Made by a program: the position numbers and the translations under genes. The notes under the pieces are model-generated. The model saw only the letters and a list, made by a program, of their open reading frames with translations. It ran no database searches and had not been told where the DNA came from. Source: Escherichia phage vB_EcoM_JQD51. Taken from it: DNA of 64,000 bases. The DNA lies in sequence record PV204681; one strand, 5' to 3'. This document shows positions 1 through 64,000 of the stretch, one piece after another; the stretch's first letter is position 1, and each line of letters opens with the position of its first letter.

Positions 1-452
1 ACCCATGAGAAAATACCAGAAAGATACTTAATCGTGAATGGGTCTAATACTTCAGTTGCTAATGGAAGTCCCATACGTAGAAGTTTACGACACAATGTTC
101 GTGCAACTATAAGACCGTGGTTCATATCAAAACTTCCGTCAAGATATGGATCATTTACAAGACCTTTCCAACCTACGGTAGTTCGAGGCTTTTCAAAATA
201 AACGCGCATCACTAACAAAACATTAGGAAGACGAGTTTGAAGTTCAGCCAGACGTTTGCCGTATTCAACAGCAGCAATAGGGTCATGAATTGAGCAAGGA
301 CCTACAACAATAAGTTTGCGTGGGTCTTCACCGTTCATAATCGAATTAACTTGTTCGCGATGAGAAGCCACTTGTGATGCGTAAGCTTCCGACAAAGGAA
401 TAATCTCAGCCAGTTCTTTTGGAGAAATAAGTTTTCTGATGACAGGTAACAT
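1..452 (-). CDS. Class I DAHP synthase (AroG-like), N-terminal ~150 codons; gene continues beyond window start
   Basis: Hand translation of minus strand from ATG at 450-452 (SD TAAGGA upstream): MLPVIRKLISPKELAEIIPL...LIVVGPCSIHDPIAAVEYGKRLAELQ...VMRVYFEKPRTTVGWKGLVNDPYLDGSF. The GPCSIHD and KPRTTVGWKGL motifs are DAHP synthase hallmarks. Not in ORF track because it has no stop in window. Confidence 0.75.
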   Translation of the reverse strand, partial: MLPVIRKLISPKELAEIIPLSEAYASQVASHREQVNSIMNGEDPRKLIVVGPCSIHDPIAAVEYGKRLAELQTRLPNVLLVMRVYFEKPRTTVGWKGLVNDPYLDGSFDMNHGLIVARTLCRKLLRMGLPLATEVLDPFTIKYLSGIFSW

Positions 453-572
453 AACAATCCTTAGGAGATATAAACAGATTCTGATTCAACAATACCTTTA
501 ACCGGATTAGACAGGCTAAGTTGGTAGTGCTCAGATTTATGACCATTCACGATAGTAATGAGATAGCTCTCA

Positions 573-809
573 TTATAGTGTTCCATATACTCGAGTTGCT
601 TCAACAAGACCATCACTGCCTAATTTAAGATTAGTAATTTGGTCACCATCTTTAGGATTAACGATTATGAGAAAAGAACGTGGAGATTCTTGAATAACTC
701 GTAATGTTGCATCTTTGAAACGTTCAGACACTTTATTGATGAGTGCTTGAGCAAATTCTTTTACTTTAATCTGAAATTCGTGTACTGTAATTGGGTTTTC
801 ACTTAGCAT
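573..809 (-). CDS. hypothetical protein (78 aa)
   Basis: ORF track; ATG with GAGGAAA SD; early promoter upstream. Confidence 0.5.
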   Translation of the reverse strand: MLSENPITVHEFQIKVKEFAQALINKVSERFKDATLRVIQESPRSFLIIVNPKDGDQITNLKLGSDGLVEATRVYGTL

Positions 810-837
810 TTCTATTTCCTCATTTGTTGGTAGAGTT

Positions 838-867
838 ATAGTATCACAACTCCACCATGTTGTAAAC
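838..867 (-). promoter_or_regulatory. early promoter (GTTTAC -35 / TACTAT -10)
   Basis: Plus strand atagta -N18- gtaaac; upstream of ORF 573..809. Confidence 0.45.
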
Positions 868-869
868 CA

Positions 870-1145
870 TTAAATTGCTTTGCATTCAATTTTTTGTGTA
901 CCGAAATTGATATCACATTGGATAACTAAATCGCCGTCAAGATCAAATACCACTATGACGTGTGCAGACCCAGGGAGAAGAGTAATAGCAATAGAATCTA
1001 CTTGGTCTGGGAGCAAAGCATTGAGTACATGAGTTAGTTGAGCATGAACTCTGAGTTCGGCTGCATTATCAAGCACTTCAAACATATTATTAGCAATAAT
1101 CTGACTGAAGACTACCTTTACAATTTCAGAATAAGTTGGGAACAT
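870..1145 (-). CDS. hypothetical protein (91 aa)
   Basis: ORF track; GAGG SD 5 nt upstream. Confidence 0.5.
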   Translation of the reverse strand: MFPTYSEIVKVVFSQIIANNMFEVLDNAAELRVHAQLTHVLNALLPDQVDSIAITLLPGSAHVIVVFDLDGDLVIQCDINFGTQKIECKAI

Positions 1146-1152
1146 AATTACC

Positions 1153-1377
1153 TCAGTGTACAGTATTTACTTTAACTCGAACAACAAATCGCTCGGTCGG
1201 TTCACCTACAGGAACAAACTCTACATGATATTCACCTTTGTAACGAGTATTCAGATCATTACGAATTCCTGCGAGTTTGTTGATTAATGTAGGACTCATA
1301 TTAAGTCCCACTAGTTTACGAAGCATTTTGTATGCTTCATCTTCGATTTCATGATGTTTATCGTACATAGTTTTCAT
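1153..1377 (-). CDS. hypothetical protein (74 aa)
   Basis: ORF track; no clear SD; start uncertain. Confidence 0.4.
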   Translation of the reverse strand: MKTMYDKHHEIEDEAYKMLRKLVGLNMSPTLINKLAGIRNDLNTRYKGEYHVEFVPVGEPTERFVVRVKVNTVH

Positions 1378-1548
1378 TTAACCATTCAATTGCCTGGTCG
1401 ACGTTATCAAATATACCGCCGTCCAACCATTCTTCATGTTCATAGTCCAGCACATCAATACCGAACCGTCCATTTACTAAAGGCCATACTACAAACAAAT
1501 ATTCTTTATGCTGTTCGATGGCCTCAATCACTTCATATAATCGTTTCA

Positions 1549-1549
<1 letters not shown>
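1358..1549 (-). CDS. hypothetical protein (63 aa)
   Basis: ORF track; start overlaps pseT stop (TAATG coupling). Confidence 0.45.
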
Positions 1550-2635
<1,086 letters not shown>

Positions 2636-2636
<1 letters not shown>

Positions 2637-2935
2637 TATTTTATTCCTAAGAAAATTTCAAGAATACGAATGTTATGCTCGCGCCGGTCTTTATTAATTT
2701 CAGCAACGTTTTTATTAATTGACGTACTTCTAACGTTTGAAGAAATAAATTTAATCATATGACTTTTGAGTTGTTGCAAATCCAACCCTTTTTCTTTAGC
2801 AGCTTTACGAAGAGCTTTACCTGCTTCATCTAGTGCCTTTGCTGCATCTTTGTCATAATTGCCGAGTGACATTCCACGACAGATATCAATATACTCATCA
2901 GACCGTTTGATGTAATTCTCTAGTAATGTTTTCAT
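2636..2935 (-). CDS. hypothetical protein (99 aa)
   Basis: ORF track; GAGGAAA SD; early promoter immediately upstream. Confidence 0.5.
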
Positions 2936-2963
2936 TTAGATTTCCTCAATTATCCATAGGAGC

Positions 2964-2993
2964 ATTATACTCTGCTCCTGAGAGTTTGTAAAC
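2964..2993 (-). promoter_or_regulatory. early promoter (GTTTAC / TATAAT) within inverted repeat
   Basis: Plus strand attata -N18- gtaaac; -10 sits in IR ggagca...tgctcc; upstream of ORF 2636..2935. Confidence 0.45.
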
Positions 2994-3217
2994 TATTTTA
3001 CTAAAGATTCAATATACTCGTGAAGAGCTTTAGTCGCTACTGCCCACTTATTCTGATATTCATTTTTCAGATTAGCACGAGACTGAACTAACAATCGGTC
3101 ATTAGTCGGAGGCAAAGATTCTAATCGTTGAATCTGGCGCCCATAAATCATAGCCGCCATTTCAGATTCATAGATAAGCCCTTTAATGTATTCATGTTGT
3201 TCTTTAGTCATTGGCAT
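2993..3217 (-). CDS. hypothetical protein (74 aa), pseT.1 position
   Basis: ORF track; GAGGA SD. Confidence 0.5.
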   Translation of the reverse strand: MPMTKEQHEYIKGLIYESEMAAMIYGRQIQRLESLPPTNDRLLVQSRANLKNEYQNKWAVATKALHEYIESLVK

Positions 3218-3498
3218 TTTTCCTCTTTTAAACCACTACGATAATAACATATCATAGTCTTCTGGTCATGTACATATCTTTTTACATCGTTTAACCAGAT
3301 ACGAAATTCTTGAGAGTCTTCAAACGGCATTCCAACCCACGGATTACCATCAATAACCTTTACTTGCCATTTCTGGTTATATTCAACAATAGATTCAGGC
3401 CATGGCGGATGTAAAGTTTCTTTAGGGCTTAAGGGCACATCCTGGGCACATCCAGCCAAAATACTAATAGATAATACAACTGCGGTTAATTTAATCAT
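3208..3498 (-). CDS. outer-membrane spanin (o-spanin lipoprotein), T4 PseT.2 position
   Basis: 96 aa; signal peptide with lipobox ILAGC; ATGA overlap with upstream i-spanin. Confidence 0.7.
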   Translation of the reverse strand: MIKLTAVVLSISILAGCAQDVPLSPKETLHPPWPESIVEYNQKWQVKVIDGNPWVGMPFEDSQEFRIWLNDVKRYVHDQKTMICYYRSGLKEEKCQ

Positions 3499-3851
3499 TC
3501 TGAGAGCTTCCTGAGGTCTTCTGCAAAGGAATCGAAGGACCTGTTGATTTGTTTTTCGACCAATCCTGGTTTACTTGCCACCACGTTCTTCTTCTTCGAA
3601 TCCTTACGGAGCTTTTCATTTTCGGCCTTAAGTTGGTCAACTAAAACACGGTTCTTATAAGTCATTTCTTCGATTGACTGATATTGAACCTTGAAGTCGT
3701 CTAATACTTTAGCATTGTTTTTAGCGGTCTCTTTGACAGAAGCTAATTCAGTATTCAACGAATCAACTTTGTTGTTTAAGACAACTATTGTTACCGTAGA
3801 AACTAGAGCAAAAGCTGCTACTATAGCATAAATCGGATTTACTTTAAGCAT
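3495..3851 (-). CDS. inner-membrane spanin (i-spanin), T4 PseT.3 position
   Basis: 118 aa; N-terminal TM (IYAIVAAFALVSTVTIVVL) followed by charged coiled-coil region; sits directly upstream of the lipoprotein. Confidence 0.7.
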   Translation of the reverse strand: MLKVNPIYAIVAAFALVSTVTIVVLNNKVDSLNTELASVKETAKNNAKVLDDFKVQYQSIEEMTYKNRVLVDQLKAENEKLRKDSKKKNVVASKPGLVEKQINRSFDSFAEDLRKLSE

Positions 3852-4339
3852 GTTTTAATAATCTCAATGATTTCATCTCGGGATAATCCATTGATAAGAA
3901 CGGTTTTCGGACCATCGCACTGGATTTTGTACGATTCAAACAATACACACAACTCTTCTGCTGTATGATATGGACTTGAAATTCCGAGGCGGTTGAATTT
4001 GTCGGTAAGAGGGTCGCAAATAATGTAGAATTTTATACCTGCGATATGTACATTTGGTTGACTAATATTAATGAACACATTAGCGTCATATTTAGTCAAA
4101 TTGTTTTGAAGAAATTCTACCATGGCATTAACTGCTTCTGGCATCGCTTCACGTTTCTCTTCGGCGTAACGTGTTGAATATTCCTTTTGCTTTAACTTCT
4201 TTTTAGCATTTTTCGCTAGAGTAGTACGAAGGTCCGTAAGATAACCAACTGCACGGCCTTTCTTAAAGACCCGGATTCCATCTGTAGAATCACCAAATGC
4301 TGCCACAACCATATCGTTAGTAATCAATTGCATATTCAT
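3839..4339 (-). CDS. alc: Alc, inhibitor of host transcription on cytosine-containing DNA
   Basis: Track ORF 3839..4402 trimmed to internal ATG (MNMQLITNDMVVAAFGDS...) with AGGAGA SD; 166 aa; position between rnlA and spanins as in T4. Confidence 0.7.
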   Translation of the reverse strand: MNMQLITNDMVVAAFGDSTDGIRVFKKGRAVGYLTDLRTTLAKNAKKKLKQKEYSTRYAEEKREAMPEAVNAMVEFLQNNLTKYDANVFINISQPNVHIAGIKFYIICDPLTDKFNRLGISSPYHTAEELCVLFESYKIQCDGPKTVLINGLSRDEIIEIIKTCLK

Positions 4340-4401
4340 AATTTTCTCCTCGTGTTGTTGATAAAAACCATAGTAACACCTTCCTTGGTGTTTGTAAACC
4401 A

Positions 4402-5535
<1,134 letters not shown>

Positions 5536-5554
5536 TCAGTTAGTTTTTTTTTAA

Positions 5555-5584
5555 ATTGTACCACAATCCTTGTGGCATGTAAAC
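5555..5584 (-). promoter_or_regulatory. early promoter for rnlA
   Basis: Plus strand attgta -N18- gtaaac. Confidence 0.45.
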
Positions 5585-5994
5585 TACTTTTTCTTATGTT
5601 GGATATTCCAAGGCGGGTTGAACTTTTTGATAAAAAGCGGTTCTTCAAGGTCCATTGTTGCGATGGTCATTGAACCAAGTTCGTTGGTGACTGAAAGGTC
5701 AAAACATTGGCGGGCCCAGAATTCAACCTTTTTGCCTTGCATTAAGGCATCCAAAATCATAAGTGATTTTCTTGAATCTGAAGTCTGGTCTTTTCGATTT
5801 ATGGCTGTTCGATAATAGTTAATGCGTTTCTTTAAATTCTTGGTTTTACCAATATACACAAGTTCGTCATCTATAGCAATAGCGTATATGACATTTTTCT
5901 TATTAGGGACATCAACTGTTTTAATTGTTGCATCTTCTAATAGCTCCAATTCTGTATATTTAATAAAGGAATATTCGGCGGCAATATCTTTCAT
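5584..5994 (-). CDS. denA: endonuclease II (GIY-YIG)
   Basis: 136 aa; GIY-YIG motif (VIYAIAI...LVYIGKTKNLKKRINYY); between rnlA and nrdB as in T4. Confidence 0.8.
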   Translation of the reverse strand: MKDIAAEYSFIKYTELELLEDATIKTVDVPNKKNVIYAIAIDDELVYIGKTKNLKKRINYYRTAINRKDQTSDSRKSLMILDALMQGKKVEFWARQCFDLSVTNELGSMTIATMDLEEPLFIKKFNPPWNIQHKKK

Positions 5995-6002
5995 AATAAA
6001 GT

Positions 6003-6016
6003 GGGACCGAAGTCCC
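6003..6016 (-). other. UUCG-tetraloop stem-loop between nrdB and denA
   Basis: Minus-strand GGGAC-UUCG-GUCCC; no T-run. Confidence 0.4.
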
Positions 6017-6020
6017 GTCC

Positions 6021-7160
6021 TTAGAAATATTTTTTGTATGAATTGATTACATTTTGGTCTACATCATTATCAATTTGTGCGACAAGATAAGAACTGATTT
6101 CAACTTCCTGAGGAGCTGCTTGAACTAAATCAGAGTTCAGATATTCACGAATCCAAGGATACGGATGCTTGGTCGGAGCATCAGTGATTGGGCATGGCAA
6201 ACCACACTGTTTCATACGAGACACAGTCAAGTAATCAACAAAAGCACACATACTCTGCGTATTGATACCTGGGCATGTACCGTCTTTAAAGAGGTGTGCA
6301 GCCCATTCCTTCTCTTGACGGTTAACTTCCATAAAAATGTCAACTGCTTCTTGTTCACATTCTTTAGCAATTTGAACCCACTCATCGCCGTCAATACCAG
6401 ATTGAAGTTGACGAATAATGTACTGAGTACCCTTGAGGTGGAGTTGTTCGTCACGAGCAATGAACTTCATAATCTTTGCATTACCTTCCATAATTTCCAT
6501 ATTTTTATGGAAGTTGAAAGTACATGCAAATGATACGTAAAAACGAATAGCTTCCAGAGCGTTGATTACGTGCAGACAGAGGTAAAGAGAACGCATTAGT
6601 TCGTATTTAGCCTGTTTTACGCCTTCGCTAAACTCGTGATATTCTTCTAAAGCATTCTGGTAAAGGCGAGTCTTGACTAGAACATCATCGTAATATTTAC
6701 CTATTGATTCAGCTCGTTTCATGATTGCTTCGTCTAATACAATTTCATCAAATACCTTAGATGGATCCGTATAAAGATTTCGCATAATATGAGTATACGA
6801 ACGAGAGTGAATAGTTTCACTGAATGTCCATGTTGCAACCCACGTATCTAATGAAGGGTCGGAAATCAGTGCCATAAGTACCGCAGATGGGGCCCTGCCT
6901 TGGATAGAATCTAATAATGATTGATACTTAAGATTGTTTGTAAAGATGTCCTGTTGGAACTGAGGAAGCTTATTGAACTGCGCAGAGTCCAACATCAAGT
7001 TTACCTCTTCTGGGCGCCAAAAAAACGATAATTGCTTTTCGGTCAAATCTTCAAAAACTTTATGGCGTTGAATATCATAACGCGCAATACCAAGACCAGA
7101 ACCAAAGAACATCGGTTCATTCAAAACATCGACTTGTCGTGTGTTAAAAACTGTACTCAT
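6021..7160 (-). CDS. nrdB: ribonucleotide reductase beta subunit (class Ia), intronless
   Basis: 379 aa contiguous ORF; ferritin-like R2 sequence. Confidence 0.95.
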   Translation of the reverse strand: MSTVFNTRQVDVLNEPMFFGSGLGIARYDIQRHKVFEDLTEKQLSFFWRPEEVNLMLDSAQFNKLPQFQQDIFTNNLKYQSLLDSIQGRAPSAVLMALISDPSLDTWVATWTFSETIHSRSYTHIMRNLYTDPSKVFDEIVLDEAIMKRAESIGKYYDDVLVKTRLYQNALEEYHEFSEGVKQAKYELMRSLYLCLHVINALEAIRFYVSFACTFNFHKNMEIMEGNAKIMKFIARDEQLHLKGTQYIIRQLQSGIDGDEWVQIAKECEQEAVDIFMEVNRQEKEWAAHLFKDGTCPGINTQSMCAFVDYLTVSRMKQCGLPCPITDAPTKHPYPWIREYLNSDLVQAAPQEVEISSYLVAQIDNDVDQNVINSYKKYF

Positions 7161-7213
7161 TATATTTTCTCACTTAGTTTAACTCATCCATGAGTAAATT
7201 ATAATCAAAAGTC

Positions 7214-9469
7214 TTAAAGCTTACAAGCAGAACAATCTTCAGCTTTAGGTGTTTCTAATTCATAGTCATCTGTACCTGACCCATCACGAGTGTTATGATA
7301 GTAGAGGTTTTTTCCACCAAAGTACCAGAAGTAAAGCAGATCGTCAAGCATTACCGACATTGGCACTTTACCTTTCTCAAATACCGCAGGGTCATAGTAA
7401 GTATTAGCAGAAGCAGATTGGCACACCCATTTCAACATGATAGCAACTTGGGTCAAATAAGGTTTATTACCTTTCTTAGCAAGTTTCCACGCGTAGTCAT
7501 AAAGACCCACGTTATGTTCGATATTAGGAACAACCTGACGGAAGTTGCCTTCTTTAGATTCTTTAATACTTACTGGACCACGTGGGGGCTCAATCCCATT
7601 TGTAGAGTTCGATACTTGACTGCTTGACTCACAAGGCATGAGTGCAGACAACGTTGAGTTACGAATTCCATGTTCTTTGAGTTCAGCTCGAAGTTCTTCC
7701 CAGTCACAAACGTAGTTTGGAGCTGCGATTTGGTCAATCTTTTTATTGTACCAGTCGATAGGTAATTCGCCTCGAGACCATTTAGTGTCTGAATAATACT
7801 CGCAAGGTCCTTTTTCTTCGGCCAACTTGATTGATGCTCGGATAAGCCCATATTGTAATCTCTCAAACAGTTCATGAGTTAAATCGTTTGCGTCTTCATA
7901 AGAAGCAAAGTTGCTTGCTAACCAAGCTGCATAGTTCGTAACACCAACACCCAGATTACGACGCTTTTTAGCTTTTAAAGCTTCTGGAACCGGATAATCT
8001 TGATAGTCTAACAGGTTATCAAGTGCACGTACTTGTACTTCAGCAAGTTCATTAATTTTATCTTGGTCTTGCCAATCAAATTTATCTAATACAAAAGCAG
8101 ATAATGTGCATAAACCAATTTCAGCATCGGGACCATTCACATCATTAGTTGGAATAGCGATTTCACAACATAAGTTACTCTGACGAATTGGAGCTTTTTC
8201 ACGAATAAATGGTGTGAAGTTGTTAGTGTTATCAACGAACTGAGGATAAATTCGAGCAGTACCAGAACGTTCAGTCATGAACAATTCAAAGAGTTCTAGT
8301 GCTTTGATTCTTTTCTTTCTGATTGTCGGGTCTTTTTCAGCTTTCTCATAAAGCTCACGGAATTTATCTTGATCTTCAAAGAATGAGTAGTATAGTTCGC
8401 CTGACATTTCGTGAGGGCTAAATAAAGTAATATAATCATTTTTACCAAGGCGTTCCATCATAAGGTCATTAATCTGAATTCCGTAGTCCATATGTCGAAT
8501 ACGGTTTTCATCCACGCCTTTGTTATTTTTCAGAACTAATAGGTTCTCTACTTCTAAGTGCCACATCGGATAATACGCTGTAGCAGCACCACCACGAATA
8601 CCACCTTGAGAACAAGATTTTACTGCAGTTTGGAAATGTTTCCAGAACGGAATAACACCCGTATGTCGAACTTCGCCCATACCGATCTTAGAACCTTCTG
8701 CACGAAGCATACCAACGTTGATACCGATACCAGCTCGTTTAGAAATATATTCAATAATTGATGCTGAAGTTTTGTTAATAGATTTTAACGAATCACCTGC
8801 TTCAATAACTACACAACTAGAGAACTGGCGAGTTGGAGTACGAGCACCCGCCATAATTGGGGTTGGCAATGAAACTTGATGAGTAGAAACGGCATCATAA
8901 AAACGAATAATATGTTTCAAACGGTCATGAGTTTCGTCTTGGTGTAAGGCCATACCAATAGCCATGATAGCAAACTGTGGAGTTTCATAAATCTTCCCAG
9001 TTGTTTTATCTTTAACTAGATATTTTTCTTTAAGCTGCATAGCACCGGCATAAGTCAGGTCAAAGTCTCGTTCGTGTTTAATCTGTGAATCGAGATAAAT
9101 GATTTCTTCTGCTGAATATTGAGACAACAGCTCAGGGTCATATTTGCCTTCATTAACACAGTAAGAAATATGGTCGATAAAAGCAGGCGGTTCAAACTGC
9201 CCGTATACATCTTTACGAAGTGCAAACATTAGTCCTTTAGCGGCGACATACTGATAATCAGGTTCTTCGACAGAAATCGAGTTAGCTGCAACTTTAATAC
9301 AAATCTTCTGAATATCTTTGGTGCTCATCCCGTCGACAAGATGGAGTTTAATTTCTTCATATAATTCATATGGGTCAATTTGTGTTCCTTCACATTGCCA
9401 AGTTAAGACTTGAATAATTTTCTGTGCATCAAAATTTTGGGATACCCCACTGCTCTTAGTTACTTGCAT
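7214..9469 (-). CDS. nrdA: ribonucleotide reductase alpha subunit (class Ia)
   Basis: 751 aa; C-terminal CSACKL redox tail; GAGGA SD. Confidence 0.95.
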   Translation of the reverse strand: MQVTKSSGVSQNFDAQKIIQVLTWQCEGTQIDPYELYEEIKLHLVDGMSTKDIQKICIKVAANSISVEEPDYQYVAAKGLMFALRKDVYGQFEPPAFIDHISYCVNEGKYDPELLSQYSAEEIIYLDSQIKHERDFDLTYAGAMQLKEKYLVKDKTTGKIYETPQFAIMAIGMALHQDETHDRLKHIIRFYDAVSTHQVSLPTPIMAGARTPTRQFSSCVVIEAGDSLKSINKTSASIIEYISKRAGIGINVGMLRAEGSKIGMGEVRHTGVIPFWKHFQTAVKSCSQGGIRGGAATAYYPMWHLEVENLLVLKNNKGVDENRIRHMDYGIQINDLMMERLGKNDYITLFSPHEMSGELYYSFFEDQDKFRELYEKAEKDPTIRKKRIKALELFELFMTERSGTARIYPQFVDNTNNFTPFIREKAPIRQSNLCCEIAIPTNDVNGPDAEIGLCTLSAFVLDKFDWQDQDKINELAEVQVRALDNLLDYQDYPVPEALKAKKRRNLGVGVTNYAAWLASNFASYEDANDLTHELFERLQYGLIRASIKLAEEKGPCEYYSDTKWSRGELPIDWYNKKIDQIAAPNYVCDWEELRAELKEHGIRNSTLSALMPCESSSQVSNSTNGIEPPRGPVSIKESKEGNFRQVVPNIEHNVGLYDYAWKLAKKGNKPYLTQVAIMLKWVCQSASANTYYDPAVFEKGKVPMSVMLDDLLYFWYFGGKNLYYHNTRDGSGTDDYELETPKAEDCSACKL

Positions 9470-9556
9470 ATATTCCTCAGTATAGGTTGATAGACATTAC
9501 TCCAAACGGGATAGTATTTATCCCGTTAATTTATTATACACTTTTAAACTGAAGCG

Positions 9557-9811
9557 TTAATTATTCTTAGCAATAATTTCTTTGTATTCTTTAGGAGTCA
9601 AGACCGTGATATCGAAATAAACCACTGGTTCTTTTTCCATACCGTAACCACCACAAAATTCACGATATTCATAAATTCGTTCATGTGAATAACAAACGAA
9701 TCGTTCACCTTTAACTGTGATTTCACTATTTGGTGAAGGGATATCTAGTTCGGTAGGATTTTTCATTTCAAAAATTGTGGTGCCGTATGAATTAATAAAA
9801 CGTAAAATCAT
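9557..9811 (-). CDS. hypothetical protein (84 aa)
   Basis: ORF track; between nrdA and td. Confidence 0.5.
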   Translation of the reverse strand: MILRFINSYGTTIFEMKNPTELDIPSPNSEITVKGERFVCYSHERIYEYREFCGGYGMEKEPVVYFDITVLTPKEYKEIIAKNN

Positions 9812-9812
9812 T

Positions 9813-10673
9813 TTATACCGCCATTTTAGCTTTGATAGCTGGATGTGATTCGTAATTTTTAAGAATAAAGTCTTTAGGACGAAGTTTTAATACATATTCG
9901 ATTTGTTCTTCGGTTGATAGATGTCTAAATTTGTATGGTAATCCGTTAATAACTAATTCACACAGTTCTTTAGGCTCACGTCGTAAAACTTCTTTGCATT
10001 GTTCTACATGATTGCTGTAGATATGCGTGTTGCCGCCTGAGAACACTAAATCACCTGGGATAAGGTTACACATCTTCGCTACAATATGCGTCAAGGCAGC
10101 GTACGAGGCAATGTTGAACGGCAGGCCCAAGAAAACATCTACACTGCGTTGATACCATTGTAAATCAAGATGACCATTACGCACATTGAACTGGTAGAAC
10201 ATATGGCAAGGAGGAAGTGCCATTTGATTTATTTCAGCTGGATTCCAGGCAGAAACAATTTGACGACGATCAGTTGGTAATTTTTTAATACGGTCGATTG
10301 TTTCAACTAATTGGTCTACACCGCCGAAATCACGCCATTGTTTACCATATATAGGACCAAGTTCACCGCTATGGTACCCAAGGTCTTTTGCCTGATTTTC
10401 GTAATTATCGTCCCAAATAGTTTTACCTTCAATTAGACTACCATGGGTACGAAGACGTAATTCGTTAACATTAGTAGAACCGGACATGAACCACAGTAGT
10501 TCGGCAATACAAGCTTTCCATGCTAATTTCTTAGTTGTTACTGCAGGGAATCCTTTAGTCAGGTCCCAACGTAATTTAGTTCCGAACAGGGCAATTGTTC
10601 CTGTGCCTGTACGGTCGTCTGTTTCATAGCCGTTTTCAAGGATATTTTTAATTAAATCTTGATATTGTTTCAT
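9813..10673 (-). CDS. td: thymidylate synthase, intronless
   Basis: 286 aa contiguous; active-site motif PPCHMFYQF; AGGTG SD. Confidence 0.95.
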   Translation of the reverse strand: MKQYQDLIKNILENGYETDDRTGTGTIALFGTKLRWDLTKGFPAVTTKKLAWKACIAELLWFMSGSTNVNELRLRTHGSLIEGKTIWDDNYENQAKDLGYHSGELGPIYGKQWRDFGGVDQLVETIDRIKKLPTDRRQIVSAWNPAEINQMALPPCHMFYQFNVRNGHLDLQWYQRSVDVFLGLPFNIASYAALTHIVAKMCNLIPGDLVFSGGNTHIYSNHVEQCKEVLRREPKELCELVINGLPYKFRHLSTEEQIEYVLKLRPKDFILKNYESHPAIKAKMAV

Positions 10674-10686
10674 TTAGCACCTATAA

Positions 10687-11644
<958 letters not shown>

Positions 11645-11887
11645 TCAAAACCCCTTTTCAATAAACCATTCAGTGGCTTTATTAGCGTCAAAGAATAACT
11701 CTTCATATGTCTTTTCTTTGTTTTCAAAAACTGTCACACAAACACGTTGACATTCTCCGCAGTATTCTTCTGACATACTCAAAGCGTCAGAAAACATTTC
11801 ATTAAATTCACTTAAATCGGGATTATGCAATGCGTTAAAAATTGCATAATCGAATTCGTCATTCATAAATTCAAATACAAAAATCAT
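11645..11887 (-). CDS. hypothetical protein (80 aa), frd.1 position
   Basis: Track ORF trimmed to internal ATG with GAGGAAA SD. Confidence 0.45.
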   Translation of the reverse strand: MIFVFEFMNDEFDYAIFNALHNPDLSEFNEMFSDALSMSEEYCGECQRVCVTVFENKEKTYEELFFDANKATEWFIEKGF

Positions 11888-11898
11888 ATTATTTTTCC

Positions 11899-12141
11899 TC
11901 AAACAGACTTTTTCACAATTTTCCAATCAGCTTTAAACGATTCAATGTCAGAGTGGTAAATCCAGAATCCTGCACTTTCACCATCTTCATAGAGTGGACA
12001 TCCATCGCATTCATCTTCCCAACCCATATCGCGTAAAAGATGTTCAGCTTTTTCAACAAGTTCAGCGTCTTTACCGACGATGTTGAAGTACCATTTACCT
12101 CTAACTTCAGAATCTTTGATGCTCTGGCGTTGCAATCTCAT
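11899..12141 (-). CDS. hypothetical protein (80 aa), frd.2 position
   Basis: Track ORF start is GTG; trimmed to ATG (MRLQRQ...) with AAGGAG SD. Confidence 0.45.
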   Translation of the reverse strand: MRLQRQSIKDSEVRGKWYFNIVGKDAELVEKAEHLLRDMGWEDECDGCPLYEDGESAGFWIYHSDIESFKADWKIVKKSV

Positions 12142-12202
12142 TTTATTCTCCTTCACTTTTATTTGATAGGGCTACTATAACATAGCCCTATCTTGTTATA
12201 AA

Positions 12203-12595
12203 CTACTTTTTAAAAGTTTTTTGCAAAAGTTTGATGATTTCGTCGACGTTGGTTTCGTCTACGATACAATGGATTTTTGTTACACCTAAAGTTATACCTT
12301 CGTTAGTAGGTTGAGGCTTTACTAAATCTACCTCAATAAAGTATTTGAACTCGTCAGGATAGATCTCAAAATAAGTTTCAATTCCACCACCGGCAGAACA
12401 TACAGTACCATCTTCCATAGTTACACTTACTACGTTTGACGTATCGCTATCATAATCAGGTTCCATTCCGTTTACAACAAAACTAGGCCCGTGGAGTTCA
12501 ATCAATTTTAACATCTTAGCGTTATTGTGTGGTGCTTCTTGAACAAAGTCGTCTTTAAATAAAGGGTTAATGATATAAGATTTTCCGATTTCCAT
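12203..12595 (-). CDS. hypothetical protein (130 aa), frd.3 position
   Basis: ORF track; GAGGAAA SD; early promoter upstream. Confidence 0.5.
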   Translation of the reverse strand: MEIGKSYIINPLFKDDFVQEAPHNNAKMLKLIELHGPSFVVNGMEPDYDSDTSNVVSVTMEDGTVCSAGGGIETYFEIYPDEFKYFIEVDLVKPQPTNEGITLGVTKIHCIVDETNVDEIIKLLQKTFKK

Positions 12596-12624
12596 TTTGA
12601 TTTCCTCATGTTGTTGATAGAACT

Positions 12625-12653
12625 ATAATATCACATCTAGGGAAGAAGTAAAC
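12625..12653 (-). promoter_or_regulatory. early promoter upstream of frd.3-position ORF
   Basis: Plus strand ataata -N17- gtaaac. Confidence 0.45.
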
Positions 12654-12674
12654 AACTTTTTTTGGCAATTTACA

Positions 12675-12703
12675 GATACTCAAAAGGGAGACCGAAGTCT
12701 CCC
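12675..12703 (-). terminator. rho-independent terminator after gene 32
   Basis: Minus-strand GGGAGAC-UUCG-GUCUCCC then TTTTGAG. Confidence 0.6.
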
Positions 12704-12709
12704 AATTTA

Positions 12710-13609
12710 TTATAGACCAGCTAACAGGTCATCGAGGTCGCCATCGTCAGAAGACGAGGAACTCATGAAGTCATCTTCAGTTTTTGCAGAACTAAAGGCT
12801 TCCATGTCTTTATCAAAATCGTCGAGGTCAGAAGCAACTTTATCTGCAACAGAAGCTGCGGCAGCTGCTGCACCACCAAGAGCGGCAGTACCAAGAACTT
12901 GAGTAAATTTAGTATTCAATTCTTCAAACGATTTGAACTTATCTTTAGAAGTCATTTCAGAAAGGTCAACCATTTGTTCGAACAATTCTTTCTGGAAAGA
13001 TTCATCATCAATGTTTGGAATCGCAGATTGATTCAGGAATTTAGATTCGTCGTAGTTACTGAAACCAGAAACCTGTTTAACTTTCAGCACAAAGTTAGCA
13101 CCTTCCCATGGGCAAGTTACATCAACAGGAGTTTCACCCATTTCAGTATCGACTGCAATCATTGCATTGATTTTGTCCCAAATCTTTTTACCGAAACGAT
13201 ATTTGAATACTTTACCTTCATTATCTGGAGCTTGTGGGTCTTTAACAACCAGGATATTAGCCCAATAAGAAGTTTTACGTTTCAGTTGAGAATATTCTGT
13301 TTTGTTTGTATTGTACAGGTCATTTTTACTAATGTACTGACATACAGGACAAGAGTCGTAATCGCCGTGTGTAGATGAACAGGTTTCAATATACCATTTA
13401 CCATTTTTCTTGAACCCGTGGTTAACAAGAATTGCAAACGGAAGTGCGTCATCTGTTTTTGCCGGCAGGAAACGAATTACCGCTTGACCATTACCGGATG
13501 CATCGAGTTTCAGCTTCCATTCACCTTTATCTTCTGAAGAGAAACCTTTGTTACCATTCAGTTTAGCCATCTGAGCTGCAAGGTCTGCGGTACTTTTACG
13601 TTTAAACAT
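12710..13609 (-). CDS. 32: single-stranded DNA-binding protein gp32
   Basis: 299 aa; N-terminus [23 protein letters not shown]; Zn site C-x3-H-x5-C-x2-C ([16 protein letters not shown]); acidic C-terminal tail. Confidence 0.95.
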
Positions 13610-13680
13610 TTTATTTGCCTTTATTTAGATTAATTAAATTTTACAGTTGGTTGCTACGACACTTATACCTCGTAGCTGGT
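13610..13680 (-). promoter_or_regulatory. gene 32 5' leader: AU-rich candidate translational operator with upstream hairpin
   Basis: mRNA reads ...UUAAAUUAAUUAAUCUAAAUAAAGGCAAAUAAAAUG, preceded by inverted repeat gctacga/tcgtagc (13653..13676); T4 gp32 autoregulates on such a leader. Confidence 0.4.
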
Positions 13681-13686
13681 ATGATT

Positions 13687-13694
13687 TATTTATA
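13687..13694 (-). promoter_or_regulatory. candidate late promoter in gene 32 leader
   Basis: Plus strand reads tatttata (TATAAATA on minus) about 78 nt upstream of gene 32. Confidence 0.35.
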
Positions 13695-13722
13695 AAGTAA
13701 TTTAACACACAAGAAATAAAGC

Positions 13723-14376
13723 TTAATACTTACATGATTTGATTGTTTCTATGAACAATTTCTTAGCAGCATTTCCATCGATTTGAAGTATTTTTCGATA
13801 TGCCTTTAATCTGGTAGAATAATTTTGCCAGACTAAGTTATCGGTGAGTTCGTCGTGCTTATCTATAATATTCAAAAATGAGTCCAACAATAAGAAAGTC
13901 TCAAATGAAATTATATTGCTTTGTAGCAATTTGAATATGTAGCTCGACTGAACGTTGTTATTATAATCAAATATCTCTTGAAGCGCACTAACTTCAACTT
14001 TCTTACTGAAATAGTAGATGTTACGTACATCTTCAGCAAACGTCTCTTTAGCTTGTTTGAGACGTCCAATATATTCCCTATAGAAAACTAATGCATCAGC
14101 GTCTGATATCTCACCAATCCATGCGTCTTGGTTAGCAACTAAGTTGCTTATGAATATCAAGGTGAGTTCCTTCAATTTATATTTCTCTGATAGTTTTTCA
14201 AAGAAATATTTATCTCGGCGTTTTTGATACGCATTATCAGAAACACGCATGCACCAGTTATATTTGATTACGTCATACCGACCACCAAAATGGTTTTTGC
14301 ACATCAAGTATAGTTTATATACCGATTTTCCATTAATATAACGTTCTCCATCAGGAGGCATGCGTATTTTAATCAT
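13723..14376 (-). CDS. 59: gp59 helicase loader
   Basis: 217 aa; MIKIRMPPDGERYINGKSVYKLY... as remembered for T4 gp59. Confidence 0.9.
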   Translation of the reverse strand: MIKIRMPPDGERYINGKSVYKLYLMCKNHFGGRYDVIKYNWCMRVSDNAYQKRRDKYFFEKLSEKYKLKELTLIFISNLVANQDAWIGEISDADALVFYREYIGRLKQAKETFAEDVRNIYYFSKKVEVSALQEIFDYNNNVQSSYIFKLLQSNIISFETFLLLDSFLNIIDKHDELTDNLVWQNYSTRLKAYRKILQIDGNAAKKLFIETIKSCKY

Positions 14377-14711
14377 AATAAGAAATCTAACGTATTAGTT
14401 TTTTCGCCACGAGCAACTGATGGGCGAAGCATGTTTTCGTCAATTGCTTCGCTTGTAATTTTTTCAACAATTCCTGTAGGAATAAATTTAGCAAATTGTG
14501 TTTCTGGAATAGAATTTTCTTCCAAGAAAGCAGTTGTTGCTTCTAAATAAGACATACCAAATTGTTCAACCATGGATTCGATAATGAATCCGTTTTCTTG
14601 TCGGTCAAGCAATTTAGCGATATCATCTTTATCGTGTTTTACTGCTAATTCTTGTTCAGATAAACCGGCCTCATCAACCGGTTTAATATCACTTAGTGAA
14701 AACTGTGTCAT
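14373..14711 (-). CDS. 33: gp33 late-transcription co-activator
   Basis: 112 aa; conserved position between 59 and dsbA. Confidence 0.7.
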   Translation of the reverse strand: MTQFSLSDIKPVDEAGLSEQELAVKHDKDDIAKLLDRQENGFIIESMVEQFGMSYLEATTAFLEENSIPETQFAKFIPTGIVEKITSEAIDENMLRPSVARGEKTNTLDFLL

Positions 14712-14958
14712 AAAGCTCGACTACCTCTTCGTTTTCAGCTTCAAATTGGTCACGAGCGTCTTTATGATAAAGAGCTAACAAACGATTAAACATTTTTCCA
14801 TCGACGCCAAGCTCTTCTTTAGCACGAGTACGAATGTCTTTAATCAGTTCATTATAACCAGAAATTTTAAGTTTGTTATCAGAAGCTTCCTTGACTAGTT
14901 TAGCCAGTTCTTCACCATGCACATCTTGATTAAATTCAACTGCTTCTTTCTTAGCCAT
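14689..14958 (-). CDS. dsbA: DsbA dsDNA-binding late transcription enhancer
   Basis: Track ORF trimmed to MAKKEAVEF... (89 aa) with GAGGT SD. Confidence 0.7.
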   Translation of the reverse strand: MAKKEAVEFNQDVHGEELAKLVKEASDNKLKISGYNELIKDIRTRAKEELGVDGKMFNRLLALYHKDARDQFEAENEEVVELYDTVFTK

Positions 14959-14965
14959 GTTTACC

Positions 14966-15883
14966 TCAGAATTCATTAATTACACTTGTTAATTTAGAAA
15001 GACCAGATTTTACAAAGTATGAATAAATCTTGCCTTTAGGTTGTGGTTTATATGAGTTATAATACTCTATAATGGTTGAAGCAATATTATCAGGGATATA
15101 ATCAAAATCAATGAGAACCAAATTTTCTTGATACCGTTTATATTCTTCTGCACTTAATAATACTTCAGCTTGAGAACGGTCGTTAGCAATTGCTTCAATA
15201 ATTGAAGTTTTCATGCTCGGAGTTCGTTCACCATCAACTCTGGTAAACCAGAAGTCGCCACGAACTCGAACAGATGCAACCCCGTCTTTACGGTCACCTT
15301 TAAGAATTTTAGTCATGCAATCAATTTCAGCAGAACCGTTCTTAATTTTAACCCATTTTTTCTGTGGTGGTGACCACTGTTTAACGTTAGGATATTTGTG
15401 TAATTGTGTAAAGTCACCGTCTGATGCAACAATACATACCTTATGTCCAGCTAATGACAAATATTTAGTTAATACACCGATATGGTCATCCGCTTCATAT
15501 TTGTCAATATCCATTACAACGTATGGCATGTATTTCTTAATCTCATCAACAACTTGACGGAGCGCAGTAAAATATCCTTCCCAATCCCACTTTGAAGCTT
15601 CACGGTCGGTTTTACGATTTTTCTTGTAATAGTAAGCAAAGTCACGACGCCAATAACCTGAAGTAGCATTATCCATACACAATACAAATTTTGTATAGCC
15701 TTGCTTACGGAACATCACTACGTTTTTACGAATTGAATTCAAGATTACATGGCGAACCATCGGAACAGTAATTTTATCGCCGTCTTCAAAGTTGTTTAAT
15801 GCGGCTGCTAATGCAATGTTACTAAAGTCGGCAAGTGCAATACCTTCTTTGTAATCTTCATCCAACATCATTTCTAAATCCAT
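14966..15883 (-). CDS. rnh: RNase H (5'-3' exonuclease, FEN family)
   Basis: 305 aa; conserved position before gene 34; GAGG SD. Confidence 0.9.
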   Translation of the reverse strand: MDLEMMLDEDYKEGIALADFSNIALAAALNNFEDGDKITVPMVRHVILNSIRKNVVMFRKQGYTKFVLCMDNATSGYWRRDFAYYYKKNRKTDREASKWDWEGYFTALRQVVDEIKKYMPYVVMDIDKYEADDHIGVLTKYLSLAGHKVCIVASDGDFTQLHKYPNVKQWSPPQKKWVKIKNGSAEIDCMTKILKGDRKDGVASVRVRGDFWFTRVDGERTPSMKTSIIEAIANDRSQAEVLLSAEEYKRYQENLVLIDFDYIPDNIASTIIEYYNSYKPQPKGKIYSYFVKSGLSKLTSVINEF

Positions 15884-15915
15884 ATGAACCTCTTGTTCAG
15901 TTAGTCAACTTGACT

Positions 15916-15945
15916 ATAGTAACATACTCATTTGAAAGCGTAAAC
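15916..15945 (-). promoter_or_regulatory. early promoter for rnh, divergent from the gene 34 late promoter
   Basis: Plus strand atagta -N18- gtaaac. Confidence 0.45.
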
Positions 15946-15948
15946 TGG

Positions 15949-15956
15949 TATAAATA
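15949..15956 (+). promoter_or_regulatory. T4-type late promoter TATAAATA for gene 34
   Basis: Exact TATAAATA about 30 nt upstream of gene 34 ATG. Confidence 0.6.
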
Positions 15957-15986
15957 AGTATTATTGAAACAATAAAGGAAAAACGA

Positions 15987-18900
15987 ATGGCCGACATCAA
16001 ACGTAAGTTCAGAGCCGAAGACGGTCTGGACGCCGGTGGCGACAAGATTGTTAACGTAGCATTAGCCGACCGTACAGTAGGTACTGATGGCGTAAACGTT
16101 GACTTCCTGGTACAAGAAAACACCGTTCAAGTATATGATTCTACGCGTGGATATAACAAAGGATTTGTTGTTCTTTATGACAACCGTTTATATCAAGCAA
16201 TAAATGATATCGTGTCTCCTTCCGGGGCATTTAACCTTTTACAATGGCGTGCAGTTCGTACCGATGCACAATGGATAACTGTCGCTTCTGGGACTTATCA
16301 ACTTTCTTCAGGTGAATCGATTTCGGTTAACACTGGTGCCGGCAATGATATGGTTTTCACATTGCCAAATGCGCCGGTTGATGGTGATACTGTTGTTTTG
16401 GCTGATATTGGTGGAAGAACCGGGACAGTTAAAGTACAGATTAACGCGTCTGTGCAGAGTATTTTAAACTTTAGAGGTGAACAAGTTCGTTCAGTTTTAA
16501 TGACGCGACCACGTTCACAACTAGTGTTTGTGTTTAGTAATCGTTTGTGGCAGATGTATATCATTGATTACGGTAAAGAATCAATCACTGTTACACCTGC
16601 GGCACCATATCAAGCACAAGCAAATGATTTTATCGTTCGTCGTTTTACTAGTGCAGCACCAATCAACATTACACTTCCACGTAATGCTAACAATGGTGAT
16701 ATAATCAGCCTAGTCGATTTAGATAAATTAAACCCACTGTATCATACAATTGTTAAAACATTTGATGATACAACGTCTATTGGTGAAGTCGGGACTCATA
16801 TTGCCGAAGGCAGAAATGACTCTGACGCGTTTTTTGTTTTTGATGCTGCAAATAGTTTATGGCGTATATGGGAAGGCGACCAGAAATCGCGTCTTCGTAT
16901 TATCCGCGCGGATTCAAATATTCGTCCAAATGAAGAAGTTCTTATTTTTGGCACAAATAACGCTACAACCGGAACTATTAATCTTACGCTACCTACCGGA
17001 ATTTTGAGTGGTGACACTGTTAAAATTTCAATGAACTACATGCGTAAAGGCCAAACAGTAAAAATTAAAGCTGCCGAAGGTGATACAATTGCTTCTTCTG
17101 TTGCGTTGCTTCAGTTCCCTAAACGTTCTGAATATCCACCTGATGCTCAATGGGTCTCTGTTACTGAACTAGAATTCAATGGCACTACTTCATATGTTCC
17201 TGTATTAGAATTATCGTATATCGAAGACACTGATTCTGACACTCATTATTGGGTTGTGCAACAGAATGTCCCTACGGTAGAACGTGTTGATGCTGGATCT
17301 GATGCTACACGAGCTCGTTTAGGTGTTATTGCTCTTGCTACTCAAGCGCAAGCAAATGTTGATTTAGAGAATACTCCAGCTAAAGAAGTTGCTATTACTC
17401 CTGAAACGTTGGCAAATCGTACAGCAACTGAAGCTCGACGCGGTATCGCCAAAATTGCTACAACAGCGCAAGTTAACCAGAATTCCACAGCGTCATTTGT
17501 GGACGATACTATTGTTACGCCTAAAAAACTAAATGAGCGTACAGCAACTGAAACTCGTCGCGGTCTTGCTGAAATTGCTACTCAGGCTGAAACCGATGCT
17601 GGTCTTGATGACACAACGATTATTACGCCTAAGAAATTACAGGCACGTCAGGGTTCCGAAACACTATCGGGTATAGTTAAATATGTATCGACTACTTCAG
17701 CTATTCCTGCTGAAACTCGTGGTGCCGCAGGCACTAACGTTTATAATAAAACCGTAAATAATTTAACTATTTCTCCTAAAGCCCTTGACCAATATAAAGC
17801 AACGTATACTCAACAAGGTGCAGTAATTTTAGCTATTGATAGTGAAGTAATTGCTGGTCAATCTCAGTCTGGATACTCTCACGCTGTAGTAACTCCTGAA
17901 ACACTACATAAGAAAACTTCTACTGATGGACGTATTGGTTTAATTGAAATTGCTACGCAAGCAGAAACTAATGCTGGGACTGATTATACACGTGCAGTAA
18001 CGCCTAAGACGTTAAATGATAGGAAAGCTACGGAAGGATTATCCGGCATAGCCGAAATTGCTACGCAAGTTGAATTTGATACTGGAACTGATGATACTCG
18101 TATCTCGACTCCACTGAAAATTAAAACTCATTTTGATTCTTCTGACCGTACCAGTGTTAATTCTGATTCCGGACTTATTGAAGAAGGAACCTTGTGGAAC
18201 CATTATACTCTTGATATTTCTAAAGCAAATGAAACACAACGTGGTACACTTCGCGTAGCGACCCAGGCAGAATCTAATGCAGGAACTTTAGATGATGTTC
18301 TTATTACTCCTAAAAAGCTTTTAGGGACTAAGTCCACTGAAACGTCTGAAGGCGTAATTAAGGTTGCTACTCAGGCTGAAACTGTAACAGGAACTTCTGC
18401 TAATACTGCTGTATCTCCTAAGAATTTAAAATGGATTGTGCAGAGTGAACCAACATGGGCTGCTACTACGGTGATAAGAGGTTTTGTTAAAACTTCATCT
18501 GGTTCAATTACATTCGTTGGTAATGATACAGTCGGTTCTACACAGAACTTAGAGCTATACGAGAAAAATAGCTATGCAGTATCACCGTATGAATTAAACC
18601 GTGTATTAGCAAATTACTTGCCATTAAAAGCAAAAGCTGCTGACACGAATTTATTGGATGGTCTAGATTCATCTCAGTTCATTCGTAGGGACATTGCACA
18701 GACGGTTAATGGTTCACTAACCTTAACCCAACAAACTAATCTGAGTGCCCCTCTTGTATCATCTAGTACTGCTACGTTTGGTGGTTCAGTTTCGGCAAAT
18801 AGTACATTAACTATTTCTAATACTGGAACGGCAACTCGTCTTATTTTTGAGAAAGGACCTCAAACTGGAACTAACCCAGCACAGACTATGACTATCAGAG

Positions 18901-19862
18901 TTTGGGGAAATCAGTTTGGTGGCGGTTCAGATACAACACGTTCTACTGTATTTGAAGTTGGTGATGAAACATCTAATCACTTTTATTCTCAACGTAATAA
19001 AGCCGGGAATATAACGTTTAGCATTAACGGTACTGTGATGCCGATAAATGTTAACGCTTCGGGCTCTTTGAACACGAACGGCGTTGCAACATTTGGTAGT
19101 TCAGTTACTGCTAATGGTGAATTCATCAGCAAGTCAGCAAATGCTTTCAGAGCAATTAGTGGTGATTACGGATTCTTTATTCGTAATGATGGTGCTAATG
19201 TCTATTTTATGCTTACTGCATCGGGTGATCAGACTGGTGGTTTTAATGGATTACGTCCTTTAGCTATTAATAATACATCCGGTCAGGTTACAATTGGCGA
19301 AGGATTAATTATTGCTAAAGGTGCTACTATAAATTCAGGTGGTTTAACTGTTAACTCGAGAATTCGTTCTCAGGGCACTAAAACATCTGATTTATATACC
19401 CGTGCGCCAACATCTGATACGGTAGGATTCTGGTCAATTGACATTAATGATTCAGCTACTTATAACCAGTTCCCGGGTTATTTTAAAATGGTTGAAAAAA
19501 CTAATGAAGTGACTGGGCTTCCATACTTAGAACGTGGCGAAGAAGTTAAATCTCCTGGTACTTTGACTCAGTTTGGTAATACGCTTGATTCTCTTTACCA
19601 AGATTGGATTACTTATCCAACAACTCCAGAAGCACGTACAACTCGTTGGACACGCACATGGCAGAAAACTAAAAATTCTTGGTCAAGTTTTGTTCAGGTA
19701 TTTGATGGTGGAAACCCTCCTCAACCTTCTGATATTGGCGCTTTACCTTCTGATAATGCAACAATCGGAAACTTGACAATAAGAGATTTCTTAAGGATTG
19801 GTAACGTCCGCATTATTCCAGACCCTGTGAATAAATCTGTTAAATTCGAGTGGATTGAATAA
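15987..19862 (+). CDS. 34: long tail fibre proximal subunit gp34
   Basis: 1291 aa; internal repeats of ~20-aa motif (R/G)G(I/L)A(E/K)IATQAETxxG; late promoter and AAGGAA SD upstream. Confidence 0.95.
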   Translation: MADIKRKFRAEDGLDAGGDKIVNVALADRTVGTDGVNVDFLVQENTVQVYDSTRGYNKGFVVLYDNRLYQAINDIVSPSGAFNLLQWRAVRTDAQWITVASGTYQLSSGESISVNTGAGNDMVFTLPNAPVDGDTVVLADIGGRTGTVKVQINASVQSILNFRGEQVRSVLMTRPRSQLVFVFSNRLWQMYIIDYGKESITVTPAAPYQAQANDFIVRRFTSAAPINITLPRNANNGDIISLVDLDKLNPLYHTIVKTFDDTTSIGEVGTHIAEGRNDSDAFFVFDAANSLWRIWEGDQKSRLRIIRADSNIRPNEEVLIFGTNNATTGTINLTLPTGILSGDTVKISMNYMRKGQTVKIKAAEGDTIASSVALLQFPKRSEYPPDAQWVSVTELEFNGTTSYVPVLELSYIEDTDSDTHYWVVQQNVPTVERVDAGSDATRARLGVIALATQAQANVDLENTPAKEVAITPETLANRTATEARRGIAKIATTAQVNQNSTASFVDDTIVTPKKLNERTATETRRGLAEIATQAETDAGLDDTTIITPKKLQARQGSETLSGIVKYVSTTSAIPAETRGAAGTNVYNKTVNNLTISPKALDQYKATYTQQGAVILAIDSEVIAGQSQSGYSHAVVTPETLHKKTSTDGRIGLIEIATQAETNAGTDYTRAVTPKTLNDRKATEGLSGIAEIATQVEFDTGTDDTRISTPLKIKTHFDSSDRTSVNSDSGLIEEGTLWNHYTLDISKANETQRGTLRVATQAESNAGTLDDVLITPKKLLGTKSTETSEGVIKVATQAETVTGTSANTAVSPKNLKWIVQSEPTWAATTVIRGFVKTSSGSITFVGNDTVGSTQNLELYEKNSYAVSPYELNRVLANYLPLKAKAADTNLLDGLDSSQFIRRDIAQTVNGSLTLTQQTNLSAPLVSSSTATFGGSVSANSTLTISNTGTATRLIFEKGPQTGTNPAQTMTIRVWGNQFGGGSDTTRSTVFEVGDETSNHFYSQRNKAGNITFSINGTVMPINVNASGSLNTNGVATFGSSVTANGEFISKSANAFRAISGDYGFFIRNDGANVYFMLTASGDQTGGFNGLRPLAINNTSGQVTIGEGLIIAKGATINSGGLTVNSRIRSQGTKTSDLYTRAPTSDTVGFWSIDINDSATYNQFPGYFKMVEKTNEVTGLPYLERGEEVKSPGTLTQFGNTLDSLYQDWITYPTTPEARTTRWTRTWQKTKNSWSSFVQVFDGGNPPQPSDIGALPSDNATIGNLTIRDFLRIGNVRIIPDPVNKSVKFEWIE

Positions 19863-19870
19863 GAGGTATT

Positions 19871-20998
19871 ATGGAAAAATTTATGGCTAAGTTTGGACAA
19901 GGATACGTCCAAACGCCATTTTTATCGGAAAGCAATTCAGTACGATTTAAATTAAGCATAGCGGGCTCTTGCCCGCTATCAACATCTCCTGCTTATATTA
20001 AGTTCCAGGATAATCCACTTGGGTCCCAGGTTTTTTCTGTTGGATTAAACGTTCGTGTAATAAATCCTACAACAGGTGCAGTAGTTGAATCTAAGTCATA
20101 TAATTTCTCTACTGAAAACGACGCCACGTCAAGCGCATTCGTTACTTACATGGACACATACGCTTCTAATTTTATATTTGCTCTTGTTACTAACGCTAAA
20201 ACAAACTTTCCTCCTGAAGTTCTCGCATGGTTTACTAAAGCTGGAAGTTCTGTTATTCCATTAGCTCAACAAGTTTTAAATATAGTGGACATTTCTTATT
20301 CGGCATTTTATATTTCTGGTAAGAATGCTATAGCACTAGAACATATTAAGTATAGTAATAAGAAAACTTCAACCGACTATAGTACACCACTTGATGTTGT
20401 GTACGACACGATTAATGATATTGGTGCTACCGGCTTCCCTAGTCGTACGTACGAATCGTCAGACACATTTTTATCCGCTGTTGGAGGTACTAATAATGAA
20501 ATTAAAAGGATGCCTACAACGTCCCTTATTACACCTCTCGCTGGGTATAAATTGAAGGCTGGAGATTTCCTTTATATGAAATTCCAACTAATGGCCGATG
20601 CTGATTTGTTAGCACAAGGGACGACACGACTTTCTATTCGGTTCTTTAAATCTCCTTCTACTTCACCTATTTCATTTAAGGATATAAACTTTGATGGGGG
20701 TGCAGGTGAATGGAAGATATATGAAGACTACATAGAAATTCCTGCCGGTGCTGACGGGTTCACGATTTATTGTTATCGTACAGCTCCAGTCGGGCAAGGT
20801 GGATTAAGAAACGTTATATTCACTGAAGTATCATGTAATGGAAGCGTTTCAAAACCTGCCGAGTTTGGTATAAACGGTATTCGTGTAAATTATGTTTCAG
20901 AATCTTTAAGTGCCCCAGACATAATGACATTACCTACTCAATCTTCAACTGATACTGGTAAGGTATTTGGACAAGAATTTAAAGAAGCGTCAGAATAA
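19871..20998 (+). CDS. 35: long tail fibre hinge connector gp35
   Basis: 375 aa; follows gene 34. Confidence 0.85.
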   Translation: MEKFMAKFGQGYVQTPFLSESNSVRFKLSIAGSCPLSTSPAYIKFQDNPLGSQVFSVGLNVRVINPTTGAVVESKSYNFSTENDATSSAFVTYMDTYASNFIFALVTNAKTNFPPEVLAWFTKAGSSVIPLAQQVLNIVDISYSAFYISGKNAIALEHIKYSNKKTSTDYSTPLDVVYDTINDIGATGFPSRTYESSDTFLSAVGGTNNEIKRMPTTSLITPLAGYKLKAGDFLYMKFQLMADADLLAQGTTRLSIRFFKSPSTSPISFKDINFDGGAGEWKIYEDYIEIPAGADGFTIYCYRTAPVGQGGLRNVIFTEVSCNGSVSKPAEFGINGIRVNYVSESLSAPDIMTLPTQSSTDTGKVFGQEFKEASE

Positions 20999-21003
20999 AT
21001 TTA

Positions 21004-21027
21004 GGGAGCCTTCGGGCTCCCATTTTT
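21004..21027 (+). terminator. rho-independent terminator after gene 35
   Basis: GGGAGCC-UUCG-GGCUCCC hairpin followed by TTTTT. Confidence 0.65.
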
Positions 21028-21028
21028 G

Positions 21029-21036
21029 TATAAATA
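21029..21036 (+). promoter_or_regulatory. T4-type late promoter TATAAATA for gene 36
   Basis: Exact TATAAATA between the gene 35 terminator and gene 36 start. Confidence 0.6.
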
Positions 21037-21060
21037 TGGTATACATATAAGGAGACAACT

Positions 21061-21726
21061 ATGGCCGATTTAAAAGCTGGTAGTACAACTGGTGGTGCCG
21101 TTATATGGCATCAAGGTAATTTCCCTTTAATGCCAGCAGGTGATGACGTCCTGTATAAAACGTTTAAACTCTATTCAGAATATAATAAACCACAAGCTGC
21201 TGATAACGATTTCGTTTCTAAAGCTAATGGTGGTACGTATGCCGCTCGAGTAACATTTAATAATGGTGTGCAAATACCTTATGCCGTAAATAACACAAAT
21301 CAAAGTGGTATTTATCCTGGCAATGGCGATGCTGCTACTTTTGATACAGCAAATATTGATATTGTTTCATGGTATGGCATTGGTTTTAAATCATCACAAG
21401 GATCTGCAGGTAGAACTGTTGTTGTTAACACTCGTACTGGTGATATCAGCACTAAAGGTGGTATTTATGCAACTGGTCCTGTCCGTTCTAACGCTACTGC
21501 TCCGGTTGCAGCAAATGATCTCACAAGAAAAGATTATGTTGATGGACGAATAAATATTGTTACGGATAACGCAAATTCCCGTGTATTGCGTAAAGGCGAT
21601 ACCATGACTGGTACTTTAACAGCACCAAACTTTTTCTCACAGAATCCGGCGTCTGAGGCTAATCATGTTCCTCGTTTCGACCAGATTGTAATTAAAGATT
21701 CTGTTCAAGATTTCGGCTATTATTAA
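21061..21726 (+). CDS. 36: long tail fibre distal connector gp36
   Basis: 221 aa; late promoter TATAAATA and terminator of gene 35 upstream. Confidence 0.85.
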
Positions 21727-21734
21727 GAGGACTT

Positions 21735-24700
21735 ATGGCTACATTAAAACAGATACAATTTAAAAGAAGCAAAGTAGCAGGAGTTAATCCTACTGCAGCA
21801 CAATTAGCCGAAGGCGAATTAGCGATAAACTTAAAAGATCGAACTCTTTTTACTAAAGATGACCTCGGTAATATTATTAGCCTAGGCTTTGCTAAGGGCG
21901 GGGATATTAACGGTAATGTAACTCAAAATGGAGATTATTTACAGAACGGTACATATAATCTCAATGGAAACCAGTTTGTTTATGCAGGAAAATATATTGA
22001 ATTTTTACCTAAAACTGCAGGCAATGGTGCTTGGGCTAACCAACATTTGAATAAAGCCCCTATCTTTACAGATTTAAGTTCAACTACTTCTGTTTCAGAA
22101 TACCATCCGCTGATTAAACAACGCTATAAAGATGGAACTTTTTCTGCTGGTACATTAGTAAACGAAGGTAGTTTTAAATTCCATTATATTGATGAAACCG
22201 GGACTTCAAAATACTGGACTTTTAATCGAAACGGTAATTTTCAAGTTGATTCCGGAAGTTTATTAGTATCTAATGGATATTTAGTTACTCAAAGTAATAT
22301 TGAAACTAAAGCTGGTTCTTTAATTGGTCCTAAAGTTATTACCAAAAATATCAATGTGAGCACTAAATCTTGGGACACTAATATTGATACTGCATATGAT
22401 TTAGTTTCATTACCGACTTGGCAGTATACTCCAACCGAAACGGATTTGGATACTAATGGTATAAACTACCTTCGTAAATTCCGCGGACATGTTTCTTCTG
22501 CTATTTTCCATGAAGTTGCTGATGCTCGTTCAGGTAAACCACAGAATATTTCGTATTGGACGGGGCGTAATGCTGAAGTTTATCAATGGTCTTATACCAC
22601 AGATGGGCGTATGTCTGTTGCTAATTCGATAGGTATAGGTCTTGCTGATGTTGGTGACCAAGGACGTTATCCATTGGTTTCGTTTGGTAAAGGTATTGCA
22701 ATTGGTGACAATGATACTGGTATTAAATGGGTTCGTGACGGGGTTATCGATTTAGTTGCGAATGGTATTTCTGCCGGCACTATTCTTAATAACGGTATTA
22801 ACAGTACTAAAAAATTGATGGTTGGTTATAGTCGAGATTCTGGTTCTACTTGGGATTACCCAAATAACAACCAAGCAATGTTTACTGCGCGTACCGATGT
22901 TGATGGTAATAATAACGGTGACGGTCAGACTCATATCGGTTATAACAGTAATTCTAAAATGTATCACTATTTCCGTGGTACAGGTCGTATGGCTGTTGGT
23001 ATGTCCCAAGGTCTCCTTGTTGAACCAGGAATTTTAGATATTAGCACTGGTTCAAATACATTAAGTTTGCGTGCTGACGGTACTGTTGCTTCTGTTCAAA
23101 CGTTAAAGCTTAATAATGGATTATATTTTAATGGTGATGGAACTAATGCTTCTTTAGTTTTTAAAGCAGCTTCAGGTATTGATGGCACTAAGCAAATTAT
23201 GTGGGAAGGTGGTAAGCGTGCTGGTCAAAATAAAAGTTATGTGACAGCTAAAGCTTGGGGTAATTCATTTAACGCATCTGGCGATCGTAATCGTGAAACA
23301 GTTTTTGAAGTAGCTGACGGACAAGGTTATTATTTTTATGCGCAGCGTGTAGCTCCCGCTTCAGGATCTACTGTCGGACCAATTCAATTTAGAATTGCTG
23401 GAGCATTATTAACCGGTGGTGGTATTACATCATCCGGCTCGATTGTTACGGAATCAAGTTTAGTTGCTAATAATGGAATGTCAGTAAATGGACAAGCTAA
23501 ATTCGGTGGAACAGCTGATGCATTAAGAATTTGGAATGCCGAATATGGTGCTATTTTCCGTCGCTCAGAAGCAGCATTACATATTATCCCGACTCCTAAA
23601 GATGCTGGTGAAAGTGGTGGAATAAGTAATCTCCGCCCACTTAGTATTAGCCTTAATAATGGTATGGTGCAAATGCGTCATTCCGTCACGTTAGGTGATG
23701 ATGGGTTAGGCGGCAATATGGTTACTGTTGATAATGATAGTAAACTTGTTGTTGTTACTAGTAATAGTCGCATTTCTCCTAATTATAATATGCAATTAGG
23801 GCAAAACGCTTATATAGATATTCAGGCTTCTGACGGCGTTCGTCCAGCAGGGTGTGGTTCATTTGCATCTCAGAATGACGTAAACGTCAGAGCTCCGATT
23901 TATATGAATATAGAGCGTACTGCTACTTCTGAATATATTCCTATTGTTAAACAGCGTTATGTGCAAGGTGATAGCACTTATTCTATTGGGACATTAATTA
24001 ATCAAGGAGATTTCCGTGTCCATTATCACCAGGGTACTAGTACTACCGGCACCGATTTAAGCTGGGAATTCCGTCGTAATGGTGATTTCCGCGCTAGTGG
24101 TAAAATTATTGCTGGTGCTGCTACTCTTGGTCATGATGGTAATATCACTGGTGGTTCTGGTAATTTTGCTAACTTAAACAGTACAATTGAATCACTTAAA
24201 ACTGATATTGTTTCAAGTTATCCTATTGGAGCTCCGATTCCTTGGCCTACTGATACACCTCCTGAAGGTTATGCCATAATGGAAGGTCAAACATTTGATG
24301 CTGGCTTGTATCCTAAGTTAGCTGCTGTGTATCCTTCAGGCACTCTGCCTGATATGCGTGGACAAACTATCAAGGGTAAACCATCTGGGCGTGCTGTATT
24401 AAGTACAGAAGAAGACGGTGTTAAGTCACATAGCCATAGTGCAAGTGCATCAAGCACAGATTTAGGTACTAAGACCACTTCTAGTTTTGATTACGGTAGC
24501 AAAACGACTTCAAGCTTTGATTATGGTACTAAGACCAGTAATAATACTGGTGCTCATACGCATAGTTTGAGCGGTTCCACAAACACCGCCGGTGCGCACA
24601 GCCACACAAGCGCTCTTTATGCGGGAAGTAACAACTCTCCTGGTACTGGTTCTATAAGAGGATCCGCCGGTGGTGGTAATACGCTTGGAACTTCTTCTTC

Positions 24701-24920
24701 TGGGGCACATTCGCACTCTATATCTGGTACTGCTGCAAGCGCAGGCGCTCACGCACATACTGTTGGTATTGGTGCTCATACCCATACAGTTGGTATTGGT
24801 GCTCACACCCATTCAGTAGCAATTGGTTCACATGGGCATACAATAACTGTAAATAGTACAGGTAATACAGAAAACACGGTTAAAAACATTGCTTTTAACT
24901 ATATCGTTCGTTTAGCATAA
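21735..24920 (+). CDS. 37: long tail fibre distal subunit / receptor-binding tip gp37
   Basis: 1061 aa; C-terminal run of seven HxH boxes (GAHTHS, GAHSHT, GAHSHS, GAHAHT, GAHTHT, GAHTHS, GSHGHT), typical of T4-type gp37 needle. Confidence 0.95.
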
Positions 24921-24924
24921 GGAG

Positions 24925-24940
24925 AGGGGCTTCGGCCCCT
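24925..24940 (+). other. UUCG-tetraloop stem-loop after gene 37 (no T-run)
   Basis: AGGGGC-UUCG-GCCCCU five nt after the gene 37 stop. Confidence 0.4.
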
Positions 24941-24947
24941 TCTAAAT

Positions 24948-25499
24948 ATGAAAATATATCATTATTATTTTGACACTAAAGAATTTTACAAAGAAGAAAA
25001 TTACAAACCGGTTAAAGGTCTTGGTCTTCCCGCTCATTCAACAATTAAAAAACCTTTAGACCCTAAAGAAGGCTATGCTGTTGTATTTGATGAACGCGAA
25101 CAAGAATGGGTATATGTTGAAGACCATCGTGGAAAAACAGTATGGACTTATGATAAGCAAAAAATTGTTATTGACACCCCAGGTGCTCTTCAAAATGTTA
25201 CTACAGAAGAACCTGGTGAATTTGACATTTGGACCGACGACGGGTGGAAGGAAGATGAAGCATATAAACGCGTAGTTCAACGTGATAAGAAAATTCATGA
25301 ACTCTATAAATTATTCAGTGTTTTAAGTTCTCTTATTGACGCAGAGGTTGCTAATAGAGAAGAAAAACGAAAATTTAAAGAGCTCAAAAAATTCTTTGCC
25401 CTTTTAGAAAAACATGAACATCTTGGCGGTGAATTCCCTAAATTCCCTGACCTTGAAAACAAATCTATTATCAAAGCGATTATAAATATCTTTAAGTAA
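24948..25499 (+). CDS. 38: gp38 tail-fibre assembly chaperone (T4 type)
   Basis: 183 aa; N-terminus MKIYHYYFDTKEFYKEENYKPVKGLGLPAHSTIKKPL as remembered for T4 gp38. Confidence 0.85.
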   Translation: MKIYHYYFDTKEFYKEENYKPVKGLGLPAHSTIKKPLDPKEGYAVVFDEREQEWVYVEDHRGKTVWTYDKQKIVIDTPGALQNVTTEEPGEFDIWTDDGWKEDEAYKRVVQRDKKIHELYKLFSVLSSLIDAEVANREEKRKFKELKKFFALLEKHEHLGGEFPKFPDLENKSIIKAIINIFK

Positions 25500-25508
25500 G
25501 GAGGTATT

Positions 25509-26168
25509 ATGGCGACACCAAAAGTATCATTTTCACTTAGTGATATTCTATTTGGGTTGCTAGATCGTATTTTCAAAGATAACGCTACTGGAAAGGTTTT
25601 AATGTCCCGAGTAGCGGTAATTATTCTTTTGTTCCTAATGGCACTAATATGGTACAAAGGAAGTATTTTGCTGGATTATTACGTAAGAGCTAAGTATGAT
25701 ACTTATACTGAAATAATCCAAAAAGAACGAGCTTTACGTTTTGAATCTGCGGCTCTAGAACAACTGCAAATAGTTCATATCTCATCTGGTGCAGATTTTA
25801 GTGCTGTGTATTCTTTCAGACCTAAAAACTTAAATTATTTTGTCGACCTTATAGCTTATGAAGGCAAACTACCTAGCACAATTTCTGAAAAGTCCCTTGG
25901 CGGATTCCCGGTGGATAAAACGGCCAATGAATATATAATTCATTTAAGTGGCCGTCATTTCTCATCTAAATCAGAATTTGCATTTTTGCCTACAAAATCT
26001 AAGACTGCCGAACTTTCTTATATGTATAGTTGTCCATACTTTAATTTGGATAACATCTATGCCGGAACTGTGACGATGTATTGGTATAAGGGGAGTAATA
26101 TACTTGAGGAGGATCGCTTAGCGGCTATATGCAACCAAGCGGTCCGAATACTAGGAAGGGCCAAATAA
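25509..26168 (+). CDS. t: holin T
   Basis: 219 aa; single N-terminal TM (VAVIILLFLMALIWY) and large periplasmic domain; ends ...ILGRAK. Confidence 0.9.
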   Translation: MATPKVSFSLSDILFGLLDRIFKDNATGKVLMSRVAVIILLFLMALIWYKGSILLDYYVRAKYDTYTEIIQKERALRFESAALEQLQIVHISSGADFSAVYSFRPKNLNYFVDLIAYEGKLPSTISEKSLGGFPVDKTANEYIIHLSGRHFSSKSEFAFLPTKSKTAELSYMYSCPYFNLDNIYAGTVTMYWYKGSNILEEDRLAAICNQAVRILGRAK

Positions 26169-26441
26169 TTAGTTGTTAGAATACATCGCTAAATGACGAT
26201 AAATATTTTCAAAACCTTCGTTGAATTCACTAATCAGTGTTTTCTTTTCTTCGGCAGTTAAATTTGTAATTAGTTTTCTGAACGAATTCTGATTTAGCTG
26301 CCGACCATCTTTTTTAATTCCAATCTCATTCAAGAATCCGATGAAACTTGCTCGGTCTTCAACAATATCTTCCCTAGAGAATTTAATCAAAATAGAAGCA
26401 ATAGTAATAATTTCACGTACGATTTCAATGTCTTTATTCAT
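26169..26441 (-). CDS. asiA: AsiA anti-sigma70 factor
   Basis: 90 aa; MNKDIEIVREIITIASILIKFSREDIVE... near-identical to remembered T4 AsiA; early promoter upstream. Confidence 0.9.
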   Translation of the reverse strand: MNKDIEIVREIITIASILIKFSREDIVEDRASFIGFLNEIGIKKDGRQLNQNSFRKLITNLTAEEKKTLISEFNEGFENIYRHLAMYSNN

Positions 26442-26475
26442 AACGTTTTATTCATTCCACTTAATTGATAAGAGT

Positions 26476-26505
26476 ATAGTACCATTATCAGTGTTGATTG
26501 TAAAT
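26476..26505 (-). promoter_or_regulatory. early promoter for asiA
   Basis: Plus strand atagta -N18- gtaaat. Confidence 0.45.
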
Positions 26506-26649
26506 GGCTTTTTCTACGCTTTTAACGTAATTGGTGTAGTCTTCCTGTTCGTACGAGTGTAAGGCCAAGAACGGAACTAATAGTTCATTATAGACTAAAG
26601 CCTCACGCTCACGTTCGGCCTCTACTACGTTCTGAAGATTATGACTCAT
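26488..26649 (-). CDS. hypothetical acidic protein (53 aa)
   Basis: Track ORF trimmed to internal ATG with AAGGA SD. Confidence 0.35.
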   Translation of the reverse strand: MSHNLQNVVEAEREREALVYNELLVPFLALHSYEQEDYTNYVKSVEKAIYNQH

Positions 26650-26938
26650 ATCGTTCCTTATAACTATCAATATAGTCCTGTATGTCGAAGAACGACATTT
26701 CATATTCTAGGGCATTAAGAGCCCGTTCTTCAGTATAGTCAGAACCAAAGACGATAGTGATTTCGCCAGGCTTCATGTGATTGAAATCAACACTAAAAGG
26801 AATACGAGAACATACTTCGTCTGCCATATCTGCAACAACACTACGATATACTTCTAGGTTAACCTGATAAAGCTCTGCAAGTTCTTCGCATCGAATAACA
26901 AGTTCAGTTGCAGGATTTTCTTTGATTTTAGTAAGCAT
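26639..26938 (-). CDS. arn: acidic protein, possible Arn (anti-McrBC)
   Basis: 99 aa, strongly acidic; first gene class after asiA as in T4; identification by position and composition only. Confidence 0.4.
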   Translation of the reverse strand: MLTKIKENPATELVIRCEELAELYQVNLEVYRSVVADMADEVCSRIPFSVDFNHMKPGEITIVFGSDYTEERALNALEYEMSFFDIQDYIDSYKERYES

Positions 26939-27012
26939 AGTCTTTACCCTTATGTTTTTGTTTACGTTTAGATTGAAGTTCTGATTTCTTCTTGTCCTTA
27001 TGAACAGAAGCC

Positions 27013-27240
27013 TTATTGAAATCGTGTTTTGCTACAAGATTGTTCATAATGCTTTATAACCTCGTTTAAACATTTATCGGTAAAAGAAAACTTTTTAGCC
27101 ACAGAACATTCGATAATGTGCTCTTTCAAATCTTTAGAGTCAGTGTATCCCATCTCAGTAATAAAGTGGCGAATTAAAGCTTTATTCTTATCATTAACAG
27201 AATTAAAATAATCTGCTTTAGAATCAATTATTCTCATCAT
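27013..27240 (-). CDS. hypothetical protein (75 aa)
   Basis: ORF track; TAAGGAA SD. Confidence 0.4.
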   Translation of the reverse strand: MMRIIDSKADYFNSVNDKNKALIRHFITEMGYTDSKDLKEHIIECSVAKKFSFTDKCLNEVIKHYEQSCSKTRFQ

Positions 27241-27505
27241 CTAATTTCCTTAATTGATATTGCAACGAGCTAATAATTTCTTCGTTCATTTTAATATACA
27301 TGTCACGCAAGAAAGGTTTTAACCCATCACGAATAATTGCTAATGTATCACCTTTACATAAATTAACCAAATAAGGATGGTCTAAAGCGTCCCAACCAGG
27401 CTGATTAGCATACATACCATAGTTTTCTTCCATCATATGATTAAGACGTTTGATATCTTGGATACGTGATTCAATAGCATCTTTCTGGAGTTGTTTAATA
27501 TTCAT
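27224..27505 (-). CDS. hypothetical protein (93 aa)
   Basis: ORF track; TAATG coupling. Confidence 0.45.
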   Translation of the reverse strand: MNIKQLQKDAIESRIQDIKRLNHMMEENYGMYANQPGWDALDHPYLVNLCKGDTLAIIRDGLKPFLRDMYIKMNEEIISSLQYQLRKLDDENN

Positions 27506-27966
27506 TAATAAAGGTCCTCTGAATAAAGTTCTTTCTCACTTCCGCCACGTTCAATACGTACCTGTCCAGCATACGTTGCAATAATCATTGCTTCTTCACG
27601 AGTCCAGTAATTAGAGTATTGGTCGATAAAGCCTTGGTCGTCACCACAAACTTGTTGCGAGACTAATTGAGGACCAACTATATCAAGTACTTCAGCCATA
27701 TCTTTAGAGTAATGACGAACTCCAGGAATAACCAGAGTTCCACCACTCTTCAATTTAAACCTATTAGCTGCACATACTATAACACGTTGAACTTTTTGGT
27801 CATTATTCCAATAGCACGTTTGCCAACAGATTTCAGGAACTTCATTCATTATATCATCAGCAGAATAATTATAACCGTAGGACTGGAATTTTTCTGCTAG
27901 ACTTTCAGGGGTCTCACGAGACAAGGCCAAATCTAATAGCTCTAAACGTTCTTTAAATGATTTCAT
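27505..27966 (-). CDS. hypothetical protein (153 aa)
   Basis: ORF track; ATGA coupling; conserved-looking motifs [21 protein letters not shown]; family not recognised. Confidence 0.5.
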
Positions 27967-28307
27967 TTAAACCATTCCTTAATACGTTGCCAAATAGATT
28001 TTTGTGCTTGTTTATTTACACCAATCGAACGAATAACCGGTTGTGACTGCTGATATTCTTTATAATCTTCTTTATAGATTTCGTAAGCTGCATCAACAAA
28101 TGAACTGATCGCTGCCATAAAGTTTTTACGTATACCGCCAGGAGCTACTCCATTAGGGAATTCAGAATTTTCGCGAATAATTAAATATAACCCAGCTTTA
28201 ATCTTTACAATTGTCCCTAAATAAGCCCCGTGGTACCAAATATCCCATCCTTCCTGAGTAGGTTCTGCACATTTACGAAGTTCGTTAATAATATTCAGCT
28301 TATTCAT
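27963..28307 (-). CDS. hypothetical protein (114 aa)
   Basis: ORF track; GAGGA SD. Confidence 0.5.
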
Positions 28308-28317
28308 TATGTATTCC

Positions 28318-28950
28318 TCACAGTACGTTAGTTACAAGGGTAATGATTTCTTTGGACACATTAGGGAAGTCAATGTAAGTATATTTACCACCGATCTTAA
28401 TCTTAACATCGTTTTCAAGAGAAGTAAACAGTTTTGATTCAGTTTCTGACATGTTGTATGCAAATATTCTAAGACAACCATCTCGACGAATTTCGATCTG
28501 ACGAATACCTAGAACTCGTTTTGCAAATCGAACTTCCAAGTTACTACGGTTTTCACCAATTTCTTTAACTTCAACTTTGTCTTTAATATTTTCAAAAACA
28601 AAGTTTGCTAATTCATGCATTTCAGGAGTAACTCCACGTGCTTTTCTAGTGTTACGTTTCTGAAGAAGTTCTGGAGCATTTTCTTGGGCAAAGAGGTCTG
28701 CAGCTTTTTGGATAATATCCATTGCTTCGCCTGTTGCTATAAGTCCATCACCAGATTTTTCGACTAAACCTTTCTTAATCAATACACCAATGTTAGAGTT
28801 AACAACCGATGCATTGTATTCCGCTTCCAGAGCTTCACGGACATTGGCAGCAGTGGTGAAGTTGTTCTTAATGATATAAACCATTATTGCAGCAGTTTTT
28901 TCATTCAGAGCATTTTCAGAAGCTTTGATGATGTAAGTAACTTTAGACAT
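28318..28950 (-). CDS. motA: MotA middle-transcription activator
   Basis: 210 aa; MSKVTYIIKAS...VVNSNIGVLIKKGLVEKSGDGLI as remembered for T4 MotA; early promoter upstream. Confidence 0.9.
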   Translation of the reverse strand: MSKVTYIIKASENALNEKTAAIMVYIIKNNFTTAANVREALEAEYNASVVNSNIGVLIKKGLVEKSGDGLIATGEAMDIIQKAADLFAQENAPELLQKRNTRKARGVTPEMHELANFVFENIKDKVEVKEIGENRSNLEVRFAKRVLGIRQIEIRRDGCLRIFAYNMSETESKLFTSLENDVKIKIGGKYTYIDFPNVSKEIITLVTNVL

Positions 28951-28989
28951 TTTATTTCTCCAATTCGGTTGTTTTGTTTTGATAGGTCT

Positions 28990-29018
28990 ATAATATCATG
29001 TTTGAAGCACATGTAAAC
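28990..29018 (-). promoter_or_regulatory. early promoter for motA
   Basis: Plus strand ataata -N17- gtaaac. Confidence 0.45.
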
Positions 29019-29020
29019 TG

Positions 29021-29059
29021 TTTTGTGAGAAAAATGCACAAAAGGGAGCCGAAGCTCCC
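29021..29059 (-). terminator. rho-independent terminator between gene 52 and motA
   Basis: Minus-strand GGGAGC-UUCG-GCUCCC then TTTTGTGCATTTTT. Confidence 0.55.
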
Positions 29060-29140
29060 TAATCATGTTTGTCCAACCAATACAGCCAAATCACTAGTGC
29101 AGCTATTGCACCGAGAAATCCTAAGGCTAGGCTAGGGCAC

Positions 29141-30466
29141 TCAAAGTGCCTCCAAGTCTTTAGTGTACTCTGTCACAACATCAGTAGACTTCCAATACTC
29201 ATTTTCTTCTTTCTTAGCTTTAGCTTCTTCCGCCAGTTTACGTGCTTCGTCGGAAGTGATATGGAAGATGTTAAGGCCTACCAGTTTATCGACATGTTCT
29301 TTATACATTTCGATTTGTGCTAGCTCTTCAGTCAAAGCTTTACGAGTCTTGCCCTGAATCACAATTTCACCTGTAATAACTTTTTTGATGAAGTGTGCCT
29401 TAGCAAAAGCCAGTTTAAATGCTTTTTCAGATTCAAGGATTTTGTTGTCAATACGTTTCTGAACGTAAGTCTTACGGACTTCAACAAAATCTTTGATTAA
29501 GTCCACTACGTTATCGTAGACCGCTAATTTACCTTTTTCATTAATCACTGTGATGTTTTGTGAACGGCGTTCGATGAGACTAAAATCTTTCATGATTTTT
29601 TCATGACGTAGCTCTTCATCATCAGGAAGCGAATACTCTTTACGGAACTTCACCTTAAACCCAAAGCCATGTTCACCGCAATCATCTTCCCATGAGATTA
29701 GACCTTTGTCTTCCAACGGGTCAAGAACCTTACTCACATACGTTTCACGGTCGAATTTATACGGGATTTCAGTTATCTGCATTTGAGTGCGAGATGTGAA
29801 CTTATATGTTCCGTGAATCTCATAACGCCCATCAACTTCATGTACTTCACCACGGAATTCCGGGAATTCAACTTTTGGCTTAGTGACATTTTTACCTTGA
29901 AGAGCTTGTAATACAGCCTTTTTGACTGATTTAAAACTATGAGGCAGAATATTTGTTGCGTAACCGGTTGCAATACCAGAGACGCCATTCAAAAGAACTG
30001 TCGGAATAATAGGAAGATAGAATTTTGGCGGAATGTGTTCTTTATCTTCATGAGCTGGAGCATATTCAGTATCTTTATATACGTTATAGAAATTTTTACT
30101 TACACGAGCAAAAATATAACGAGATGCTGCAGCTTTTTGGACTGTTCTAGAACCAAAGTTGCCTTGGCCATCTAACAACGGATAGTTGTTGTTCCATGTG
30201 TTAGCCATCAATGCACCTGCATCTTGTGCAGAAGATTCGCCATGATGATAACCTAAATCTGCAACACCTCCTGCAATTGACGCAAGTTTATGAAATTTTT
30301 CTTTATTACCACGAGCCAAATCTAACGCACGATGAACCACAAAACGTTGAACCGGCTTAAATCCATCAATCATGTTTGGGATTGCACGGTTTTCAACGGT
30401 GTACATCGCATATGCTAAGGCTTCGTTATCAATAATACTTTTTAGATTACGAGAATTCAATTGCAT
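29141..30466 (-). CDS. 52: topoisomerase II medium subunit gp52 (GyrA-like)
   Basis: 441 aa; GyrA/ParC motif IPNMIDGFKPVQRFVVH; terminator downstream. Confidence 0.95.
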   Translation of the reverse strand: MQLNSRNLKSIIDNEALAYAMYTVENRAIPNMIDGFKPVQRFVVHRALDLARGNKEKFHKLASIAGGVADLGYHHGESSAQDAGALMANTWNNNYPLLDGQGNFGSRTVQKAAASRYIFARVSKNFYNVYKDTEYAPAHEDKEHIPPKFYLPIIPTVLLNGVSGIATGYATNILPHSFKSVKKAVLQALQGKNVTKPKVEFPEFRGEVHEVDGRYEIHGTYKFTSRTQMQITEIPYKFDRETYVSKVLDPLEDKGLISWEDDCGEHGFGFKVKFRKEYSLPDDEELRHEKIMKDFSLIERRSQNITVINEKGKLAVYDNVVDLIKDFVEVRKTYVQKRIDNKILESEKAFKLAFAKAHFIKKVITGEIVIQGKTRKALTEELAQIEMYKEHVDKLVGLNIFHITSDEARKLAEEAKAKKEENEYWKSTDVVTEYTKDLEAL

Positions 30467-30554
30467 ATTTTCACCATATTAATGAACGAATAACCATTAT
30501 AACATCTGAAATGAAAAGCACTACTTGGATTAGCCCAAACATCACACCGTAGTA

Positions 30555-30590
30555 CAGAACCGTAAGCAAAAACAAGAGCCCGAAGGCTCC
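30555..30590 (-). terminator. terminator-like hairpin between ndd and gene 52
   Basis: Minus-strand GGAGCC-UUCG-GGCUC then TTGTTTTTGCTT; lies inside a possible 46-aa ORF. Confidence 0.4.
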
Positions 30591-30607
30591 TGCTAAGATT
30601 TTCTTAA

Positions 30608-30757
30608 TCATTGCTCGCCTTTTAATACGTTAAGAAGAGCTAAGACCGCTAAGGTACCTTGTGACACAGCCTGTTGAAATACTGTTGTTTCGCCTGTAAC
30701 TAAAGTGTTAACGAATAAAAACGACCAACACAGCAATGCAATAATCCATGCTACCAT
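30608..30757 (-). CDS. small hydrophobic protein (49 aa)
   Basis: Hand-read (below ORF-track cutoff): MVAWIIALLCWSFLFVNTLVTGETTVFQQAVSQGTLAVLALLNVLKGEQ; GAGGT SD; T4 has ac/stp here. Confidence 0.35.
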   Translation of the reverse strand: MVAWIIALLCWSFLFVNTLVTGETTVFQQAVSQGTLAVLALLNVLKGEQ

Positions 30758-30809
30758 TTTAATTACCTCAAAAATAAATTAAAGGCCTAACTTAATAGGC
30801 CCGTATAAA

Positions 30810-31256
30810 TTAGTAACTCTGCAGAACGAATTTGAAATTATCTGCCAGAAGACGGTTCATTTCAGTGAGTGTTTGATATTCTGATGTATGGTTGCGAGTG
30901 AATGCCAGAGCCAATTGACCTTTACCATAACCAGTGGTCAGAGGTTTCATGTTCTTAGCTGCAACAAAGATTACATCATATTCAATATTGTTAGTGCCCA
31001 TAGTACGGGCTAGTTGCGAACGGCCTTGACGAATGTGAGAAAGAATTGCATCCAACCCTTGTTTAGAACGTTGACGTCCTACAAAGAATCGTGCTGCTAC
31101 TTGACGCCAGTCAGATGAACCTTTAACGAAGAAGTAAAAACCTTCACGAGAACGAAACTCTTTAGAAACTTCAGAACCGTATTCGCCATTACGAACTACT
31201 GCAACAACTTCACCGCCAACTGCCAGAAGGTCTTTACGAGTTAAATATTTGGACAT
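30810..31256 (-). CDS. ndd: Ndd nucleoid disruption protein
   Basis: 148 aa; ...[12 protein letters not shown]...[15 protein letters not shown]...[22 protein letters not shown]...[12 protein letters not shown] as remembered for T4 Ndd; GAGGAAA SD. Confidence 0.75.
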
Positions 31257-31300
31257 GCTAATTTCCTCAATTGATTAATGTTTTTGTAATCCATGAGAGC

Positions 31301-31330
31301 ATTATACTCTGCTCTCAAGAGTTTGTACAA
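31301..31330 (-). promoter_or_regulatory. early promoter for ndd, within inverted repeat
   Basis: Plus strand attata -N18- tgtaca; IR gagagca...tgctctc around the -10. Confidence 0.45.
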
Positions 31331-31332
31331 TT

Positions 31333-31533
31333 TTATTCGGCTATATCAGAACGTTCAAAAAGCTCTTCAACAGTTAAACATTCAGTGTCATCTTCAATAA
31401 AGAATCGAGTCCAACACGTTGGGGCGATACAGTTATGAGTTTGTCCGGCGATAGAAGCTACACGAATAAGCTGCTGACCATTATTCAGAACAAATTTTTC
31501 ACCAATTTCAACATCTTTAAAAAGCTTAGCCAT
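31333..31533 (-). CDS. hypothetical protein (66 aa)
   Basis: ORF track; GAGGAA SD; early promoter upstream. Confidence 0.45.
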   Translation of the reverse strand: MAKLFKDVEIGEKFVLNNGQQLIRVASIAGQTHNCIAPTCWTRFFIEDDTECLTVEELFERSDIAE

Positions 31534-31561
31534 TTTGTGTTCCTCATGTTTCAGTAGGACT

Positions 31562-31591
31562 ACTATACCATAATCCTACCTTGTTGTAAAC
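31562..31591 (-). promoter_or_regulatory. early promoter within inverted repeat
   Basis: Plus strand actata -N18- gtaaac; IR gtaggact...aatcctac. Confidence 0.45.
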
Positions 31592-31593
31592 AA

Positions 31594-31701
31594 TTAAATT
31601 ACATTAAAATATGTTAAAGCCAACCATGATCCAGTGAACGAACATGCGATGTAAAAACCCGTATCACAAATTGTTCTTAGTACAATAAGTGCATTTTTCA
31701 T
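31594..31701 (-). CDS. small hydrophobic peptide (35 aa)
   Basis: Hand-read: MKNALIVLRTICDTGFYIACSFTGSWLALTYFNVI; GAGGTA SD; ATGA overlap with upstream peptide ORF. Confidence 0.3.
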   Translation of the reverse strand: MKNALIVLRTICDTGFYIACSFTGSWLALTYFNVI

Positions 31702-31784
31702 AAGTACCTCAATACAATTGAAAATACTATACAAATCATAGGGATACTAAGCAACCATATTCCGATCCACATTTTAGAGCTCAT
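31698..31784 (-). CDS. small hydrophobic peptide (28 aa)
   Basis: Hand-read: MSSKMWIGIWLLSIPMICIVFSIVLRYL; start ATG overlaps stop of ORF 31781..32044 (ATGA). Confidence 0.3.
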   Translation of the reverse strand: MSSKMWIGIWLLSIPMICIVFSIVLRYL

Positions 31785-32044
31785 ATCTCAACTTCCGCGA
31801 GTTCCATATATCCTTTGTTGATAACCTCTTTAAGGTCTTTAGAAAGAATAACACTAAAATGGTCGTTCATATGTCCATTAACCAGACGAGTTATTTCGGC
31901 TTCAGATGACATATAAGGCACGTCTGAGTCCCAATGAGATAGACCCAAATGGGTATAAATCATCCCTTCGTCATCTGCAGTGTTGTACATTGAAACAAAT
32001 TCGCCTGTTACTTTATGTTTTGCGTAGAAAAATTTAAATTTCAT
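31781..32044 (-). CDS. hypothetical protein (87 aa)
   Basis: ORF track; GAGGA SD; early promoter upstream. Confidence 0.45.
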   Translation of the reverse strand: MKFKFFYAKHKVTGEFVSMYNTADDEGMIYTHLGLSHWDSDVPYMSSEAEITRLVNGHMNDHFSVILSKDLKEVINKGYMELAEVEI

Positions 32045-32070
32045 GATGTTATCCTCTTTTAGATAGGACT

Positions 32071-32100
32071 ACTATATCATAGTCCTACTTAGTTGTAAAC
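32071..32100 (-). promoter_or_regulatory. early promoter within inverted repeat
   Basis: Plus strand actata -N18- gtaaac; IR ataggact...agtcctac. Confidence 0.45.
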
Positions 32101-32112
32101 ACTTTTATGAAA

Positions 32113-32670
32113 TTAAAGTTGAAGATACCACCCGTTGTAGTTGCTCTTGCGGACGATTTTCTTTAGGTCTTCATGGTCTCCCACGAACTTTATAGAATAA
32201 GAGAAGACGTCAGGTGAGGTTTCTTTGACATCTAATATAATAATGCAATCTGCGACTCGATGGTTCAAGAAGGGCCCTATATTGATTCCATTACCACCCG
32301 GATAATCACCACTGTATCCTGTGGTAACAGAAATCCATTTAGAATCTATCTGGTGTGTCTTGACTTCTACACGAATTCCACAATACTTTGGATGGGCTAA
32401 TACGTCCCATGCATACGTGTACGGGTCTTCTACGTCTTCAATACCTTTATTAACATATCCGTCTAGCCAATTTGCTACTACATACTCTGCAAAGACCGCA
32501 ACCTTACAACGTCGAACTACGTCTTCTTTTATTTGACCTGGATCTTGTTTCAATGAGTACCGAGCAGTGTCAGCAATCTTCACCTTCATTTCACTAGTCA
32601 AAAACTCATTCGACAGGATAAATGTCGGAAGATTCTTCAGTCTCAACAGTCCCAAGTTCGTCTTTACCAT
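32113..32670 (-). CDS. denB: probable endonuclease IV
   Basis: Track ORF 32113..32733 trimmed to internal ATG (MVKTNLG...) with GAGGT SD, giving 185 aa as for T4 DenB; position before rIIB. Confidence 0.6.
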   Translation of the reverse strand: MVKTNLGLLRLKNLPTFILSNEFLTSEMKVKIADTARYSLKQDPGQIKEDVVRRCKVAVFAEYVVANWLDGYVNKGIEDVEDPYTYAWDVLAHPKYCGIRVEVKTHQIDSKWISVTTGYSGDYPGGNGINIGPFLNHRVADCIIILDVKETSPDVFSYSIKFVGDHEDLKKIVRKSNYNGWYLQL

Positions 32671-32893
32671 AGATACCTCTGATGTGTAGTTCGCCAAAAT
32701 AAATGCGGTCACCTTCTTCAAGATATTCTGCATCTACAGGCGGAATTTCAATAACAACTTCGTCGCATTCTAACCAACCATAGTGTGCATCGCCAGGATG
32801 TTTTACCAATTTAGCACAATAAACCGATTTACACTTATGATGACCACGAAGATTAGCAATTTTGGATTCTGATACGTCAAATGGATGAATCAT
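32606..32893 (-). CDS. hypothetical protein (95 aa)
   Basis: Track ORF trimmed to internal ATG just downstream of the rIIB terminator; overlaps denB 5' end. Confidence 0.35.
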   Translation of the reverse strand: MIHPFDVSESKIANLRGHHKCKSVYCAKLVKHPGDAHYGWLECDEVVIEIPPVDAEYLEEGDRIYFGELHIRGIYGKDELGTVETEESSDIYPVE

Positions 32894-32894
32894 A

Positions 32895-32928
32895 ATTACC
32901 CCTAAAGAAAAAGGGGACCGAAGTCCCC
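32895..32928 (-). terminator. rho-independent terminator after rIIB
   Basis: Minus-strand GGGGAC-UUCG-GUCCCC then TTTTTCTTT. Confidence 0.55.
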
Positions 32929-32933
32929 AATTA

Positions 32934-33881
32934 TTATTCTGCAAATAATTCAGTAACGTCTGAAATTACTTCATAACGACAAGTACGCATCTTAGCATCA
33001 CCATAGTCAACTGGGATAGATACAACATCACGTGGATGAACTTTAACCTTAACAACTTTATCTGAGCTTGAACCAAAGTGGCGAATATAAGATTTAGCAC
33101 AAACGTGGAGACCGCGAGAACAGGTTTGAGTATCATCGTCATTAACTCGAGTACGAGGCATTGAAACAACTTTACCTGGGGAGTTATCAAATGTACCACT
33201 ATAGCAGTCTAAATAGTCCTTACGAACTACTTTCCATGCATAGAAATACCCATCTTCAGTGATTTCAATATCATTTGCAACCAAGAAGTCGAATAAACGT
33301 TGTACAGCTTTTTCGCTCGGGTTTTCTAACAGGTTTTCAAGGAACGGCAGATAGAATTTAAAGTCTTCGCCTTTTTCCATGGAATCAATAATACGATTAA
33401 CCAGTCCTGAACGAATTTCTATACCTTGATAAAATAAACTACCACCTTCAATAGTAACATTACCATCAACAAACTTACTAATAGCTTTCTTGATGTTAAT
33501 AAGTTCGACAGCTTTACTAAGGTTTCCTGCGACCAGATTAGCTTTAATTTCTTCAAAATTTGCATGACTTGATGGGGTCGCATTGTATGCTACGCGTCCT
33601 TCAATAATTGAAATAAATTTAGATGACGCGTTCCATACGATTTCAGGACGATGTCCGCCGATAATAGGTTCATCATTTTCTGGAACTTCTTCGATTACAT
33701 AAGAGGCATCGTTTGCTTCAGGGACAACGCCTTCTGCTTTAAAATTCTTAACAATCTTACGAAGAGTATCTGTTGAAATGTCGAAGTAATCGGCAATTTC
33801 TTTACGAGTCCATTTGCCTGATTCAACCAGGCCGTAAGCTTCTAACTGTTCTTCTTGGGACAAGCATTTGATATTGTACAT
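32934..33881 (-). CDS. rIIB: rIIB membrane-associated protein
   Basis: 315 aa; MYNIKCL...; C-terminal region DDDTQTCSRGLHVC...VKVKVHPRDVVSIP as remembered for T4 rIIB. Confidence 0.9.
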   Translation of the reverse strand: MYNIKCLSQEEQLEAYGLVESGKWTRKEIADYFDISTDTLRKIVKNFKAEGVVPEANDASYVIEEVPENDEPIIGGHRPEIVWNASSKFISIIEGRVAYNATPSSHANFEEIKANLVAGNLSKAVELINIKKAISKFVDGNVTIEGGSLFYQGIEIRSGLVNRIIDSMEKGEDFKFYLPFLENLLENPSEKAVQRLFDFLVANDIEITEDGYFYAWKVVRKDYLDCYSGTFDNSPGKVVSMPRTRVNDDDTQTCSRGLHVCAKSYIRHFGSSSDKVVKVKVHPRDVVSIPVDYGDAKMRTCRYEVISDVTELFAE

Positions 33882-33890
33882 AATGTTTCC

Positions 33891-36104
33891 TTATTTGGCC
33901 GCTTCCACGGCCTTCATGAATTTAACGATTTGAGCGACCTGTTCTTTAGAAAGAGTACCACGTCGTCCCATGTATTCTGACACAATATGATAATTGGTTT
34001 CGAATTCAATAACCATTTTATCATCATTATCGTAAGCATTATCTTTAAGCTTATCGAAAATTTTAGCACACAATTCTAACTTCCTGTTCAGATCTCTGTT
34101 TTCAGCACCTGCGAATCGATTCCATCCCCAACGATTATTTACTGTTGAGAGTTTTGCAAAATCTTTACTGATTTCTTTGTTTTTAGAGCTAAAATACTTA
34201 CTAAGGAAGTTAAGCTCTTCATTACGAGTAATATGATTCAAATAAGGCTGTGCTCTACGACTTGGTGATACATACTCATCATAATCCACTTTATCGATTA
34301 GCGTAATATAGTCATTAATTGATTTTTCGAACAAGCATTCTACTTCACCAAGTTTACGAACTTTCTTAGCAATCTGTGGACGAACTACAGTGAACTCTTT
34401 AATACCTGACAAATCAGCAATACGGGTCAAGAAATTGGAGTCATAGTTCAACCAACCTTTATCTGCGTCAAGACATTCAGCATTAGAACGATTACGAACT
34501 ATAGCATAACCTTGGATTTCATCTGCTTCACTCGCTGGAATAAAGAGATCTTCTGATACCCAAACGTCGTTTTCATTCTTAAAGAATCGATGAGCACTTG
34601 GCGATTTAGGACGAGGCTCATTAGTCCGTTTCCTGACTTCAATCCATGGCTTAACGATTTGTAAAAGCTCTGAAGTCTTGTACATGTTAATGTTGTCGCC
34701 ATCAAAGATAACTTTAAGGCGTTCCAGAAGTTTCATTGCATCTTCGTCTGTAGGGTCAACGAATAGTACACTTTTACCAAAACCGCGTGGAACTTTACCA
34801 GTTAATTTAACCTCGTCTTTAGACATTTCAATTGAATTAAGAGCTCGCATTAATGGAACGCGTCCCTTAACGTCGTCAATAACGATTTCAACATTTTTAA
34901 TGTTAATGCCAATCAGGCTGTTAATTGAAATGGTCGATGATGAGCTACCACTTTCACGAATACGACGAAGACGAGGGGATTCAACGATATCATATACGAC
35001 GCCAAGATTACACCACTCAGGCCCCATTTTAAAACGTTTGTACAACTCAGAATAAGTTAGTTGTTCTTTAGAGTATTTCAGTGATTCAATATTAGACCCG
35101 GCCTTTTCCATGTATTTACGAGCGGTATATCCAAGAGAATCAATTTCGCGGAACACATGACGTGGGTATTTACAATCAATCCATTTCTTAGAATCTTCAG
35201 CGAACAATTTAGCATCGATTTCTGCAACGCGTTTATGGATATTTGCTACTGTACGTTTATCAAATGACAATGCTTCGCGAGACGGAGCAACATCTAGTTC
35301 ACCCATTGGGAATTTAATATAAGCTGTAGTGCATCGTGTCATCATCCATGTTTGTTCTTTAATAACACTTCCGATTGGATATACAATACCGCCATAAACA
35401 GCCATGATATTACCACGTTCACCCCATGGAGCTTCCTTGGCCAAATATACATCATCAAATTCTGGGAAGTATTTAATATCTTTAACACCACGAACTTCTG
35501 CAATATCGCCGAGAGGACGCATAACATAAGCAATTTCGGATGCGAACTTTTCAAAATCTTCTGGGTTAACAGGCACAACTACTTCAACGCCGGTCCGGTC
35601 ATCAGGACCCATCTTATCTACGAAGGTTGGCTTAATCTGTGGACCGCTGTCATCTTGATAAATTACATAACCACGAACTTCACCATTGTGATAAGACGTA
35701 AGGTTAAACGTATCGGTATATGCTAGTGGAGCTTTAGAACCGAGTCCGAATCCACCAATGAAATCGTTACTCGATGTTTTAGTTGAAGCAAAATATGAGT
35801 TATAGATTCCTGGCTCTTCGTCATTACCTCGAATGGTGAAATCGCTCATACCAGGACCAAAGTCTCGAACTACAAAACGTGGGTCTAAACGACCTGGAGC
35901 TTGAACAATAAACTTATCAGTGCAACCATTAAGAATTTGACCATCGATACAGTTTGTGATTAATTCACGTACACAAGCCAATTCTTTGTTTGTATAAAGG
36001 TCATTAGACAAAATCTTATAAACTTTGCTATTGCCTTGAATAGTAAATGCTGTGCTCTTACCGCCTGAACCAATAATCGTTTCTTTAGCCGTTTCAATAA
36101 TCAT
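33891..36104 (-). CDS. rIIA: rIIA protein
   Basis: 737 aa; adjacent to rIIB in conserved order. Confidence 0.95.
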   Translation of the reverse strand: MIIETAKETIIGSGGKSTAFTIQGNSKVYKILSNDLYTNKELACVRELITNCIDGQILNGCTDKFIVQAPGRLDPRFVVRDFGPGMSDFTIRGNDEEPGIYNSYFASTKTSSNDFIGGFGLGSKAPLAYTDTFNLTSYHNGEVRGYVIYQDDSGPQIKPTFVDKMGPDDRTGVEVVVPVNPEDFEKFASEIAYVMRPLGDIAEVRGVKDIKYFPEFDDVYLAKEAPWGERGNIMAVYGGIVYPIGSVIKEQTWMMTRCTTAYIKFPMGELDVAPSREALSFDKRTVANIHKRVAEIDAKLFAEDSKKWIDCKYPRHVFREIDSLGYTARKYMEKAGSNIESLKYSKEQLTYSELYKRFKMGPEWCNLGVVYDIVESPRLRRIRESGSSSSTISINSLIGINIKNVEIVIDDVKGRVPLMRALNSIEMSKDEVKLTGKVPRGFGKSVLFVDPTDEDAMKLLERLKVIFDGDNINMYKTSELLQIVKPWIEVRKRTNEPRPKSPSAHRFFKNENDVWVSEDLFIPASEADEIQGYAIVRNRSNAECLDADKGWLNYDSNFLTRIADLSGIKEFTVVRPQIAKKVRKLGEVECLFEKSINDYITLIDKVDYDEYVSPSRRAQPYLNHITRNEELNFLSKYFSSKNKEISKDFAKLSTVNNRWGWNRFAGAENRDLNRKLELCAKIFDKLKDNAYDNDDKMVIEFETNYHIVSEYMGRRGTLSKEQVAQIVKFMKAVEAAK

Positions 36105-36116
36105 ATTTTTCTCTCA

Positions 36117-36317
36117 TCACAAGTTACGTTTAAAAATTTCTGCTACTTCAAGAAGTTCTTCTTTAGTAGCTGTATCGGTTTGTATTTTATATCGAATTTC
36201 CTTAAAGCGTTCTTTAAAGGACTCTGCTGACTCGATATCAAAAAATCTTTGGATAAGCCGGAATTCCCGGAGCACCGCTTTATCAAAAAGTTCCAAGTCC
36301 ACGTTATATGTTCTCAT
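36117..36317 (-). CDS. hypothetical protein (66 aa), rIIA.1 position
   Basis: ORF track. Confidence 0.45.
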   Translation of the reverse strand: MRTYNVDLELFDKAVLREFRLIQRFFDIESAESFKERFKEIRYKIQTDTATKEELLEVAEIFKRNL

Positions 36318-36409
36318 AATATTCTCTTCAGTAGATTCCTAGGGCACTATTACTAAAGACCATATAATCTATCATCTTATGTGTAATAGTGCCTCAGGCG
36401 ATTCAGGAT

Positions 36410-37510
36410 TTACGCTGTGAAGATTTTATCCCACATCGCAACAACTGCATCTCGGTTATACTTCTTCCATACTGCTTCAGCACGTTTAACTCGAGCTTCG
36501 TATGTGTCAGTGAATTCTAATACAGCTTTTGTGTAAAGCGCAACTACTTCTTTCTTAGGAGTAGAGGAATCAATTTCTACACGCACAGTATCTGGGTCGT
36601 ATTCGAATGTCGCATGAGGATAATCCTTAAAAACTAACTGGATTACAGGGACACCTTTAGAGATGGCTTCAATAGAACTATTCTCTACAGTACCTGTGTC
36701 AGGACACGTATTAATAAGCGCTTTAGCTGTTTTAAGACGTTCCATGATTTCACTGTGTGGAGCATCAATAATAACAGGATATTTAGCTGGTGGTGCCCAT
36801 TTACTAGGACAGTATCCTACACCATTTTCGCCTAGTGCTTTAATCGCTTCAAGAGCAACATCAGTACGACGCATTTTAGTGTCATAACGTTGTGCACTAA
36901 TAATCAGATCAGTCGCCGGAAGAACTTCATGTTTCTCATTCAAACAAATAACCGGATAATCTTCGGCTTCAAACAACGGATTTGCTCGCCAATAATCATA
37001 ATCAATTTTGTCAGTCAGACCTGAAGTCATATAACAATATTTGCGTTCAAATTCACGGAAGGCTTTAGTAGGAGCATAACTCTTACCACCATTCTTATGA
37101 ATTTGAATAGTCTGGTCCCAAATTTGAACAATGCCACGAGATACTGGTTCAAATGGTGTTGCCATAAAATTCTTATGAACTTTAGAGAGACCTGCGTCTT
37201 TAATTGCCTGAACGGTTAGTTTAGTCGGTTCCATAGTAACAACAAAATCGTATTCATGGATGCCGGCTAGTTCAACAATCTTACGAGCCATAGTATAACT
37301 CATACCTAGACTGAATTTAGTCAGATGACCAACAGGATGATGATTAACTTTCCAATCACCAAATGTGTCATTATCAAAGCCGATATAATCAATATCAGCA
37401 CCGATGGACACAAGATATTTCAACACATTTAAATGTACTGCTTCAAGGCCACCTTGTACACGGTCAGGATTAAATGGGACTGCACGAGATGGGATAAACA
37501 TAACTTTCAT
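36410..37510 (-). CDS. GT-B fold glycosyltransferase (candidate DNA sugar transferase)
   Basis: 366 aa; N-terminal MKVMFIPSRAVPF...GGLEAVHLNVLKYL and C-terminal TGTVENSSIEAISKGVPVIQ resembling the GT4 E-x7-E donor-binding region; occupies the T4 gene 60/mobA slot. Confidence 0.6.
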   Translation of the reverse strand: MKVMFIPSRAVPFNPDRVQGGLEAVHLNVLKYLVSIGADIDYIGFDNDTFGDWKVNHHPVGHLTKFSLGMSYTMARKIVELAGIHEYDFVVTMEPTKLTVQAIKDAGLSKVHKNFMATPFEPVSRGIVQIWDQTIQIHKNGGKSYAPTKAFREFERKYCYMTSGLTDKIDYDYWRANPLFEAEDYPVICLNEKHEVLPATDLIISAQRYDTKMRRTDVALEAIKALGENGVGYCPSKWAPPAKYPVIIDAPHSEIMERLKTAKALINTCPDTGTVENSSIEAISKGVPVIQLVFKDYPHATFEYDPDTVRVEIDSSTPKKEVVALYTKAVLEFTDTYEARVKRAEAVWKKYNRDAVVAMWDKIFTA

Positions 37511-37514
37511 AATT

Positions 37515-37554
37515 AAGCCTTATTAAAATTAAAATGAAGCTCCCGAAGGAGCTT
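37515..37554 (-). terminator. terminator-like hairpin after gene 39
   Basis: Minus-strand AAGCUCC-UUCG-GGAGCUU then CATTTTAATTTT; overlaps gene 39 stop. Confidence 0.5.
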
Positions 37555-39370
37555 AGGACATCCATTCTTTACGAAGTTCAGAATCATCACCCAACAACAT
37601 TTCAAAGAGTTCTTTCCAATTTTCAGGAAGTTTAACTACGTCGTACACAGGGTTCTGAATCATTTCACGATATTCTGACTTTTCAAGGGAGCCCAATCCC
37701 TTGATGTATCGAATACTATGCTTAGGCAGTGTATCTTTAGCTTCTTCATACTCAGCTACAGTATAAAACCATTTTTGAGTTTTGCCAATTTGTGCAATAA
37801 TTACAGGCGTTTTAACAAAGCGAATACGTCCTTGTTCAAACAATTCAGGCCAATTACTAAAGAAAGCAAGCAAAGCCGGATAAATACTTCCAAGACCGTC
37901 ATGATCAGCATCGGTCATAATTGCAATATTACGATAGTTCGTGTTCTCTGCCTTTTCACCAAGAATAAGACCTGTGATAGCACAGATATCAAAGAGCTCT
38001 TTGTTCTTCATCATATCAGCATATGACATACCCCAGCTATTCATCACCTTACCACGTAATGGGAATCCGCCGTGTAGTTCACGGTCACGAACATCAATGA
38101 GATAACCAATTGCCGAATCACCTTCTGTTAAGAACAATGTCGTATCTGCATCTTTACCACATTGGTTAGCTTTAATATGCTTATGAACCTTAGCTTTAGT
38201 TGCCTTTTTAGCTGCTTTAGTTTCTGCAGCCTTTTCTGCGGCCAATTTACGAGCTAATGCTGCTTCAACAATAGGCATAATCAAGGCTTCGTTTTTAAGA
38301 AGTGCCTGAGCAATTTTCTTAGCATCTAATTGGATATGATTACGAATATCACCATACGTTGACGTTAAACGTTCTTTAGTCTGAGAATCAAAACGCATGT
38401 TGCTCATGTCTCTAATAAACATCAACATTGTGAGACATTCTTTAACACGAGCTTTAGTGACTTCAATACCCTTATATTTCTTTTTAATGCCGGGCAAAAG
38501 ATGTTCGCAGATATCATCCATTACACATTCAACATGATGACCACCATTTTTAGTATGAATGTTATTCACATAAGTTAAATGACGGAAGCCGTCTGGTGAT
38601 GTTGTGAATGCTATAGAGACTTTATCATTTTCTTGAATGATGTTATCTTCACCAAATTGTTTAGCAAATCGTTTAAAATTACCATCAACCTTTTTACCAT
38701 TAAATGTGAACTTGATATCAGGATAAACGACTGCCAATGTTTGAAGTCGGTCTAAAGTAATATCTAAATAAATTTGAGATAAATTATGCTCTTCAAATGA
38801 AGAGAAATCAGGAGTGAAGATTACTTTAGTGCCTTTACCTTTAGATTTCTTAGAAGACCATGATTTGTTTTCCATTCCGTTTGAACAGTTAACAGTGATT
38901 TCATTTTCGCCATCTGACGTGATGCCTGTAAACAACGTAGAGAAGATATTAGTTAAACTACTCCCGACGCCGTTCATACCACCAGTCTTGCGTTCAGAGT
39001 CATCACCAAAGTTACCACCAGCCTTTGGAATAGTCCAGGCTGCTACAGGCCCAGGAATTTGTTCACCTGTTTGGTCGGTAACTAAACCTTGAGGAATACC
39101 ACGTCCGTTATCTTCCACTGAGACTTGATTATTTTTAATTTGCACATCAATTTTATTTGCAAACTTAAATGATGTACGAATAGCTTCATCAACCGAGTTG
39201 TCAATAATCTCATCGATTAATTTAACCAGACCAGGAACATATTCAACTTGTTGATATTTACCAAACAAAAAACGCTCGTGGGCTTCTTTAGCCGAAGATC
39301 CAATATACATACCACTACGTTTCTTAATATGTTCTACATCTGATAATACCTTAATTTCATTTTTAATCAT
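37553..39370 (-). CDS. 39: topoisomerase II large subunit gp39 (GyrB-like), unsplit 39+60 form
   Basis: 605 aa single ORF; GHKL ATPase motif EDNGRGIP; Toprim LTEGDSA; middle promoter upstream. Confidence 0.9.
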   Translation of the reverse strand: MIKNEIKVLSDVEHIKKRSGMYIGSSAKEAHERFLFGKYQQVEYVPGLVKLIDEIIDNSVDEAIRTSFKFANKIDVQIKNNQVSVEDNGRGIPQGLVTDQTGEQIPGPVAAWTIPKAGGNFGDDSERKTGGMNGVGSSLTNIFSTLFTGITSDGENEITVNCSNGMENKSWSSKKSKGKGTKVIFTPDFSSFEEHNLSQIYLDITLDRLQTLAVVYPDIKFTFNGKKVDGNFKRFAKQFGEDNIIQENDKVSIAFTTSPDGFRHLTYVNNIHTKNGGHHVECVMDDICEHLLPGIKKKYKGIEVTKARVKECLTMLMFIRDMSNMRFDSQTKERLTSTYGDIRNHIQLDAKKIAQALLKNEALIMPIVEAALARKLAAEKAAETKAAKKATKAKVHKHIKANQCGKDADTTLFLTEGDSAIGYLIDVRDRELHGGFPLRGKVMNSWGMSYADMMKNKELFDICAITGLILGEKAENTNYRNIAIMTDADHDGLGSIYPALLAFFSNWPELFEQGRIRFVKTPVIIAQIGKTQKWFYTVAEYEEAKDTLPKHSIRYIKGLGSLEKSEYREMIQNPVYDVVKLPENWKELFEMLLGDDSELRKEWMS

Positions 39371-39392
39371 GTTGTCTCCTCGTTATGAAGGT

Positions 39393-39419
39393 ATTCTATC
39401 ATCCGAAATCTAAAGCAAA
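39393..39419 (-). promoter_or_regulatory. MotA-dependent middle promoter for gene 39
   Basis: Minus strand reads TTTGCTTTA (MotA box), 12 nt spacer, TAGAAT. Confidence 0.5.
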
Positions 39420-39435
39420 AAGGGCCGAAGCCCTT
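39405..39435 (-). terminator. terminator-like hairpin upstream of gene 39, overlapping its MotA box
   Basis: Minus-strand AAGGGC-UUCG-GCCCUU then TTTTTGCTTT. Confidence 0.5.
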
Positions 39436-39859
39436 ATTTAAATTTAATTTTCTGAAGTGCATCAATTGCAGCCAAACGCCCTTGTTCACTTTTAACTGTA
39501 ATGACCACATCGCCTGATACGATCACCGAACCGTCAACAAATTCTACAGAGCCTTTTTTGAAATCGACAGCTGTATCTGGTTCTTGAACTTCTTCAAAGA
39601 ATTTAAATTCTGCACCATAAAGCAGAATATCACCTTGCATACTATGAATAGTTCGGCCATAATCGCCTACAGCTTCTACAGCAATCACAGAAACGCCGTA
39701 ACCAATCATCTCTTCCACAATAAAATCTTTGGACAATAAAGTAGTATGCAGATTAGTATTAAGACGTTTACCAGTCGTATTAAGAATTCTCAAGAAATTA
39801 TCTTCCTGTCCTTTGATAATACGATATTTCTTACCAACTTCAAAACCTTTAAAAGCCAT
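39434..39859 (-). CDS. hypothetical protein (141 aa)
   Basis: ORF track; AAGGG SD. Confidence 0.5.
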   Translation of the reverse strand: MAFKGFEVGKKYRIIKGQEDNFLRILNTTGKRLNTNLHTTLLSKDFIVEEMIGYGVSVIAVEAVGDYGRTIHSMQGDILLYGAEFKFFEEVQEPDTAVDFKKGSVEFVDGSVIVSGDVVITVKSEQGRLAAIDALQKIKFK

Positions 39860-39861
39860 AA

Positions 39862-40041
39862 TTAACCCTTCTTAAGTAAGTCGTAAAAACCACCGTTCAC
39901 ATGTTTAGGAGCAGAAACTCGACGAGTAGACAGACGATGACATTCAGGGCAAACATCGTTTTCTCGTTCAGAAATCCTTTTAATTTTTTCATATTCATGA
40001 CCGCAATCTTCAGATTGGCATTTATAGTCGTATAACGGCAT
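39862..40041 (-). CDS. FmdB-family zinc-ribbon protein (59 aa)
   Basis: Hand-read (below ORF-track cutoff): MPLYDYKCQSEDCGHEYEKIKRISERENDVCPECHRLSTRRVSAPKHVNGGFYDLLKKG; CxxC...CxxC; TAAGGAA SD; fits exactly between two tracked ORFs. Confidence 0.5.
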   Translation of the reverse strand: MPLYDYKCQSEDCGHEYEKIKRISERENDVCPECHRLSTRRVSAPKHVNGGFYDLLKKG

Positions 40042-40043
40042 TA

Positions 40044-40454
40044 TTATTCCTTAAAATGTGCTTTCAGCATTTGATACAAAGACCATGCCTGGTCATTATT
40101 TTCGATAGTAATCGTCATCACAGGAAATTCAGACAATTCACCAAGTTCACCAGAATCTTGCTCTTCAGACGCTTGATATGGATTTTCAACTTCGTCAAAG
40201 AACTCTGCTTCATTCGTGGAGAGCCAGATAAAGTTTTCATCAAGGATATCACCGCCTGTTGCGTATCCAACCGTGCCAGTAGATGTTAAAATTTTAGTAG
40301 GACGTCCGAGATGGTCAACATCTAAAATTTTAAAAGGTTCCATGCCAAGACGTCGTGCATAAATCCCATTAACAGTGTGGTCTTTAATAAACTCTTCTTG
40401 GGCACGTTTATCTATAAATTGGTACCATGAGTTAACGCGGAATTTATTAGCCAT
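40044..40454 (-). CDS. hypothetical protein (136 aa)
   Basis: Track ORF (TTG start) trimmed to [11 protein letters not shown]... with GGAAGGAAA SD. Confidence 0.5.
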
Positions 40455-40681
40455 TAGTAAGTTTCCTTCCAATAAGTTGTACCATTTTCAGTGATTTCAC
40501 GGAAGATGCCATAGATAGGCATTTCATCACCAAGTTTTTCGTAAACGTAAACCACTTCGGTGTAGCATAAAAATTCGGTCCAGTTTTTCTGTACAACAAC
40601 TAAATCAGGATTAAACAGAACATCTTCAAACTCATCGATGTTTGAATCAGTAGTTACGTTTTTAATGATTTGACGTTTCAT
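40454..40681 (-). CDS. hypothetical protein (75 aa)
   Basis: Track ORF trimmed to internal ATG with GAGGAGA SD, because a promoter lies inside the longer ORF. Confidence 0.4.
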
Positions 40682-40738
40682 AATATTCTCCTCTTGTTTT
40701 GATAAGTCTATAGTATCATAGACCATAGTTGTTGTACA

Positions 40739-41263
40739 TCATTTTAGCAAAATAAAATCAACTTGTTCTGCCAATGAACGTCTAAACATTAATTGACAAC
40801 TTCCGAGGATGAAATCAGGTGCTTCATAGACCGCGATGTAGTATCCTTTAGCTTTCAAGAGTTCAACATCCACCTGGTCATCAAACCATGCATAAACCGC
40901 GTCAACGCTTTCAAATCCAAAATAGAACCCTTGAGCCCAATCTTCACTCAATTCAAATGTGTACTCAATTCTATGGTATCTTAAGATATTTTGTTCAAGA
41001 AGTTTGTCTTCATTTACTGTAGGACGATTAGGGACATTATAGTTGTCGCCGTGATGGTAGAAGTTACCTGAGAGTATTCCATGCTTATCAAGGAACTCCC
41101 ATGTTTCTTCAGAGTTGTCAGTGCCAGACCAACCGTAAGGTGAGCGAGGTTCTTTATTCCAAGAGGTTTCCCAAATTCTGACGGCTTTACCATCTTCGAT
41201 AGCAATTCCTGGTAATGATTCACGTTGAGTACAAAAACTACGTTCTACTCGGTAAACTAACAT
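40739..41263 (-). CDS. hypothetical protein (174 aa)
   Basis: ORF track; GAGGAGA SD; early promoter upstream. Confidence 0.5.
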   Translation of the reverse strand: MLVYRVERSFCTQRESLPGIAIEDGKAVRIWETSWNKEPRSPYGWSGTDNSEETWEFLDKHGILSGNFYHHGDNYNVPNRPTVNEDKLLEQNILRYHRIEYTFELSEDWAQGFYFGFESVDAVYAWFDDQVDVELLKAKGYYIAVYEAPDFILGSCQLMFRRSLAEQVDFILLK

Positions 41264-41322
41264 ATTATTCTCCTCTGGTTGATATGGTTATAATATCAAA
41301 ACCAGAGGAGAAGTAAACAACT

Positions 41323-41742
41323 TTATGCGAAAGCAGCTGGGCTATATTTTTTAATTTGGAATTCAGGAACTACCATGAACTGACCAGCGAAAACGATGTT
41401 ATAAAGCTTAACACCATCTTCTACCCAACGGTCGCTAATAAATCCGGCGATTTGCTTAGTTTTCCATGGCGTTCCATCAGTTGCCGCAGCAATAGTGAAT
41501 TCATGGTCTTTTTCAACAGAAACTGATCTGCATAGTCCCCATTTGAACGCTTTTTCTTCTGGCTCAATGAACTGGCTTGAGACGTAGCCAATATTACCAT
41601 TAGCATCACGAACTTTAACTTGGTTACGACCAAAAACCGGATCACTCACAGAAAGAACTTCAACCAACTTCCCGGCAACTTTAGAGCGAGAAGCAACAGA
41701 TACATATACGTAATCACCTGTAGAGAGATTTACAATATTCAT
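41323..41742 (-). CDS. hypothetical protein, paralog family member 1 (139 aa)
   Basis: C-terminal GFISDRWVEDGVKLYNIVFAGQFMVV shared with the next two ORFs; TAAGGAA SD. Confidence 0.55.
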   Translation of the reverse strand: MNIVNLSTGDYVYVSVASRSKVAGKLVEVLSVSDPVFGRNQVKVRDANGNIGYVSSQFIEPEEKAFKWGLCRSVSVEKDHEFTIAAATDGTPWKTKQIAGFISDRWVEDGVKLYNIVFAGQFMVVPEFQIKKYSPAAFA

Positions 41743-41751
41743 AATAATTCC

Positions 41752-42207
41752 TTAAGCTTTACGAGGAGACACATAGCGAGTGATTTCGGATTCTTTAACA
41801 ACTCGGAAGTCACCTAAGAATACGATATTGTATAACTTTTCACCATCTTCAACCCATTGGTCACTGATGAAGCCGCACATAATATCAGTTTTGTTTGGAT
41901 AACCATATTCGTCGATGAAATCAAATTCTTTATCAGTCCGGAATTCAACGCCTTTGCAAAGGGCCCATTTGAACTGTACATTAGGTTCAGTAGAAGCAAA
42001 ATGAGCGCTCACATGAGTTTCCAAGAATTTAGGACTTACGTAAGCGTACTGAGTTTCAGTTTTTCCAGAACTAGGAATGATTCGAACTTTAACTTCTTTA
42101 ACACGTCCAGTACCATTAGTACGAAGTCCTACCACTTCAACTAGACGACCTGCAGCTTTAGAACGAGATGCAGACGATACACGCTTAATTTCACCAATAG
42201 TAATCAT
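41752..42207 (-). CDS. hypothetical protein, paralog family member 2 (151 aa)
   Basis: Track ORF trimmed to MITIGEIKRVSSASRSKAAG (aligns with paralog 1 N-terminus); C-terminal GFISDQWVEDGEKLYNIVFLGDFRVV. Confidence 0.55.
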   Translation of the reverse strand: MITIGEIKRVSSASRSKAAGRLVEVVGLRTNGTGRVKEVKVRIIPSSGKTETQYAYVSPKFLETHVSAHFASTEPNVQFKWALCKGVEFRTDKEFDFIDEYGYPNKTDIMCGFISDQWVEDGEKLYNIVFLGDFRVVKESEITRYVSPRKA

Positions 42208-42237
42208 AATTTCTCTCTCTTTGTTTAAATTGAATTC

Positions 42238-42267
42238 ATTATACTCCATCCATCCTTGGATGTACAA
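42238..42267 (-). promoter_or_regulatory. early promoter upstream of paralog 2
   Basis: Plus strand attata -N18- gtacaa. Confidence 0.4.
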
Positions 42268-42269
42268 CA

Positions 42270-42764
42270 TTAATTAAGGATATTAACCACAGCACTACGT
42301 GGAACTACACTAAAATCACCTGCATGAACAACGTTCAGAAGTTCAACACCGTCTTCAATCCACTGATCAGTTACCCATCCATTTACTGGACCTGCGAACG
42401 GACGTCGAATTGAAACATATTTACACAACAAATCAGTAGGCTCAATAGGCTTAATCAGAGTACCGTACATACAAGCGATATCCATATCAATACAGATATC
42501 TTTAACGGGTTCTACTTCTTCAATCAACAGTTCAAAGTCGGTGCTTGGAAGGGCGGTAGTAGAAATTGTACCATATGAATTTTTAATTTCTAAGAATAAC
42601 CAAGGGCCTTCAACTTGTTTGATGAAGTTAACAATAGTGAAACTATTACCTTGAGTGGCACCTAAAATTTCACAAAACTTTTCATAAGCTCGCACTGAAG
42701 CACCATACCAGTTGATTTGTTTTTCATCTTTCAGGATGTAAGTAGCCGTTGTATTGATATTCAT
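42270..42764 (-). CDS. hypothetical protein, paralog family member 3 (164 aa)
   Basis: Track ORF trimmed to internal ATG downstream of its promoter; C-terminal GWVTDQWIEDGVELLNVVHAGDFSVV. Confidence 0.55.
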   Translation of the reverse strand: MNINTTATYILKDEKQINWYGASVRAYEKFCEILGATQGNSFTIVNFIKQVEGPWLFLEIKNSYGTISTTALPSTDFELLIEEVEPVKDICIDMDIACMYGTLIKPIEPTDLLCKYVSIRRPFAGPVNGWVTDQWIEDGVELLNVVHAGDFSVVPRSAVVNILN

Positions 42765-42794
42765 AATGTTTTCCTGTTTGGTTAAGATAGAAAG

Positions 42795-42824
42795 ATTATA
42801 CTCCAACCATCCTTGGTTGTAAAC
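42795..42824 (-). promoter_or_regulatory. early promoter upstream of paralog 3
   Basis: Plus strand attata -N18- gtaaac. Confidence 0.45.
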
Positions 42825-42829
42825 TGGTT

Positions 42830-43507
42830 TTATCGCTGTTTTACACTTAACGGGTCAGGATTCTCAGGGACATCTTCAAGGCCAAGCGCATAACGCTGAG
42901 CATATTTTAACATCAAAATATCTTTAGCACAATCGTGAATACTATCATGGGCAACGAATCCTTTTAGCGTACCCATCGGTAATGGACACATACTTAATCC
43001 TCGTGTCAACGAGTAAGCTTCGATTGCTGTACGAATATCACGTTGAGCCCAGAATTTAACCGGTTCTAATTTATCAGTATCAATATCTGGTTCAAGAACA
43101 CCTTCATCACGATAGAGGTCACGAATCAAATCGACCAAGATCGGGAAGTCAAAGCTCATACCACGGCACCACATCTGTGATTTCCATTGGTCAACTTTAT
43201 TAGCTCGACAATAATCTAAAAAGATTTTAATGCCTTCAAGCGTAGTGACATCGTCTTCAGACGGAGCCAGGTTTTTACGTGCTTCTGCTGATTGTTCTTT
43301 CCACCATTTCATAGTGGATTTAGCGAAAACTCGCTTCCCTTTTTGAGAAGCTAAATTAAATTTAATTCGCTTACCTCGTTGAACAAGTTCTTCAAATGTT
43401 TCAACAACTTCAGGGTCCGAATTATATGCAATAACCGCAAGGTCAATAACAGCCGCTTTTGATGTATTGCCGAATGTTTCAAAATCTATAATAACATCAG
43501 TGCTCAT
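42830..43507 (-). CDS. dexA: exonuclease A (DEDDh 3'-5' exonuclease)
   Basis: 225 aa; N-terminal VIIDFETFG exonuclease motif; adjacent to dda. Confidence 0.85.
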   Translation of the reverse strand: MSTDVIIDFETFGNTSKAAVIDLAVIAYNSDPEVVETFEELVQRGKRIKFNLASQKGKRVFAKSTMKWWKEQSAEARKNLAPSEDDVTTLEGIKIFLDYCRANKVDQWKSQMWCRGMSFDFPILVDLIRDLYRDEGVLEPDIDTDKLEPVKFWAQRDIRTAIEAYSLTRGLSMCPLPMGTLKGFVAHDSIHDCAKDILMLKYAQRYALGLEDVPENPDPLSVKQR

Positions 43508-43516
43508 AATTTTCTC

Positions 43517-44830
43517 TCAAATAAAATGGACGTCAAACCGACCACGAGTTGTGCCAACATACAATAACTGTTTAGCTAATTCTGAATCGGCATAATGGAT
43601 ACACGGTGTATAAACAAAGGCCGTGTCAACAGACATACCCTGGGCCTTATGGAAGGTCGATACTGGTAGTGCCTTCACCTTAGTGAACATACGTTTAGCA
43701 TCCCAGAATTCGCTCCATGGAGCTTTACCACCTTTATTCCAAAATTTGTATGTTTCTGCGGTCTTAGCCAAAAACAAATTGAATTTATAAAGCTCTTCTT
43801 CAGAAGAAATAACCTTTATATCTTCGCGGATGTATTCTTCATCATCCCCATACGTTTCTACTGTAAGATTCCAGTATCGTATCATATATTCGCCTGAAAC
43901 ACCACGTGCTTTAACGAATGTAGACGTTTCTACAGCATCTCGAATACGAACGAATTGACCGTTATTGAAAAGCATTTCGGTCATATTTTTACCATCTAGC
44001 TTATATGTCTTAGTAAACGGCTCTTGTAGAACAATGACTTCGTCTTTAATAAATGGTTTTTCTGTTTCAAGAAGTTTTCGGCGAATAATTGAATTTAACT
44101 TGTCCACCGACTTATTTGTGAATGCCATCATTCGATTTTCGAAAAGGTCTTCAGGAGTTTTAACGACGTTAAAATAGTTCATCATATACGATTTAAGGTC
44201 TGTATATCCGTGAACACCGTGCCCATCAACTACTTTATCGTAAATCCATTTGCCGTTACGAATATCAGTCGCAACATCAATAATTGGTGCATTGCTACGT
44301 TTAACTTCTGTAAGGTTGCATTGCACGAAGTCTTTGTGAGTGAAGAAAGGACTTAGATATGCAGTTGATTCGCCTGGGTCTACCGGACGAATCTGGCATC
44401 GGTCGCCGATTCCAATTACTGTACACCATTTAGGGATACTAGCTAACATTATTTTAAACAGAGAACGGTCGCACATTGACGCTTCATCAAATAACAGTAC
44501 ACGGCACAAGGCTAAGTCTGGAACCTTTTTCTGTTCAAACAATACGTTTTCTTCGTATGTAGTTGGGTTGATTTTAAGAATGCTATGAATAGTCGATGCT
44601 TCTTGACCCGCAAGTTTGCTTAGAACCTTTTTAGCAGCATGTGTAGGGGCTGCTAAAATAATACCTGATTCTCCAGAAGAAATAAGGGCTTCAACGATGA
44701 ATCTAGTAAGGGTTGTTTTACCTGTACCGGCAGGCCCATTAATAGTTACGTGATGTTTCTTTTCTTTAATAGCGTTCATAACAACGTTGAAGGCGTTTTT
44801 CTGGCCTTCAGTCAAATCATCAAATGTCAT
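43517..44830 (-). CDS. dda: Dda SF1 DNA helicase
   Basis: 437 aa; Walker A GPAGTGKTT; N-terminus MTFDDLTEGQKNAFNVV. Confidence 0.9.
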   Translation of the reverse strand: MTFDDLTEGQKNAFNVVMNAIKEKKHHVTINGPAGTGKTTLTRFIVEALISSGESGIILAAPTHAAKKVLSKLAGQEASTIHSILKINPTTYEENVLFEQKKVPDLALCRVLLFDEASMCDRSLFKIMLASIPKWCTVIGIGDRCQIRPVDPGESTAYLSPFFTHKDFVQCNLTEVKRSNAPIIDVATDIRNGKWIYDKVVDGHGVHGYTDLKSYMMNYFNVVKTPEDLFENRMMAFTNKSVDKLNSIIRRKLLETEKPFIKDEVIVLQEPFTKTYKLDGKNMTEMLFNNGQFVRIRDAVETSTFVKARGVSGEYMIRYWNLTVETYGDDEEYIREDIKVISSEEELYKFNLFLAKTAETYKFWNKGGKAPWSEFWDAKRMFTKVKALPVSTFHKAQGMSVDTAFVYTPCIHYADSELAKQLLYVGTTRGRFDVHFI

Positions 44831-45138
44831 CGTAAAGTCCCTGCAATTGGAATACTAACAATACGGCCTGTATCCAGGATTCGTTGATACAATTTTTGCG
44901 TCTCCGCATCTAGTTTAACGTGTTTCATTTCAAGCTTATTAAACCAGAACTTACGCGGAGTTTCGACCATTCTTAGAACTCCCATTTTTAAATCTGTTTT
45001 ATACTGTGTTTTCAGAGTATCGAAAACTTTATCTGCAATATCCTTTCTAAAAAATACCGCAGGACGATGCTCGTCAAGTGGAACCGGGACAGTAAATCCT
45101 TCCATATCTCGATAAACTATTGCATATACATAAACCAT
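44827..45138 (-). CDS. hypothetical protein (103 aa), dda.1 position
   Basis: ORF track; ATGA coupling with dda. Confidence 0.5.
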   Translation of the reverse strand: MVYVYAIVYRDMEGFTVPVPLDEHRPAVFFRKDIADKVFDTLKTQYKTDLKMGVLRMVETPRKFWFNKLEMKHVKLDAETQKLYQRILDTGRIVSIPIAGTLR

Positions 45139-45140
45139 AA

Positions 45141-45887
45141 TTAACCTTTAATCAGTTGGAATAATGATGCACTAAGTGGTAAGCCACGTTTCAATTTTAA
45201 TTTACCAATGAAACCAATCTTTTCAAAACGTTGCAGACCTTGGATAACTTTATCATATGTATCGAAAAGCGATTCAGCGTCAGTTAATTTAGTTTTAGTT
45301 TTCCAGTCAGAGCCTTTAAGAAGAACGTTGAGTTTAGTAAGTTCATGGCCTTCTGCTTGATGTGAGCCATTAATGCGTGCTTTCAAAGCAACAATTCTAA
45401 GTTTAGATTCGTTAGATAAAGGTTGATTTTTCATCATGTTCGCCATATGCTTAACACGGTTTTCACGTTTTGCTCGGATTTTTAAAATAGTACCATAAAC
45501 CTTTTTAATTTGGGCCCATTTCTTCTCGTCGAGATTAAGTTTCTCTACTTTACGGGCAGAAGGATTAGCGATACGTCTTGCAACAGCGTCACGTTTCTCA
45601 ATAAGTTCTTCTAATGTTAAATAAGAACGAGCCGTGTTATATTTTTTCTTAACTGGGATAACATTACCTTTAATGTAGCCTATATCATTATTAAAACGTT
45701 CTAAGGATAATTTCTCACCTTCAACAGAGTTATTGAAAGATTCACCTGAGTAAGCGCAGATCTTTTGATCAAGAATGTTTTTAAGGTAATTAAAGTCTAA
45801 GTTAAAATCCTTAGAGCGTCTCTTCGCAGAAGCTCTAGTGTGGTCAAGACGACGATTGATTTTGTTAATTTTATTATTTGATAACAT
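45141..45887 (-). CDS. srd: Srd-like basic protein
   Basis: 248 aa, lysine/arginine-rich; position between dda and modA; GAGGAAA SD. Confidence 0.6.
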   Translation of the reverse strand: MLSNNKINKINRRLDHTRASAKRRSKDFNLDFNYLKNILDQKICAYSGESFNNSVEGEKLSLERFNNDIGYIKGNVIPVKKKYNTARSYLTLEELIEKRDAVARRIANPSARKVEKLNLDEKKWAQIKKVYGTILKIRAKRENRVKHMANMMKNQPLSNESKLRIVALKARINGSHQAEGHELTKLNVLLKGSDWKTKTKLTDAESLFDTYDKVIQGLQRFEKIGFIGKLKLKRGLPLSASLFQLIKG

Positions 45888-45978
45888 AATATTTTCCTCT
45901 GTCTTACGGACGTTAGGTCATTTAGCTGATAAGCTTATAATATCATGCCCTCAGGTAGTGTACACTCTTTTTTCATAA

Positions 45979-46006
45979 AATGCTTTAATTTTTTATGTGT
46001 TATAAT
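45979..46006 (+). promoter_or_regulatory. middle-promoter-like element on plus strand, antisense to modA
   Basis: AATGCTTTA, 13 nt spacer, TATAAT on the plus strand; no credible plus-strand gene downstream. Confidence 0.4.
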
Positions 46007-46039
46007 GGTTCTGAGTTCCATCCGGTTATTCCAATTCAG

Positions 46040-46648
46040 TCAGTAACTGACAATAGACAGATTCCAGATTGTATAACGTCCATCTTGAATAATAGAATCT
46101 ACACGCAGTGTAGTCCCTATAGGGAGCATAAATTCACATTCGTCAGATATAAGTCTAGCATTAGACCGTCTTGTCGCTTCAGGGAAAGCTCCATTGAACT
46201 CACAAGATGGCGCAGCCAGAATCATGTTAAGCATATGTTCACGGAAGTTGAAAGCAAATGGTGCATCTTTGATGCAGAACATATTAAATGTTCCGTAAAA
46301 ATTATACGAAGCAAAGTTACGTGCTACACCGAACACTGGGCTGAAGCTCATTACTCTGTCAAATTTAATAATACTACCAATACCTTTATCATCGAGTGTG
46401 GCCATAGTTTTCTTAGAGATTCCACGATACATTGTCTCAGGAACAGAAGACGTCCAATTTCTACGAACGATTGAACTTAACTCCTGTTGAATACAGTCTG
46501 GCTTGTTTTCCATACACTGCCACAGTACACTTTGTTCAATGTCGCTGAATTGACTATCAATTTCGTACTGCAATACATCTTGATATTCGGGGTTTTGAGC
46601 ACGACGAACCATTTCTTCAATTTCACACTCGTTATACGGCATAAACAT
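46040..46648 (-). CDS. modA: ADP-ribosyltransferase ModA
   Basis: 202 aa; ART R-S-E triad candidates (MYRG, SFSP, ECEFMLP); GAGGAGA SD. Confidence 0.7.
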   Translation of the reverse strand: MFMPYNECEIEEMVRRAQNPEYQDVLQYEIDSQFSDIEQSVLWQCMENKPDCIQQELSSIVRRNWTSSVPETMYRGISKKTMATLDDKGIGSIIKFDRVMSFSPVFGVARNFASYNFYGTFNMFCIKDAPFAFNFREHMLNMILAAPSCEFNGAFPEATRRSNARLISDECEFMLPIGTTLRVDSIIQDGRYTIWNLSIVSY

Positions 46649-46678
46649 TTAGGTTTCTCCTCACGTTTCGATAAAGTA

Positions 46679-46708
46679 ATCATAACACCGTCTGTGGTGG
46701 TTGTAAAC
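46679..46708 (-). promoter_or_regulatory. early promoter for modA
   Basis: Plus strand atcata -N18- gtaaac. Confidence 0.45.
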
Positions 46709-47289
46709 TAAAAATTCAACATCTTTAAGTGAATGATTTTGTATACTCGAGACAAAGGGTCATACTCTAACTCTTCGATTTCCACAATCTCAAATCTAGA
46801 GATACTTGAAACCATGTACTCTTGTTCAGATTCAATCATATCTAGGACATCAACACGTGTTTCTTCCATAACATGCTTAGGGTTCTTTCCGGCGAGTACA
46901 ATATTAACCATGTTTTGGTAGTAATCAAAAATGAATGGAGCATTCCTGAGACTAAGAATAGTGTACGTCTGATATTCCCATCTCCCAGAGAATTGACGAG
47001 CTGTACTGAAATCAGTTGTGAACGATGTTACTCGTCCAGGAGACCAATGGCATCCAACAGAAAGAAGGGAAAGACGTTCTACTTCTTCTGGAGTTACACC
47101 ACGGTAGAGTTCTACTGGTACTGTAGAAGTCATATGCTTACGAACAAGATGGTCTAATTCATAGTGGAAATCCGGGTCTTCCTTAGAATCGGTGCAAGCC
47201 CAGAGAATGTTTTGTTCTTGGTGGGTGAATTTGCTATCAATCAGATTTGTTAGGTATTCACGTTCTTGAAGTTCAGATTGACATGTCAT
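46708..47289 (-). CDS. modB: ADP-ribosyltransferase ModB
   Basis: 193 aa; paralogous to modA (LYRG, STS-like, ESEQEYMV); GGAGG SD. Confidence 0.7.
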   Translation of the reverse strand: MTCQSELQEREYLTNLIDSKFTHQEQNILWACTDSKEDPDFHYELDHLVRKHMTSTVPVELYRGVTPEEVERLSLLSVGCHWSPGRVTSFTTDFSTARQFSGRWEYQTYTILSLRNAPFIFDYYQNMVNIVLAGKNPKHVMEETRVDVLDMIESEQEYMVSSISRFEIVEIEELEYDPLSRVYKIIHLKMLNF

Positions 47290-47316
47290 GATAGACCTCC
47301 ATTTAAAGATAAGCCT

Positions 47317-47345
47317 ATCATAACACGAGAGGAGGGAATGTAAAC
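47317..47345 (-). promoter_or_regulatory. early promoter for modB
   Basis: Plus strand atcata -N17- gtaaac. Confidence 0.45.
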
Positions 47346-47509
47346 TATTTTTTAAGCTTTCCTACTAAAGGTCCATCAGGACCAGGTTGTTCTAACATGA
47401 ATAAGGATGCTTTAAAAAGCAATGTCAACCCTTTCACCATTCGATACCATGTCTCAAAGTCTTTTTCCTTGATTTCTAGTAAGAATTTCTCTTTCAATTT
47501 CTCTTTCAT
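47345..47509 (-). CDS. small ORF (54 aa)
   Basis: Hand-read: MKEKLKEKFLLEIKEKDFETWYRMVKGLTLLFKASLFMLEQPGPDGPLVGKLKK; ATGA overlap with upstream ORF. Confidence 0.3.
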   Translation of the reverse strand: MKEKLKEKFLLEIKEKDFETWYRMVKGLTLLFKASLFMLEQPGPDGPLVGKLKK

Positions 47510-47697
47510 TTCCAAGGACTCCATGGTGGAGGGTCGTCATAATAAGATGCAAGGTCTTTCAGGGCTTCAACAGGTAAACTAAAGCCGTGTCGTTGTATAA
47601 TACTATCTAGTTCATCAACAAGTTCACTACGATGCACTTTAGGAGCCTCAACTTCAGGCTCGTCAAACATACTCATAAGGTCCATATTATTCACCAA
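47506..47697 (-). CDS. hypothetical protein (63 aa)
   Basis: ORF track. Confidence 0.4.
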   Translation of the reverse strand: MVNNMDLMSMFDEPEVEAPKVHRSELVDELDSIIQRHGFSLPVEALKDLASYYDDPPPWSPWK

Positions 47698-48151
47698 GAT
47701 AAAAACTAGCCGGTTCAGAGAATGTTTCTAGTGCTACACCTTTTGTCTTAAAAAATTTCCAAATAGCTCGCTGCAAATGGATTAAATCTGCTAATGATGT
47801 AATAAAGTATTTTTTGGCAAAGTACTTATGGTCTCGCTTTTCAAACAGGTCTAAACGCTTTTCAGGATTCACATAAACTGCATTTTCAGTAGATTCATAA
47901 CCTAAATCCTTTATGCCTTCTTCAAGACTAAACGGAGAATTTTTGGAACGAGTAATAGCTCCAACTCGCTCTACACGAATTTTGTAACCTTTAGGAATCT
48001 GCAATTTGCAGAATTCTTCTACGATATATTGCGGATTATTTAGACTTTTGTTAATGAGAATAGCTATTTCTAGTGGAGTCTTATCTTCTACTGGTATATG
48101 TTTAAACGACTTGGCTTCAAGCAAATACATTTTAAATAACATAGCATCCAT
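47687..48151 (-). CDS. hypothetical protein (154 aa)
   Basis: ORF track; GAGGAAA SD. Confidence 0.5.
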   Translation of the reverse strand: MDAMLFKMYLLEAKSFKHIPVEDKTPLEIAILINKSLNNPQYIVEEFCKLQIPKGYKIRVERVGAITRSKNSPFSLEEGIKDLGYESTENAVYVNPEKRLDLFEKRDHKYFAKKYFITSLADLIHLQRAIWKFFKTKGVALETFSEPASFYLGE

Positions 48152-48330
48152 TATAATTTCCTCGATGGTTCACCCATATAAAGTTTTACAATACGTTCGC
48201 CTTCATCTTCGACGAGCTTTTCTTCATGTTTCTGGAATTCTTTAGCCATATTCTCTTCAAGAACATCCAGCCAATCTTCTGGACCGACACCATCGTCCCA
48301 GCTTTTAAACCATTTAACTATCTTGTTCAT
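48151..48330 (-). CDS. hypothetical protein (59 aa)
   Basis: Hand-read: MNKIVKWFKSWDDGVGPEDWLDVLEENMAKEFQKHEEKLVEDEGERIVKLYMGEPSRKL; ATGA/TAATG coupling at both ends. Confidence 0.45.
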   Translation of the reverse strand: MNKIVKWFKSWDDGVGPEDWLDVLEENMAKEFQKHEEKLVEDEGERIVKLYMGEPSRKL

Positions 48331-48515
48331 TCGCAGCTCCCTGAGCTTGAATCACAATCAGAATAACTTGACCCAGAATCACCAGACCAAGACGATACGT
48401 ATGAATGATTATAACTTGAAGAGCTTGAAGCAGACTTTGGACGAATAACTTCTTCCATCATGCCGTCACCAATGTATTCCCAAGCCTTTTCACGTGTATC
48501 AGGAATAGGCATCAT
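48327..48515 (-). CDS. hypothetical protein with Ser-rich C-terminal tail (62 aa)
   Basis: Track ORF trimmed to avoid overlap; C-terminus SASSSSSYNHSYVSSWSGDSGSSYSDCDSSSGSCE. Confidence 0.35.
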   Translation of the reverse strand: MMPIPDTREKAWEYIGDGMMEEVIRPKSASSSSSYNHSYVSSWSGDSGSSYSDCDSSSGSCE

Positions 48516-48528
48516 ACCTTCGCCTGGT

Positions 48529-48756
48529 TTAACAGCAAACAACTTCTTCAGCATCGTAAGCATTAATTGTTCCTCGAACAAAACGAACACCACCATCATC
48601 CCAACGGATTTCGGCATTAAATTTGACGTCTTCATCATCCATCATGAATGAGTGTACGACTACGTCGTCATAATATCCAAGACCATATTTCAACGAAACT
48701 TCTTGAGCAATCAAAGCACCTAATGTGTTATTAGGTTTAATCCAACGATTTAACAT
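48529..48756 (-). CDS. hypothetical protein (75 aa)
   Basis: Track ORF trimmed to internal ATG with GAGGAGA SD. Confidence 0.4.
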   Translation of the reverse strand: MLNRWIKPNNTLGALIAQEVSLKYGLGYYDDVVVHSFMMDDEDVKFNAEIRWDDGGVRFVRGTINAYDAEEVVCC

Positions 48757-48814
48757 ATTGTTCTCCTCTTGAGTAAGTAATAATATCTTAACACAGTTTT
48801 TAGTGGTTGTAAAC

Positions 48815-48850
48815 TGTAGAAACAAAAAAAGGAATCCCGAAGGATTCCTT
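48815..48850 (-). terminator. rho-independent terminator after soc
   Basis: Minus-strand AAGGAAUCC-UUCG-GGAUUCCUU then TTTTTTTG. Confidence 0.6.
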
Positions 48851-48857
48851 AAATTAT

Positions 48858-49094
48858 TTAACCACTTACTGGTGTAGGGGTAAACATTGCAGCGTTCTTA
48901 GTTTTCCAAGTTGCTGCATCAGAAACGACATCAGAATAAGCTGCCTTTTCTGACGGAAAGATTTGGTAATGAGAATCCGCAATCCGATGTTCGTTTGAAT
49001 AAATCTCAAACGGTACAGAAACTTCCATACCTTTAACTTCTTTGCCTTCACCTGCAGGATGCGTAAAGGTTTTGATATTAACGTAACCACCCAT
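48858..49094 (-). CDS. soc: small outer capsid protein Soc
   Basis: 78 aa; GYVNIKTF...HYQIFPSEKAAYS as remembered for T4 Soc; late promoter upstream, terminator downstream. Confidence 0.85.
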   Translation of the reverse strand: MGGYVNIKTFTHPAGEGKEVKGMEVSVPFEIYSNEHRIADSHYQIFPSEKAAYSDVVSDAATWKTKNAAMFTPTPVSG

Positions 49095-49125
49095 AATTAA
49101 CTCCTTTGTTGTTTAATTACAGGTG

Positions 49126-49133
49126 TATTTATA
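49126..49133 (-). promoter_or_regulatory. T4-type late promoter TATAAATA for soc
   Basis: Plus strand reads tatttata about 30 nt upstream of the soc start. Confidence 0.55.
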
Positions 49134-49139
49134 ACTTAA

Positions 49140-49661
49140 TCAGTAACCATTATCCTGGCGTTCAAAGTTGTGTTGGTTTTTCAAGTAGTAAAGTTTAAAG
49201 ATTTCTTCAGCAGAAAGACCCAGACCTTGGAACATGTTCAGAACGAAGTGCAGAATATCAATCATCTCAAATTTAATTTCAAGCTGGTCTTCAGGAGACA
49301 GTTCATCGATACGACGATTACGATATTCAGCATGTTGTGCTTTCCACGGCTTCCATACAGAGCTAGCTGCTTTTTCACCATTGCTCATACCACCAAGTGA
49401 AGTCAACAGTTCACGGAATTCATCGTCAATATAATCTTTCTGATTACGCAGCCAGTCAACAACATCGCCAGCAGTGGCTAATTCATCAGGATGTTTGTTA
49501 TGTTCAGGCTTGTCATTTGCCAGACGAACCTGTAAAGATTTCTGCATATCAAGCATTACCTGCAGAGGGTCTTTATCTTCGTGAATCAGGGCATTAAAAT
49601 AAGCTTCTTCTGCTTTATCAACACCAGAAATAAGTTGTGAACATTCGTTAAAGTGCGCCAT
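49140..49661 (-). CDS. 56: dCTPase/dUTPase gp56 (MazG-like)
   Basis: Track ORF (TTG start) trimmed to MAHFNECSQ with AAGGAA SD; 173 aa. Confidence 0.85.
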   Translation of the reverse strand: MAHFNECSQLISGVDKAEEAYFNALIHEDKDPLQVMLDMQKSLQVRLANDKPEHNKHPDELATAGDVVDWLRNQKDYIDDEFRELLTSLGGMSNGEKAASSVWKPWKAQHAEYRNRRIDELSPEDQLEIKFEMIDILHFVLNMFQGLGLSAEEIFKLYYLKNQHNFERQDNGY

Positions 49662-49751
49662 TATTTTTCCTTTCAATTCAGTATAAGAGAGTTTAATTCT
49701 AACATTAATTTTATAAAGCGTAATAAATAATAAGGTAACTAAGGAGATATT

Positions 49752-49949
49752 ATGTTTAAACTTCCATCGTTAATCAACGCTATTAAAGGCAATAAAAAGA
49801 AAACTGCTATCGCTGCAATAGTTGTAGGTGGCATTATTTCATGGAACTTCGGGATTGCGCCATTGTTAGTTGCCCATGGTATTATAGTTCCTTCTGTTCC
49901 ATTGGATACTGTAGTTGATTTGGCCTTTGCTATTATAGGACTTGTTTAA
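49752..49949 (+). CDS. small membrane protein (65 aa) on opposite strand
   Basis: ORF track; strong AAGGAGA SD 7 nt before ATG; two hydrophobic segments. Confidence 0.45.
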   Translation: MFKLPSLINAIKGNKKKTAIAAIVVGGIISWNFGIAPLLVAHGIIVPSVPLDTVVDLAFAIIGLV

Positions 49950-50968
49950 ATCTTCGAATAACGAGATAATCTCATTTTAGCATGCAACCCACTTGAAATA
50001 TTCTGTTTCATATATTCTAAAATTTCTTGTGGTGTTGCATTTTCTTTCATTACCATATCATTCACATCCTTTGAACTCCATGGAGCTCTATCCCAGAACA
50101 TAACACGTTCGCCTGCATCTACTAATCGCTTCATACGAGCTATAGTATCCGGATGCCTAGGTTCATTATCCATCACCCATACCCGACGTTCTTTAAATGG
50201 TACCACATCTAAATCTATTGAGCCGCCTGTAATAGCGATTGCATTGGGTATGAATAAACTATCAATAGGGCCTTCCATTACCCAGACGTCTCCTTCCTTA
50301 ACACGTTCAACACCATAAATTTTTGTTGCAGACTCAAACGCTTTAATAGTGATATATTTCTGAGGAGCATCTTTACGAAGTGCACGTCCTTGGAATGACT
50401 CGGCCTTCCCGTCTTTATTAAAAATAGGAATCACTAAACGTGGTTCGGGAATCTCTTTCTTATACGTACCAGGTTGAATCTTGTTGACCAATTTAGGCCA
50501 TTCTAATGTGAACCATAATCTGTTCCATGATTCTTTAGGAATGCATCGAGACTTAACATATTTCACAATAGGATGCTCTTCAGGCAGCTTGTCCAGACGA
50601 GAACAAGACGGCAAAGAATTTATAGTCTTTTTCTCCGGTTCTGGTTTATGTTCAGGAACCTTTTCAATCTTTGGTTCCATTCTAGCTTTTTCTTTACGAA
50701 CTTCCATTAGATATTCACGATAAAGCTCTTCGTCATACTCTTTTAAGTATCCGGAAATCGTATTATGATATTGACAGTTATAGCAATGCACATTACCTGG
50801 AGTACCGCCATAATACCAACCGCGAGCTTTCATTGCATCTGTCTGGGAGTCGCCACAAACTGGACAACGAAATGTTAATTTAAATGTGCTTGAATTATTG
50901 ATTTGTCTAAAACGAGGTAGGTGAGAAAACGCACGATAAGCAAATTCATTATCTATCCATTCAGCCAT
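49946..50968 (-). CDS. 61: DNA primase gp61
   Basis: 340 aa; N-terminal zinc ribbon CPVCGDS...CYNCQ; GGAGA SD. Confidence 0.9.
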   Translation of the reverse strand: MAEWIDNEFAYRAFSHLPRFRQINNSSTFKLTFRCPVCGDSQTDAMKARGWYYGGTPGNVHCYNCQYHNTISGYLKEYDEELYREYLMEVRKEKARMEPKIEKVPEHKPEPEKKTINSLPSCSRLDKLPEEHPIVKYVKSRCIPKESWNRLWFTLEWPKLVNKIQPGTYKKEIPEPRLVIPIFNKDGKAESFQGRALRKDAPQKYITIKAFESATKIYGVERVKEGDVWVMEGPIDSLFIPNAIAITGGSIDLDVVPFKERRVWVMDNEPRHPDTIARMKRLVDAGERVMFWDRAPWSSKDVNDMVMKENATPQEILEYMKQNISSGLHAKMRLSRYSKI

Positions 50969-51007
50969 AGTATTCTCCAGAGGCCTTAAATTAATAAGGC
51001 CATCATA

Positions 51008-51475
51008 TCACAACTTATTAATATTTACTTTAATTCGCTTTCTTTTCTTGGAAGGAATTTGTTCTGGACCTTTATTTACGACTGCACCTGTAGTTGTTCC
51101 TGATGCAATAGCTTGAGGACTACCGCCTGAATCACCAGCAACCATATCCTCAAATAAAGGGAGTTCTTTAAATATTTCTTTCTGTTGTTCTTCCGTAATG
51201 TTATAGCGTGAAGCTACAGCACTCCAGGCAGACATCATTGAGGCCATTCCATTAAGACCTGGAACAGTGCTCATCATTCGCTTCATTGAACGAACTGAAG
51301 CATGAAAAGGTGTATACGCAGCTTTCTCTTCGGGAGTAGAAGGACGTTTAAGAACACTTCCACGTTCATCGATGATTTTGGCTTCGTATGCTTTCCATTC
51401 GGTAAAAGGTTTTTGCATTAGTCGAATAAACTTATATGCATAAACAGAATCTATTGCAGTGTTAATAATACCCAT
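51008..51475 (-). CDS. hypothetical protein (155 aa)
   Basis: Track ORF (TTG start) trimmed to ATG with GGAGG SD; basic C-terminus KKRKRIKV. Confidence 0.5.
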   Translation of the reverse strand: MGIINTAIDSVYAYKFIRLMQKPFTEWKAYEAKIIDERGSVLKRPSTPEEKAAYTPFHASVRSMKRMMSTVPGLNGMASMMSAWSAVASRYNITEEQQKEIFKELPLFEDMVAGDSGGSPQAIASGTTTGAVVNKGPEQIPSKKRKRIKVNINKL

Positions 51476-51494
51476 AGGTACCTCCTGAGTATAT

Positions 51495-51692
51495 TTAATC
51501 AATTACAAAGATTGCTTTGTCACCATTTATATCTGTGACTTCATATGTAGTGCCTTCATACTGTGGAATATTCCAAATTACACCATCATTAGCTTTTACG
51601 CTAATATGGTATTGGTGTTTTGAAACAACTTCATAATCTTCAAAACTTGTAAAAACACTAATTTTAGAACCAGTGCAAATTGCAGTAGTCAT
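51495..51692 (-). CDS. hypothetical protein (65 aa)
   Basis: ORF track. Confidence 0.45.
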   Translation of the reverse strand: MTTAICTGSKISVFTSFEDYEVVSKHQYHISVKANDGVIWNIPQYEGTTYEVTDINGDKAIFVID

Positions 51693-51693
51693 T

Positions 51694-52353
51694 TTAACCT
51701 CGATTCATAAATGCATTAAATATTTGGTCATCAACAGAAATTTCTAATTCGACTTCAATTGTTTCAGCCTTTTCTTCAGGTGGTAATTCGTATCCACACA
51801 CTACAATTTTTTCATCGATATCAAAATATACAGAAGCAATACGATTAATGTTACTTTCAGTTAAGTCTAAATCAACATCAACATCTTTTTGACCTACACT
51901 TAAAGGATAACTAATACGGGTTATTTTATTATCTTTAACAAAGAGTCCACCAACATACTCTGTACTACGTTTGAAGTTTACACGTTTCCGAATTGAAAGA
52001 TATGATACATCTTTACCGTGAGCTCGGCTCATAGGACATAATGAATAGCTAGAATATGAGATGTCAAATCCTACACCTTCAATATGAGCCAACGTGTCAT
52101 GAGTAAACCAATTATAATCATATGCCAAATCCATTATATTGTAATATGTGAAAGGCACAGGATTAACATCATACGTTGTACCTTTAAAATCTGCCCAGGC
52201 AACGATTTCGTTATCTTTAACAATTACAAAAATTACACCAATATGGTATCCGTTATTATTTTCATTCGGCGTTATATTATAACATTGTGCATTAGGAAAT
52301 TTACCATATTTAAACGGCGCGTTTTTGTGCATGTAATAAATCATATTATTCAC
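51694..52353 (-). CDS. hypothetical protein (219 aa)
   Basis: ORF track. Confidence 0.5.
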   Translation of the reverse strand: MNNMIYYMHKNAPFKYGKFPNAQCYNITPNENNNGYHIGVIFVIVKDNEIVAWADFKGTTYDVNPVPFTYYNIMDLAYDYNWFTHDTLAHIEGVGFDISYSSYSLCPMSRAHGKDVSYLSIRKRVNFKRSTEYVGGLFVKDNKITRISYPLSVGQKDVDVDLDLTESNINRIASVYFDIDEKIVVCGYELPPEEKAETIEVELEISVDDQIFNAFMNRG

Positions 52354-52639
52354 CTGTGATTTCGGTTACGATATCTTTGTTATCGAAATTAGGGTCACAA
52401 TACAAAACATAATTGTATTGCATGATACCGCCAGACTTAAGTTGTTCAACAACTTTATTAACCATATTAGGACGGTCTCGTTTAGTGATGTTCATGATAT
52501 CAGAGAAGATTTGTTGTTCAACATCTTCTTGATTTGCAGTCATTGACCACTCACAGAGGTCTTTATCATAACCTGCTGTAACTGGAGCTGGTGCACATGA
52601 TACTGCAAGTAAGATTGCTGCCAATGATAACTTTTTCAT
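52346..52639 (-). CDS. sp: Spackle-like periplasmic protein
   Basis: 97 aa (same as T4 Sp) with cleavable signal peptide MKKLSLAAILLAVSCAPAPVTA; position between 61 and 41. Confidence 0.6.
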   Translation of the reverse strand: MKKLSLAAILLAVSCAPAPVTAGYDKDLCEWSMTANQEDVEQQIFSDIMNITKRDRPNMVNKVVEQLKSGGIMQYNYVLYCDPNFDNKDIVTEITGE

Positions 52640-52667
52640 TTTAACTCCTTAGTTGATTTGATAGGAC

Positions 52668-52698
52668 TACTATACTATAGTCCATCTATAATGTAAAC
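52668..52698 (-). promoter_or_regulatory. early promoter for sp, within inverted repeat
   Basis: Plus strand actata ... gtaaac; IR taggact...agtcca. Confidence 0.4.
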
Positions 52699-52702
52699 AA
52701 GT

Positions 52703-52951
52703 TTATTCTTTTTCGCGAATAATAATTACTTGTTGAGGCTGCTGAGCAGATTTCTTTTCGGCAACGATAGACCAAATTAAAGTTCCAATCCAACCAACCA
52801 TCGTCCAGTTAAAGAGTAAAGATACAAAGAAGATTGCTGTTGTGCTTTTTGTGCCACGAATAAGTGCGATTACCCAAGGCAACATGTAAATGATGATTGA
52901 ACCAATACCTGCGATTAAAACTGCTACTGAACTAGCTACGAATAATTCCAT
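52703..52951 (-). CDS. superinfection-immunity-like membrane protein (Imm family)
   Basis: 82 aa, two TM segments; motif YMLPWVIALIRG...AIFFVSLLFNWTMVGWIGTLIWSI resembles the Imm superinfection-immunity family. Confidence 0.5.
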   Translation of the reverse strand: MELFVASSVAVLIAGIGSIIIYMLPWVIALIRGTKSTTAIFFVSLLFNWTMVGWIGTLIWSIVAEKKSAQQPQQVIIIREKE

Positions 52952-53012
52952 GTTAATTTCCTCTTGATTTGTTATGTTTATAGTATCTTATTTTAACTTT
53001 GGTGTAAACCAA

Positions 53013-53381
53013 TTAATTAAATTTGTTTAAACGTTCAATACACTGGACGTAGTTATTAGCGATTTGTTTCTGGGAAGGCTCTTTACCAGTTGTTTCAACA
53101 TAGCGAATGAATGCGATTTCAGTAGCCTGTAAGCAATGTTCTTTAACGCGTTGTTCTTTTGATAATGCTACAGTATCAGAGTCACGATAACGTTGAGCAT
53201 GGGCATCAGCTTGAATCATTCGATTACCTACAGTAACCGGGTCTTCCACTTCAACTTTAGGTTGGTTGTACTGTTTAACATTCGGATTGTAAATCAGTTG
53301 GCCAACGTTATTAGGGATAAAGCCGTGGGCACCACATCCGGTTAATCCAAATACCATTGCTAAAGCGATTAATTTTTTCAT
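53013..53381 (-). CDS. putative lipoprotein (122 aa)
   Basis: Signal peptide with lipobox LTGC. Confidence 0.5.
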   Translation of the reverse strand: MKKLIALAMVFGLTGCGAHGFIPNNVGQLIYNPNVKQYNQPKVEVEDPVTVGNRMIQADAHAQRYRDSDTVALSKEQRVKEHCLQATEIAFIRYVETTGKEPSQKQIANNYVQCIERLNKFN

Positions 53382-53441
53382 TTCAATTTCCTCTGTAGTT
53401 GATAGAAAGATAGTAACACAGTATGTGGGGCTTGTAAACAG

Positions 53442-53654
53442 TTATTTTAAACTTTTGCGAAATTTGCGTTTTTCTTGACGAATCTGTCGTTTAGTCGGAC
53501 GTACAGCAAATTTAACGAAGTCCACTTTGCCGTGTGGAAACTTTTCAGATGCTTCACAGTCCATCATTAGTTCCCATCCTTCCAGAATAAGAGCTTTCCA
53601 TTGTGTAGTTGATGCAAATTCGTATGTTGATGGTTTAAACACAGTTGAATACAT
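53442..53654 (-). CDS. hypothetical protein (70 aa)
   Basis: Track ORF trimmed to internal ATG with AGAGGA SD. Confidence 0.4.
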   Translation of the reverse strand: MYSTVFKPSTYEFASTTQWKALILEGWELMMDCEASEKFPHGKVDFVKFAVRPTKRQIRQEKRKFRKSLK

Positions 53655-53655
53655 A

Positions 53656-53847
53656 TTATCCTCTGAAATCAGCTTCAAAAACTTTCTCGTCATTAACAAA
53701 TGCTTTAACAAGTGCACTGTTCACTTCAGCGAGTTGTACAGCAACCCACTCGATTTCTTCACGGTCACCTGATAACATGATATCTTTAGTGAACATCTCA
53801 CCACTTTTAAACCAACCAATAAAAGTAACTTTAGTTAATTTGCTCAT
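53656..53847 (-). CDS. dmd: Dmd antitoxin (inhibitor of RnlA/LsoA toxins)
   Basis: Track ORF trimmed to MSKLTKVTFIGWFKSGEMFTKD... (63 aa); matches remembered T4 Dmd (...VKAFxxDxKV...RG) and its position just before gene 41. Confidence 0.65.
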   Translation of the reverse strand: MSKLTKVTFIGWFKSGEMFTKDIMLSGDREEIEWVAVQLAEVNSALVKAFVNDEKVFEADFRG

Positions 53848-54161
53848 ATTTCCTCGCAAAATGCCCATTCAGCGTGATAAACTGTAGCACCTTTAGTATT
53901 ATTCATTTGAACTACGTCTACTGGAGAAATTACTCGATAGAGACGTGGTTCACCTCCATAAGAGCGTGCTGCTCGTCCTGCATAAATCTTTGCTAAACCG
54001 ATATCTTCAGTAAAGAATACACGATCCAAGTTTTTCTTACGTCCAGTTTCAGACAGAACTCCTGTTTCCTCAGGAGGACAAAGCATGTTTTCGATGTTAG
54101 CTGAACTGCTTGAACCGTGATAAAAAATCTTAAATTCTGCTTTACAATCGATGGTTTCCAT
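53844..54161 (-). CDS. hypothetical protein (105 aa)
   Basis: ORF track; GAGGAGA SD; early promoter upstream. Confidence 0.5.
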   Translation of the reverse strand: METIDCKAEFKIFYHGSSSSANIENMLCPPEETGVLSETGRKKNLDRVFFTEDIGLAKIYAGRAARSYGGEPRLYRVISPVDVVQMNNTKGATVYHAEWAFCEEI

Positions 54162-54190
54162 TTTGTTCTCCTCTTGGTTGGTGTAAGTAC

Positions 54191-54220
54191 ATCATATCAT
54201 GCCTAGAGGAAGATGTAAAC
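54191..54220 (-). promoter_or_regulatory. early promoter upstream of ORF 53844..54161
   Basis: Plus strand atcata -N18- gtaaac. Confidence 0.45.
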
Positions 54221-54226
54221 CCCGAA

Positions 54227-54251
54227 AGGAGACCGAAGTCTCCTTTTTATT
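54227..54251. other. stem-loop immediately after gene 41 stop; plus-strand copy followed by T-run
   Basis: aggagac-cgaa-gtctcct then ttttatt on plus strand. Confidence 0.4.
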
Positions 54252-55692
54252 AAAATTTTAACTCATTGGCTAAGCTATCTAGGTCAGCTCGTGTTGCTTT
54301 GGCTTTACCTACGCGTTCCGTACGATTCACCTCTGCCTGACGCATCTGAGCACCTGCGTTTTCATTTACTGTGTTAGGTGTGTTCATGCCTTCTTGCTCA
54401 ATCTCAATCCATTTCTGGTTGCCTTTACGTACGCCCATCAGGAATTTATTCCACTTATTCTTATCACCATAACGTGATTTGATTTGTTTGATAAGTTGTT
54501 GTTCAGCTTGTGCAAGTTCTTCGGTTTCAATTACGGCCAACATGAAATCTGCCGTTGCTGGTAAACCTGCTGATTCTGCAATATCACTCATGTTCATATC
54601 CGAAGCATCCCATGCTGCACGTCCTACTTGAGCGGCAGTCCATAGAACTGTTTCAGATTCTACTGCTAATGCACGAAGTTCTTCTGCGATAGCTTTAACT
54701 AATGTGTAGCTATTTTCAGTGTAAACTCTGATACGACAAGACCCACAAATACCTAAGTAATCAACCATGATTACAGATGGCACAAAGTTCTTCTTAAGTT
54801 TTAACTCATTAAGCAATGCACGGAATGTATTAGCATTAGCTCCACCAGTAGGATACTGTTTAACTACTAAACGTCCTAATGTTGTTTTTGAACGCCATTT
54901 TTCCATCTTGGCTTTATATTCAGCATAAGATACGTTACCATCATCGATATCATCGAGTGATACGTCAAGCATGTTTGCATCTATACGCTTAGCACAAACT
55001 TCTTCAGCCATTTCCATAGAAATATAAAGAACGTTATGACCTGTTTGAAGATAATCCGCTGCAAGTGAACAAAGGCCTAAAGATTTACCAACGTTAACAC
55101 CGGCCATTAAAACGTTTAGTGTACCGGTTTCTGCACCACCTTTAGTAATTTTATTTAGAATGTTTAATTTGAACGGGACCTTACGTGCTTTGTTCAGATA
55201 AGAAAGCCAGCGTGCTTCGTAGTCTTCCATCCAGTCATGTCCAACATAACTATCAAACGAAATTGAAAGTGCTTGACGCATAATATCAGGAATAGCTCCT
55301 ACGTCAGGCATTTTCTTGTTACGTTGTTCTGGAGGTAGTTCAGCATTAGACTGAATCTCAATGATTTTGGATGTAGCATTATACATCGCTTTTTGCTGGA
55401 CATATTTCTCAGTTTCTTTAACCAACCATTCGTGGTCTTCAGGAGTATCAGCCAATTTTTCAATTAGGTCTGAAGTTCCTTTATATTCGGCTTCAGTTAA
55501 AGAACTGTTATCTAAAGCCACCTTTAATGCATTGATAGACGGCATTGCATTATATTCGTTAACGTGGCTCTTTATAATTTTAAAGACATTTTTTGCCGGT
55601 CCACGCTCAAAATACTCAGAATCCATATAAGGCCAGACCTTAGAAAAATAAGCCTGGTCATATACGAGATGAGACAAAATAATTTCTACCAC
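54250..55692 (-). CDS. 41: replicative DNA helicase gp41 (DnaB-like)
   Basis: 480 aa; Walker A MAGVNVGKS; apparent GTG start with AAGGAG SD. Confidence 0.95.
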   Translation of the reverse strand: MVEIILSHLVYDQAYFSKVWPYMDSEYFERGPAKNVFKIIKSHVNEYNAMPSINALKVALDNSSLTEAEYKGTSDLIEKLADTPEDHEWLVKETEKYVQQKAMYNATSKIIEIQSNAELPPEQRNKKMPDVGAIPDIMRQALSISFDSYVGHDWMEDYEARWLSYLNKARKVPFKLNILNKITKGGAETGTLNVLMAGVNVGKSLGLCSLAADYLQTGHNVLYISMEMAEEVCAKRIDANMLDVSLDDIDDGNVSYAEYKAKMEKWRSKTTLGRLVVKQYPTGGANANTFRALLNELKLKKNFVPSVIMVDYLGICGSCRIRVYTENSYTLVKAIAEELRALAVESETVLWTAAQVGRAAWDASDMNMSDIAESAGLPATADFMLAVIETEELAQAEQQLIKQIKSRYGDKNKWNKFLMGVRKGNQKWIEIEQEGMNTPNTVNENAGAQMRQAEVNRTERVGKAKATRADLDSLANELKF

Positions 55693-55701
55693 GATAACTC
55701 C

Positions 55702-56043
55702 TTAAAAGAATTTAAATTTTTTCTTGGTCCGTTCATTAAAAGCTTGTTGTACTTGCATTGTAACACATTTTTCAACATGTGGTGCAAGTTCTGCTTTTCT
55801 GTCCTGGTCAAGAACTGCAAAGTCCATTACGATTTTACCATCAACCCAGTCTAGTTTTGTAATATAGACTATATGATGAGAACCATCTTCAAGCGTAATC
55901 AGAATCTCTTGAATGACATTTTCCATTGCTGAACGGATAATTTTAAGAGATTCATTAAACACTCGTTCTTTGCGAATGTCTTCCCCTTCCGAAGAAGGGG
56001 ATTCATCAACGATTTCTAGATTTAAATCATCGAGATTATTCAT
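55702..56043 (-). CDS. 40: gp40 head vertex assembly chaperone
   Basis: Track ORF trimmed to internal ATG (113 aa); position between uvsX and 41. Confidence 0.55.
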   Translation of the reverse strand: MNNLDDLNLEIVDESPSSEGEDIRKERVFNESLKIIRSAMENVIQEILITLEDGSHHIVYITKLDWVDGKIVMDFAVLDQDRKAELAPHVEKCVTMQVQQAFNERTKKKFKFF

Positions 56044-57208
56044 CGAAATCTTCCATTTCGTCAAGGTCGTTTTCTATATCTGCTGCAGACGGAGCATCAG
56101 AAGTTTTAACCGGAACTTTAGTTGTTGCTTTGCAATTAATAAGGTCGTTAACAGCGTCATCAACTTCTTTAATAGAAGAGATAGCACCTAGTTTATATTT
56201 AGTTTCAATTGCATCTCGGAAAGGTTTGTGTTTAAACAACGGCCCCCAGAATTCTACACAATCGGTAGCTTTAGCACGCCATGATTTCTCTTCACGAATC
56301 ATTTCGCCCGTTTCTTCGTCAAGGAATTCGCGAGCATACCACCCGGCTTTAGGCTTAACTACAAAACCAATTTCAGTTGCCATTTCTAACAAGCCACTGA
56401 ATGGGTCGATACCACCATCGAAATTAACCGTGATCGGGAAAGTAGATTTCTCTTTAACTGTACGAGATTTTTCTGCTTTCAACGTGAAGTCATAACCGGT
56501 CAATTCTGTGCCTTCTTTAACCTGACGTTTAGAGATAAAAAATACCGTGTTAGCAGAATAAAGAATACCTGTGCCACCGCCCATAATCTCTTTAGGATAC
56601 AATCCACCGATTTCCATTGCTGTATGGTTGATTGCAACACATGGAATATCTTTAATAGTCAGATAAGGAGTCACAATGCGGAACAGAGATTTAAGTGCCT
56701 TAGCACGAGACATATCACCTACGACTTTCTCGTTCAATGCATCTTCGGTTTCTTTCTTAGATGCAGTATTACCAATCGAGTCAATAAAGATAATAACTTT
56801 ATCACCGCGTTCAATCGCGTCAAGCTGATTAGTCATATCAACTTTAAGTTGTTCGACAGATTGAATCGGAGTATGAACTACACGGTCTAAATCAACACCC
56901 ATCGAACGAAAATAAGATTCTGAAGCACCAAATTCTGAATCATAGAACAAACAAATTGCATCTTTATATTTCTTCATATATGCTGCAACCATGGTCAGTC
57001 CAAACAACGTTTTAAAGTGTTTAGAAGGAGCAGCAAAAATAGTTAAGCCTGATTGCAACCCGGCATTCAGTGCACCACCTAATGCAATATTCAACATCGG
57101 AATACGAGTAGGGACTTCATCGCGATTATTAAACAACTTAGACTTAGTCAAGTCTGCAGTCATTTTAGAAGTAGAAGCTTTAATCAGACGAGATTTTAAA
57201 TCAGACAT
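56036..57208 (-). CDS. uvsX: UvsX recombinase (RecA-like)
   Basis: 390 aa; MSDLKSRLIKASTSKMTADLTKSKLFN...; RecA-fold ATPase. Confidence 0.95.
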   Translation of the reverse strand: MSDLKSRLIKASTSKMTADLTKSKLFNNRDEVPTRIPMLNIALGGALNAGLQSGLTIFAAPSKHFKTLFGLTMVAAYMKKYKDAICLFYDSEFGASESYFRSMGVDLDRVVHTPIQSVEQLKVDMTNQLDAIERGDKVIIFIDSIGNTASKKETEDALNEKVVGDMSRAKALKSLFRIVTPYLTIKDIPCVAINHTAMEIGGLYPKEIMGGGTGILYSANTVFFISKRQVKEGTELTGYDFTLKAEKSRTVKEKSTFPITVNFDGGIDPFSGLLEMATEIGFVVKPKAGWYAREFLDEETGEMIREEKSWRAKATDCVEFWGPLFKHKPFRDAIETKYKLGAISSIKEVDDAVNDLINCKATTKVPVKTSDAPSAADIENDLDEMEDFDE

Positions 57209-57307
57209 TGTATTTTTCCATAGGCATCATTATATTTTACTCATGTTTAAAAGATAAGACGATTATATACTAAGGGTTATACAGCATTTAAAACTTTAAA
57301 CAGGCTC

Positions 57308-57856
57308 TTAACGAGCCCATTTGATAATTTCTGTAATCAAATAATTACGTTCGCTTGCATTAAATCCTATAACTTTGTTAGCACCGTCATGATTAAGTAA
57401 TTGATACGTTTGGATTTTGTTATGAATTGCAAACTCTTCAAAATATGAAATGACTGTATTAAAACCGAATGAAGACAAAGTAATAAGATCGTCTTCAAAA
57501 CTTTCAGTCATTTCGTTACGTGTTAAAATAATTGTGAACACATCATGGTTTTGGCAAAGACGAACATAATCCTGTTCATAAACGTCAAGAACCGAGTCCG
57601 CATCTTGTCGAATACGTCCATAAACCCAGTTACTAATATATCCACGGTCTAACAGATAAATCTTAGTAGGGTCTAAATAATTCAACATCGTTTCGAAACA
57701 GCCAACTTCATTTCGAGACTTAACATCGAAACGTCCATCAACTGTTCGTTTAGGGAAATCAATCTTTACATATCTTTCACTAATTTCCATTATGTCATTA
57801 ATGAAAGTTGTTTTACCAGCATTATCCGGGCCATCTACTAAAATAATTTTAGCCAT
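57308..57856 (-). CDS. P-loop kinase, thymidylate-kinase-like
   Basis: 182 aa; Walker A GPDNAGKTT; DR(G/Y) motif LLDRGYISNWVYG as in TMPK/dNMP kinases; coupled to upstream gene; sits in the T4 beta-gt slot. Confidence 0.6.
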   Translation of the reverse strand: MAKIILVDGPDNAGKTTFINDIMEISERYVKIDFPKRTVDGRFDVKSRNEVGCFETMLNYLDPTKIYLLDRGYISNWVYGRIRQDADSVLDVYEQDYVRLCQNHDVFTIILTRNEMTESFEDDLITLSSFGFNTVISYFEEFAIHNKIQTYQLLNHDGANKVIGFNASERNYLITEIIKWAR

Positions 57857-57857
57857 T

Positions 57858-58757
57858 TTATTCCTCGATTACGACATCTTCATATTTAGGTATATTATAC
57901 GGCGAAGAAATTAAAGCATTAAAGTAGATGAACTCACCAAGACCTGGATGGAATACTTCTTCAGGATTTTCGAAATATTGAATCTTCGGACGTCCTTTAA
58001 GAATTTGATAGTACTCAGTTTTAGTTGGTTTAAAAATTCGAATCAGCGCTTCTTCAGGATACTTATTTCTGTCGAAGCTATTATTTGGATCGGTTATATA
58101 AAGCGGTTGGCCTAATTGAATTGCACATTCAACCACTTGTTCAAAACGATAGCACGGGTCACTAATTCGAAATGGATGAAAAATACCATCTAGATGAATA
58201 GGAGCCAAATCACCTACAAGACGCTGCATGATGGAAGGACGTATAACTTTCTGGGTTACGATAATCTTATTACCATCGGCACCAGCGTTAACCAGCACTT
58301 CCTTTTGACGTTTATTCAACACAGTAGTTTGAAGTGAACGATTAACCGACAACATATCGGTTTTTAAGAATTCGTCAATATAAAAACGTGGTTTATTAGG
58401 GTCTGCAGTGATATTGAAATTGAATTCCACATCAAAAGCGCCGTCATATCCAGTGATATCTGTGATTAGAAAATCACAATCATAATAATCAATTAATGAA
58501 TCAACCACAAATTCATTTTCAGACCAGAAATATTTACGAGTGTTATATGCGTTATCTTTATACCATAATGGAACAAACTTAAATTCTGGGAAAAGACGTT
58601 CACATTCTTTAATATCAGATGCATTACGTGGATATGTAATCACATCACCCGGATTAGCACGGTGCAAATGAAGTTGGAAGTTGCCATCCTTAAGGATAGC
58701 ATACTGTCCAGTTTCATAAGACCGCATACTCAAGATAGGTACGCGGAAAATAGCCAT
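57858..58757 (-). CDS. hypothetical protein (299 aa), candidate DNA-modification enzyme
   Basis: ORF track; TAATG coupling with gene 42; contains a DCD (DxD-like) motif; family not recognised. Confidence 0.5.
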   Translation of the reverse strand: MAIFRVPILSMRSYETGQYAILKDGNFQLHLHRANPGDVITYPRNASDIKECERLFPEFKFVPLWYKDNAYNTRKYFWSENEFVVDSLIDYYDCDFLITDITGYDGAFDVEFNFNITADPNKPRFYIDEFLKTDMLSVNRSLQTTVLNKRQKEVLVNAGADGNKIIVTQKVIRPSIMQRLVGDLAPIHLDGIFHPFRISDPCYRFEQVVECAIQLGQPLYITDPNNSFDRNKYPEEALIRIFKPTKTEYYQILKGRPKIQYFENPEEVFHPGLGEFIYFNALISSPYNIPKYEDVVIEE

Positions 58758-59473
58758 TAGTCAAGGAATCCTTTAACATAATCAAAATCACGTTCAAACA
58801 CATGGGCACTTACCATGGTATGAGTATAATCACCAACTTCTACACCACATTCGTTAGCGATATAATGAAGTAATTTTCCTTGGAGATAAAAATCCAACTG
58901 CATAACAACAGCACAGTTCTGAGAACGCATATGACAGTGGGTATAAAGCTTACCATCACGAATATAATAAGTCACTGAGTCAGTACATGGATATTCAAGC
59001 GTTTCGTCTGAATCAAGCAAAGCCTGATCAGAACTTTCTAGAATTTGGAACACAACTCTTCGAGAGTTAGGCTTCTCTTTAAGTTCTTTTAGAAGAGCTG
59101 GTAATTGGGCCACAATGCGAGGACCATAGAAAGTGTTGAAGTTCGCCGGCAAAACATCTGATTTTGGTTTAGAAATAAATTTAGCGACATTAGGATATGC
59201 CTTAAACGCTTCTTCTGCGTTGGTACCACCAGAAATCATAAACTTCCAGAAGTCTTCGGCATATTCATAAGAGATGCGGTTAATACGTGGGTCAGTCATT
59301 TTGAATGATGACGGAGTGTCAACAACTACTGTCATAGACCCAATTTCATTACAACGTCCAATACGAGAATCAGTTACGAATTCCGGGTTTTCTAAAATTT
59401 CACGATTGACTGCTTTAAATGCGGTTTGAAAATCTGCGGCTTTGATATATTTCATTGTGTTATGTTTTCCCAT
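58757..59473 (-). CDS. 42: dCMP hydroxymethylase (thymidylate synthase family)
   Basis: 238 aa; catalytic-Cys motif YPCTDSVTYYIRD aligns with T4 gp42 FMCTNTVQYLIRD; Asp in the specificity position (QLD, cf. T4 RND) implies cytosine substrate; GAGGT SD. Confidence 0.8.
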   Translation of the reverse strand: MGKHNTMKYIKAADFQTAFKAVNREILENPEFVTDSRIGRCNEIGSMTVVVDTPSSFKMTDPRINRISYEYAEDFWKFMISGGTNAEEAFKAYPNVAKFISKPKSDVLPANFNTFYGPRIVAQLPALLKELKEKPNSRRVVFQILESSDQALLDSDETLEYPCTDSVTYYIRDGKLYTHCHMRSQNCAVVMQLDFYLQGKLLHYIANECGVEVGDYTHTMVSAHVFERDFDYVKGFLD

Positions 59474-59654
59474 GTTTACCTCAATACAATTTATTATATA
59501 CTCAATTCGTAAAGCTTATTTGAATTTCTTGACAATGTTGATATAACGTAAAGCTTCAGCATCGATACTTCCAAGAACACTATGAAGAAATGCATCAGCG
59601 TAGTATTCCAATTAAACAGGTTCTTTAATCACTTTAGCCGCTTTAGTTTCAAAC

Positions 59655-59675
59655 AGGCCCATCAGGGCCTTTTTA
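59655..59675 (+). other. hairpin plus T-run on plus strand between gene 42 and the U32 gene
   Basis: aggccc-atca-gggcct then tttt. Confidence 0.3.
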
Positions 59676-59751
59676 AGAATTTGTTCGATGCTGTTAATTT
59701 TCATAGTCAAAATCTCTTCGTTAAGTTGGTGGTTAAAAGTTTTTCTAGAAA

Positions 59752-60912
59752 TCATTCTGGGTACCTCAAAGCGTCGTCAGAGTTAGTTATATCAATAATA
59801 GATATAGAATTTTCTGATAACCCATTTTTAGATAACTGACGTTTATAATATCTTTCACAATATGTACACGTCGTCCCGCAGATTTCATTAGCACAATCGA
59901 AATCTGGATGTTTGAACCACCTTTTTTCTAAAAAGCCATCTAACAAAGAGGTTTCAATATTTACCGTATGTGAAAACTCGGTCTCATTTTCAAGAGTGAA
60001 AATGGTCTCTAAAGGCTTCCACAATTCCAACAAATTACCTTCAAACTTTTCAGAAGCATAAGCTTCAAGAACTTTCAAAATGTAGTCTGTGCTACCTGTA
60101 CGTCCTGAAACTTTGAATTGAGTGATACCAATATCATTATAAAGTTTCAAATCTTGAGGACGAACAAAACGAGTTCTCAACCAGTTAAATGGGTCTGTAT
60201 CACGAGCTTTAATACAGTGCTGCATTGGATACCCATTTAAGGATTTGGCATCATCTACTGTAACATCGGTGCTATGGAAAATATAGCAAGAGTCACGATA
60301 ACTACAATGTGTTGTATACCCTTTACCAGCATTAGAACAGAACTCATTTACAAGAACTTCAAATATTATATTGTTCTTATTACAAAACTCTGCTGCACGC
60401 TTCAGGAAAGAAACTGAACGGTTCTTATGAATTCCGCAGCAGACCTTTTTGATATTATATTGGTCATGCAAGTATTTGATTTGAGTTACAGCATCGACAT
60501 GTAGAATTGTTGAAACTTCAATCTCAATGTCTTTATTGACTTCACGAACAATTTCCATAACAACAGGGTTAGCGATAGTAATACGCCATACGCCTATTGA
60601 CCAAAGATACTGAACATAATCCTGAATAGCTTTCTTCTTCCACTCAACTAGTTCTCTTTTTGAACCAGGATTTATCGTGTTGAGTGTATAGTTAAAGCAA
60701 ATACCTAATTCGTTACAACGTTTAACGTAATCTTCTAACATCTTTTTGTCAACGTCAGGAAGCCTAAAATCAGGTCTGGCTGCTACAAAAGCCATTTCTC
60801 TGGTAGAGCCGTATACTTCGTTTATCAAGCTATTAGGATAAGTTTTATTGAGCTCTACGATTTTATCAAGAAGAGCTAAATCAAAATTCGTTCCGATTTT
60901 AAAGGTATTCAT
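59752..60912 (-). CDS. peptidase U32 family protein (prephenate-dependent hydroxylase family)
   Basis: 386 aa; blocks ANPVVMEIVRE, EIEVSTILHV, Cys-rich EVLVNEFCSNAGKGYTTHCSYRDSC and FKVSGRTGS align with remembered U32 proteins (YegQ/RlhA: DPGLIMLVRE, EIFVHGALCMAYSGRC, LKIEGRTKS). Confidence 0.6.
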   Translation of the reverse strand: MNTFKIGTNFDLALLDKIVELNKTYPNSLINEVYGSTREMAFVAARPDFRLPDVDKKMLEDYVKRCNELGICFNYTLNTINPGSKRELVEWKKKAIQDYVQYLWSIGVWRITIANPVVMEIVREVNKDIEIEVSTILHVDAVTQIKYLHDQYNIKKVCCGIHKNRSVSFLKRAAEFCNKNNIIFEVLVNEFCSNAGKGYTTHCSYRDSCYIFHSTDVTVDDAKSLNGYPMQHCIKARDTDPFNWLRTRFVRPQDLKLYNDIGITQFKVSGRTGSTDYILKVLEAYASEKFEGNLLELWKPLETIFTLENETEFSHTVNIETSLLDGFLEKRWFKHPDFDCANEICGTTCTYCERYYKRQLSKNGLSENSISIIDITNSDDALRYPE

Positions 60913-60966
60913 TTTTGCATCTCGCGTTAATTGTTGCGATGGTTTTTGCAGGTCTTACTTAAATTA

Positions 60967-61368
60967 TTATAGATTCGGTTTATATGATTTAAATGTTTCG
61001 AATTCGCCTTTATTCATAAGAGCTTTGAATTCGTCAGGACGCATAGCTTTGTCGTCGATAATCCAATCATATACTGGTTTATGTGTTAGCAAATTATGGT
61101 ACTTCAATCCAATGTTTGCCAAGTTCTGAATCAGACTTGGGAGAATGTCAATTGCTATACGACCAGGACCGACTGACTTCATACCGCGAGCAGTGTAAAG
61201 CGTTATTGTATGCCCTGCATCATATAGGGCATTAATGGCAGACACCATTTCGACGTCTGGTTTGAAGTTCACGTAATCACGATTGTTATTCCATTCCGTG
61301 ATGCAATCATCGACATCAAAACAAAGATTAAGCATGTTTTTTACACGGTGCATTAGATTCGTTCCCAT
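60967..61368 (-). CDS. HAD-superfamily phosphatase (small)
   Basis: 133 aa; motif I FDVDDCIT (DxDx[T/V]), motif II LYTARG, motif III/IV K...IIDDKA; start may be the ATG at 61353 (TAATG overlap). Confidence 0.6.
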   Translation of the reverse strand: MGTNLMHRVKNMLNLCFDVDDCITEWNNNRDYVNFKPDVEMVSAINALYDAGHTITLYTARGMKSVGPGRIAIDILPSLIQNLANIGLKYHNLLTHKPVYDWIIDDKAMRPDEFKALMNKGEFETFKSYKPNL

Positions 61369-63038
61369 TGATGAGTGATATCGCCACCGATTGGACGATA
61401 AGAAACACCAGTTTCTTTATCAGTTAGTACCCATTTACCAGGATTTTTTGTAATCAGAGTAGCCGTTACAGGTTCTGCTACATCATAACTAATAGAGCCG
61501 TCTTGAAGTACACGGCCCATATTACGTAATTGCTTAGTCAGAAGTTCCATACCTTTATAATATGCGGCTACCGCTTTAAGTGGATTATTCTTGAAATAAC
61601 CACCTAATGCAATCCAGATAATTGCTACAGCCAAATGATGATACTCATTAAACGAACTCATCTTTCCATATTTGTAAACTAATGGATTGATGTTAATAGT
61701 CACATTACAAGTTGTTTCATCAATAGTAAACTGTCCCCAGGTCGGATTAGCATTGAATTCATCATAACCTGAAACAGCATAAAGCACTTTAGCTTCATCA
61801 TACAATTTTGGCCCGTAAATCTTGGTTTCACCAAAATATCCACGAGGGTCGATAAACTTGACTTCACCATTATCAGTAATCATAGTATTACTGAAGTTTG
61901 GGTCACCATGAATAACAGAGTACTGTCCCTGAGAACGGTTATGATAACGAATAAGGTGTTCTAAAGCTTGTTTCAGCATTGGCTTCAGACGCCCAATCTT
62001 AGTGTAGTTCACATGTGTGATTTTACCAAATGAATCAATCAATGGTTGAATACTTTCACAACGATCAATAACTTTAGTATAGAATTCTTTAGTGAAATCA
62101 CGACGAACAGTTTCAGGACTTACAAAATAAGTGTCTGTGCTGAATTTCAGTGCATCTAAAATTGCATCAACAATTTGTGGACGAGCAAGACTTGATTTGG
62201 ATTTAATATATTCAAATGCCGGCTTACCTTTAATGCGTTCCATTTCAAAGTTATTTTCATTAACAGAAACTAGCTGAGGAACTGAATCTGATTTCACTTT
62301 AAGATACCATGAAATCTCATCTTTCTGAAGAGCTCGGCCCTGTTCGGTTAATGCGAATTTAGTTACAGTTTCTTCACCAATTTCAACTGCATTAAAACTA
62401 CGATTAAGTTCACGAACTTCATGAGCTTTTTCAAGTTTAGGCATATCACCTAAATCAATTAGATTCATAAGCTCTGATTTATTGAATGCGCTGCCGTAAA
62501 GGAATTCTACGAAATCACGTCCTTTGCAGTATTCATGAATTTCCTCATCAGTAGAACCCATATAGAATTCCCAGTCTTTGAACTGATAAATTCCTACAAC
62601 ATTACCACCTGTTGAACCTACGTTAGTGATATTTTCACCGTCGAAATTATATCGACATTCGTCGCCCTTAACATAGATTGCGTTAACATTCCAAGACCAT
62701 GAACCAAAATCAGGAATAATATCACACCAGTTAACAATTACATTATGGCCGTCTAAATCTTTGTGCAATTTAGCAAGAGCATAAGCAGAACCATATGCTT
62801 CATCAACTGTACGAATAGTCACATTGAACCCTTCTTGCTCACAATAAGCTCGAACGGTTTCAGCAAATTTTGAATGAACTACTACAATAATTTCATCTGC
62901 GCCAAGGTCAGAATAAATTGTATACAAATTGCTCAGAATAGTGTCTTGTTTATAGTTAACAAGCACCTTAGGAATATGATGTGTTATTGGATACAAACGA
63001 GTTGCCAGTCCAGCACCGAGAATAACAGCTTTTTTCAT
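61353..63038 (-). CDS. bifunctional sugar-1-phosphate nucleotidyltransferase / APH-like anomeric sugar kinase
   Basis: 561 aa; N-terminal KKAVILGAGLATRLYPITHHIPKVLV (RmlA/GalU-type G-x-G-T-R-L-x-P-x-T); C-terminal HGDPNFSN...KFIDPRGYFG (HxDxxxxN catalytic loop and D of Mg site as in ChoK/APH/AmgK); GAGGACC SD. Confidence 0.8.
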   Translation of the reverse strand: MKKAVILGAGLATRLYPITHHIPKVLVNYKQDTILSNLYTIYSDLGADEIIVVVHSKFAETVRAYCEQEGFNVTIRTVDEAYGSAYALAKLHKDLDGHNVIVNWCDIIPDFGSWSWNVNAIYVKGDECRYNFDGENITNVGSTGGNVVGIYQFKDWEFYMGSTDEEIHEYCKGRDFVEFLYGSAFNKSELMNLIDLGDMPKLEKAHEVRELNRSFNAVEIGEETVTKFALTEQGRALQKDEISWYLKVKSDSVPQLVSVNENNFEMERIKGKPAFEYIKSKSSLARPQIVDAILDALKFSTDTYFVSPETVRRDFTKEFYTKVIDRCESIQPLIDSFGKITHVNYTKIGRLKPMLKQALEHLIRYHNRSQGQYSVIHGDPNFSNTMITDNGEVKFIDPRGYFGETKIYGPKLYDEAKVLYAVSGYDEFNANPTWGQFTIDETTCNVTININPLVYKYGKMSSFNEYHHLAVAIIWIALGGYFKNNPLKAVAAYYKGMELLTKQLRNMGRVLQDGSISYDVAEPVTATLITKNPGKWVLTDKETGVSYRPIGGDITHQWERI

Positions 63039-63079
63039 GTTGTGGTCCTCATTGGTAAGTAGGAGTATTGTACACTATT

Positions 63080-63223
63080 CTAGTTAAAGCATTCATACTT
63101 TGCTTGTAGTCCAATCATAATCCATCCAATTACAAGTGTTGGAATCATTACTGGAGCCGTTAAGCTCCAGTAGATAGTCATGACAAGCATCAATAGTAAA
63201 AGTCCTATTGTTATTGCTTTCAT
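63080..63223 (-). CDS. small hydrophobic peptide (47 aa)
   Basis: Hand-read: MKAITIGLLLLMLVMTIYWSLTAPVMIPTLVIGWIMIGLQAKYECFN; ATGA overlap with the isomerase stop. Confidence 0.3.
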   Translation of the reverse strand: MKAITIGLLLLMLVMTIYWSLTAPVMIPTLVIGWIMIGLQAKYECFN

Positions 63224-63855
63224 TGTTCGCCTCGTAACATGGCACCTAGTGCGCCGCCAGGGTGGAACTTAAGGAAGTCATTAGAGGTAAATCCACGCTC
63301 AGACGAAAGGTTGATAGCAAACGTATCGATAAGCGCTAACAACAATGTAGTGGACATAGTCGGAGCCAGAGAATTCTCATCAACCTCTACTGCGATGCCT
63401 GTACAGAAAGAGTAATCAAAAAGGGCTTCATTTTCTTGTGGAATGTCTGGGTTACAATGCAACAGAATCTGTTTGACGTTCGGACGAATCATTTTAAGAT
63501 GCTTAGCCACGCCTATCATTTCTTCAGTTTTACCAGAACGACTAATATGAATCAACACATCATTAGGCGCAATGAATCCTGCATCACCGTGAGAATAATG
63601 CCCAGTGTTCAAGTACATACTCGGGATACCGAGTGAAGCAAATGTCTCAGAAGCTTTAGTTGCAATATTAGCATTCTTACCAACACCTGTAATAATTACT
63701 CGGCTTTCATAATTACTAAGTCCCGGACGTCGAAGAGTTTCTAGAATAGCATTATAACGAGCAGGGTTTTGACTAATTACTTTGGCCATATCGGCCAAAG
63801 AAGAAGATTGTTTTATGATTGCGTTAATAGCGATAGTAATAGGAGTAGTTTTCAT
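63220..63855 (-). CDS. SIS-domain sugar-phosphate isomerase, KdsD/KpsF-type arabinose-5-phosphate isomerase (no CBS domains)
   Basis: 211 aa; TGVGKNANIATKASETFASLGIPSMYLNTGHYSHGDAGFIAPNDVLIHISRSGKTEE aligns with the KdsD SIS core (GxGKSGxIGxKxAATFASTG...HGDLG...SxSGE). Confidence 0.8.
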   Translation of the reverse strand: MKTTPITIAINAIIKQSSSLADMAKVISQNPARYNAILETLRRPGLSNYESRVIITGVGKNANIATKASETFASLGIPSMYLNTGHYSHGDAGFIAPNDVLIHISRSGKTEEMIGVAKHLKMIRPNVKQILLHCNPDIPQENEALFDYSFCTGIAVEVDENSLAPTMSTTLLLALIDTFAINLSSERGFTSNDFLKFHPGGALGAMLRGEQ

Positions 63856-63895
63856 ATTTCTCTCATTTAATTAGTTTACCGTCCATGACATTATA

Positions 63896-64000
63896 TCAAA
63901 AATCGAACATATCGAAAAGAGATGCTTTCTTCTCGTAATCGAGTTTCGCTGCTGATGTGAATCCTTCAAGTGGTTTAATAAATGTCTTCTCAAGGAGAAC
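63896..64000 (-). CDS. 43: DNA polymerase gp43, C-terminal 34 codons (gene continues beyond window end)
   Basis: Hand translation ...VLLEKTFIKPLEGFTSAAKLDYEKKASLFDMFDF*; the terminal KKASLFDMFDF matches the RB69 pol clamp-binding peptide as I remember it. Confidence 0.6.
   Translation of the reverse strand, partial: VLLEKTFIKPLEGFTSAAKLDYEKKASLFDMFDF

Follow-up and report, generated by a model that had tools for sequence, protein, structure and literature searches.

The 64,000-nt stretch of Escherichia phage vB_EcoM_JQD51 analysed here (PV204681; referred to as the window) belongs to an RB69/HX01-like Mosigvirus, the window region being 99.3% identical to Escherichia phage HX01. Every gene around the promoter element described below sits on the minus strand: dda (43517–44830), dda.1 (44827–45138), srd (45141–45887, a PHROG match confirming Srd) and the two ADP-ribosyltransferase genes modA (46040–46648; PHROG 832, E=1.5e-37; the equivalent RB69 gene is annotated modA) and modB (46708–47289; PHROG 832, E=1.2e-38; RB69 annotation). 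The element is housed in the 152-bp gap between srd and modA. A promoter scan found one T4-early-type promoter each (TTTACA or TGTACA, 16–17 nt, TATGAT or TATTAT, with TG) for modB (TTTACA-16-TATGAT, 47317–47344), modA (TTTACA-17-TATGAT, 46679–46707) and srd (TGTACA-16-TATTAT, 45937–45964), all on the minus strand. The modA and modB promoters are convergent with the element, while the srd promoter is back-to-back with it, and the A/T tract upstream of the window srd early promoter overlaps the MotA box of the element. No terminators were found between modB, modA and srd on the minus strand of the window. The trans-activator that the element would need is encoded by motA (28318–28950, minus strand; Pfam MotA_activ 1.1e-39, MotCF 3.2e-8) and the co-activator by an asiA homologue (26175–26441, minus strand; tblastn with T4 AsiA, 73% identity, E=3e-42).

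The initial annotation had described a MotA box, a 13-nt spacer and TATAAT on the plus strand of this gap, and direct reading of the sequence confirmed all three parts. The MotA box AAATGCTTTA occupies 45978–45987 (approximately −35 to −26; core form AATGCTTTA at 45979–45987), the 13-nt spacer attttttatgTGT occupies 45988–46000, its last three bases, TGT, forming an extended −10 (TGn), and the −10 hexamer TATAAT lies at 46001–46006. Immediately downstream is a start-site block, GGTTCT-G-AGTTCCATCC (46007–46023, predicted start G46013), common to the T4 promoters PuvsY, PnrdC.7 and P34i and to the T4 srd-modA copy of the element. With its box centred near −30 and its extended −10, the element fully matches the published middle-promoter consensus ((a/t)(a/t)(a/t)TGCTTtA, 12 ± 1 bp, TAtaaT; PMC2988021). 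A sigma-70 −35 at 16–18 bp from the −10 was looked for by reading, with 0–1 of 6 matches to TTGACA, and the promoter scan called no plus-strand sigma-70 promoter at the element. The exact box-spacer-TATAAT pattern occurs once in the window, and the pattern with up to 2 mismatches has 4 matches against 0.67 expected. For a strict consensus ([AT][AT]TGCTT[TC]A-N11-13-TA[TA]AAT), 300 dinucleotide-preserving shuffles gave an expectation of 0.017 per strand per 64 kb, in agreement with the earlier estimate that a chance match is improbable; one match was observed on the plus strand and two on the minus strand, and the element is the best consensus match on either strand of the window.

Conservation weighs most in favour of a real promoter. 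The T4 copy of the element (AAATGCTTTA, 12 nt, TATAAT; 11864–11890, plus strand) lies between srd and modA, in the same place and orientation as in the window. Antisense elements are also present in representatives of Gaprivervirus, Dhakavirus, Karamvirus, Marfavirus, Jiaodavirus, Moonvirus and Kanagawavirus, and lie behind a mod-like gene in T4, VR26, AnYang, fGh-Ecl01, MY02, JD18, CF1 and PEi26. Among 48 IMG/VR loci encoding a Srd relative, 41 have exactly one antisense nGCTTnn-N12/13-TATAAT upstream of srd. Mean pairwise identity across 16 lineage representatives is 100% for the −10 hexamer, 74% for the MotA box (with TGCTT in 15–16/16), 61% for the 10 nt after the −10, 32% for the spacer (always 12 or 13 nt) and 35–40% for the flanks. 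TATAAT is invariant in all 37 unique homologous elements (37/37), and variants within lineages are confined to the spacer and flanks, sparing the box, the −10 and the start block. Judged from these alignments, the conservation pattern is that of a promoter footprint and not that of RNA structure or coding sequence. The locus search pattern itself demanded GCTT and TATAAT, but no mod-srd syntenic locus in the MotA-bearing lineages failed it, so selection by the pattern does not account for the invariance. The cross-lineage conservation excludes a chance match, and retention of the element in at least 10 genera while the flanks and ModA diverged shows, on comparative grounds, that it is under selection. 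The ModA of the window is only ~28% identical to T4 ModA (2909–3511 of T4 contig L001), and the promoter just behind modA is far better conserved between the window and T4 than is the ModA protein.

The distribution of the element follows that of MotA and of mod. The Krischvirus (RB49-like) loci (L010, L052–L054) keep the mod-srd order, but their gap holds just an early-type promoter and no element; RB49 is without motA or a middle-promoter consensus (Nolan et al., PMC1524935). A pattern-limited scan detected MotA on 22 contigs that have the element and on 0/7 that lack it. A gene for a Mod-like ADP-ribosyltransferase lies directly downstream of the antisense start in every element-bearing locus, and loci without a Mod-like gene in that place lack the element. 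In Marfavirus, where dmd separates mod from srd, the element stays beside mod. The geometry of the element relative to mod is conserved, whereas its geometry relative to the srd early promoter is not. The two promoters are back-to-back in Mosig-, Tequatro-, Gapriver-, Dhaka- and Kanagawavirus (class I), the MotA box abutting the −35/UP region of the srd early promoter; in Karam-/Moon-type phages (class II: Karam, Moon and relatives) they face each other, their starts roughly coinciding and their −10 elements 13 bp apart; and in Jiaodavirus, Marfavirus and L057-type phages no recognisable srd early promoter was found beside the element.

The start-site block (consensus TATAAT-GGTTCT-G/A-AGTYCC) links the element to the mapped T4 promoters PuvsY (oriF), P34i (oriG) and PnrdC.7. 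Read from the −10, the sequences are TATAAT ggttctGagttccatcc for the window element, TATAAT gaatctAagtccttcc for T4 srd-modA (plus strand), TATAAT gaatctAagtccatcc for PuvsY, TATAAT ggttctAagccctttt for PnrdC.7 and TATAAT ggtcccAgagagttcc for P34i, with 15/16 nt after the −10 identical between T4 srd-modA and PuvsY. The published starts of PuvsY, PnrdC.7 and P34i are the A lying 7 nt after TATAAT, and the equivalent bases are therefore the predicted starts in the window (G46013) and in T4 (A11897); the start previously proposed near 46014 is thereby moved to G46013. An HMM built from uvsY promoters only, taken from many genera, gave its two best matches in 114 kb to the T4 element (E=1.4e-4) and the window element (E=2.5e-4), the next match being at ≥0.15. 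Conversely, an HMM of the srd-mod element, built without the T4-like and Mosigvirus-like loci drawn from IMG/VR, returned five sites at E<1e-3 in the whole T4 genome, namely srd-modA, PuvsY, P34i, PnrdC.7 and a plus-strand site between genes 3 and 2. Related start blocks are borne by the uvsY and gene 34 promoters of other genera.

The closest resemblance is to PuvsY (ori(uvsY)/oriF), with which the element shares the MotA box, the 12–13 bp spacer, tGG-TATAAT and the start-site block. PuvsY, however, expresses uvsY in the sense direction, while the element points against its neighbours and has no gene to express; PuvsY has proven origin activity, whereas the element is compared with it by sequence alone. 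P34i (ori(34)/oriG) is likewise a non-coding MotA-type promoter that opposes a gene, with a position kept across genera and a related start block, but it opposes a late gene from inside the coding sequence, whereas the element is intergenic and opposes early genes, and the match of the element to P34i (E about 1e-3) is weaker than that to PuvsY. PnrdC.7 (mapped start 53325) belongs to the same subfamily (tGG-TATAAT-GGTTCT-A-AGCCC) but, unlike the element, drives an ordinary mRNA in the sense direction; an origin-specific role for the start block was ruled out on this ground. A general middle-promoter feature was also ruled out, since 28 other mapped T4 middle promoters within the first 50 kb, the oriA promoter P56/69 among them, lack the block. 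T4 PnrdD has only TATAATGAATCTGA in common with the block. The T4 motB early-type promoter (7173–7203, minus strand; TTTACA-17-TATAAT ggtcccgtggag) has the TATAATGGTCCC start in common with P34i, so part of the block also occurs outside middle promoters.

Two further members of this subfamily were recovered. The window has an ori(34) homologue at 18184–18230 (minus strand), antisense inside the gp34 ORF (15987–19862, plus strand), with the structure ATTTGCTTTA-13-TATAAT ggttccacaaggttcc (from the −10, TATAAT ggttccAcaaggttcc), which the srd-mod HMM retrieved at E=1.3e-4; the position of the ori(34) promoter is conserved in Tequatro-, Mosig-, Gapriver-, Dhaka- and Karam-type contigs. The other is a second unlisted MotA-type site in T4, at 75966–76016 (plus strand) between the late genes 3 and 2 (AATGCTTTA-13-TATAAT gggtctAagtcccttccatt, start A76000), 3.4 kb left of oriE and not among the 58 listed T4 middle promoters. 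RB69 has it too, at about 79262–79309 (plus strand), where it corresponds to prediction Pm:79256 of Nolan et al.

The predicted transcript of the srd-modA element is non-coding and antisense to modA and modB (46013–47289, plus strand), and may extend further right. The first gene entered antisense is modA, from its stop-codon end, 27 nt past the predicted start. A promoter for a plus-strand gene was ruled out: all ORFs of ≥110 aa to the right are on the minus strand, antisense ORFs are not conserved, and no plus-strand ORF downstream was conserved in position, length or ribosome-binding site across the 16 lineages. A 159-aa ORF at 45995–46474 was rejected as it begins upstream of the predicted transcription start and has no PHROG match. 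The promoter is opposite to, and overlaps, the unit that it would target, and the early promoters of modA and modB point towards it. Hallmarks of a cis-antisense RNA (a defined 3' end, conserved structure) were sought in the predicted RNA by terminator, Rfam and fold checks and none were found: there was no convincing intrinsic terminator on the plus strand of the window or of T4, no Rfam match, and a fold z-score of −1.6, indicating no unusual stability. The A+T content of the first 60 nt downstream is 60% in the window and 72% in T4, against 62–70% for known origins and 68 ± 5% for all T4 middle promoters; downstream A+T, purine content and GC skew do not separate known origins from other middle promoters.

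The element has left little trace in the literature. The table of 58 T4 middle promoters of Hinton 2010 lists nothing near 11.9 kb, the element goes unmentioned in the 2010 reviews of T4 transcription, RNA control and replication, and no mapped plus-strand transcript at srd-modA was found in the literature searched. According to a 2024–26 preprint, dRNA-seq of T4 yields 22 antisense TSSs, and the modA_modB primers of an NAD-cap preprint target the sense RNA. The sole earlier trace found is Pm:12081 (plus strand, score 7.9), one of the RB69 predictions tabulated in the supplement of Nolan et al. 2006 (Additional file 4, PMC1524935), an HMM prediction at 12081–12122 (plus strand) between srd and modA that is the same element. 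It is listed there with a low score and no comment, and its orientation, conservation and kinship with origin promoters are not noted; the element is a new, conserved representative of a known class, the T4-type middle promoters, in an unusual orientation. Middle transcription in T4 is textbook material, yet a near-consensus promoter is absent from the 58 that have been mapped, apparently because it points in the 'wrong' direction.

Lambda OOP is a phage cis-antisense RNA. The element resembles it, and also the antisense transcription of T4 gene 32 (Belin et al. 1987, cited in PMC2988021), in having an opposite-strand promoter 3' of its target and a fully complementary RNA. The gene 32 antisense RNA and OOP have mapped ends and measured effects, whereas the element is known from its sequence and comes without a terminator or structure.

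We consider the element very probably an active MotA/AsiA-dependent promoter that makes a non-coding plus-strand RNA. That it is a rightward middle promoter antisense to modA and modB, as the initial annotation proposed, is strongly upheld by the cross-genus conservation of box, spacing, −10 and start together with the near-identity to mapped T4 promoters, and the accompanying suggestion that an antisense RNA controls the two ADP-ribosyltransferases is plausible. The binding site of MotA would be AAATGCTTTA, at about −30, and that of AsiA-remodelled sigma-70 holoenzyme TGT-TATAAT; the RNA would begin at G46013 and run rightward on the plus strand, and transcription would reach the 3' end of modA 27 nt on and continue into modB, in head-on conflict with the early promoters of both genes. 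The element would presumably fire at the early-to-middle switch, where antisense RNA and polymerase collisions could curtail the synthesis of the toxic Mod ADP-ribosyltransferases, which may be needed only early. In some genera the element may, in addition, compete physically with the srd early promoter and keep polymerase off it. This shut-off of mod by antisense RNA or by collision is our tentative lead reading, with a probability of roughly 0.45; it takes literally the consequences that transcription from the element could hardly avoid. It is favoured by the convergence of both mod early promoters on the element, by the antisense-adjacent mod-like gene in every element-bearing locus, including Marfavirus, where the element stays with mod, and by the fact that ModA is highly toxic and made early (PMC2988021). 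On the other hand, the 58 T4 middle promoters identified by experiment do not include the element, the checks for a terminator, a stable structure or any other mark of a dedicated antisense RNA turned up nothing, and the constant adjacency to mod could merely be inherited gene order. In addition, its closest characterised relatives, PuvsY and P34i, are replication origins, and the gene 3/2 site faces the late genes 2 and 4, where silencing at middle time is less sensible. Tight control of mod may also matter little, as deletion of modA leaves early shut-off unchanged (PMC2988021); the cause of early-gene shut-off was still called unknown in a 2010 review. If the silencing reading is true, the locus represents a timed antisense or collision switch on toxic ADP-ribosyltransferases.

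The kinship with origin promoters raises a different possibility, namely that the element is an origin of the ori(34)/ori(uvsY) type, in which the untranslated transcript would stay as an R-loop and prime rightward leading-strand synthesis, the overlap with mod being incidental; such an element could possibly also create a recombination hot spot. We regard this main rival of the lead reading as less likely, although several observations point to it. The subfamily is small, with the uvsY-promoter HMM ranking the T4 and window elements first and two of the five T4 sites of the srd-mod HMM being PuvsY (oriF) and P34i (oriG). The element is non-coding and opposed to its neighbouring genes, like P34i, for which the T4 record describes the oriG primer RNA as opposite in direction to the adjacent gene 34, and ori(34) is likewise conserved in position across genera. 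The gene 3/2 site is another non-coding plus-strand member of the subfamily, and, speculatively, the toxicity of modA to E. coli could have prevented plasmid origin screens from sampling the region. Membership of the subfamily does not, however, imply origin function, since it includes the ordinary mRNA promoter PnrdC.7, and downstream composition is non-discriminating, with only 60% A+T in the window copy. The origins in the T4 record lie at 16763 (oriA), 79355 (oriE), 115321 (oriF) and 152947 (oriG), none near 11.9 kb, and genome-wide arrays gave five T4 origins (PMC3016281). Identity with oriA was ruled out, as oriA at 16763 uses the gene 56 promoter and no origin is annotated at 9–14.5 kb. 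Origins of the ori(uvsY)/ori(34) type have a middle-mode promoter at their core, which the element resembles by sequence, and an A+T-rich DNA unwinding element in the ~50 bp downstream; their further hallmarks are a persistent R-loop and autonomous replication, in infected cells, of plasmids bearing the fragment (PMC3016281). The broader proposal that the srd-mod element and the gene 3/2 site (T4 76.0 kb) are both unrecognised R-loop origins of the ori(34) type, conserved across MotA-encoding T4-like phages, is unlikely. Were it true, the middle-mode origins of T4 would form a sequence-defined family (tGG-TATAAT-GrwTCT-A-AGTCC), and the broad 'oriA' and 'oriE' zones of the arrays might partly reflect rightward primers starting 3–5 kb leftward; if the origin reading holds for the srd-mod element, one more origin like oriF and oriG would have been found.

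Two other explanations place the function outside the plus-strand RNA, and both appear improbable. One is a polymerase-occupancy switch or roadblock, in which MotA/AsiA-RNAP would shut the srd early promoter or block read-through from mod to srd-dda, the RNA itself being irrelevant. The class II arrangement, in which −10 elements facing each other 13 bp apart mean that both open complexes cannot coexist, and the abutment of the class I MotA box on the −35/UP region of the srd promoter are in its favour, but Jiaodavirus, Marfavirus and L057-type phages keep the element with no recognisable srd early promoter beside it, and it is the geometry to mod, not that to the srd promoter, which is conserved. 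Still less probable is that the site works on the sense strand, within the modA-srd mRNA, as a processing site, a small peptide or a leader structure, that it is a MotA decoy, or that it is a chance match, the last being excluded by conservation. HX01 is annotated with a 28-aa ORF across the element (45936–46022, minus strand), and in class II the srd leader carries the complement of the block at its 5' end, where base-pairing with the Shine-Dalgarno sequence would be possible. The ORF was rejected as a candidate because it is not conserved and belongs to no family (9 codons in T4, no ATG in VR26, no PHROG match), and the hypothetical protein in the HX01 RefSeq record is probably an annotation artefact. 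Sense-strand RNA structure accords poorly with the bipartite pattern, with its fixed 12–13 bp gap and free spacer, which is a promoter signature, and with the lack of an Rfam match; class I copies, moreover, lie upstream of the srd transcription start. The decoy, which the initial annotation had offered as an alternative, found no support and a pure MotA decoy is unlikely, as a decoy would need neither an invariant TATAAT at a fixed 12–13 bp nor a conserved start-site block.

Several minor features were observed around the element. The 9-codon ORF of T4 at this position overlaps the modA stop codon as TAATG. The srd early transcript of Moon-/Karam-type phages (L008, L004, about 1420–1480) would begin AAUCCUU, which is complementary to the srd Shine-Dalgarno region AAGGAUU ~40 nt downstream, so that the leader might sequester the Shine-Dalgarno. 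In the window, a CGTCCGTAAGA motif is located at 45902–45912 (minus strand), 10–25 nt upstream of the srd ribosome-binding site, where it may form a small hairpin (GUC-CGUAA-GAC). T4, VR26 and AnYang also have this conserved motif, and in JD18 it makes up the spacer of the antisense promoter.

Follow-up and report, generated by a model that had tools for sequence, protein, structure and literature searches.

An RB69-type cluster of anti-toxin and superinfection-exclusion genes between the primase and helicase genes of Escherichia phage vB_EcoM_JQD51

Gene content and transcription units of the interval

We analyzed a 64,000-nucleotide stretch of Escherichia phage vB_EcoM_JQD51 (record PV204681; hereafter the window), and within it positions 51008-54161, which an earlier note had described as a host-interaction island between the primase and helicase genes. 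All nine ORFs that it had placed there were recovered, every one on the minus strand, flanked by the primase gene 61 and the helicase gene 41, and each of them has homologues. With start codons corrected from RBS positions and the RB69 annotation (61.1-long, or 61.1L, at 51475, giving 155 aa; adfA at 52332, 212 aa; tifA at 53654, 70 aa; dmd at 53847, 63 aa), the gene complement is as follows:

51008..51475, minus strand: 61.1-long, 155 aa (phrog_2086; 112 homologues)
51495..51692, minus strand: homologue of RB69ORF033c, a 65-aa acidic protein (phrog_3249)
51694..52332, minus strand: adfA (61.2), anti-DarT factor A, 212 aa (Pfam AdfA PF23813, E 3e-118)
52346..52639, minus strand: sp (Spackle), periplasmic inhibitor of the gp5 tail lysozyme, 97 aa (Pfam PF25676, E 1e-42)
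52703..52951, minus strand: imm, inner-membrane superinfection immunity protein, 82 aa (Pfam Imm_superinfect PF14373)
53013..53381, minus strand: imm.1, predicted lipoprotein (lipobox LTGC, Cys16; DUF5481), the counterpart of T4/RB69 imm.1
53442..53654, minus strand: tifA (61.4), ToxN endoribonuclease inhibitor protein, 70 aa (Pfam DUF7279, E 6e-20)
53656..53847, minus strand: dmd, antitoxin against RnlA/LsoA endoribonuclease toxins, 63 aa (Pfam Dmd PF17587)
53844..54161, minus strand: homologue of RB69ORF040c, 105 aa, Arr-like mini ADP-ribosyltransferase (mini-ART) fold (phrog_2110)

The Spackle-like, Imm-family, lipoprotein and Dmd identities proposed in the earlier note are supported by Pfam and PHROGs matches, by two hydrophobic segments in Imm and by the lipobox. 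The five ORFs besides these are 61.1-long, RB69ORF033c, 61.2, 61.4 and RB69ORF040c. The note had called all five unassigned, a description that does not fit 61.2 (AdfA) and 61.4 (TifA), which have published functions.

The whole interval shares ~98% DNA identity with RB69 and 153 other Mosigvirus-type records, and the individual proteins are 95-100% identical to those of RB69, with Imm and TifA at 100%. Gene order and orientation are as in RB69 (NC_004928, 17.3-20.9 kb, from 61.1 to ORF041c), whose record annotates sp, imm, imm.1, dmd, 61.1, 61.2 and 61.4 at the same position. The RB69 record differs in that 61.1, intact at 155 aa in the window, is split there into ORF032c and 61.1, and in that it holds an ORF041c cassette (the ORF with its downstream promoter, 429 bp), which is cleanly missing from the window with the junction in an RBS microhomology. 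A backbone of 61 - 61.1 - adfA - sp - tifA - dmd - 41 is common to the window and to the T4 region that a 2022 eLife paper called the 'anti-TA island', naming the neighbor genes as candidates (PMC9391042). The two regions are further alike in having an early promoter upstream of the dmd operon and, by analogy, would have the same anti-toxin functions. Beyond T4, the window carries 033c, has the mini-ART 040c before dmd, places imm-imm.1 between sp and tifA, and has 61.1 extended by a 100-aa N-terminal domain; neither 040c nor 033c has a homologue anywhere in the T4 genome.

A T4 early-type promoter of the form GTTTACA-17-TAnnnT, reported here for the first time, is present in each of the four intergenic gaps. 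The strict pattern would be expected 0.11 times in the window but was matched 12 times, always on the minus strand; four of the 12 matches fall inside this 3.2 kb:

52669..52698, minus strand: T4 early-type promoter upstream of sp (pattern match)
52980..53009, minus strand: T4 early-type promoter upstream of imm (pattern match)
53410..53439, minus strand: T4 early-type promoter upstream of imm.1 (pattern match)
54191..54220, minus strand: T4 early-type promoter (GTTTACA-17-TATGAT), predicted to drive 040c-dmd-tifA
54228..54243, minus strand: G+C-rich hairpin GGAGAC-TTCG-GTCTCC followed by TTT, read from the sequence, directly after the gene 41 stop codon

These promoters would define four transcription units, namely 040c-dmd-tifA, imm.1, imm and sp-adfA-033c-61.1L. 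In the first of these 040c is the leading cistron, with its stop codon overlapping the dmd start (ATGA), and the tifA start codon lies 1 nt past the dmd stop. The last is proposed as a single unit because the genes below the sp promoter are tightly packed or overlapping; judging from this layout, that promoter probably drives sp-adfA-033c-61.1L, perhaps through to gene 61. The hairpin is identical in RB69 and is likely a terminator or a stem-loop ahead of the early promoter.

Anti-toxin and superinfection-exclusion genes

Our analysis covers gene identities, order, promoters, folds and homologies. For Dmd, TifA, AdfA, Sp and Imm, the functions given come from published experimental work on the T4 or RB69 proteins and are carried over to the window genes. 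The window Dmd matches PF17587 with 72 bits against a cutoff of 27, recovers PDB 5i8j (E 1e-36) and 5hy3_B (E 5e-17), and is 95-98% identical to RB69-type Dmd. TifA, which has a central basic cluster (RPTKRQIRQEKRKFRK), is 100% identical to the experimentally tested RB69 protein, shown to inhibit ToxN (PMC9391042). AdfA matches PF23813 over its full length (393 bits; 1-211 of 211 positions), and its residue 164 is Arg, so that the His of the DarT1-neutralizing allele is absent. Published work on AdfA alleles found that H164 binds and neutralizes DarT1 while the RB69-type R164 does not (PMC11257639/PMC11825919); with R164, the window AdfA is therefore probably adapted to a different DarT than E. 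coli DarT1. The idea that the neighbors of dmd are anti-toxin candidates has thus been established by experiment for TifA and AdfA, and was proposed for the rest in PMC9391042.

The match of Spackle to PF25676 covers positions 1-96 of 96, and the T4 Spackle structures 6x6o (E 1e-39) and 7cn6 were likewise recovered. The protein is 66% identical to T4 Spackle and has a hydrophobic N-terminus (residues 4-24) with a predicted signal peptide of 22 aa, consistent with the mature T4 chain in 7cn6, which aligns from residue 23; T4 Spackle binds and inhibits the gp5 lysozyme domain by a mechanism described in PMC7677548. Imm matches PF14373 with 56.9 bits (cutoff 27.9) and phrog_1039 with E 1e-30, and its two Kyte-Doolittle hydrophobic segments span residues 1-34 and 40-59. 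It shares 100% identity with RB69 Imm and 64% with the T4 protein, and therefore gives no hint of altered function. The imm.1 product is 32% identical to that of T4; the gene travels with imm, and the pair lies between sp and 61.4 with a separate early promoter for each gene. In T4, as the earlier note had said of imm, imm and imm.1 are located between genes 42 and 43. The genes after gene 42 (58757-59473) in the window, where the earlier note had placed a sugar module, are U32, NTP-transferase and SIS genes, and the window has no second copy of imm. The suggestion of the earlier note that imm had moved agrees with these positions, and the arrangement was already annotated in RB69.

The 040c and 61.1 families

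The first cistron, 040c, belongs to a family present in 609 phage records, and its AF2 model (pLDDT 84.7) adopts a predicted ADP-ribosyltransferase (ART) fold, an identification of this cistron of the dmd-tifA operon as Arr-like that is new here. The protein itself gave no direct match to Pfam Arr-ms (PF12120) even at E<=1, and a Foldseek search of the PDB with the model recovered nothing significant (best E 0.71). A broad family profile, on the other hand, had Arr as its sole match in the PDB (E 0.026), in an alignment that pairs H15 and F49 with H19 and Y49 of Arr, respectively. Among the multidomain relatives recovered by the profile (E 1e-20 to 1e-33), 33 of 49 match Pfam Arr-ms, with a best E of 1.8e-9, as do 16 of 30 aligned family members. 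Examination of the conservation pattern revealed H15, G16, E38, F49, T51, Y60, G69 and G70 as invariant. Set against the catalytic or NAD-binding triad of Arr, which we take to be H19, Y49 and D84 (in what is presumably the numbering of Baysarowich 2008), the invariant H15 corresponds to the His and the invariant F49 stands at the Tyr, with no acid aligned; among the acidic residues E38 is invariant and E103 is kept only in a T4-like subgroup. Compared with Arr (PF12120; PDB 2hw2, 9iaf), 040c is ~40 residues shorter, with the C-terminal third unalignable and Phe in place of Tyr49, and it is phage-encoded and predicted to be expressed early. AcrIF11 (PDB 6kyf) is also a phage-encoded mini ADP-ribosyltransferase, but one that acts as an anti-CRISPR, and no CRISPR target is indicated for 040c. 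The RNA 2'-phosphotransferase Tpt1/KptA (PDB 9ld3) aligns over 75 of 179 residues, has an N-terminal RNA-binding lobe that is absent from 040c, and shows no sequence match to it. The 040c domain recurs in polyvalent proteins beside ART-PolyVal, GNAT, Toprim, NUDIX and portal domains. Elsewhere in the Straboviridae the mini-ART is distant from dmd, near hoc, 30.x and srd, and its link to the anti-toxin operon is therefore lineage-specific.

The activities of 040c, 61.1-long, 033c and Imm.1 are inferred here. As infection begins, 040c would most likely modify some conserved target in the host, using NAD+. It might instead be a true Arr enzyme that ADP-ribosylates rifamycin-type antibiotics and so shields the host RNA polymerase, on which all phage transcription relies. 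Arr is indeed the sole solved family reached by the sequence profile, some GenBank homologues already carry the name 'rifampin ADP-ribosyl transferase', and PMC9503650 treats phage Arr-family ARTs as possible small-molecule modifiers. We nevertheless regard this as very improbable: the match spans only the first ~two thirds of Arr-ms (profile positions 1-67 of 99), the shorter length and the invariant Phe at the position of Y49 speak against it, as does the lack of a clear counterpart to D84, and enteric hosts would seldom be exposed to rifamycins. Moreover, the polyvalent-protein context is one that a published analysis takes to indicate targeting of host macromolecules (PMC5512222).

For 61.1-long, of which an AF2 model was also made, we recognized an N-terminal helical domain followed by a gp21-type cleavage motif (LFE109|D); next come a stretch similar to the gp23 N-arm and a basic tail. 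The match of the ORF to gp23, the major capsid protein, covers 50 residues of the latter; a profile of the family had T4 gp23 as its sole match in the PDB (E 6e-6), and in the T4 genome it recovered only 61.1 and gp23. The family and gp23 66-92 agree at 14 of 27 core residues and share the gp21 site; the (L/I/V/M)-x-E motif is at least 90% conserved, and E109 aligns with the gp23 maturation site. This likeness, together with the capsid-targeting-like start of the short T4 form, is new here. The earlier note had held that matches of its unassigned ORFs to structural proteins would count against a host-interaction island, and such a match does exist for 61.1; however, 61.1 would be a short gp23 mimic and not a structural gene, and the island interpretation is therefore not overturned. 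Most likely, 61.1 would interact with the prohead protease or core, or with a factor recognizing the gp23 N-terminus.

An alternative is that 61.1 resides inside the head, as IPI-IPIII do: it would be sent to the prohead core, cleaved by gp21 and packaged in the virion, and so would not belong to a cytoplasmic host-interaction island. The N-terminus of T4 gp61.1 (MKTFKEFIKE|D) has 7 of 10 residues in common with MKTYQEFIAE|A, the capsid-targeting sequence of IPII/IPIII, matches IPI exactly over its first 7 residues, and keeps the key residues 4, 7, 8 and 10 (reviewed in PMC9026906); in the whole T4 genome the motif is confined to ipII, ipIII and 61.1, and the N-terminus of JS98 61.1 roughly resembles it. 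The conserved cleavage motif would likewise suit such a protein. In the long form of the window, however, the motif (IFKELPLFE109) is internal, after a ~100-aa domain, and there is no N-terminal 10-residue capsid-targeting sequence; the gene lies in the early replication-gene region, within a predicted early transcription unit, and not among the ip genes; and a literature search found no paper tying 61.1 to capsid targeting. A packaged and injected peptide would in any case still be a host-interaction factor, like IPI*. We therefore consider this alternative unlikely, though less so than a true Arr activity for 040c.

Nature of the cluster

Taken together, the interval is best read, at a probability of about 0.85, as the RB69-type (Mosigvirus) version of a T4-like early accessory cluster between gene 61 and gene 41. 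The island is real, coherent and essentially known, with two testable leads. That Sp, Imm, Dmd, AdfA and TifA act on the host or its defenses, or on superinfection, was known before, and the interpretation put forward in the earlier note holds part by part, with no part of it new. Within minutes of the start of infection the products of the cluster would be at work on two fronts, the cytoplasm and the envelope. On the former, by analogy with the characterized proteins, small proteins would bind and neutralize the toxins of host toxin-antitoxin systems, Dmd countering RnlA/LsoA and TifA countering ToxN, with AdfA directed at a DarT-type DNA ADP-ribosyltransferase. On the latter, again by analogy, Spackle would block the gp5 lysozyme of superinfecting phages, and Imm, probably with the putative partner lipoprotein Imm.1, would stop entry of their DNA. 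Relative to T4, this version has gained the imm-imm.1 cassette from the 42-43 interval, has the long 61.1 as well as 033c, and has 040c placed at the head of the dmd-tifA operon.

The grouping of anti-defense and exclusion genes may, however, reflect insertion tolerance instead of shared function, in that self-contained promoter-plus-ORF cassettes would pile up at a place, flanked by two essential replication genes, where insertions do no harm. The interval would then be a 'hyperplastic' slot that tolerates recombination, as opposed to an island selected for its function. Each unit does have its own early promoter, the RB69 ORF041c cassette is cleanly absent from the window with an RBS microhomology at the junction, T4 places imm and imm.1 elsewhere, the mini-ART is placed elsewhere in Slopekvirus and Aeromonas phages, and in JS98 adfA is replaced by unrelated ORFs keeping only its last 14 codons. 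Against this, the dmd-tifA adjacency and three independent anti-toxin factors in one interval are kept in T4, T2, T6 and RB69, and T4, JS98 and RB69 all retain sp, dmd, tifA and 61.1 as a stable core. We hold such a slot to be possible but somewhat doubtful as the explanation of the grouping, and it can hold together with a selected island.

Within the RB69-type accessory cluster, the joint reading of the uncharacterized 040c and 61.1 families as new kinds of T4-type effectors is speculative, and on balance we think it improbable. If it were true, no active ADP-ribosyltransferase smaller than 040c (96-105 aa, Arr clade) would be known; the earliest of the early transcripts would encode it along with two anti-toxins, its target would be a highly conserved host component or a defense factor, and unrelated phages and conjugative elements would have reused the same module in polyvalent proteins that are injected. 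The 61.1 family, in turn, would mimic the propeptide, cleavage site and N-arm of the major capsid protein, and might either be packaged via the capsid-targeting sequence and then injected, or serve as a decoy for recognizers of nascent gp23, such as the gp21 protease or the capsid-sensing abortive-infection systems Lit and CmdTAC. The acidic protein 033c belongs to a very narrow family, with 4 protein clusters among 5.8 billion, and is also found in JS98.

The island between genes 61 and 41 and its published functions

Nine consecutive ORFs, all on the minus strand, fill positions 51008-54161 of the window, between the primase and helicase genes. The main coordinates, with starts corrected from RBS positions and the RB69 annotation, are:

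49946-50968: primase gene 61, flanking the island
51008-51475, minus strand: 61.1L, the long form of 61.1 (155 aa; corrected start 51475)
51694-52332, minus strand: adfA (61.2; corrected start 52332)
start 53654 (corrected), minus strand: tifA (61.4)
start 53847 (corrected), minus strand: dmd
53844-54161, minus strand: 040c, the homologue of RB69ORF040c and first cistron of the dmd-tifA operon
54250-55692: helicase gene 41, flanking the island

The inventory of the earlier note, four named genes and five others, is right, because several lines of evidence agree with the ORF calls: matches in Pfam and PHROGs (Spackle, Imm_superinfect, DUF5481 for imm.1, Dmd, DUF7279 for 61.4 and AdfA for 61.2), sequence features (a predicted 22-residue signal peptide on Spackle, two hydrophobic segments in Imm, and the lipobox LTGC in Imm.1), solved structures of close relatives of Spackle and Dmd, and the start-codon checks. 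In a Megablast search with a 3.4-kb query, RB69 and a further 153 records matched at ~98% identity across 80% or more of the query, and the proteins of the island show 95-100% identity to those of RB69, with Imm and gp61.4 at 100%. The RB69 record has the same order: 61, 61.1, ORF032c, ORF033c, 61.2, sp, imm, imm.1, 61.4, dmd, ORF040c, ORF041c, 41. Judged by sequence, the source of the window is an RB69-like Mosigvirus.

The same note had suggested that imm was relocated relative to T4, where the interval between genes 42 and 43 houses imm and imm.1. This holds: U32-like, nucleotidyltransferase and SIS-domain genes come after gene 42 of the window (58757-59473), and the 64-kb window has no second copy of imm, so the two genes have relocated together, to a slot between sp (Spackle) and 61.4. 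This placement is the already annotated RB69 arrangement. The gene of the predicted lipoprotein Imm.1 travels with imm; neither gene is present in the 41-61 interval of JS98. Downstream of gene 42, the U32 peptidase-like, nucleotidyltransferase and SIS-domain genes (59752-63855) make up an RB69-type sugar (DNA hypermodification) module, which occupies the slot where T4 has imm and imm.1.

The reading of the island as a site of host interaction, with anti-toxin or anti-defence candidates beside dmd, is likewise upheld by published work. TifA is a protein that inhibits the endoribonuclease ToxN, RB69 TifA being reported as a stronger inhibitor than that of T4 (PMC9391042); TifA of the window is identical to that of RB69. 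AdfA is anti-DarT factor A, in which residue 164 sets the activity against DarT1, His neutralizing it and Arg not (PMC11257639); codon 164 in the window encodes Arg, the allele reported as non-neutralizing for E. coli DarT1. A change of Arg164 to His in RB69 AdfA is reported to arise readily under selection. The mechanism of Spackle, inhibition of the gp5 lysozyme, has also been solved (PMC7677548). The island is thus real and was correctly read; because the roles of TifA, AdfA and Spackle are already published, its interpretation restates existing knowledge. It is a textbook case of T4-like phages concentrating counter-defence and exclusion genes, and as a whole adds little to what the RB69 record and the 'anti-TA island' proposal in the literature already offer. 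It does offer two new, testable leads: an Arr-like mini-ADP-ribosyltransferase (mini-ART) candidate heading the dmd-tifA operon, and a 61.1 family resembling gp23 and capsid-targeting sequences (CTS).

Early promoters, operon structure and cassette junctions

Each of four intergenic gaps contains a T4 early-type promoter, GTTTACA-17-TA(T/C)nnT, followed after ~20 nt by a GAGG-type RBS. The strict pattern GTTTACA-N17-TAYNRT matches exactly at 12 sites in the 64 kb of the window, where 0.11 would be expected by chance; all 12 are on the minus strand and four of them are inside the island:

52669, 52980, 53410, 54191, minus strand: exact matches inside the island
838, 2964, 4370, 5555, 31562, 32071, 42795, 46679, minus strand: exact matches outside the island

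The twelve sites probably provide a map of the early promoters of the window. A G+C hairpin directly follows the stop codon of gene 41. The stop codon of 040c overlaps the start of dmd (ATGA) and tifA starts 1 nt past the dmd stop; because of this overlap and spacing, 040c, dmd and tifA are predicted to be a single, tightly coupled early operon. A terminator-like hairpin within 040c (54059-54076) was dismissed as spurious, as it sits within coding sequence that is conserved and the count falls short of what chance predicts.

Comparison of window positions 54162-54249 with 5762-6278 of the RB69 sequence L001 showed that a 429-bp cassette of RB69, comprising the 124-aa ORF041c and a downstream early promoter, is cleanly missing from the window, with the junction falling in RBS microhomology (GGAGAACA). 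Phage TH58 has the same short form, without the ORF041c cassette. In JS98, all that is left of adfA is its final 14 codons, joined to an unrelated ORF. This ORF, orf30 (4758-5192 in the JS98 sequence L008), stands in the place of adfA and shares with AdfA just its 14 C-terminal residues (93% identity), a pattern suggestive of a cassette replacement in which the 3' junction was conserved. These features fit a shuffling of cassettes at promoter and RBS junctions.

An Arr-like candidate as first gene of the dmd-tifA operon

Direct sequence searches of Pfam, NCBIfam and PDB with 040c (105 aa) recovered no match. Its highly conserved family comprises 140 clusters at 60-97% identity, and the gene is present in at least 609 phage records among the sequenced Straboviridae, including phages of Escherichia, Klebsiella, Acinetobacter, Aeromonas and Vibrio. 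A homologue is absent from T4, as judged from tblastn and profile searches of the complete genome in six frames. In a comparison of this phage with Acinetobacter phage 133, 040c is 73% conserved and the replicative helicase gp41 57%; the higher conservation of 040c suggests a conserved target. Its genomic position varies: RB69, JS98 and Acinetobacter phage 133 carry 040c in the 41-61 interval; Klebsiella phage Matisse and Aeromonas phage 25 carry it close to hoc, 30.x and srd. The distant phages share no partner gene for it, and those inspected outside the RB69 and JS98 lineages have no Dmd-like neighbor.

The link to Arr surfaced only with a wider profile, built from a search of 1.84 billion representatives that recovered 222 relatives. 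Many of these are domains within proteins as long as 3,924 residues, and 33 of the 49 multidomain relatives match Pfam Arr-ms; other domains found in them are ART-PolyVal, DUF7178, Toprim, GNAT, NUDIX and CHAP. One relative combines a lambda-type portal, a 040c-type ART and a 2H/Acb1-like phosphoesterase domain. Such architectures characterize 'polyvalent proteins', which travel with invading DNA, by injection or transfer (PMC5512222). Giant polyvalent proteins bearing a 040c-type ART domain include those recovered as P0140, P0147, P0167, P0175 and P0178. When the broader alignment was searched against PDB, Arr was the only match (E = 0.026), with H15 of 040c aligned to the NAD-binding histidine of Arr and the invariant F49 to its tyrosine. 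The residues invariant across the family are H15, G16, E38, F49, T51, A57, Y60, G69 and G70; E103 is conserved in the T4-like subgroup only.

From these sequence features, we propose that 040c is a minimal ART of the Arr clade, which would be produced at the very onset of infection, and that its putative activity might modify a conserved host target. In a survey of viral NAD/ADPr systems, ARTs of the Arr family are listed for actinobacterial and Sinorhizobium phages alone (PMC9503650). Our literature search recovered no study of RB69ORF040c or of Arr-like ARTs in T4-like phages, which the lack of the gene in T4 may explain. Annotation pipelines sometimes label 040c a rifampicin-resistance enzyme; since this label bears on the safety screening of therapeutic phages, its real substrate needs to be determined.

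The 61.1 family and other small ORFs

Many T4-like phages conserve the 155-aa form of 61.1 (112 clusters); T4 and JS98 retain only the C-terminal ~54 residues. The ORF is intact in the window and in TH58; in the RB69 record (2609-3075 of L001) a frameshift near codon 51 splits it into ORF032c and 61.1, reflecting either a sequencing error or a laboratory-strain mutation. [quoted passage not shown] The common segment spans the site at which the prohead protease gp21 matures gp23 (LTE/AE, the slash marking cleavage) and extends ~35 residues into mature gp23*, with 14 of 27 core residues identical. The T4 protein was compared further:

18966-19130 of NC_000866: T4 gp61.1, with a CTS-like N-terminus

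This N-terminus, MKTFKEFIKE, matches the CTS of the internal proteins IPII and IPIII at seven of ten residues, and its first seven residues are those of IPI. Four CTS residues important for targeting and processing (4, 7, 8 and 10; PMC9026906) are all retained. A scan of the whole T4 genome recovered the CTS-like motif in ipII, ipIII and 61.1 and nowhere else. In 61.1L of the window the cleavage motif is internal (LFE109/D), after a confidently predicted N-terminal helical domain for which no matching fold was recovered; disorder is predicted for the gp23-like tail.

Both Lit (PMC3014915) and CmdTAC (PMC11618068) are triggered by gp23. We speculate that 61.1 might be a peptide targeted to the prohead and processed by gp21; alternatively, it might serve as a decoy for factors recognizing the N-terminus of gp23. 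Our literature search recovered no published link between gp61.1 and gp23 or CTS; for 61.1, still annotated as hypothetical in T4, the resemblance provides a concrete hypothesis, and the family may connect to how phages handle defence systems set off by their own capsid protein.

The homologue of RB69ORF033c is an acidic protein of 65 aa found in only four clusters. Its kinship with the N-terminus of AdfA as a paralogue (pairwise BLAST E = 0.002) was rejected, because comparison of the two profiles with hhalign gave no support (probability 0.4%, E = 0.15) and the GTTY motif common to both is not conserved in JS98. A lone 65-aa hydrophobic ORF (RB69ORF029w; 49752-49949, plus strand) separates gene 56 from gene 61; the region is otherwise minus-strand.

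Follow-up and report, generated by a model that had tools for sequence, protein, structure and literature searches.

An RB69-type gene cluster, probably for arabinosylated 5-hydroxycytosine DNA, in Escherichia phage vB_EcoM_JQD51 and a candidate O2-independent hydroxylase of the U32 family

In the window analysed here, a 64,000-nt stretch of Escherichia phage vB_EcoM_JQD51 (PV204681), seven reported ORFs, all on the minus strand, were found between uvsX (56036-57208) and gene 43, whose C-terminal end is at 63896. Our ORF calls agree with the coordinates given in the initial annotation. Two further small ORFs lie inside the locus and two related genes lie outside it:

57308-57856, minus strand: putative TMPK-like P-loop nucleotide kinase, 182 aa (RB69 gp45 homologue), Walker A GPDNAGKT
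57858-58757, minus strand: glycosyltransferase of predicted GT-B fold, 299 aa (RB69 gp46:47; intact here)
58757-59473, minus strand: putative 5-hydroxy-dCMP synthase (TS homologue), 238 aa (RB69 gp48), Pfam Thymidylat_synt 57.8 bits
59516-59755, minus strand: gp49 homologue, 79-aa small ORF, broken here by a CAA-to-TAA nonsense codon at 59612-59614
59752-60912, minus strand: U32-family Fe-S protein, 386 aa (RB69 gp50), Pfam Peptidase_U32 42.4 bits
60967-61368, minus strand: small HAD-type phosphatase, 133 aa (RB69 gp51, HY126 AfhF type), TIGR01689 capsule-biosynthesis phosphatase 4.2e-13
61353-63038, minus strand: nucleotidyltransferase/kinase, 561 aa (RB69 gp52:53, HY126 AfhE type), NTP_transferase 39.1 bits
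63080-63223, minus strand: small, strongly hydrophobic ORF, 47 aa, 4-nt overlap with the isomerase stop
63220-63855, minus strand: single-domain SIS arabinose-5-phosphate isomerase, 211 aa (RB69 gp55), SIS 42 bits
36410-37510, minus strand: putative second arabinosyltransferase, homologue of RB69 ORF003c/gp3, located between rIIA and gene 39
49140-49661, minus strand: gp56 dCTPase, 97.1% identical to RB69p028

The nucleotide identity of the locus to RB69 (97.8%) and phage S143_2 (98.8%) indicates that the cluster is real and conserved rather than a chance arrangement. In T4, the same slot reads uvsX, segA, b-gt, 42, imm, imm.1, 43. An imm homologue is present at 52706-52951, so that imm has moved elsewhere and was not lost to replacement, as had been supposed. 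At the position of the 47-aa ORF, RB69, HY126, NRG-P0074, LC53, PM2, TG1, and EcS1 have annotated ORFs of 36-48 aa, and the LC53 counterpart carries the annotation 'transmembrane segment(s)'.

Modification would begin with the conversion of dCTP to dCMP by gp56, a role also known from T4. In RB69-like phages, gp56 is described as removing dCTP and supplying dCMP for the hydroxylase (PMC13326640 Table 1). The TS homologue would then hydroxylate dCMP at C5 with FMN and O2, and 5-hydroxy-dCMP would be phosphorylated and incorporated instead of C. The initial annotation took this protein for gene 42; judged by its sequence, it is an FMN/O2-dependent dCMP C5-hydroxylase and not a dCMP hydroxymethylase. 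It is 98.7% identical to RB69 gp48 and 97.5% identical to PDB 9iqc (a crystal structure), 9ir2, and 9iqu, whose sequence is that of the HY126 protein, but only 25% identical to T4 gp42. Its residues C163, E160, N186, and D194 correspond to C146, L143E, D169N, and N177D in ThyA numbering, and the context of the D169N site is MRSQN, versus MRSND in T4 gp42. RB69 gp48 has hydroxylase activity, binds FMN, and yields 5hodC whose oxygen is 18O-labelled from O2; either gp48 or DLP3 gp80 gives 5hodC in E. coli without U32 (PMC13326640).

The sugar donor would be made by three proteins whose proposed families were confirmed by Pfam, profile, and PDB matches: an isomerase of the KdsD type, a phosphatase of the HAD type, and a nucleotidyltransferase fused to a C1-kinase. 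The isomerase, which would convert ribulose-5-P to arabinose-5-P, matches KpsF/GutQ (2e-32) and KdsD (5.9e-31) over the SIS core only and under the full-length cutoffs, as well as PDB 3etn (2.8e-25), 5uqi, and 2xhz. Profile and PDB sequence searches gave no match to the heptose isomerase GmhA, the assignment that had been named as fatal to the pathway. The 561-aa protein is, on its domain matches, an N-terminal sugar-1-P nucleotidyltransferase joined to a C-terminal kinase acting on C1 of arabinose-5-P. In this protein, an NTP_transferase domain covers residues 3-99, weak matches to Fructosamin_kin, EcKL, and RIO1 fall at 308-409, and the sequence has GxGxR and HGDxxxxN motifs; its PDB matches are cytidylyltransferases and uridylyltransferases, and it is 97% identical to its HY126 counterpart. 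The corresponding RB69 gp52:53 was corrected to a single ORF by Thomas et al. 2018 (PMC6024577). The HAD protein, approximately 99% identical to PDB 9iqw and to the HY126 protein, is by this likeness an Araf-1,5-bisphosphate 5-phosphatase; it probably starts at Met6 (60967-61353), so placed that its start codon shares a TAATG with the stop of the upstream gene.

Thus assigned, the kinase domain would convert arabinose-5-P to Araf-1,5-bisphosphate, the HAD phosphatase would yield Araf-1-P, and the nucleotidyltransferase domain would produce UDP-Araf. This is the route of He et al. 2026 as it is reported in PMC13326640, and free arabinose is not an intermediate in the route as reported there. 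Accordingly, the previously proposed path from ribulose-5-P to NDP-arabinose stands, except for its free arabinose step. The gp56, hydroxylation, incorporation, and sugar-donor steps have been demonstrated by others on near-identical proteins.

Arabinose transfer may involve two enzymes. The 299-aa protein, previously listed as unknown, has no Pfam, NCBIfam, or PDB sequence match; however, Foldseek with its AF2 model (pLDDT 94.8) retrieved GT-B enzymes (TMq 0.60-0.62), among them MshA 3c4q, also the published fold match for its homologue (PMC13326640). We propose, as others have, that it is the base-proximal DNA arabinosyltransferase, which would attach the first (alpha) arabinose to the 5-hydroxyl. 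Its start codon overlaps the TS homologue stop as TAATG, in agreement with the translational coupling noted earlier. The second arabinose has been proposed to be added by ORF003c (PMC6024577), named beta-arabinosyltransferase 2 in PMC13326640; its homologue here, outside the 57308-63855 region, shows 99.2% identity to RB69p003 over 366 aa. The TMPK-like protein matches PHROG 761 'thymidylate kinase' (5.8e-45) and, marginally and at the P-loop only, TIGR00041, with no PDB sequence match, suggesting a putative nucleotide kinase; RB69 gp45 was called 'nucleotide kinase' from its fold (PMC13326640 Table 1). Weak homologues recur in kinase-GT299-U32 triads in divergent viral contigs.

Taken together, the region very probably represents an RB69-type cluster for arabinosylated 5-hydroxycytosine DNA, with the pathway as published. 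The family matches and the near-identity to RB69 support the earlier proposal of an NDP-arabinose hypermodification module instead of T4 glucosylation, but not its acceptor, hmC. In RB69-like phages, cytosine is replaced by arabinose-decorated 5-hydroxycytosine, ether-linked and not hmC (PMC13326640, PMC13390438). A pentosyl-hmC module, with a T4-type gp42 making hydroxymethyl-dCMP and A5P passing through arabinose and Ara-1-P to NDP-Ara, would accord with the ara-hmC assigned from HPAEC and MALDI by Thomas et al. 2018 (PMC6024577), with the older step labels kept in PMC13326640 Table 1, and with N177D and L143E, which the TS homologue shares with hydroxymethylases. It has already been refuted for RB69, where NMR and LC-MS of the DNA revealed the ether link to 5-hydroxycytosine (PMC13326640) and the hmC assignment has been called erroneous (PMC13390438). 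The gp48 labelling, the D169N signature with low identity to T4 gp42, and the bisphosphate route reported from He et al. also oppose it, making this reading scarcely credible for the phage here. Because 'gene 42' is a dCMP hydroxylase, gp56, alc, and denA/denB do not imply hmC, as had been argued.

In the cluster literature, He et al. 2026 and Mahler et al. 2025 aside, no role is accepted for the U32 protein; its family assignment in the initial annotation, which gave it no place in the pathway, is borne out by Pfam. The best PDB match of its AF2 model (pLDDT 92.9) is the U32 structure 5d88. Ten Cys are invariant in 53 sequences, and two of them, C203 and C209, take the alignment positions of the first two Fe-S ligands known from UbiU, RlhA, and TrhP; the match to the canonical CX6CX15CX3C is partial, extending to a CX5C but not to the third and fourth ligands. 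With 80-87% identity between T4-like genera and a dN/dS of 0.02-0.03, it is the most conserved protein in the cluster. RlhA makes ho5C and TrhP ho5U without O2, and prephenate is needed (PMC5727448, PMC6599085, PMC10990095).

Gene neighbourhood also points to prephenate, the oxygen donor of U32 oxidases, which is made by chorismate mutase. A CM_2 chorismate mutase (AroQ, type II), above the gathering cutoff, adjoins U32 in all nine non-Mosigvirus T4-like lineages examined, and in Thanatos the two genes have relocated as a pair. The family is rare (51-57 of 50,697 phage records), and its neighbours, among the annotated rows listed, are the TS homologue and/or a U32 'peptidase'. In the phage proteins, alignment columns of Arg, Arg, Lys, Glu, Ser, and Gln are invariant, and these correspond to the EcCM catalytic residues. 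No chorismate mutase is present in this window or in the whole RB69 clade, which would therefore depend on host PheA/TyrA. The gp49 slot adjoins the position of the mutase in other lineages, but gp49 is unrelated to it (no CM_2 match; hhalign probability 0.15% against the phage CM profile). PM2 and TG1 have gp49-like ORFs between U32 and CM; the gp49 ORF is shortened in 11 of 32 database clusters, and HY126 carries an independent frameshift.

Among 25 divergent viral lineages, U32 occurs with a GT299 homologue in 15, near CM or DAHP synthase in seven, and near an NTase/kinase in ten; no TS-family gene was found within 10 kb of U32 in any of them, even at E<=10, a span beyond which a more distant TS homologue is possible. 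These data bear on two other roles. In the first, U32 would take part in making UDP-arabinose, for instance as a reductase or epimerase, and would not act on the base. The label 'sugar or heterocycle reductase' (PMC13326640 Table 1), a BASEL-collection record reading 'enzyme involved in UDP-arabinose biosynthesis', the gene's location between base and sugar genes, and the NTase/kinase neighbours agree with this. We consider it unlikely, given that the four-step Ru5P to UDP-Araf route is complete without U32, that the linkage to chorismate mutase and DAHP synthase is out of place in pentose chemistry, and that sugar genes are absent from the flanks of contigs carrying U32 with GT299 and kinase (L024, L043, L065) or with dCMP deaminase (L004, L023). 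Moreover, we know of no U32 enzyme that acts on sugars. Arabinosyl-5hoC is reported for DLP3 and Maestro, whose clusters lack U32. In the second role, U32 would be an electron-transfer or flavin-reductase partner giving reduced FMN to the TS-type hydroxylase, itself no hydroxylase. The enzyme requires reduced flavin, the two genes are adjacent in T4-like phages, and the approximately ten conserved Cys suggest Fe-S clusters; but the divergent lineages with no nearby TS-family gene, the U32-independent activity of gp48 and gp80, and a prephenate linkage left unexplained make this role very improbable.

It is also conceivable that U32, with chorismate mutase if present, hydroxylates RNA (tRNA U34 or rRNA C2501) and tunes translation in infection, its location among DNA-modification genes being coincidental. 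T4-like phages encode tRNAs. All characterised nucleobase-hydroxylating U32 enzymes use RNA (PMC5727448, PMC6599085). Against this, every sampled U32-bearing phage record also has a 5hoC hydroxylase, and the genus counts are equal (Klebsiella 26/26, Proteus 7/7, Yersinia 6/6); in Entb_45 and LC53 the U32, CM, TS, GT, and kinase genes run into one another with overlaps of 1-4 nt; the gene immediately before U32 in divergent viruses encodes a GT299 homologue or dCMP deaminase; and the C-terminal extensions of RlhA and TrhP are missing. An RNA-directed role is thus improbable.

We somewhat favour the view that U32 is a prephenate-dependent, O2-independent nucleobase C5-hydroxylase, the second hydroxylase of the cluster, which in an anaerobic host would supply the same 5-hydroxy acceptor. 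This rests on the pyrimidine hydroxylation by RlhA and TrhP, the ten invariant Cys with two aligned to Fe-S ligands, the chorismate mutase linkage and strong conservation, the pairing with GT299 but never a TS-type hydroxylase (10 kb) in divergent lineages, and the absence of U32 from the arabinosylation clusters of Maestro, a phage of strict-aerobe Acinetobacter, and DLP3 (published gene list, PMC13326640). Fifty-seven Acinetobacter phage records have the hydroxylase, yet the leading genera for U32 matches do not include Acinetobacter. The imperfect Cys motif, the lack of CM in the RB69 clade, and E. coli Dhakaviruses such as Bp7 are points against it; the latter have the TS-type hydroxylase without U32, so U32 is dispensable for growth on E. 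coli. The pairing of U32 with the TS homologue would mirror TrhO/TrhP and UbiIHF/UbiUV of E. coli, in which an O2-dependent partner gives the same product.

A further point against the hydroxylase view is that, to our knowledge, none of the U32 oxidases has yet been reconstituted in vitro. The phage protein shares the U32 domain and TIM-barrel fold with RlhA (23S rRNA ho5C2501), TrhP (tRNA ho5U34), and UbiU/UbiV (anaerobic ubiquinone hydroxylation), as well as a genomic link to prephenate supply, and C5 hydroxylation of a pyrimidine, the reaction proposed for it, is that of RlhA and TrhP. Its similarity to the UbiU model is marginal (E 4.8e-4, 19 bits); unlike these oxidases, it has an extra invariant C-terminal CX4CX3CX2C cluster, it lacks the long C-terminal stretches found in the 653-aa RlhA and the 453-aa TrhP, and its presumed substrate is a deoxynucleotide or DNA rather than RNA or quinone.

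The cluster itself is already known, having been published in 2018 and its biochemistry settled in 2025-2026; further studies cited in the literature are those by He et al. in Nat Chem Biol (2026) and by Mahler et al. in Cell Host Microbe (2025). Gene content and order are identical to those of the RB69 gp45-gp55 / HY126 Afh cluster (Lee et al. NAR 2026, PMC13326640), the hydroxylase signature is shared, and the DNA modification of vB_EcoM_JQD51 is inferred from the 97-99% protein identity to RB69 and HY126. Differences are confined to strain level: sequencing errors split the 299-aa and 561-aa ORFs in the RB69 reference, whereas both are intact here, and gp49 carries a nonsense codon, unlike in the RB69 cluster. 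T4 hmC glucosylation occupies the same uvsX to gene 43 slot and follows the same logic of a dCTPase, a TS-superfamily enzyme modifying dCMP, and then glycosylation. However, the T4 base is 5-hydroxymethylcytosine rather than 5-hydroxycytosine, T4 gp42 uses folate whereas the TS homologue would use flavin and O2, the T4 donor UDP-glucose comes from the host whereas the donor here would be phage-made, and the predicted GT-B transferases are unrelated to T4 alpha-gt and beta-gt.

All seven ORFs of the initial annotation were recovered on the minus strand, with their coordinates unchanged, between uvsX (56036-57208) and gene 43, whose C-terminus ends at 63896. Two small ORFs that it had overlooked, a gp49 homologue and a 47-aa hydrophobic ORF, lie among them, and the window also encodes a second arabinosyltransferase and the gp56 dCTPase.

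Genes of the cluster and associated genes in the window
57308-57856 (-), thymidylate kinase (TMPK)-like kinase
57858-58757 (-), 299-aa protein, candidate DNA arabinosyltransferase 1
58757-59473 (-), thymidylate synthase (TS) homologue, RB69 gp48 homologue
59516-59755 (-), gp49 homologue
59752-60912 (-), U32-family protein, 386 aa, RB69 gp50 homologue
60967-61368 (-), HAD protein
61353-63038 (-), 561-aa fused nucleotidyltransferase (NTase)/kinase
63080-63223 (-), 47-aa hydrophobic ORF
63220-63855 (-), SIS isomerase, 211 aa
36410-37510, second arabinosyltransferase
49140-49661, gp56 dCTPase

In Pfam searches the cluster gave matches for the TS homologue, the U32 protein, the SIS protein and an NTP-transferase whose C-terminal half shows weak kinase-like matches; an Rfam scan of 54000-64000 gave no match. 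The stop codon of the TS homologue and the start codon of the 299-aa gene overlap in TAATG. In T4, the same slot is occupied by uvsX, segA, b-gt, 42, imm, imm.1 and 43. The region is 97.8% identical at the nucleotide level to RB69 and 98.8% to phage S143_2, and at least 80% of it is covered in 151 phage records. The 299-aa and 561-aa genes are intact in the window and each is present as two ORFs in the RB69 reference (L001 4551-5451 and 8048-9734); the intact ORFs fit the published explanation of the RB69 splits as sequencing errors.

The T4-type imm slot has been vacated but imm has not been lost: a gene 100% identical to RB69 imm lies at 52706-52951, about 4.5 kb away near genes of the gene 61 region, whereas in T4 imm adjoins gene 43. 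The 47-aa ORF is very hydrophobic (MKAITIGLLLLMLVMTIYWSLTAPVMIPTLVIGWIMIGLQAKYECFN), has a 4-nt overlap with the isomerase stop and appears to encode a membrane peptide inside a nucleotide-sugar operon; seven relatives from several genera, RB69 and HY126 among them, have an annotated ORF of 36-48 aa at this position. Some relatives carry homing or putative endonuclease genes inside the cluster: NRG-P0074 has one between its NTase/kinase and HAD genes (L002 7003-7764) and LC53 one between its HAD and U32 genes (L009 4854-5492); none was found within the window's cluster. Public labels for the cluster, as seen among the database matches (H1-H30) and in L002, often mislead: 'phosphoheptose isomerase' is used for the HAD phosphatase, 'dCMP deaminase' or 'GlmU' for the NTase/kinase, 'dCMP hydroxymethylase' or 'thymidylate synthase' for the hydroxylase, 'peptidase' for the U32 protein and 'RNA polymerase binding protein' for the transferase.

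The cluster had been read in the initial annotation as a pentose DNA hypermodification module acting on hydroxymethylcytosine (hmC). The broad idea stands, but the reading was incorrect on the acceptor base, on what 'gene 42' does and on the sequence of sugar steps. Arabinose on RB69 DNA was reported by Thomas et al. (2018; PMC6024577), who named the modification ara-hmC and put forward ORF003c, ORF53_52c and ORF055c as genes of the pathway. The hmC assignment is erroneous (PMC13390438), and NMR and LC-MS revealed in RB69 DNA 5-hydroxycytosine (5hoC) bearing one or two arabinoses through an ether link (Lee et al., 2026; PMC13326640). The window would follow the two branches demonstrated by others, one leading from dCTP to dCMP, then to 5-hydroxy-dCMP (5hodCMP) by FMN/O2 chemistry and on to incorporation, and the other from Ru5P through arabinose-5-P (A5P), arabinofuranose (Araf)-1,5-P2 and Araf-1-P to UDP-Araf. 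Two GT-B enzymes would add an alpha-linked and then a beta-linked arabinose, a proposal of others that the predicted fold supports here. Single DLP3 transferases showed no activity on 5hoC DNA, and both the mononucleotide and the DNA have been left as possible sites of the first arabinose transfer (PMC13326640).

RB69 gp48, which is 98.7% identical to the window's TS homologue, binds FMN and converts dCMP to 5hodCMP with oxygen from O2, and Asn at the position of ThyA D169 is a marker of 5hodCMP-forming enzymes (PMC13326640), which we used to define the hydroxylase class. The window protein (PF00303, 57.8 bits; cutoff 24.3) has C163 at the catalytic Cys (ThyA C146), N186 (MRSQN) at D169, D194 at N177 and E160 at L143. 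It is 97.5% identical (6 of 238 residues differ) to PDB 9iqc, the sequence of which equals the HY126 protein exactly. Judged by the Cys and the D169N, N177D and L143E replacements in its sequence, it is of the 5hodCMP-synthase type. The initial annotation had taken it for a T4-type dCMP hydroxymethylase; it is only 25% identical to T4 gp42 (E 4e-13), which keeps Asp at the D169 position (MRSND), and no T4 gp42 structure was found among its 60 best PDB matches.

A KdsD-type isomerase had also been proposed, and this was borne out. API-type SIS structures (PDB 3etn, 2.8e-25; 5uqi, 5.4e-23; 2xhz, 3.4e-19) and KdsD/GutQ models match over the SIS core (SIS, 42 bits), with the GVGKN and HGD motifs aligned, and no match to a GmhA heptose isomerase, which the initial annotation had named as a refuting case, was found. 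The NCBIfam KpsF/GutQ model scores 112.9 bits against a cutoff of 203.7 and is matched at positions 2-153 of 268 only; the 211-aa protein lacks the full-length KdsD architecture (SIS plus a CBS pair) and is predicted to be a stand-alone SIS enzyme of the API type. The route through free arabinose gave way to another order of steps: according to the account of He et al. (2026) contained in PMC13326640, the fused HY126 enzyme AfhE phosphorylates A5P to the 1,5-bisphosphate and later makes UDP-Araf, and the HAD enzyme AfhF takes off the 5-phosphate. The 561-aa protein is 97% identical to its HY126 counterpart, matches PF00483 at residues 3-99 (39.1 bits) and Fructosamin_kin, EcKL and RIO1 weakly, below cutoff, at 308-409, and contains the catalytic-loop motif HGDPNFSN; it is predicted to be an AfhE-type enzyme with an NTase and a kinase-like domain in one chain. 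The HAD protein matches 9iqw at 2.8e-87 over 129 residues with one substitution (about 99%), carries FDVDDC (HAD motif I) and matches TIGR01689 (4.2e-13), and is a putative AfhF-type phosphatase.

No sequence family matched the 299-aa protein, and PDB sequence searches with this protein, the U32 protein and the TMPK-like kinase gave no useful match. Its model (pLDDT 94.8) has a GT-B fold with two Rossmann domains, and Foldseek retrieved MshA 3c4q, 7qsg, 5zer and UDP-GlcNAc 2-epimerases (probability 1.0, TMq up to 0.62). It is proposed from this model as a candidate DNA arabinosyltransferase 1, transferring from UDP-Araf to 5hoC.

The cluster is real and already known, and the only part that may be new concerns the U32-family protein. 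By analogy with characterized members, it would be a prephenate-dependent, O2-independent hydroxylase that supplies the same 5-hydroxy acceptor when O2 is absent; its substrate may be dCMP, another nucleotide or DNA. We tentatively suggest, with a confidence somewhat short of even that extends to the novelty of the idea, that it founds a group of virus-borne prephenate-dependent, O2-independent deoxypyrimidine C5-hydroxylases. In RB69-like phages and many further T4-like phages of enterobacteria it would be the anaerobic counterpart of the FMN/O2 5hodCMP synthase, often accompanied by its own chorismate mutase (CM), and in many uncultured phages, jumbo phages among them, the sole hydroxylase serving a kinase-glycosyltransferase pathway of DNA glycosylation. 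In PMC13326640, gp50 is labelled 'sugar or heterocycle reductase' in one table without discussion, and the words chorismate, prephenate and peptidase do not occur in the text. A literature search whose scope left out He et al. (2026) and Mahler et al. (2025) revealed no link of U32 or CM to phage DNA modification.

Characterized U32 enzymes are O2-independent hydroxylases that use prephenate as the oxygen donor and require a four-Cys Fe-S site; RlhA forms 5-hydroxycytidine in rRNA, TrhP forms 5-hydroxyuridine in tRNA, and UbiU/V hydroxylate ubiquinone precursors. The window protein matches PF01136 with 42.4 bits (cutoff 22.4), and its model (pLDDT 92.9) is a TIM barrel. Its top PDB match is 5d88 (E 1.7e-7, TM 0.69 on the target), a protein of unassigned function that is the only solved U32 structure; no characterized U32 oxidase was found among the PDB structure matches. 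In each pairwise comparison it is more conserved than any other protein of the cluster, with 80-87% identity across T4-like genera out to Shewanella phage Thanatos and a dN/dS of 0.02-0.03 within the RB69 clade. Ten Cys are invariant in a 53-sequence alignment. Measured against the U32-oxidase motif of four Cys ligating 4Fe-4S (CX6CX15CX3C), the match is partial: C203-X5-C209 aligns with the first two Fe-S ligands (C169/C176 of UbiU and RlhA, C170/C177 of TrhP), and the canonical third and fourth Cys are absent. The other invariant Cys (158, 177, 192, 233, 340, 345, 349 and 352) could replace the missing ligands; a C-terminal CX4CX3CX2C cluster is an additional feature. UbiU and UbiV likewise depart from the canonical Cys spacing.

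The gene neighbourhood is consistent with a prephenate-using enzyme. A CM_2 protein scoring above the gathering cutoff adjoins U32 in 9 of 9 other T4-like lineages examined (Kanagawavirus, Winklervirus, a Klebsiella phage, Mosugukvirus, Tegunavirus, Bragavirus, Gualtarvirus, Kagamiyamavirus and Thanatos); these proteins share invariant Arg, Arg, Lys, Glu, Ser and Gln columns, and in Thanatos the U32-CM pair has been relocated jointly within the cluster. The CM family occurs in 51-57 of 50,697 phage records, where the annotated neighbours among those listed are the TS homologue and/or the U32 'peptidase'. Phage records with U32 itself number 221 and those with the TS-type hydroxylase 373; the difference includes 57 Acinetobacter phages, 20 Rhizobium phages and the E. 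coli Dhakaviruses. A strict rule tying U32 to aerobic or anaerobic hosts holds only partially: U32 was not seen in the Acinetobacter and Rhizobium phages, but the E. coli Dhakaviruses also manage without it, which is a limit on the proposed role.

The RB69 clade, including the window, has lost CM, none being found elsewhere in the window, and would have to rely on host prephenate. The small ORF gp49 in that region is unrelated: its reading as a diverged AroQ chorismate mutase was rejected, with no Pfam match at E<=10, an hhalign probability of 0.15%, and gp49-like and CM proteins coexisting in PM2 and TG1. Since the window's gp49 carries a CAA-to-TAA change at 59612-59614 (codon 48) relative to RB69 and NRG-P0074, that of HY126 is disrupted by an independent frameshift, truncation affects 11 of the 32 database clusters of the family and dN/dS is about 0.24, gp49 looks dispensable.

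Homologues of U32 with 44-58% identity were found on viral contigs from metagenomes and IMG/VR, which reach 466 kb in length. We scanned with profile HMMs 10 kb on each side (6-8 kb for six loci) of 32 divergent loci, representing 25 lineages at 90% U32 identity. A TS-family gene lies within 1-1.7 kb in 15 of 15 T4-like loci and in the scanned flanks of none of the 25 divergent lineages, even at E<=10, although TS homologues could sit outside these flanks. A homologue of the 299-aa transferase (GT299) was present in 15 of the 25, the NTase/kinase and the TMPK-like kinase in 10 each, the isomerase in eight, dCMP deaminase in six, and CM or DAHP synthase in seven, counting ORFs that match both. 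The orders kinase-GT299-U32 and GT299-isomerase-NTase/kinase-(DAHPS/CM)-U32 recur, which suggests that U32 holds the hydroxylase position of a conserved kinase-transferase-hydroxylase triad.

Individual loci gave further observations. In L051 (8411-9433), L053 (7302-8357) and L052, one ORF just upstream of U32 fits both the DAHP synthase and the CM profiles, resembling the Bacillus AroA(G) fusion and representing phage-borne shikimate-pathway capacity. The U32 neighbour in L007 was considered as a KDO-8-P synthase, which would tie U32 to A5P; this reading was rejected, DAHP synthase scoring 237 bits versus 63. In L024 (7098-8000 and 11073-12179), a weak match to a Tet-associated glycosyltransferase (TAGT) comes after U32 and overlaps it by 4 nt, with dUTPase/DCD and UDP-galactopyranose mutase nearby. 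The arrangement is reminiscent of the Galf-containing glycosyl-5hoC in Rhizobium phage RL38J1, but the L024 flanks contain no TS homologue. In L005 (8001-15428) and L006, the U32 homologue accompanies NT5C, an NMN-transporter-family protein, a deoxynucleoside kinase, a radical SAM/SPASM protein, a second U32-like protein and a nucleoside 2-deoxyribosyltransferase-like protein on a contig with dockerin and GH43 genes, which may be a cellular or prophage cluster for nucleoside modification or salvage.

The cluster provides T4-like phages with a second, folate-independent route to glycosylatable cytosine, which changes the set of restriction, CRISPR and glycosylase defences evaded. The published hydroxylase needs O2, which conflicts with gut Enterobacterales hosts and the destruction of dCTP; an O2-independent hydroxylase would resolve this conflict and explain full DNA modification in the anoxic gut. 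If the proposed role is correct, the protein would be the first U32 oxidase working on DNA precursors, and many uncultured phages would be flagged for hydroxypyrimidine-based DNA glycosylation that searches for TS homologues miss. To our knowledge, no U32 oxidase has been reconstituted in vitro to date, and a small soluble substrate for studying these enzymes would become available. The pairing of a TS-type hydroxylase with U32 would parallel the pairs TrhO/TrhP and UbiIHF/UbiUV, and T4 itself offers a parallel case in its aerobic and anaerobic ribonucleotide reductases.

Follow-up and report, generated by a model that had tools for sequence, protein, structure and literature searches.

A U32-family protein of RB69-like phages, linked to chorismate mutase and DNA-modification genes, may be an oxygen-independent pyrimidine hydroxylase

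A gene beside the 5-hydroxy-dCMP synthase gene of RB69-like phages encodes a member of the U32 family, and genes of this kind are linked to chorismate mutase (CM) genes in several independent lineages, which is a new finding. They are also linked to genes for DNA glycosyltransferases, kinases and deoxynucleotide metabolism. Judging from conserved residues and genomic context, the protein may hydroxylate pyrimidines at C5 with prephenate in place of O2, as a backup or substitute for the O2-dependent synthase, a reading that we regard as slightly likelier right than wrong. The window, i.e., the whole stretch of 64,000 nt analyzed here (Escherichia phage vB_EcoM_JQD51, record PV204681), comes from an RB69-like Mosigvirus and is 97.8% identical to RB69. 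The cluster around the gene reads as follows.

57308..57856, minus strand: thymidylate-kinase-like nucleotide kinase, RB69 gp45 homolog (PHROG 761; PMC13326640 Table 1)
57858..58757, minus strand: predicted first DNA arabinosyltransferase 'GT1', RB69 gp46:47 homolog, as a single ORF (PHROG 3891; PMC13326640)
58757..59473, minus strand: thymidylate-synthase homolog, 5-hydroxy-dCMP synthase, RB69 gp48 homolog (Pfam Thymidylat_synt; diagnostic residues; PMC13326640)
59516..59755, minus strand: small ORF, RB69 ORF049c equivalent, at the position of CM in other genera (ORF listing, translation)
59752..60912, minus strand: U32-family candidate Fe-S protein, RB69 ORF050c homolog (Pfam, fold, ligand residues, dN/dS)
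60967..61368, minus strand: HAD-type sugar phosphatase, RB69 gp51, AfhF-like (NCBIfam TIGR01689, PHROG 1238; PMC13326640)
61353..63038, minus strand: bifunctional sugar kinase/nucleotidyltransferase, RB69 gp52:53, AfhE-like, a single 561-aa ORF (Pfam NTP_transferase and kinase-like matches; PMC6024577, PMC13326640)
63220..63855, minus strand: arabinose-5-phosphate (A5P) isomerase, RB69 gp55 homolog (Pfam SIS, NCBIfam KpsF/GutQ E = 2e-32, PHROG 5670)

The reading frame is as originally predicted, with an ATG start and 386 aa in the ORF listing, and the U32 assignment, which had rested on an alignment of conserved blocks, is borne out by several profile and fold comparisons. Residues 94-286 match Pfam PF01136 (Peptidase_U32) with 42.4 bits and E = 6.3e-11, the gathering cut-off being 22.4; this is the sole Pfam domain in the protein, and it is also matched by all eight of the divergent relatives tested. 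PHROG 5757 matches along the full length with 884 bits. The AlphaFold2 model (pLDDT 89.9, pTM 0.89) finds 5D88 as its best PDB match in Foldseek (E = 1e-7, TM 0.73 normalized to the target), and the predicted fold agrees with the U32 TIM-barrel-like fold of that structure, Mk0906. Among PDB sequences, a single-sequence search gave no match and a profile search only a spurious one to BIM1. In HHalign the protein aligns with E. coli RlhA at a probability of 82% over 203 columns, compared with 8.5% for TrhP, 4.9% for UbiU and 0.5% for UbiV, so by profile alignment RlhA is the closest of the four E. coli U32 paralogs. On the evidence of Pfam, predicted fold and the catalytic Cys and Glu residues common to RlhA, the 386-aa protein is thus a member of the U32 family, of a compact size class of about 360-390 aa. 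The gene is clearly functional and under strong purifying selection, with dN/dS ~0.03 in comparison with RB69. The RB69-type gene has long been labeled 'peptidase'. In line with the original statement, the literature open to search has no characterized U32 enzyme from a phage, and the relatives form 113 clusters at E <= 1e-30, none with a characterized member.

Conservation of the Cys ligands had been named as a further check, and the key residues are in place. Specifically, E190, C203 and C209 align in HHalign with E161, C169 and C176 of RlhA, where mutagenesis found C169 and C176 to be essential, E161 nearly so, and C-terminal cysteines also to be needed (PMC5727448). The spacing of the phage pair, CX5C, is one residue shorter than the canonical CX6C. 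In an alignment of 123 distant representatives C203 is present in every one, as are C192 and C233, while at position 209 there are 74 with Cys and 48 with His; C340, C345, C349 and C352 are conserved across the same set, and the C-terminal motif CX4CX3CX2C of the phage protein is thus kept almost throughout. The third and fourth cluster ligands of U32 hydroxylases (C193 and C232 in UbiU) belong to a CX3-4C position some 15 residues downstream of the pair, where by HHalign the phage protein has no Cys; its pair is flanked instead by C192 and C233, both invariant. This departure from the usual positions is a point against the hydroxylase reading. When the E. coli paralogs are aligned with MAFFT, C233, which like C192 is only a candidate metal ligand, falls near C232, the fourth ligand of UbiU. 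The K-x-x-G-R motif is present as FKVSGR, aligned with FKIEGR of RlhA, and its K267 and R271 are invariant in 123/123 representatives. MAFFT also paired C192 with the first canonical cysteine, and this pairing was set aside for the HHalign pairing of C203 with RlhA C169 because the latter keeps the C-x5/6-C-Y-I-x-H motif. The protein is a candidate iron-sulfur protein that would bind a [4Fe-4S] cluster.

The gene had been placed next to hmC synthesis genes, between a dCMP hydroxymethylase and the sugar-nucleotide genes. Its position between a thymidylate-synthase homolog (58757-59473) and sugar-nucleotide genes (60967-63855) stands, but the identity of that neighbor has to be revised. The neighbor carries E143, N169 and D177 together with C146 (E. 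coli ThyA numbering), i.e., the signature published for 5hodCMP synthase, a thymidylate-synthase fold with D169N, N177D, L143E and the catalytic C146 (Lee et al. 2026, PMC13326640), and it is 98.7% identical to RB69 gp48. The RB69 enzyme was shown experimentally to make 5-hydroxy-dCMP and not hmC, taking the oxygen from O2 with a flavin cofactor, and in air it needs no more than a dNMP kinase beside it for 5hodC to enter E. coli DNA (PMC13326640). In the same study, the C of aerobically grown RB69 DNA was replaced solely by mono- and di-arabinosyl-5hoC. RB69-type phages carry arabinosyl-5-hydroxycytosine, not hmC. The same study gives gp46:47 as the first transferase by prediction, accounts for UDP-Araf synthesis by AfhE, AfhF and isomerase of HY126, and lists the gene 50 product in its Table 1 as a predicted 'sugar or heterocycle reductase' (PMC13326640). 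The hydroxylation proposed in the original prediction survives in part: the version with the best support is C5 hydroxylation of a pyrimidine, as nucleotide or as base in DNA, but because the C5 hydroxyl is already installed by the adjacent O2- and flavin-dependent enzyme, we favor an alternative, O2-independent route over an extra step. RB69 also encodes the anaerobic NrdD/NrdG, so that one O2-dependent step of dNTP supply is already doubled in this lineage.

Chorismate mutase makes prephenate. UbiU/V, TrhP and RlhA either take their oxygen from this compound or require it (PMC10990095, PMC6599085, PMC5727448). In all nine non-Mosigvirus T4-like genera examined, a Pfam CM_2 chorismate mutase lies 0-3 small ORFs from the U32 gene, with scores of 32.8-46.3 bits against a cut-off of 27, and in Shewanella phage Thanatos-2 the pair has been relocated together to another position in the cluster. 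A profile of the phage CMs found no CM in clusters that have no U32 gene (Bp7, Maestro and PspYZU05). Next to U32s of only 40-55% identity, CM genes or DAHP-synthase-CM fusions occur in 5/21 divergent viral loci (contigs L037, L048, L051, L052 and L054) and 4/11 genome loci (L114, L117, L119 and L120, from MAGs of anaerobes). These adjoining CM genes are a genomic proxy, and they suggest that the phage protein would depend on prephenate.

At the corresponding position the window has the small ORF 59516..59755, whose start overlaps the U32 stop codon (ATGA) and which is interrupted by an in-frame TAA at 59612-59614. Neither it nor RB69 ORF049c has a Pfam match, CM_2 included, and both stay at E > 1 with a profile built from nine phage CMs that does find E. 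coli PheA-CM at E = 7e-6. Synteny suggests a decayed chorismate mutase; as there is no significant similarity, we do not claim one. A scan of 57-64 kb for promoters and terminators returned fewer sites than shuffled sequence and was uninformative.

The U32 gene occurs in 221 phage records, with Enterobacterales or Shewanella hosts in all those listed, and the gp48-type enzyme in 373, including 57 Acinetobacter and 20 Rhizobium phages. Among the records with a gp48-type enzyme, the U32 gene is missing from the Acinetobacter and Rhizobium phages, and contigs of Acinetobacter phages and Dhakavirus appear in the thymidylate-synthase scan and are absent from the U32 scan. Across these phages U32 is found only in those of facultative anaerobes, a pattern that is confounded by phage phylogeny. 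Carriers of the module include Mosigvirus, Marfavirus and Tegunavirus, and non-carriers Dhakavirus and the Acinetobacter phages. Every T4-like U32 locus examined (12 from GenBank and 15 from IMG/VR) also has a gp48-type 5hoC cluster. In 150 or more phage genomes gp48 occurs and U32 does not, among them those of about 40 E. coli phages such as Dhakavirus Bp7, so facultative anaerobes can be infected without U32 in some conditions at least.

The divergent set comprises 21 distinct viral loci. Those with an identified polymerase gene encode a DnaE-type enzyme and are therefore not T4-like. Twelve of the 21 have an RB69 gp46:47 homolog (E = 9e-07 to 8e-29), in six cases directly upstream of the U32 gene or overlapping it, and two such homologs are preceded by a gp45-like kinase; AfhE-like genes are present in nine loci and A5P isomerase genes in seven. 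Other U32 relatives adjoin genes for dCMP deaminase, thymidylate kinase, UDG, dNK, NT5C and nucleoside deoxyribosyltransferase. Their varied neighbors also include dUTPase. No thymidylate synthase of the 5hodCMP-synthase type was verified within ±10 kb of any divergent U32: the ThyA-like gene of L039 has L143, D169 and N177 and is a canonical thymidylate synthase, L061 has a weak partial profile match at the cut end of the locus, and the divergent U32 contigs are absent from a collection-wide, motif-limited scan for gp48-type enzymes. In the genome collection, matches to U32 are mostly to obligate anaerobes.

Prephenate use, substrate and anaerobic role are what we infer for the phage protein from this context. 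Specifically, it would hydroxylate a cytosine deoxynucleotide at C5, dCMP being a likelier substrate than dCTP or a DNA cytosine, with prephenate and not O2 as the oxygen donor, giving 5-hydroxy-dCMP, phenylpyruvate and CO2. In RB69-type phages it would act as an O2-independent counterpart to the neighboring flavin- and O2-dependent synthase. In most genera a chorismate mutase of the phage would supply the prephenate; the RB69 group, which would have lost its CM gene, would draw on host PheA/TyrA. In the gut the hosts live largely without oxygen, and under such anoxia in enteric hosts the protein would keep up the supply of 5-hydroxycytosine, the acceptor for arabinosylation, which would matter because the phage dCTPase removes ordinary dCTP. 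A broader version, which we hold tentatively and at somewhat less than an even chance, is that U32, with CM where present, forms a self-contained O2-independent hydroxylase of a free pyrimidine deoxynucleotide and that in the DnaE-type phages of anaerobes, a separate and widespread group, it is the sole source of 5-hydroxypyrimidine, to be glycosylated by the gp46:47-like transferases. Against the hydroxylase reading, U32 is not needed in air, because gp48 and a dNMP kinase put 5hodC into E. coli DNA aerobically. The closest characterized U32 relatives act on RNA, which also counts against it, and as of 2024 no U32 hydroxylase had been reconstituted in vitro (PMC10990095).

The protein could act on RNA itself, like TrhP or RlhA, hydroxylating U34 of phage or host tRNA or an rRNA cytidine and so tuning translation during infection, with the phage CM boosting prephenate also for cmo5U via CmoA. 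The prephenate link would be equally expected in that case, and T4-like phages do encode their own tRNAs. Moreover, all characterized nucleic-acid U32 enzymes act on RNA (PMC5727448, PMC6599085), with RlhA the best-aligning paralog. However, the phage protein, with PF01136 only, has neither the DUF3656 of RlhA nor the C-terminal domain of TrhP; the gp48-type 5hoC cluster accompanies it in every T4-like locus examined; and in unrelated phages it overlaps a gp46:47-like glycosyltransferase gene or keeps company with genes for dCMP deaminase, dNK and NT5C. A tRNA enzyme is not expected to track DNA-modification genes across three lineages, and we consider an RNA substrate unlikely. We think it improbable, too, that the enzyme works on the sugar side, modifying the arabinose donor or an intermediate or carrying out some other redox step of the glycosylation pathway. 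The gene does sit between the phosphatase and the thymidylate-synthase homolog within the arabinosylation cluster, one phage record is annotated 'putative enzyme involved in UDP-arabinose biosynthesis', and both the reductase guess of Lee et al. and the AfhE-like and isomerase genes of the divergent loci fit such a role. But DLP3 and Maestro make arabinosylated 5hoC without U32, Bp7 and PspYZU05 have the same synthesis genes without it, and AfhE and AfhF of HY126 with the isomerase account for UDP-Araf; conversely, several U32 loci, among them L040, L044, L053, L059, L004 and L007, have glycosyltransferase, kinase or deaminase genes and no detectable arabinose-pathway genes. Nor does a sugar-side role give any reason for a chorismate mutase partner. 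The sugar-donor option of the original prediction is therefore disfavored, also because the most constant partners of U32 elsewhere are chorismate mutase, glycosyltransferase, kinase and deoxynucleotide-metabolism genes.

The extra modification put forward in that prediction, i.e., a second hydroxyl or another base or position, perhaps minor or condition-specific, is permitted by the family chemistry, which is hydroxylation of aromatics or heterocycles, and the Cys/His split at position 209, together with neighbors such as dCMP deaminase and dUTPase, suggests that substrates may differ, 5-hydroxy-dUMP being an example. Against it stands the DNA of aerobically grown RB69, with its arabinosyl-5hoC species alone, and the divergent phages with the same glycosyltransferase and kinase but no hydroxylase of the thymidylate-synthase type are a better fit to U32 as the primary source of the hydroxyl; we give this idea only a slim chance. 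Far less probable than any of these is a genuine peptidase or collagenase, or a non-enzymatic remnant. The historical family name and annotations such as 'peptidase' and 'collagenase-like protease' speak for a protease, but the characterized E. coli members are tied to hydroxylation and the reported collagenase activity has no known catalytic mechanism (PMC10990095, PMC5727448), the candidate metal-ligand cysteines are invariant, and the context is one of nucleotide and DNA modification. A remnant is excluded by the low dN/dS.

On the broader version, no earlier U32 enzyme would have had a small soluble substrate, and DNA biosynthesis would gain its first step that depends on prephenate; hypermodification of DNA at 5-hydroxypyrimidines would then have two independent enzymatic origins, split by oxygen availability. 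If the O2-independent hydroxylase reading is true, prephenate-dependent hydroxylation, so far a matter of RNA and quinones, would reach DNA precursors as well. It would also explain replication in the gut, which the 2026 discovery of 5hodCMP synthase left open given the O2 requirement, the dCTPase and the anoxic hosts. In practical terms, a small soluble U32 enzyme with a mononucleotide substrate is what in vitro reconstitution needs, and therapeutic T4-like phages would be predicted to differ in host range and fitness, depending on oxygen, between carriers and non-carriers of the module. The large U32 family, with its 113 clusters, would moreover serve to mark phages of anaerobes that hypermodify their DNA.

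Of the known systems, Mk0906 of Methanopyrus (PDB 5D88), the one U32 protein with a solved structure, matches the model best; it is only 12% identical, spans the barrel alone (247 aa), and is without a bound cluster or an assigned function. RlhA (YdcP), the synthase of 5-hydroxycytidine C2501 in E. coli 23S rRNA, depends on prephenate and Fe-S assembly (PMC5727448). The phage protein resembles it in the U32 domain, the matched Glu and Cys residues, an extra C-terminal Cys cluster, and the proposed chemistry of cytosine C5 hydroxylation. RlhA differs in having 653 aa, a DUF3656 domain and a ribosomal-precursor (pre-50S) substrate, whereas the phage protein falls short of the ~650-aa length and lacks DUF3656, its Cys pair is spaced as CX5C and not CX6C, with C192 and C233, the other candidate ligands, at non-canonical positions, and its genomic context points to deoxynucleotides or DNA.

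The dual-route logic proposed here has a precedent in TrhP and TrhO, where a prephenate-dependent U32 protein and an unrelated O2-dependent enzyme both make tRNA ho5U34, and organisms that live both with and without oxygen tend to keep both (PMC6599085). In that case the substrate is a tRNA uridine and the O2-dependent partner belongs to the rhodanese family and is not a thymidylate-synthase homolog; TrhP itself, with ~450 aa and a C-terminal extension, aligns only in its N-terminal half, and the phage protein is outside its subfamily. UbiU and UbiV, with UbiT, replace the flavin/O2 hydroxylases UbiI/H/F under anoxia, and 18O labeling identified prephenate as the oxygen donor (PMC10990095). 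They too are U32 Fe-S proteins that take over from flavin/O2 enzymes, as is proposed here, and C232 of UbiU lies near the phage C233, but they act on a lipid, as a heterodimer that needs an accessory lipid-binding protein, and the phage protein scores 19.4 bits against the equivalog cut-off of 440 for UbiU (NCBIfam NF047963). The 5hodCMP synthases (RB69 gp48, DLP3 gp80 and the HY126 homolog) yield the product proposed for U32, feed the same arabinosyltransferases and are encoded one or two genes away, but have a thymidylate-synthase fold, a flavin cofactor and an oxygen atom from O2. Finally, although their chemistry and enzyme families are different, the phage NrdDG and NrdAB present the same arrangement in the same genomes: an O2-dependent and an anaerobic enzyme for one step of dNTP supply.

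The minus-strand ORF at 59752–60912 is genuine, with a product of 386 aa. The 7-kb region around it shares 97.8% identity with Escherichia phage RB69 and 98.8% with phage S143_2, so the window comes from an RB69-like Mosigvirus and its ORF is the homolog of RB69 ORF050c (RB69p050), which the databases annotate as 'peptidase'. We began the ORF at the first start codon past the upstream stop, a putative start; the annotation of RB69p050 (5753–6922 in the RB69 locus, L001) adds 9 nt (3 codons) at the 5' end. The original prediction had called the protein a U32 enzyme, and this call is borne out by Pfam PF01136 Peptidase_U32 (42.4 bits, gathering score 22.4), by PHROG 5757, which covers the protein end to end, and by a confident AlphaFold2 model built on 34 homologs (pLDDT 89.9). 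The best match of the model in the PDB is 5D88, the sole solved U32 structure, and all other matches are generic TIM barrels. We regard membership of the family as close to certain. With a dN/dS of about 0.03 against RB69, the gene is under strong purifying selection. Compared with nine other genera its amino-acid divergence is 0.11–0.16, against 0.12–0.25 for the neighbouring thymidylate synthase (TS) homolog, and U32 is the less diverged of the two in each comparison.

Genes around U32 in the window
57308–57856, minus strand: thymidylate-kinase-like kinase
57858–58757, minus strand: 299-aa protein without a Pfam match, a single intact ORF
58757–59473, minus strand: thymidylate-synthase homolog
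59752–60912, minus strand: U32
60967–61368, minus strand: HAD phosphatase
61353–63038, minus strand: nucleotidyltransferase/kinase fusion, a single intact ORF of 561 aa
63220–63855, minus strand: arabinose-5-phosphate isomerase

Because the ORFs at 57858–58757 and 61353–63038 are each single and intact, they independently support the published claim that the ORF046/047 and ORF052/053 splits of RB69 in GenBank are sequencing errors. The DNA of RB69 carries arabinose (Thomas et al., 2018; PMC6024577), and its modified base is arabinosylated 5-hydroxycytosine (5hoC), not hmC (Lee et al., 2026; PMC13326640). The TS homolog of RB69, gp48, is a 5-hydroxy-dCMP (5hodCMP) synthase with loosely bound flavin, and 18O2 labelling showed that the oxygen atom comes from O2 (PMC13326640). 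By the account that Lee et al. give of He et al. (2026), the HY126 homolog has flavin in its crystal structure, and its reconstitution in vitro confirmed O2 as the oxygen source (PMC13326640). The TS homolog of the window has the published diagnostic residues E143/N169/D177, and the neighbour of U32 is thus an O2-dependent cytosine C5 hydroxylase. U32 had been placed 'next to hmC synthesis genes': it does adjoin the TS homolog, but given these residues and the gp48 chemistry that enzyme belongs to 5hodCMP synthesis, not hmC. Lee et al. mention RB69p050 only as a table entry, a predicted 'sugar or heterocycle reductase' resembling 5D88 (PMC13326640). In Serratia phage LC53 (L003) a putative endonuclease gene (3854–4492) is inserted between phosphatase and U32, which again points to plasticity in the stretch from gene 43 to uvsX.

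Across 34 relatives ten cysteines of U32 are invariant. We extended the comparison to 123 more distant full-length representatives (27–50% identity): C203 and C233 are each kept in 123/123 and C192 in 122/123, while position 209, where the U32 motif has its second cysteine, holds Cys in 74 and His in 48, a split that may separate two functional subgroups. The C-terminal motif C340-x4-C345-x3-C349-x2-C352 is found in 113–115 of the 123, and K267 and R271 of the 'K..GR' motif are invariant among them. In HHalign the family profile clearly prefers one of the four E. coli paralogs, the 23S rRNA 5-hydroxycytidine synthase RlhA (probability 82% over 203 columns, versus 8.5% for TrhP, 4.9% for UbiU and 0.5% for UbiV), and aligns phage E190/C203/C209 with RlhA E161/C169/C176. 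In RlhA C169 and C176 are essential and E161 nearly so, and its C-terminal region also has essential cysteines (Kimura et al.; PMC5727448). Since the phage protein has no canonical third and fourth U32 ligands at the usual positions and has neither the extra domains of RlhA nor those of TrhP, it belongs to a distinct, compact U32 subfamily and is orthologous to no characterised U32 protein. The subfamily is large, with 113 clusters (50% identity) when the cut-off is E <= 1e-30 and 712 when it is E <= 1e-10.

On searching the phage collection with U32 and the TS homolog, we saw 'chorismate mutase' (CM) annotations beside them. Pfam CM_2 (32.8–46.3 bits, gathering score 27) lies downstream of U32, 0–3 small ORFs away, in each of the nine genera examined other than Mosigvirus (Kanagawavirus Entb_45, Winklervirus LC53, Shewanella phage Thanatos-2, Mosugukvirus PM2, Tegunavirus TG1, Bragavirus phiP4-3, Gualtarvirus PSTRCR_121, Marfavirus PhiKpNIH-6 and Kagamiyamavirus EcS1). 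These phage CMs retain EcCM residues R11, R28, K39, E52 and Q88, and their profile matches the CM domain of E. coli PheA at E = 7e-6. In Thanatos-2 both genes stand after the kinase and not before the TS homolog, so the two have moved together. CM was absent from the U32-less clusters examined (Dhakavirus Bp7, Acinetobacter phage Maestro and Pseudomonas phage PspYZU05), and among the clusters examined none had CM without U32.

RB69 ORF049c (79 aa) is syntenic to CM and is not recognisable as one. Its equivalent in the window (59516–59755, minus strand) has an in-frame TAA at 59612–59614, which is CAA (Gln) in RB69 and in the IMG/VR contig L023, and four amino-acid changes in 79 codons next to a nearly unchanged U32; this looks like relaxed constraint on the gene at the position of CM in other genera. 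The CM gene is absent from L024, a Klebsiella-phage-like contig whose U32 is 89% identical. There (11150–11190) a hairpin (AAAGAGGCTTTGGCCTCTTTT) and a TATAAT box come after the stop codon of U32, just ahead of the TS homolog. As the RB69 group and L024 suggest, CM can be lost with U32 kept, presumably because host PheA and TyrA make prephenate. The U32-CM linkage matters because prephenate is the oxygen donor in UbiU/V-dependent hydroxylation (PMC10990095) and is genetically required for RlhA (PMC5727448) and TrhP (PMC6599085). It is quite probable that the phage enzyme depends on prephenate too.

Metagenomes are rich in U32 relatives at 40–58% identity, and an IMG/VR scan yielded 15 T4-like loci and 21 distinct divergent ones. 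Where the polymerase gene of the latter was identified it is DnaE-type, so such loci belong to another lineage. Two genes upstream of U32, fusions of DAHP synthase with a C-terminal CM (DAHPS-CM) occur on three viral contigs (L048 8411–9430, L051 7302–8354 and L052 8332–9384), where they are virus-encoded shikimate-pathway enzymes, and in a Gastranaerophilaceae MAG (L117, about 4922). Two further loci have a CM directly downstream of U32 (L054) and a DAHP-synthase-like gene downstream of it (L037). In the GTDB genome collection CM lies beside U32 in 4/11 loci, once as a DAHPS-CM fusion. Obligate anaerobes predominate among the hosts named for these genomes (Erysipelotrichales, Oscillospiraceae, Romboutsia, Gastranaerophilaceae, Tannerella and Phocaeicola faecalis).

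Searched with profiles of the RB69-cluster proteins, 12 of the 21 divergent loci encode a protein homologous to gp46:47 (E = 9e-07 to 8e-29), the proposed first arabinosyltransferase (Lee et al.; PMC13326640) and, as a type, the sole ara-GT of the mono-arabinosylated phage Thanatos (PMC13326640). In six of these its gene stands immediately upstream of U32, the stop and start codons often overlapping, and two loci have a gp45-like kinase ahead of it. AfhE-like genes are found in 9/21 (E down to 6e-66) and arabinose-5-phosphate isomerases in 7/21. L040 (8434–14883) has a compact row of gp45-like kinase, gp46:47-like GT, U32, GT47-like GT and DnaE-type polymerase, a candidate DNA-hypermodification locus of a non-T4 phage lineage. 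A Pfam census of eight loci (L040, L041, L043, L044, L045, L049, L053 and L059; alignment A5) found U32 in 8/8, thymidylate kinase in 6/8, dCMP deaminase in 3/8, dUTPase or DCD families in several, GT47 in 2/8 and UDP-galactopyranose mutase in 1/8 (Pfam GLF, E = 7e-78). The same type of enzyme supplies the galactofuranose of glycosyl-5hoC in Rhizobium phage RL38J1. In other relatives U32 directly follows dCMP deaminase, with thymidylate kinase and UDG near. An ENA/Logan contig (L005, 8001–15428; = L006), apparently cellular (Clostridia-like, with a dockerin-bearing GH43 gene near), has the order U32, NT5C 5'-deoxynucleotidase, PnuC-like transporter, deoxynucleoside kinase, AlaX-like, radical SAM/SPASM, a second faint U32-like protein and nucleoside 2-deoxyribosyltransferase, and may encode a pathway for a modified deoxynucleoside.

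We found no gp48-type TS homolog within ±10 kb of any divergent U32. A broader TS profile, including E. coli ThyA and the distant RL38J1 enzyme, gave only two matches on the divergent loci: a ThyA-like gene in L039, whose L143/D169/N177 mark an ordinary thymidylate synthase, and a weak partial match at the cut end of contig L061. A collection-wide, motif-dependent scan for proteins of the gp48 type picked out 48 contigs, and no divergent U32 contig was among them. The TS-type enzyme is thus likely absent from these contigs, and three classes emerge: TS-type enzyme plus U32, with or without CM (T4-like phages of Enterobacterales and Shewanella); TS-type enzyme alone (Acinetobacter, Pseudomonas, Rhizobium and Agrobacterium phages and E. 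coli Dhakaviruses); and U32, with or without CM, with the same GT, kinase and sugar-nucleotide genes and the TS-type enzyme probably lacking (DnaE-type phages and MAGs of anaerobes).

U32 is present in 221 phage records, every one at >=80% identity, with host genera including Escherichia, Klebsiella, Shigella, Serratia, Proteus, Yersinia, Enterobacter, Providencia, Edwardsiella, Pectobacterium and Shewanella; for the gp48-type enzyme the number of records is 373, of which 57 are from Acinetobacter phages and 20 from Rhizobium phages. The U32 and gp48-type records number 26 and 26 for Klebsiella, 7 and 7 for Proteus, 6 and 6 for Yersinia, and 136 and 176 for Escherichia, and about 40 E. coli phages are without U32. 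Acinetobacter is not in the U32 host table, whose smallest class listed has 3 records, and the IMG/VR TS scan found Acinetobacter-phage and Dhakavirus genomes that the U32 scan did not. The pattern fits an anaerobic function, though it is confounded by phage phylogeny.

U32 may instead be an RNA hydroxylase like the known members of the family, but this would leave unexplained both its embedding in DNA-modification loci of three lineages and, among T4-like phages, its restriction to those of the 5hoC type. A role in the sugar pathway is disfavoured, since arabinosylation goes on in phages that lack U32, and arabinose genes are missing from several loci that have it. The enzyme may also make an additional, different modification, especially where it stands beside dCMP deaminase or dUTPase; 5-hydroxy-dUMP is conceivable for such members. 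Over these readings we lean towards U32 as a hydroxylase of cytosine or pyrimidine C5 that serves DNA modification, and put at even chances the narrower idea that it is specifically an anaerobic back-up.

Databases already list both the gene and its family assignment. In the literature searched, with He et al. (2026) and Mahler et al. (2025) lying outside it, we found no paper tying a phage U32, or prephenate, to DNA-base hydroxylation. What appears new is the comparative evidence: the U32-CM module, its recurrence with DAHPS-CM fusions, and the apparent substitution of U32 for the TS-type hydroxylase beside the same transferase in anaerobe phages. Taken together, they replace a vague 'peptidase' label with a hypothesis that is specific and testable: phage U32 would be a prephenate-dependent hydroxylase acting on a new class of substrate in a new biological role.

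It is established that gp48 requires O2 and that T4-type phages destroy dCTP, and dCTPase genes are annotated in these clusters; with dCTP destroyed, the supply of C-nucleotides for replication hangs on the modified precursor. A phage with gp48 only should stall under anoxia. RB69 encodes the anaerobic ribonucleotide reductase NrdDG, so its lineage appears adapted to anaerobic replication, with aerobic and anaerobic enzymes already paired for one step. U32 would convert dCMP or a related cytosine substrate, with prephenate and an oxidant, to 5-hydroxy-dCMP, phenylpyruvate and CO2, a reaction modelled on the mechanism proposed for UbiU/V. The proposed pair of U32 and gp48 would then mirror the known pairs TrhP/TrhO and UbiUV/UbiIHF.
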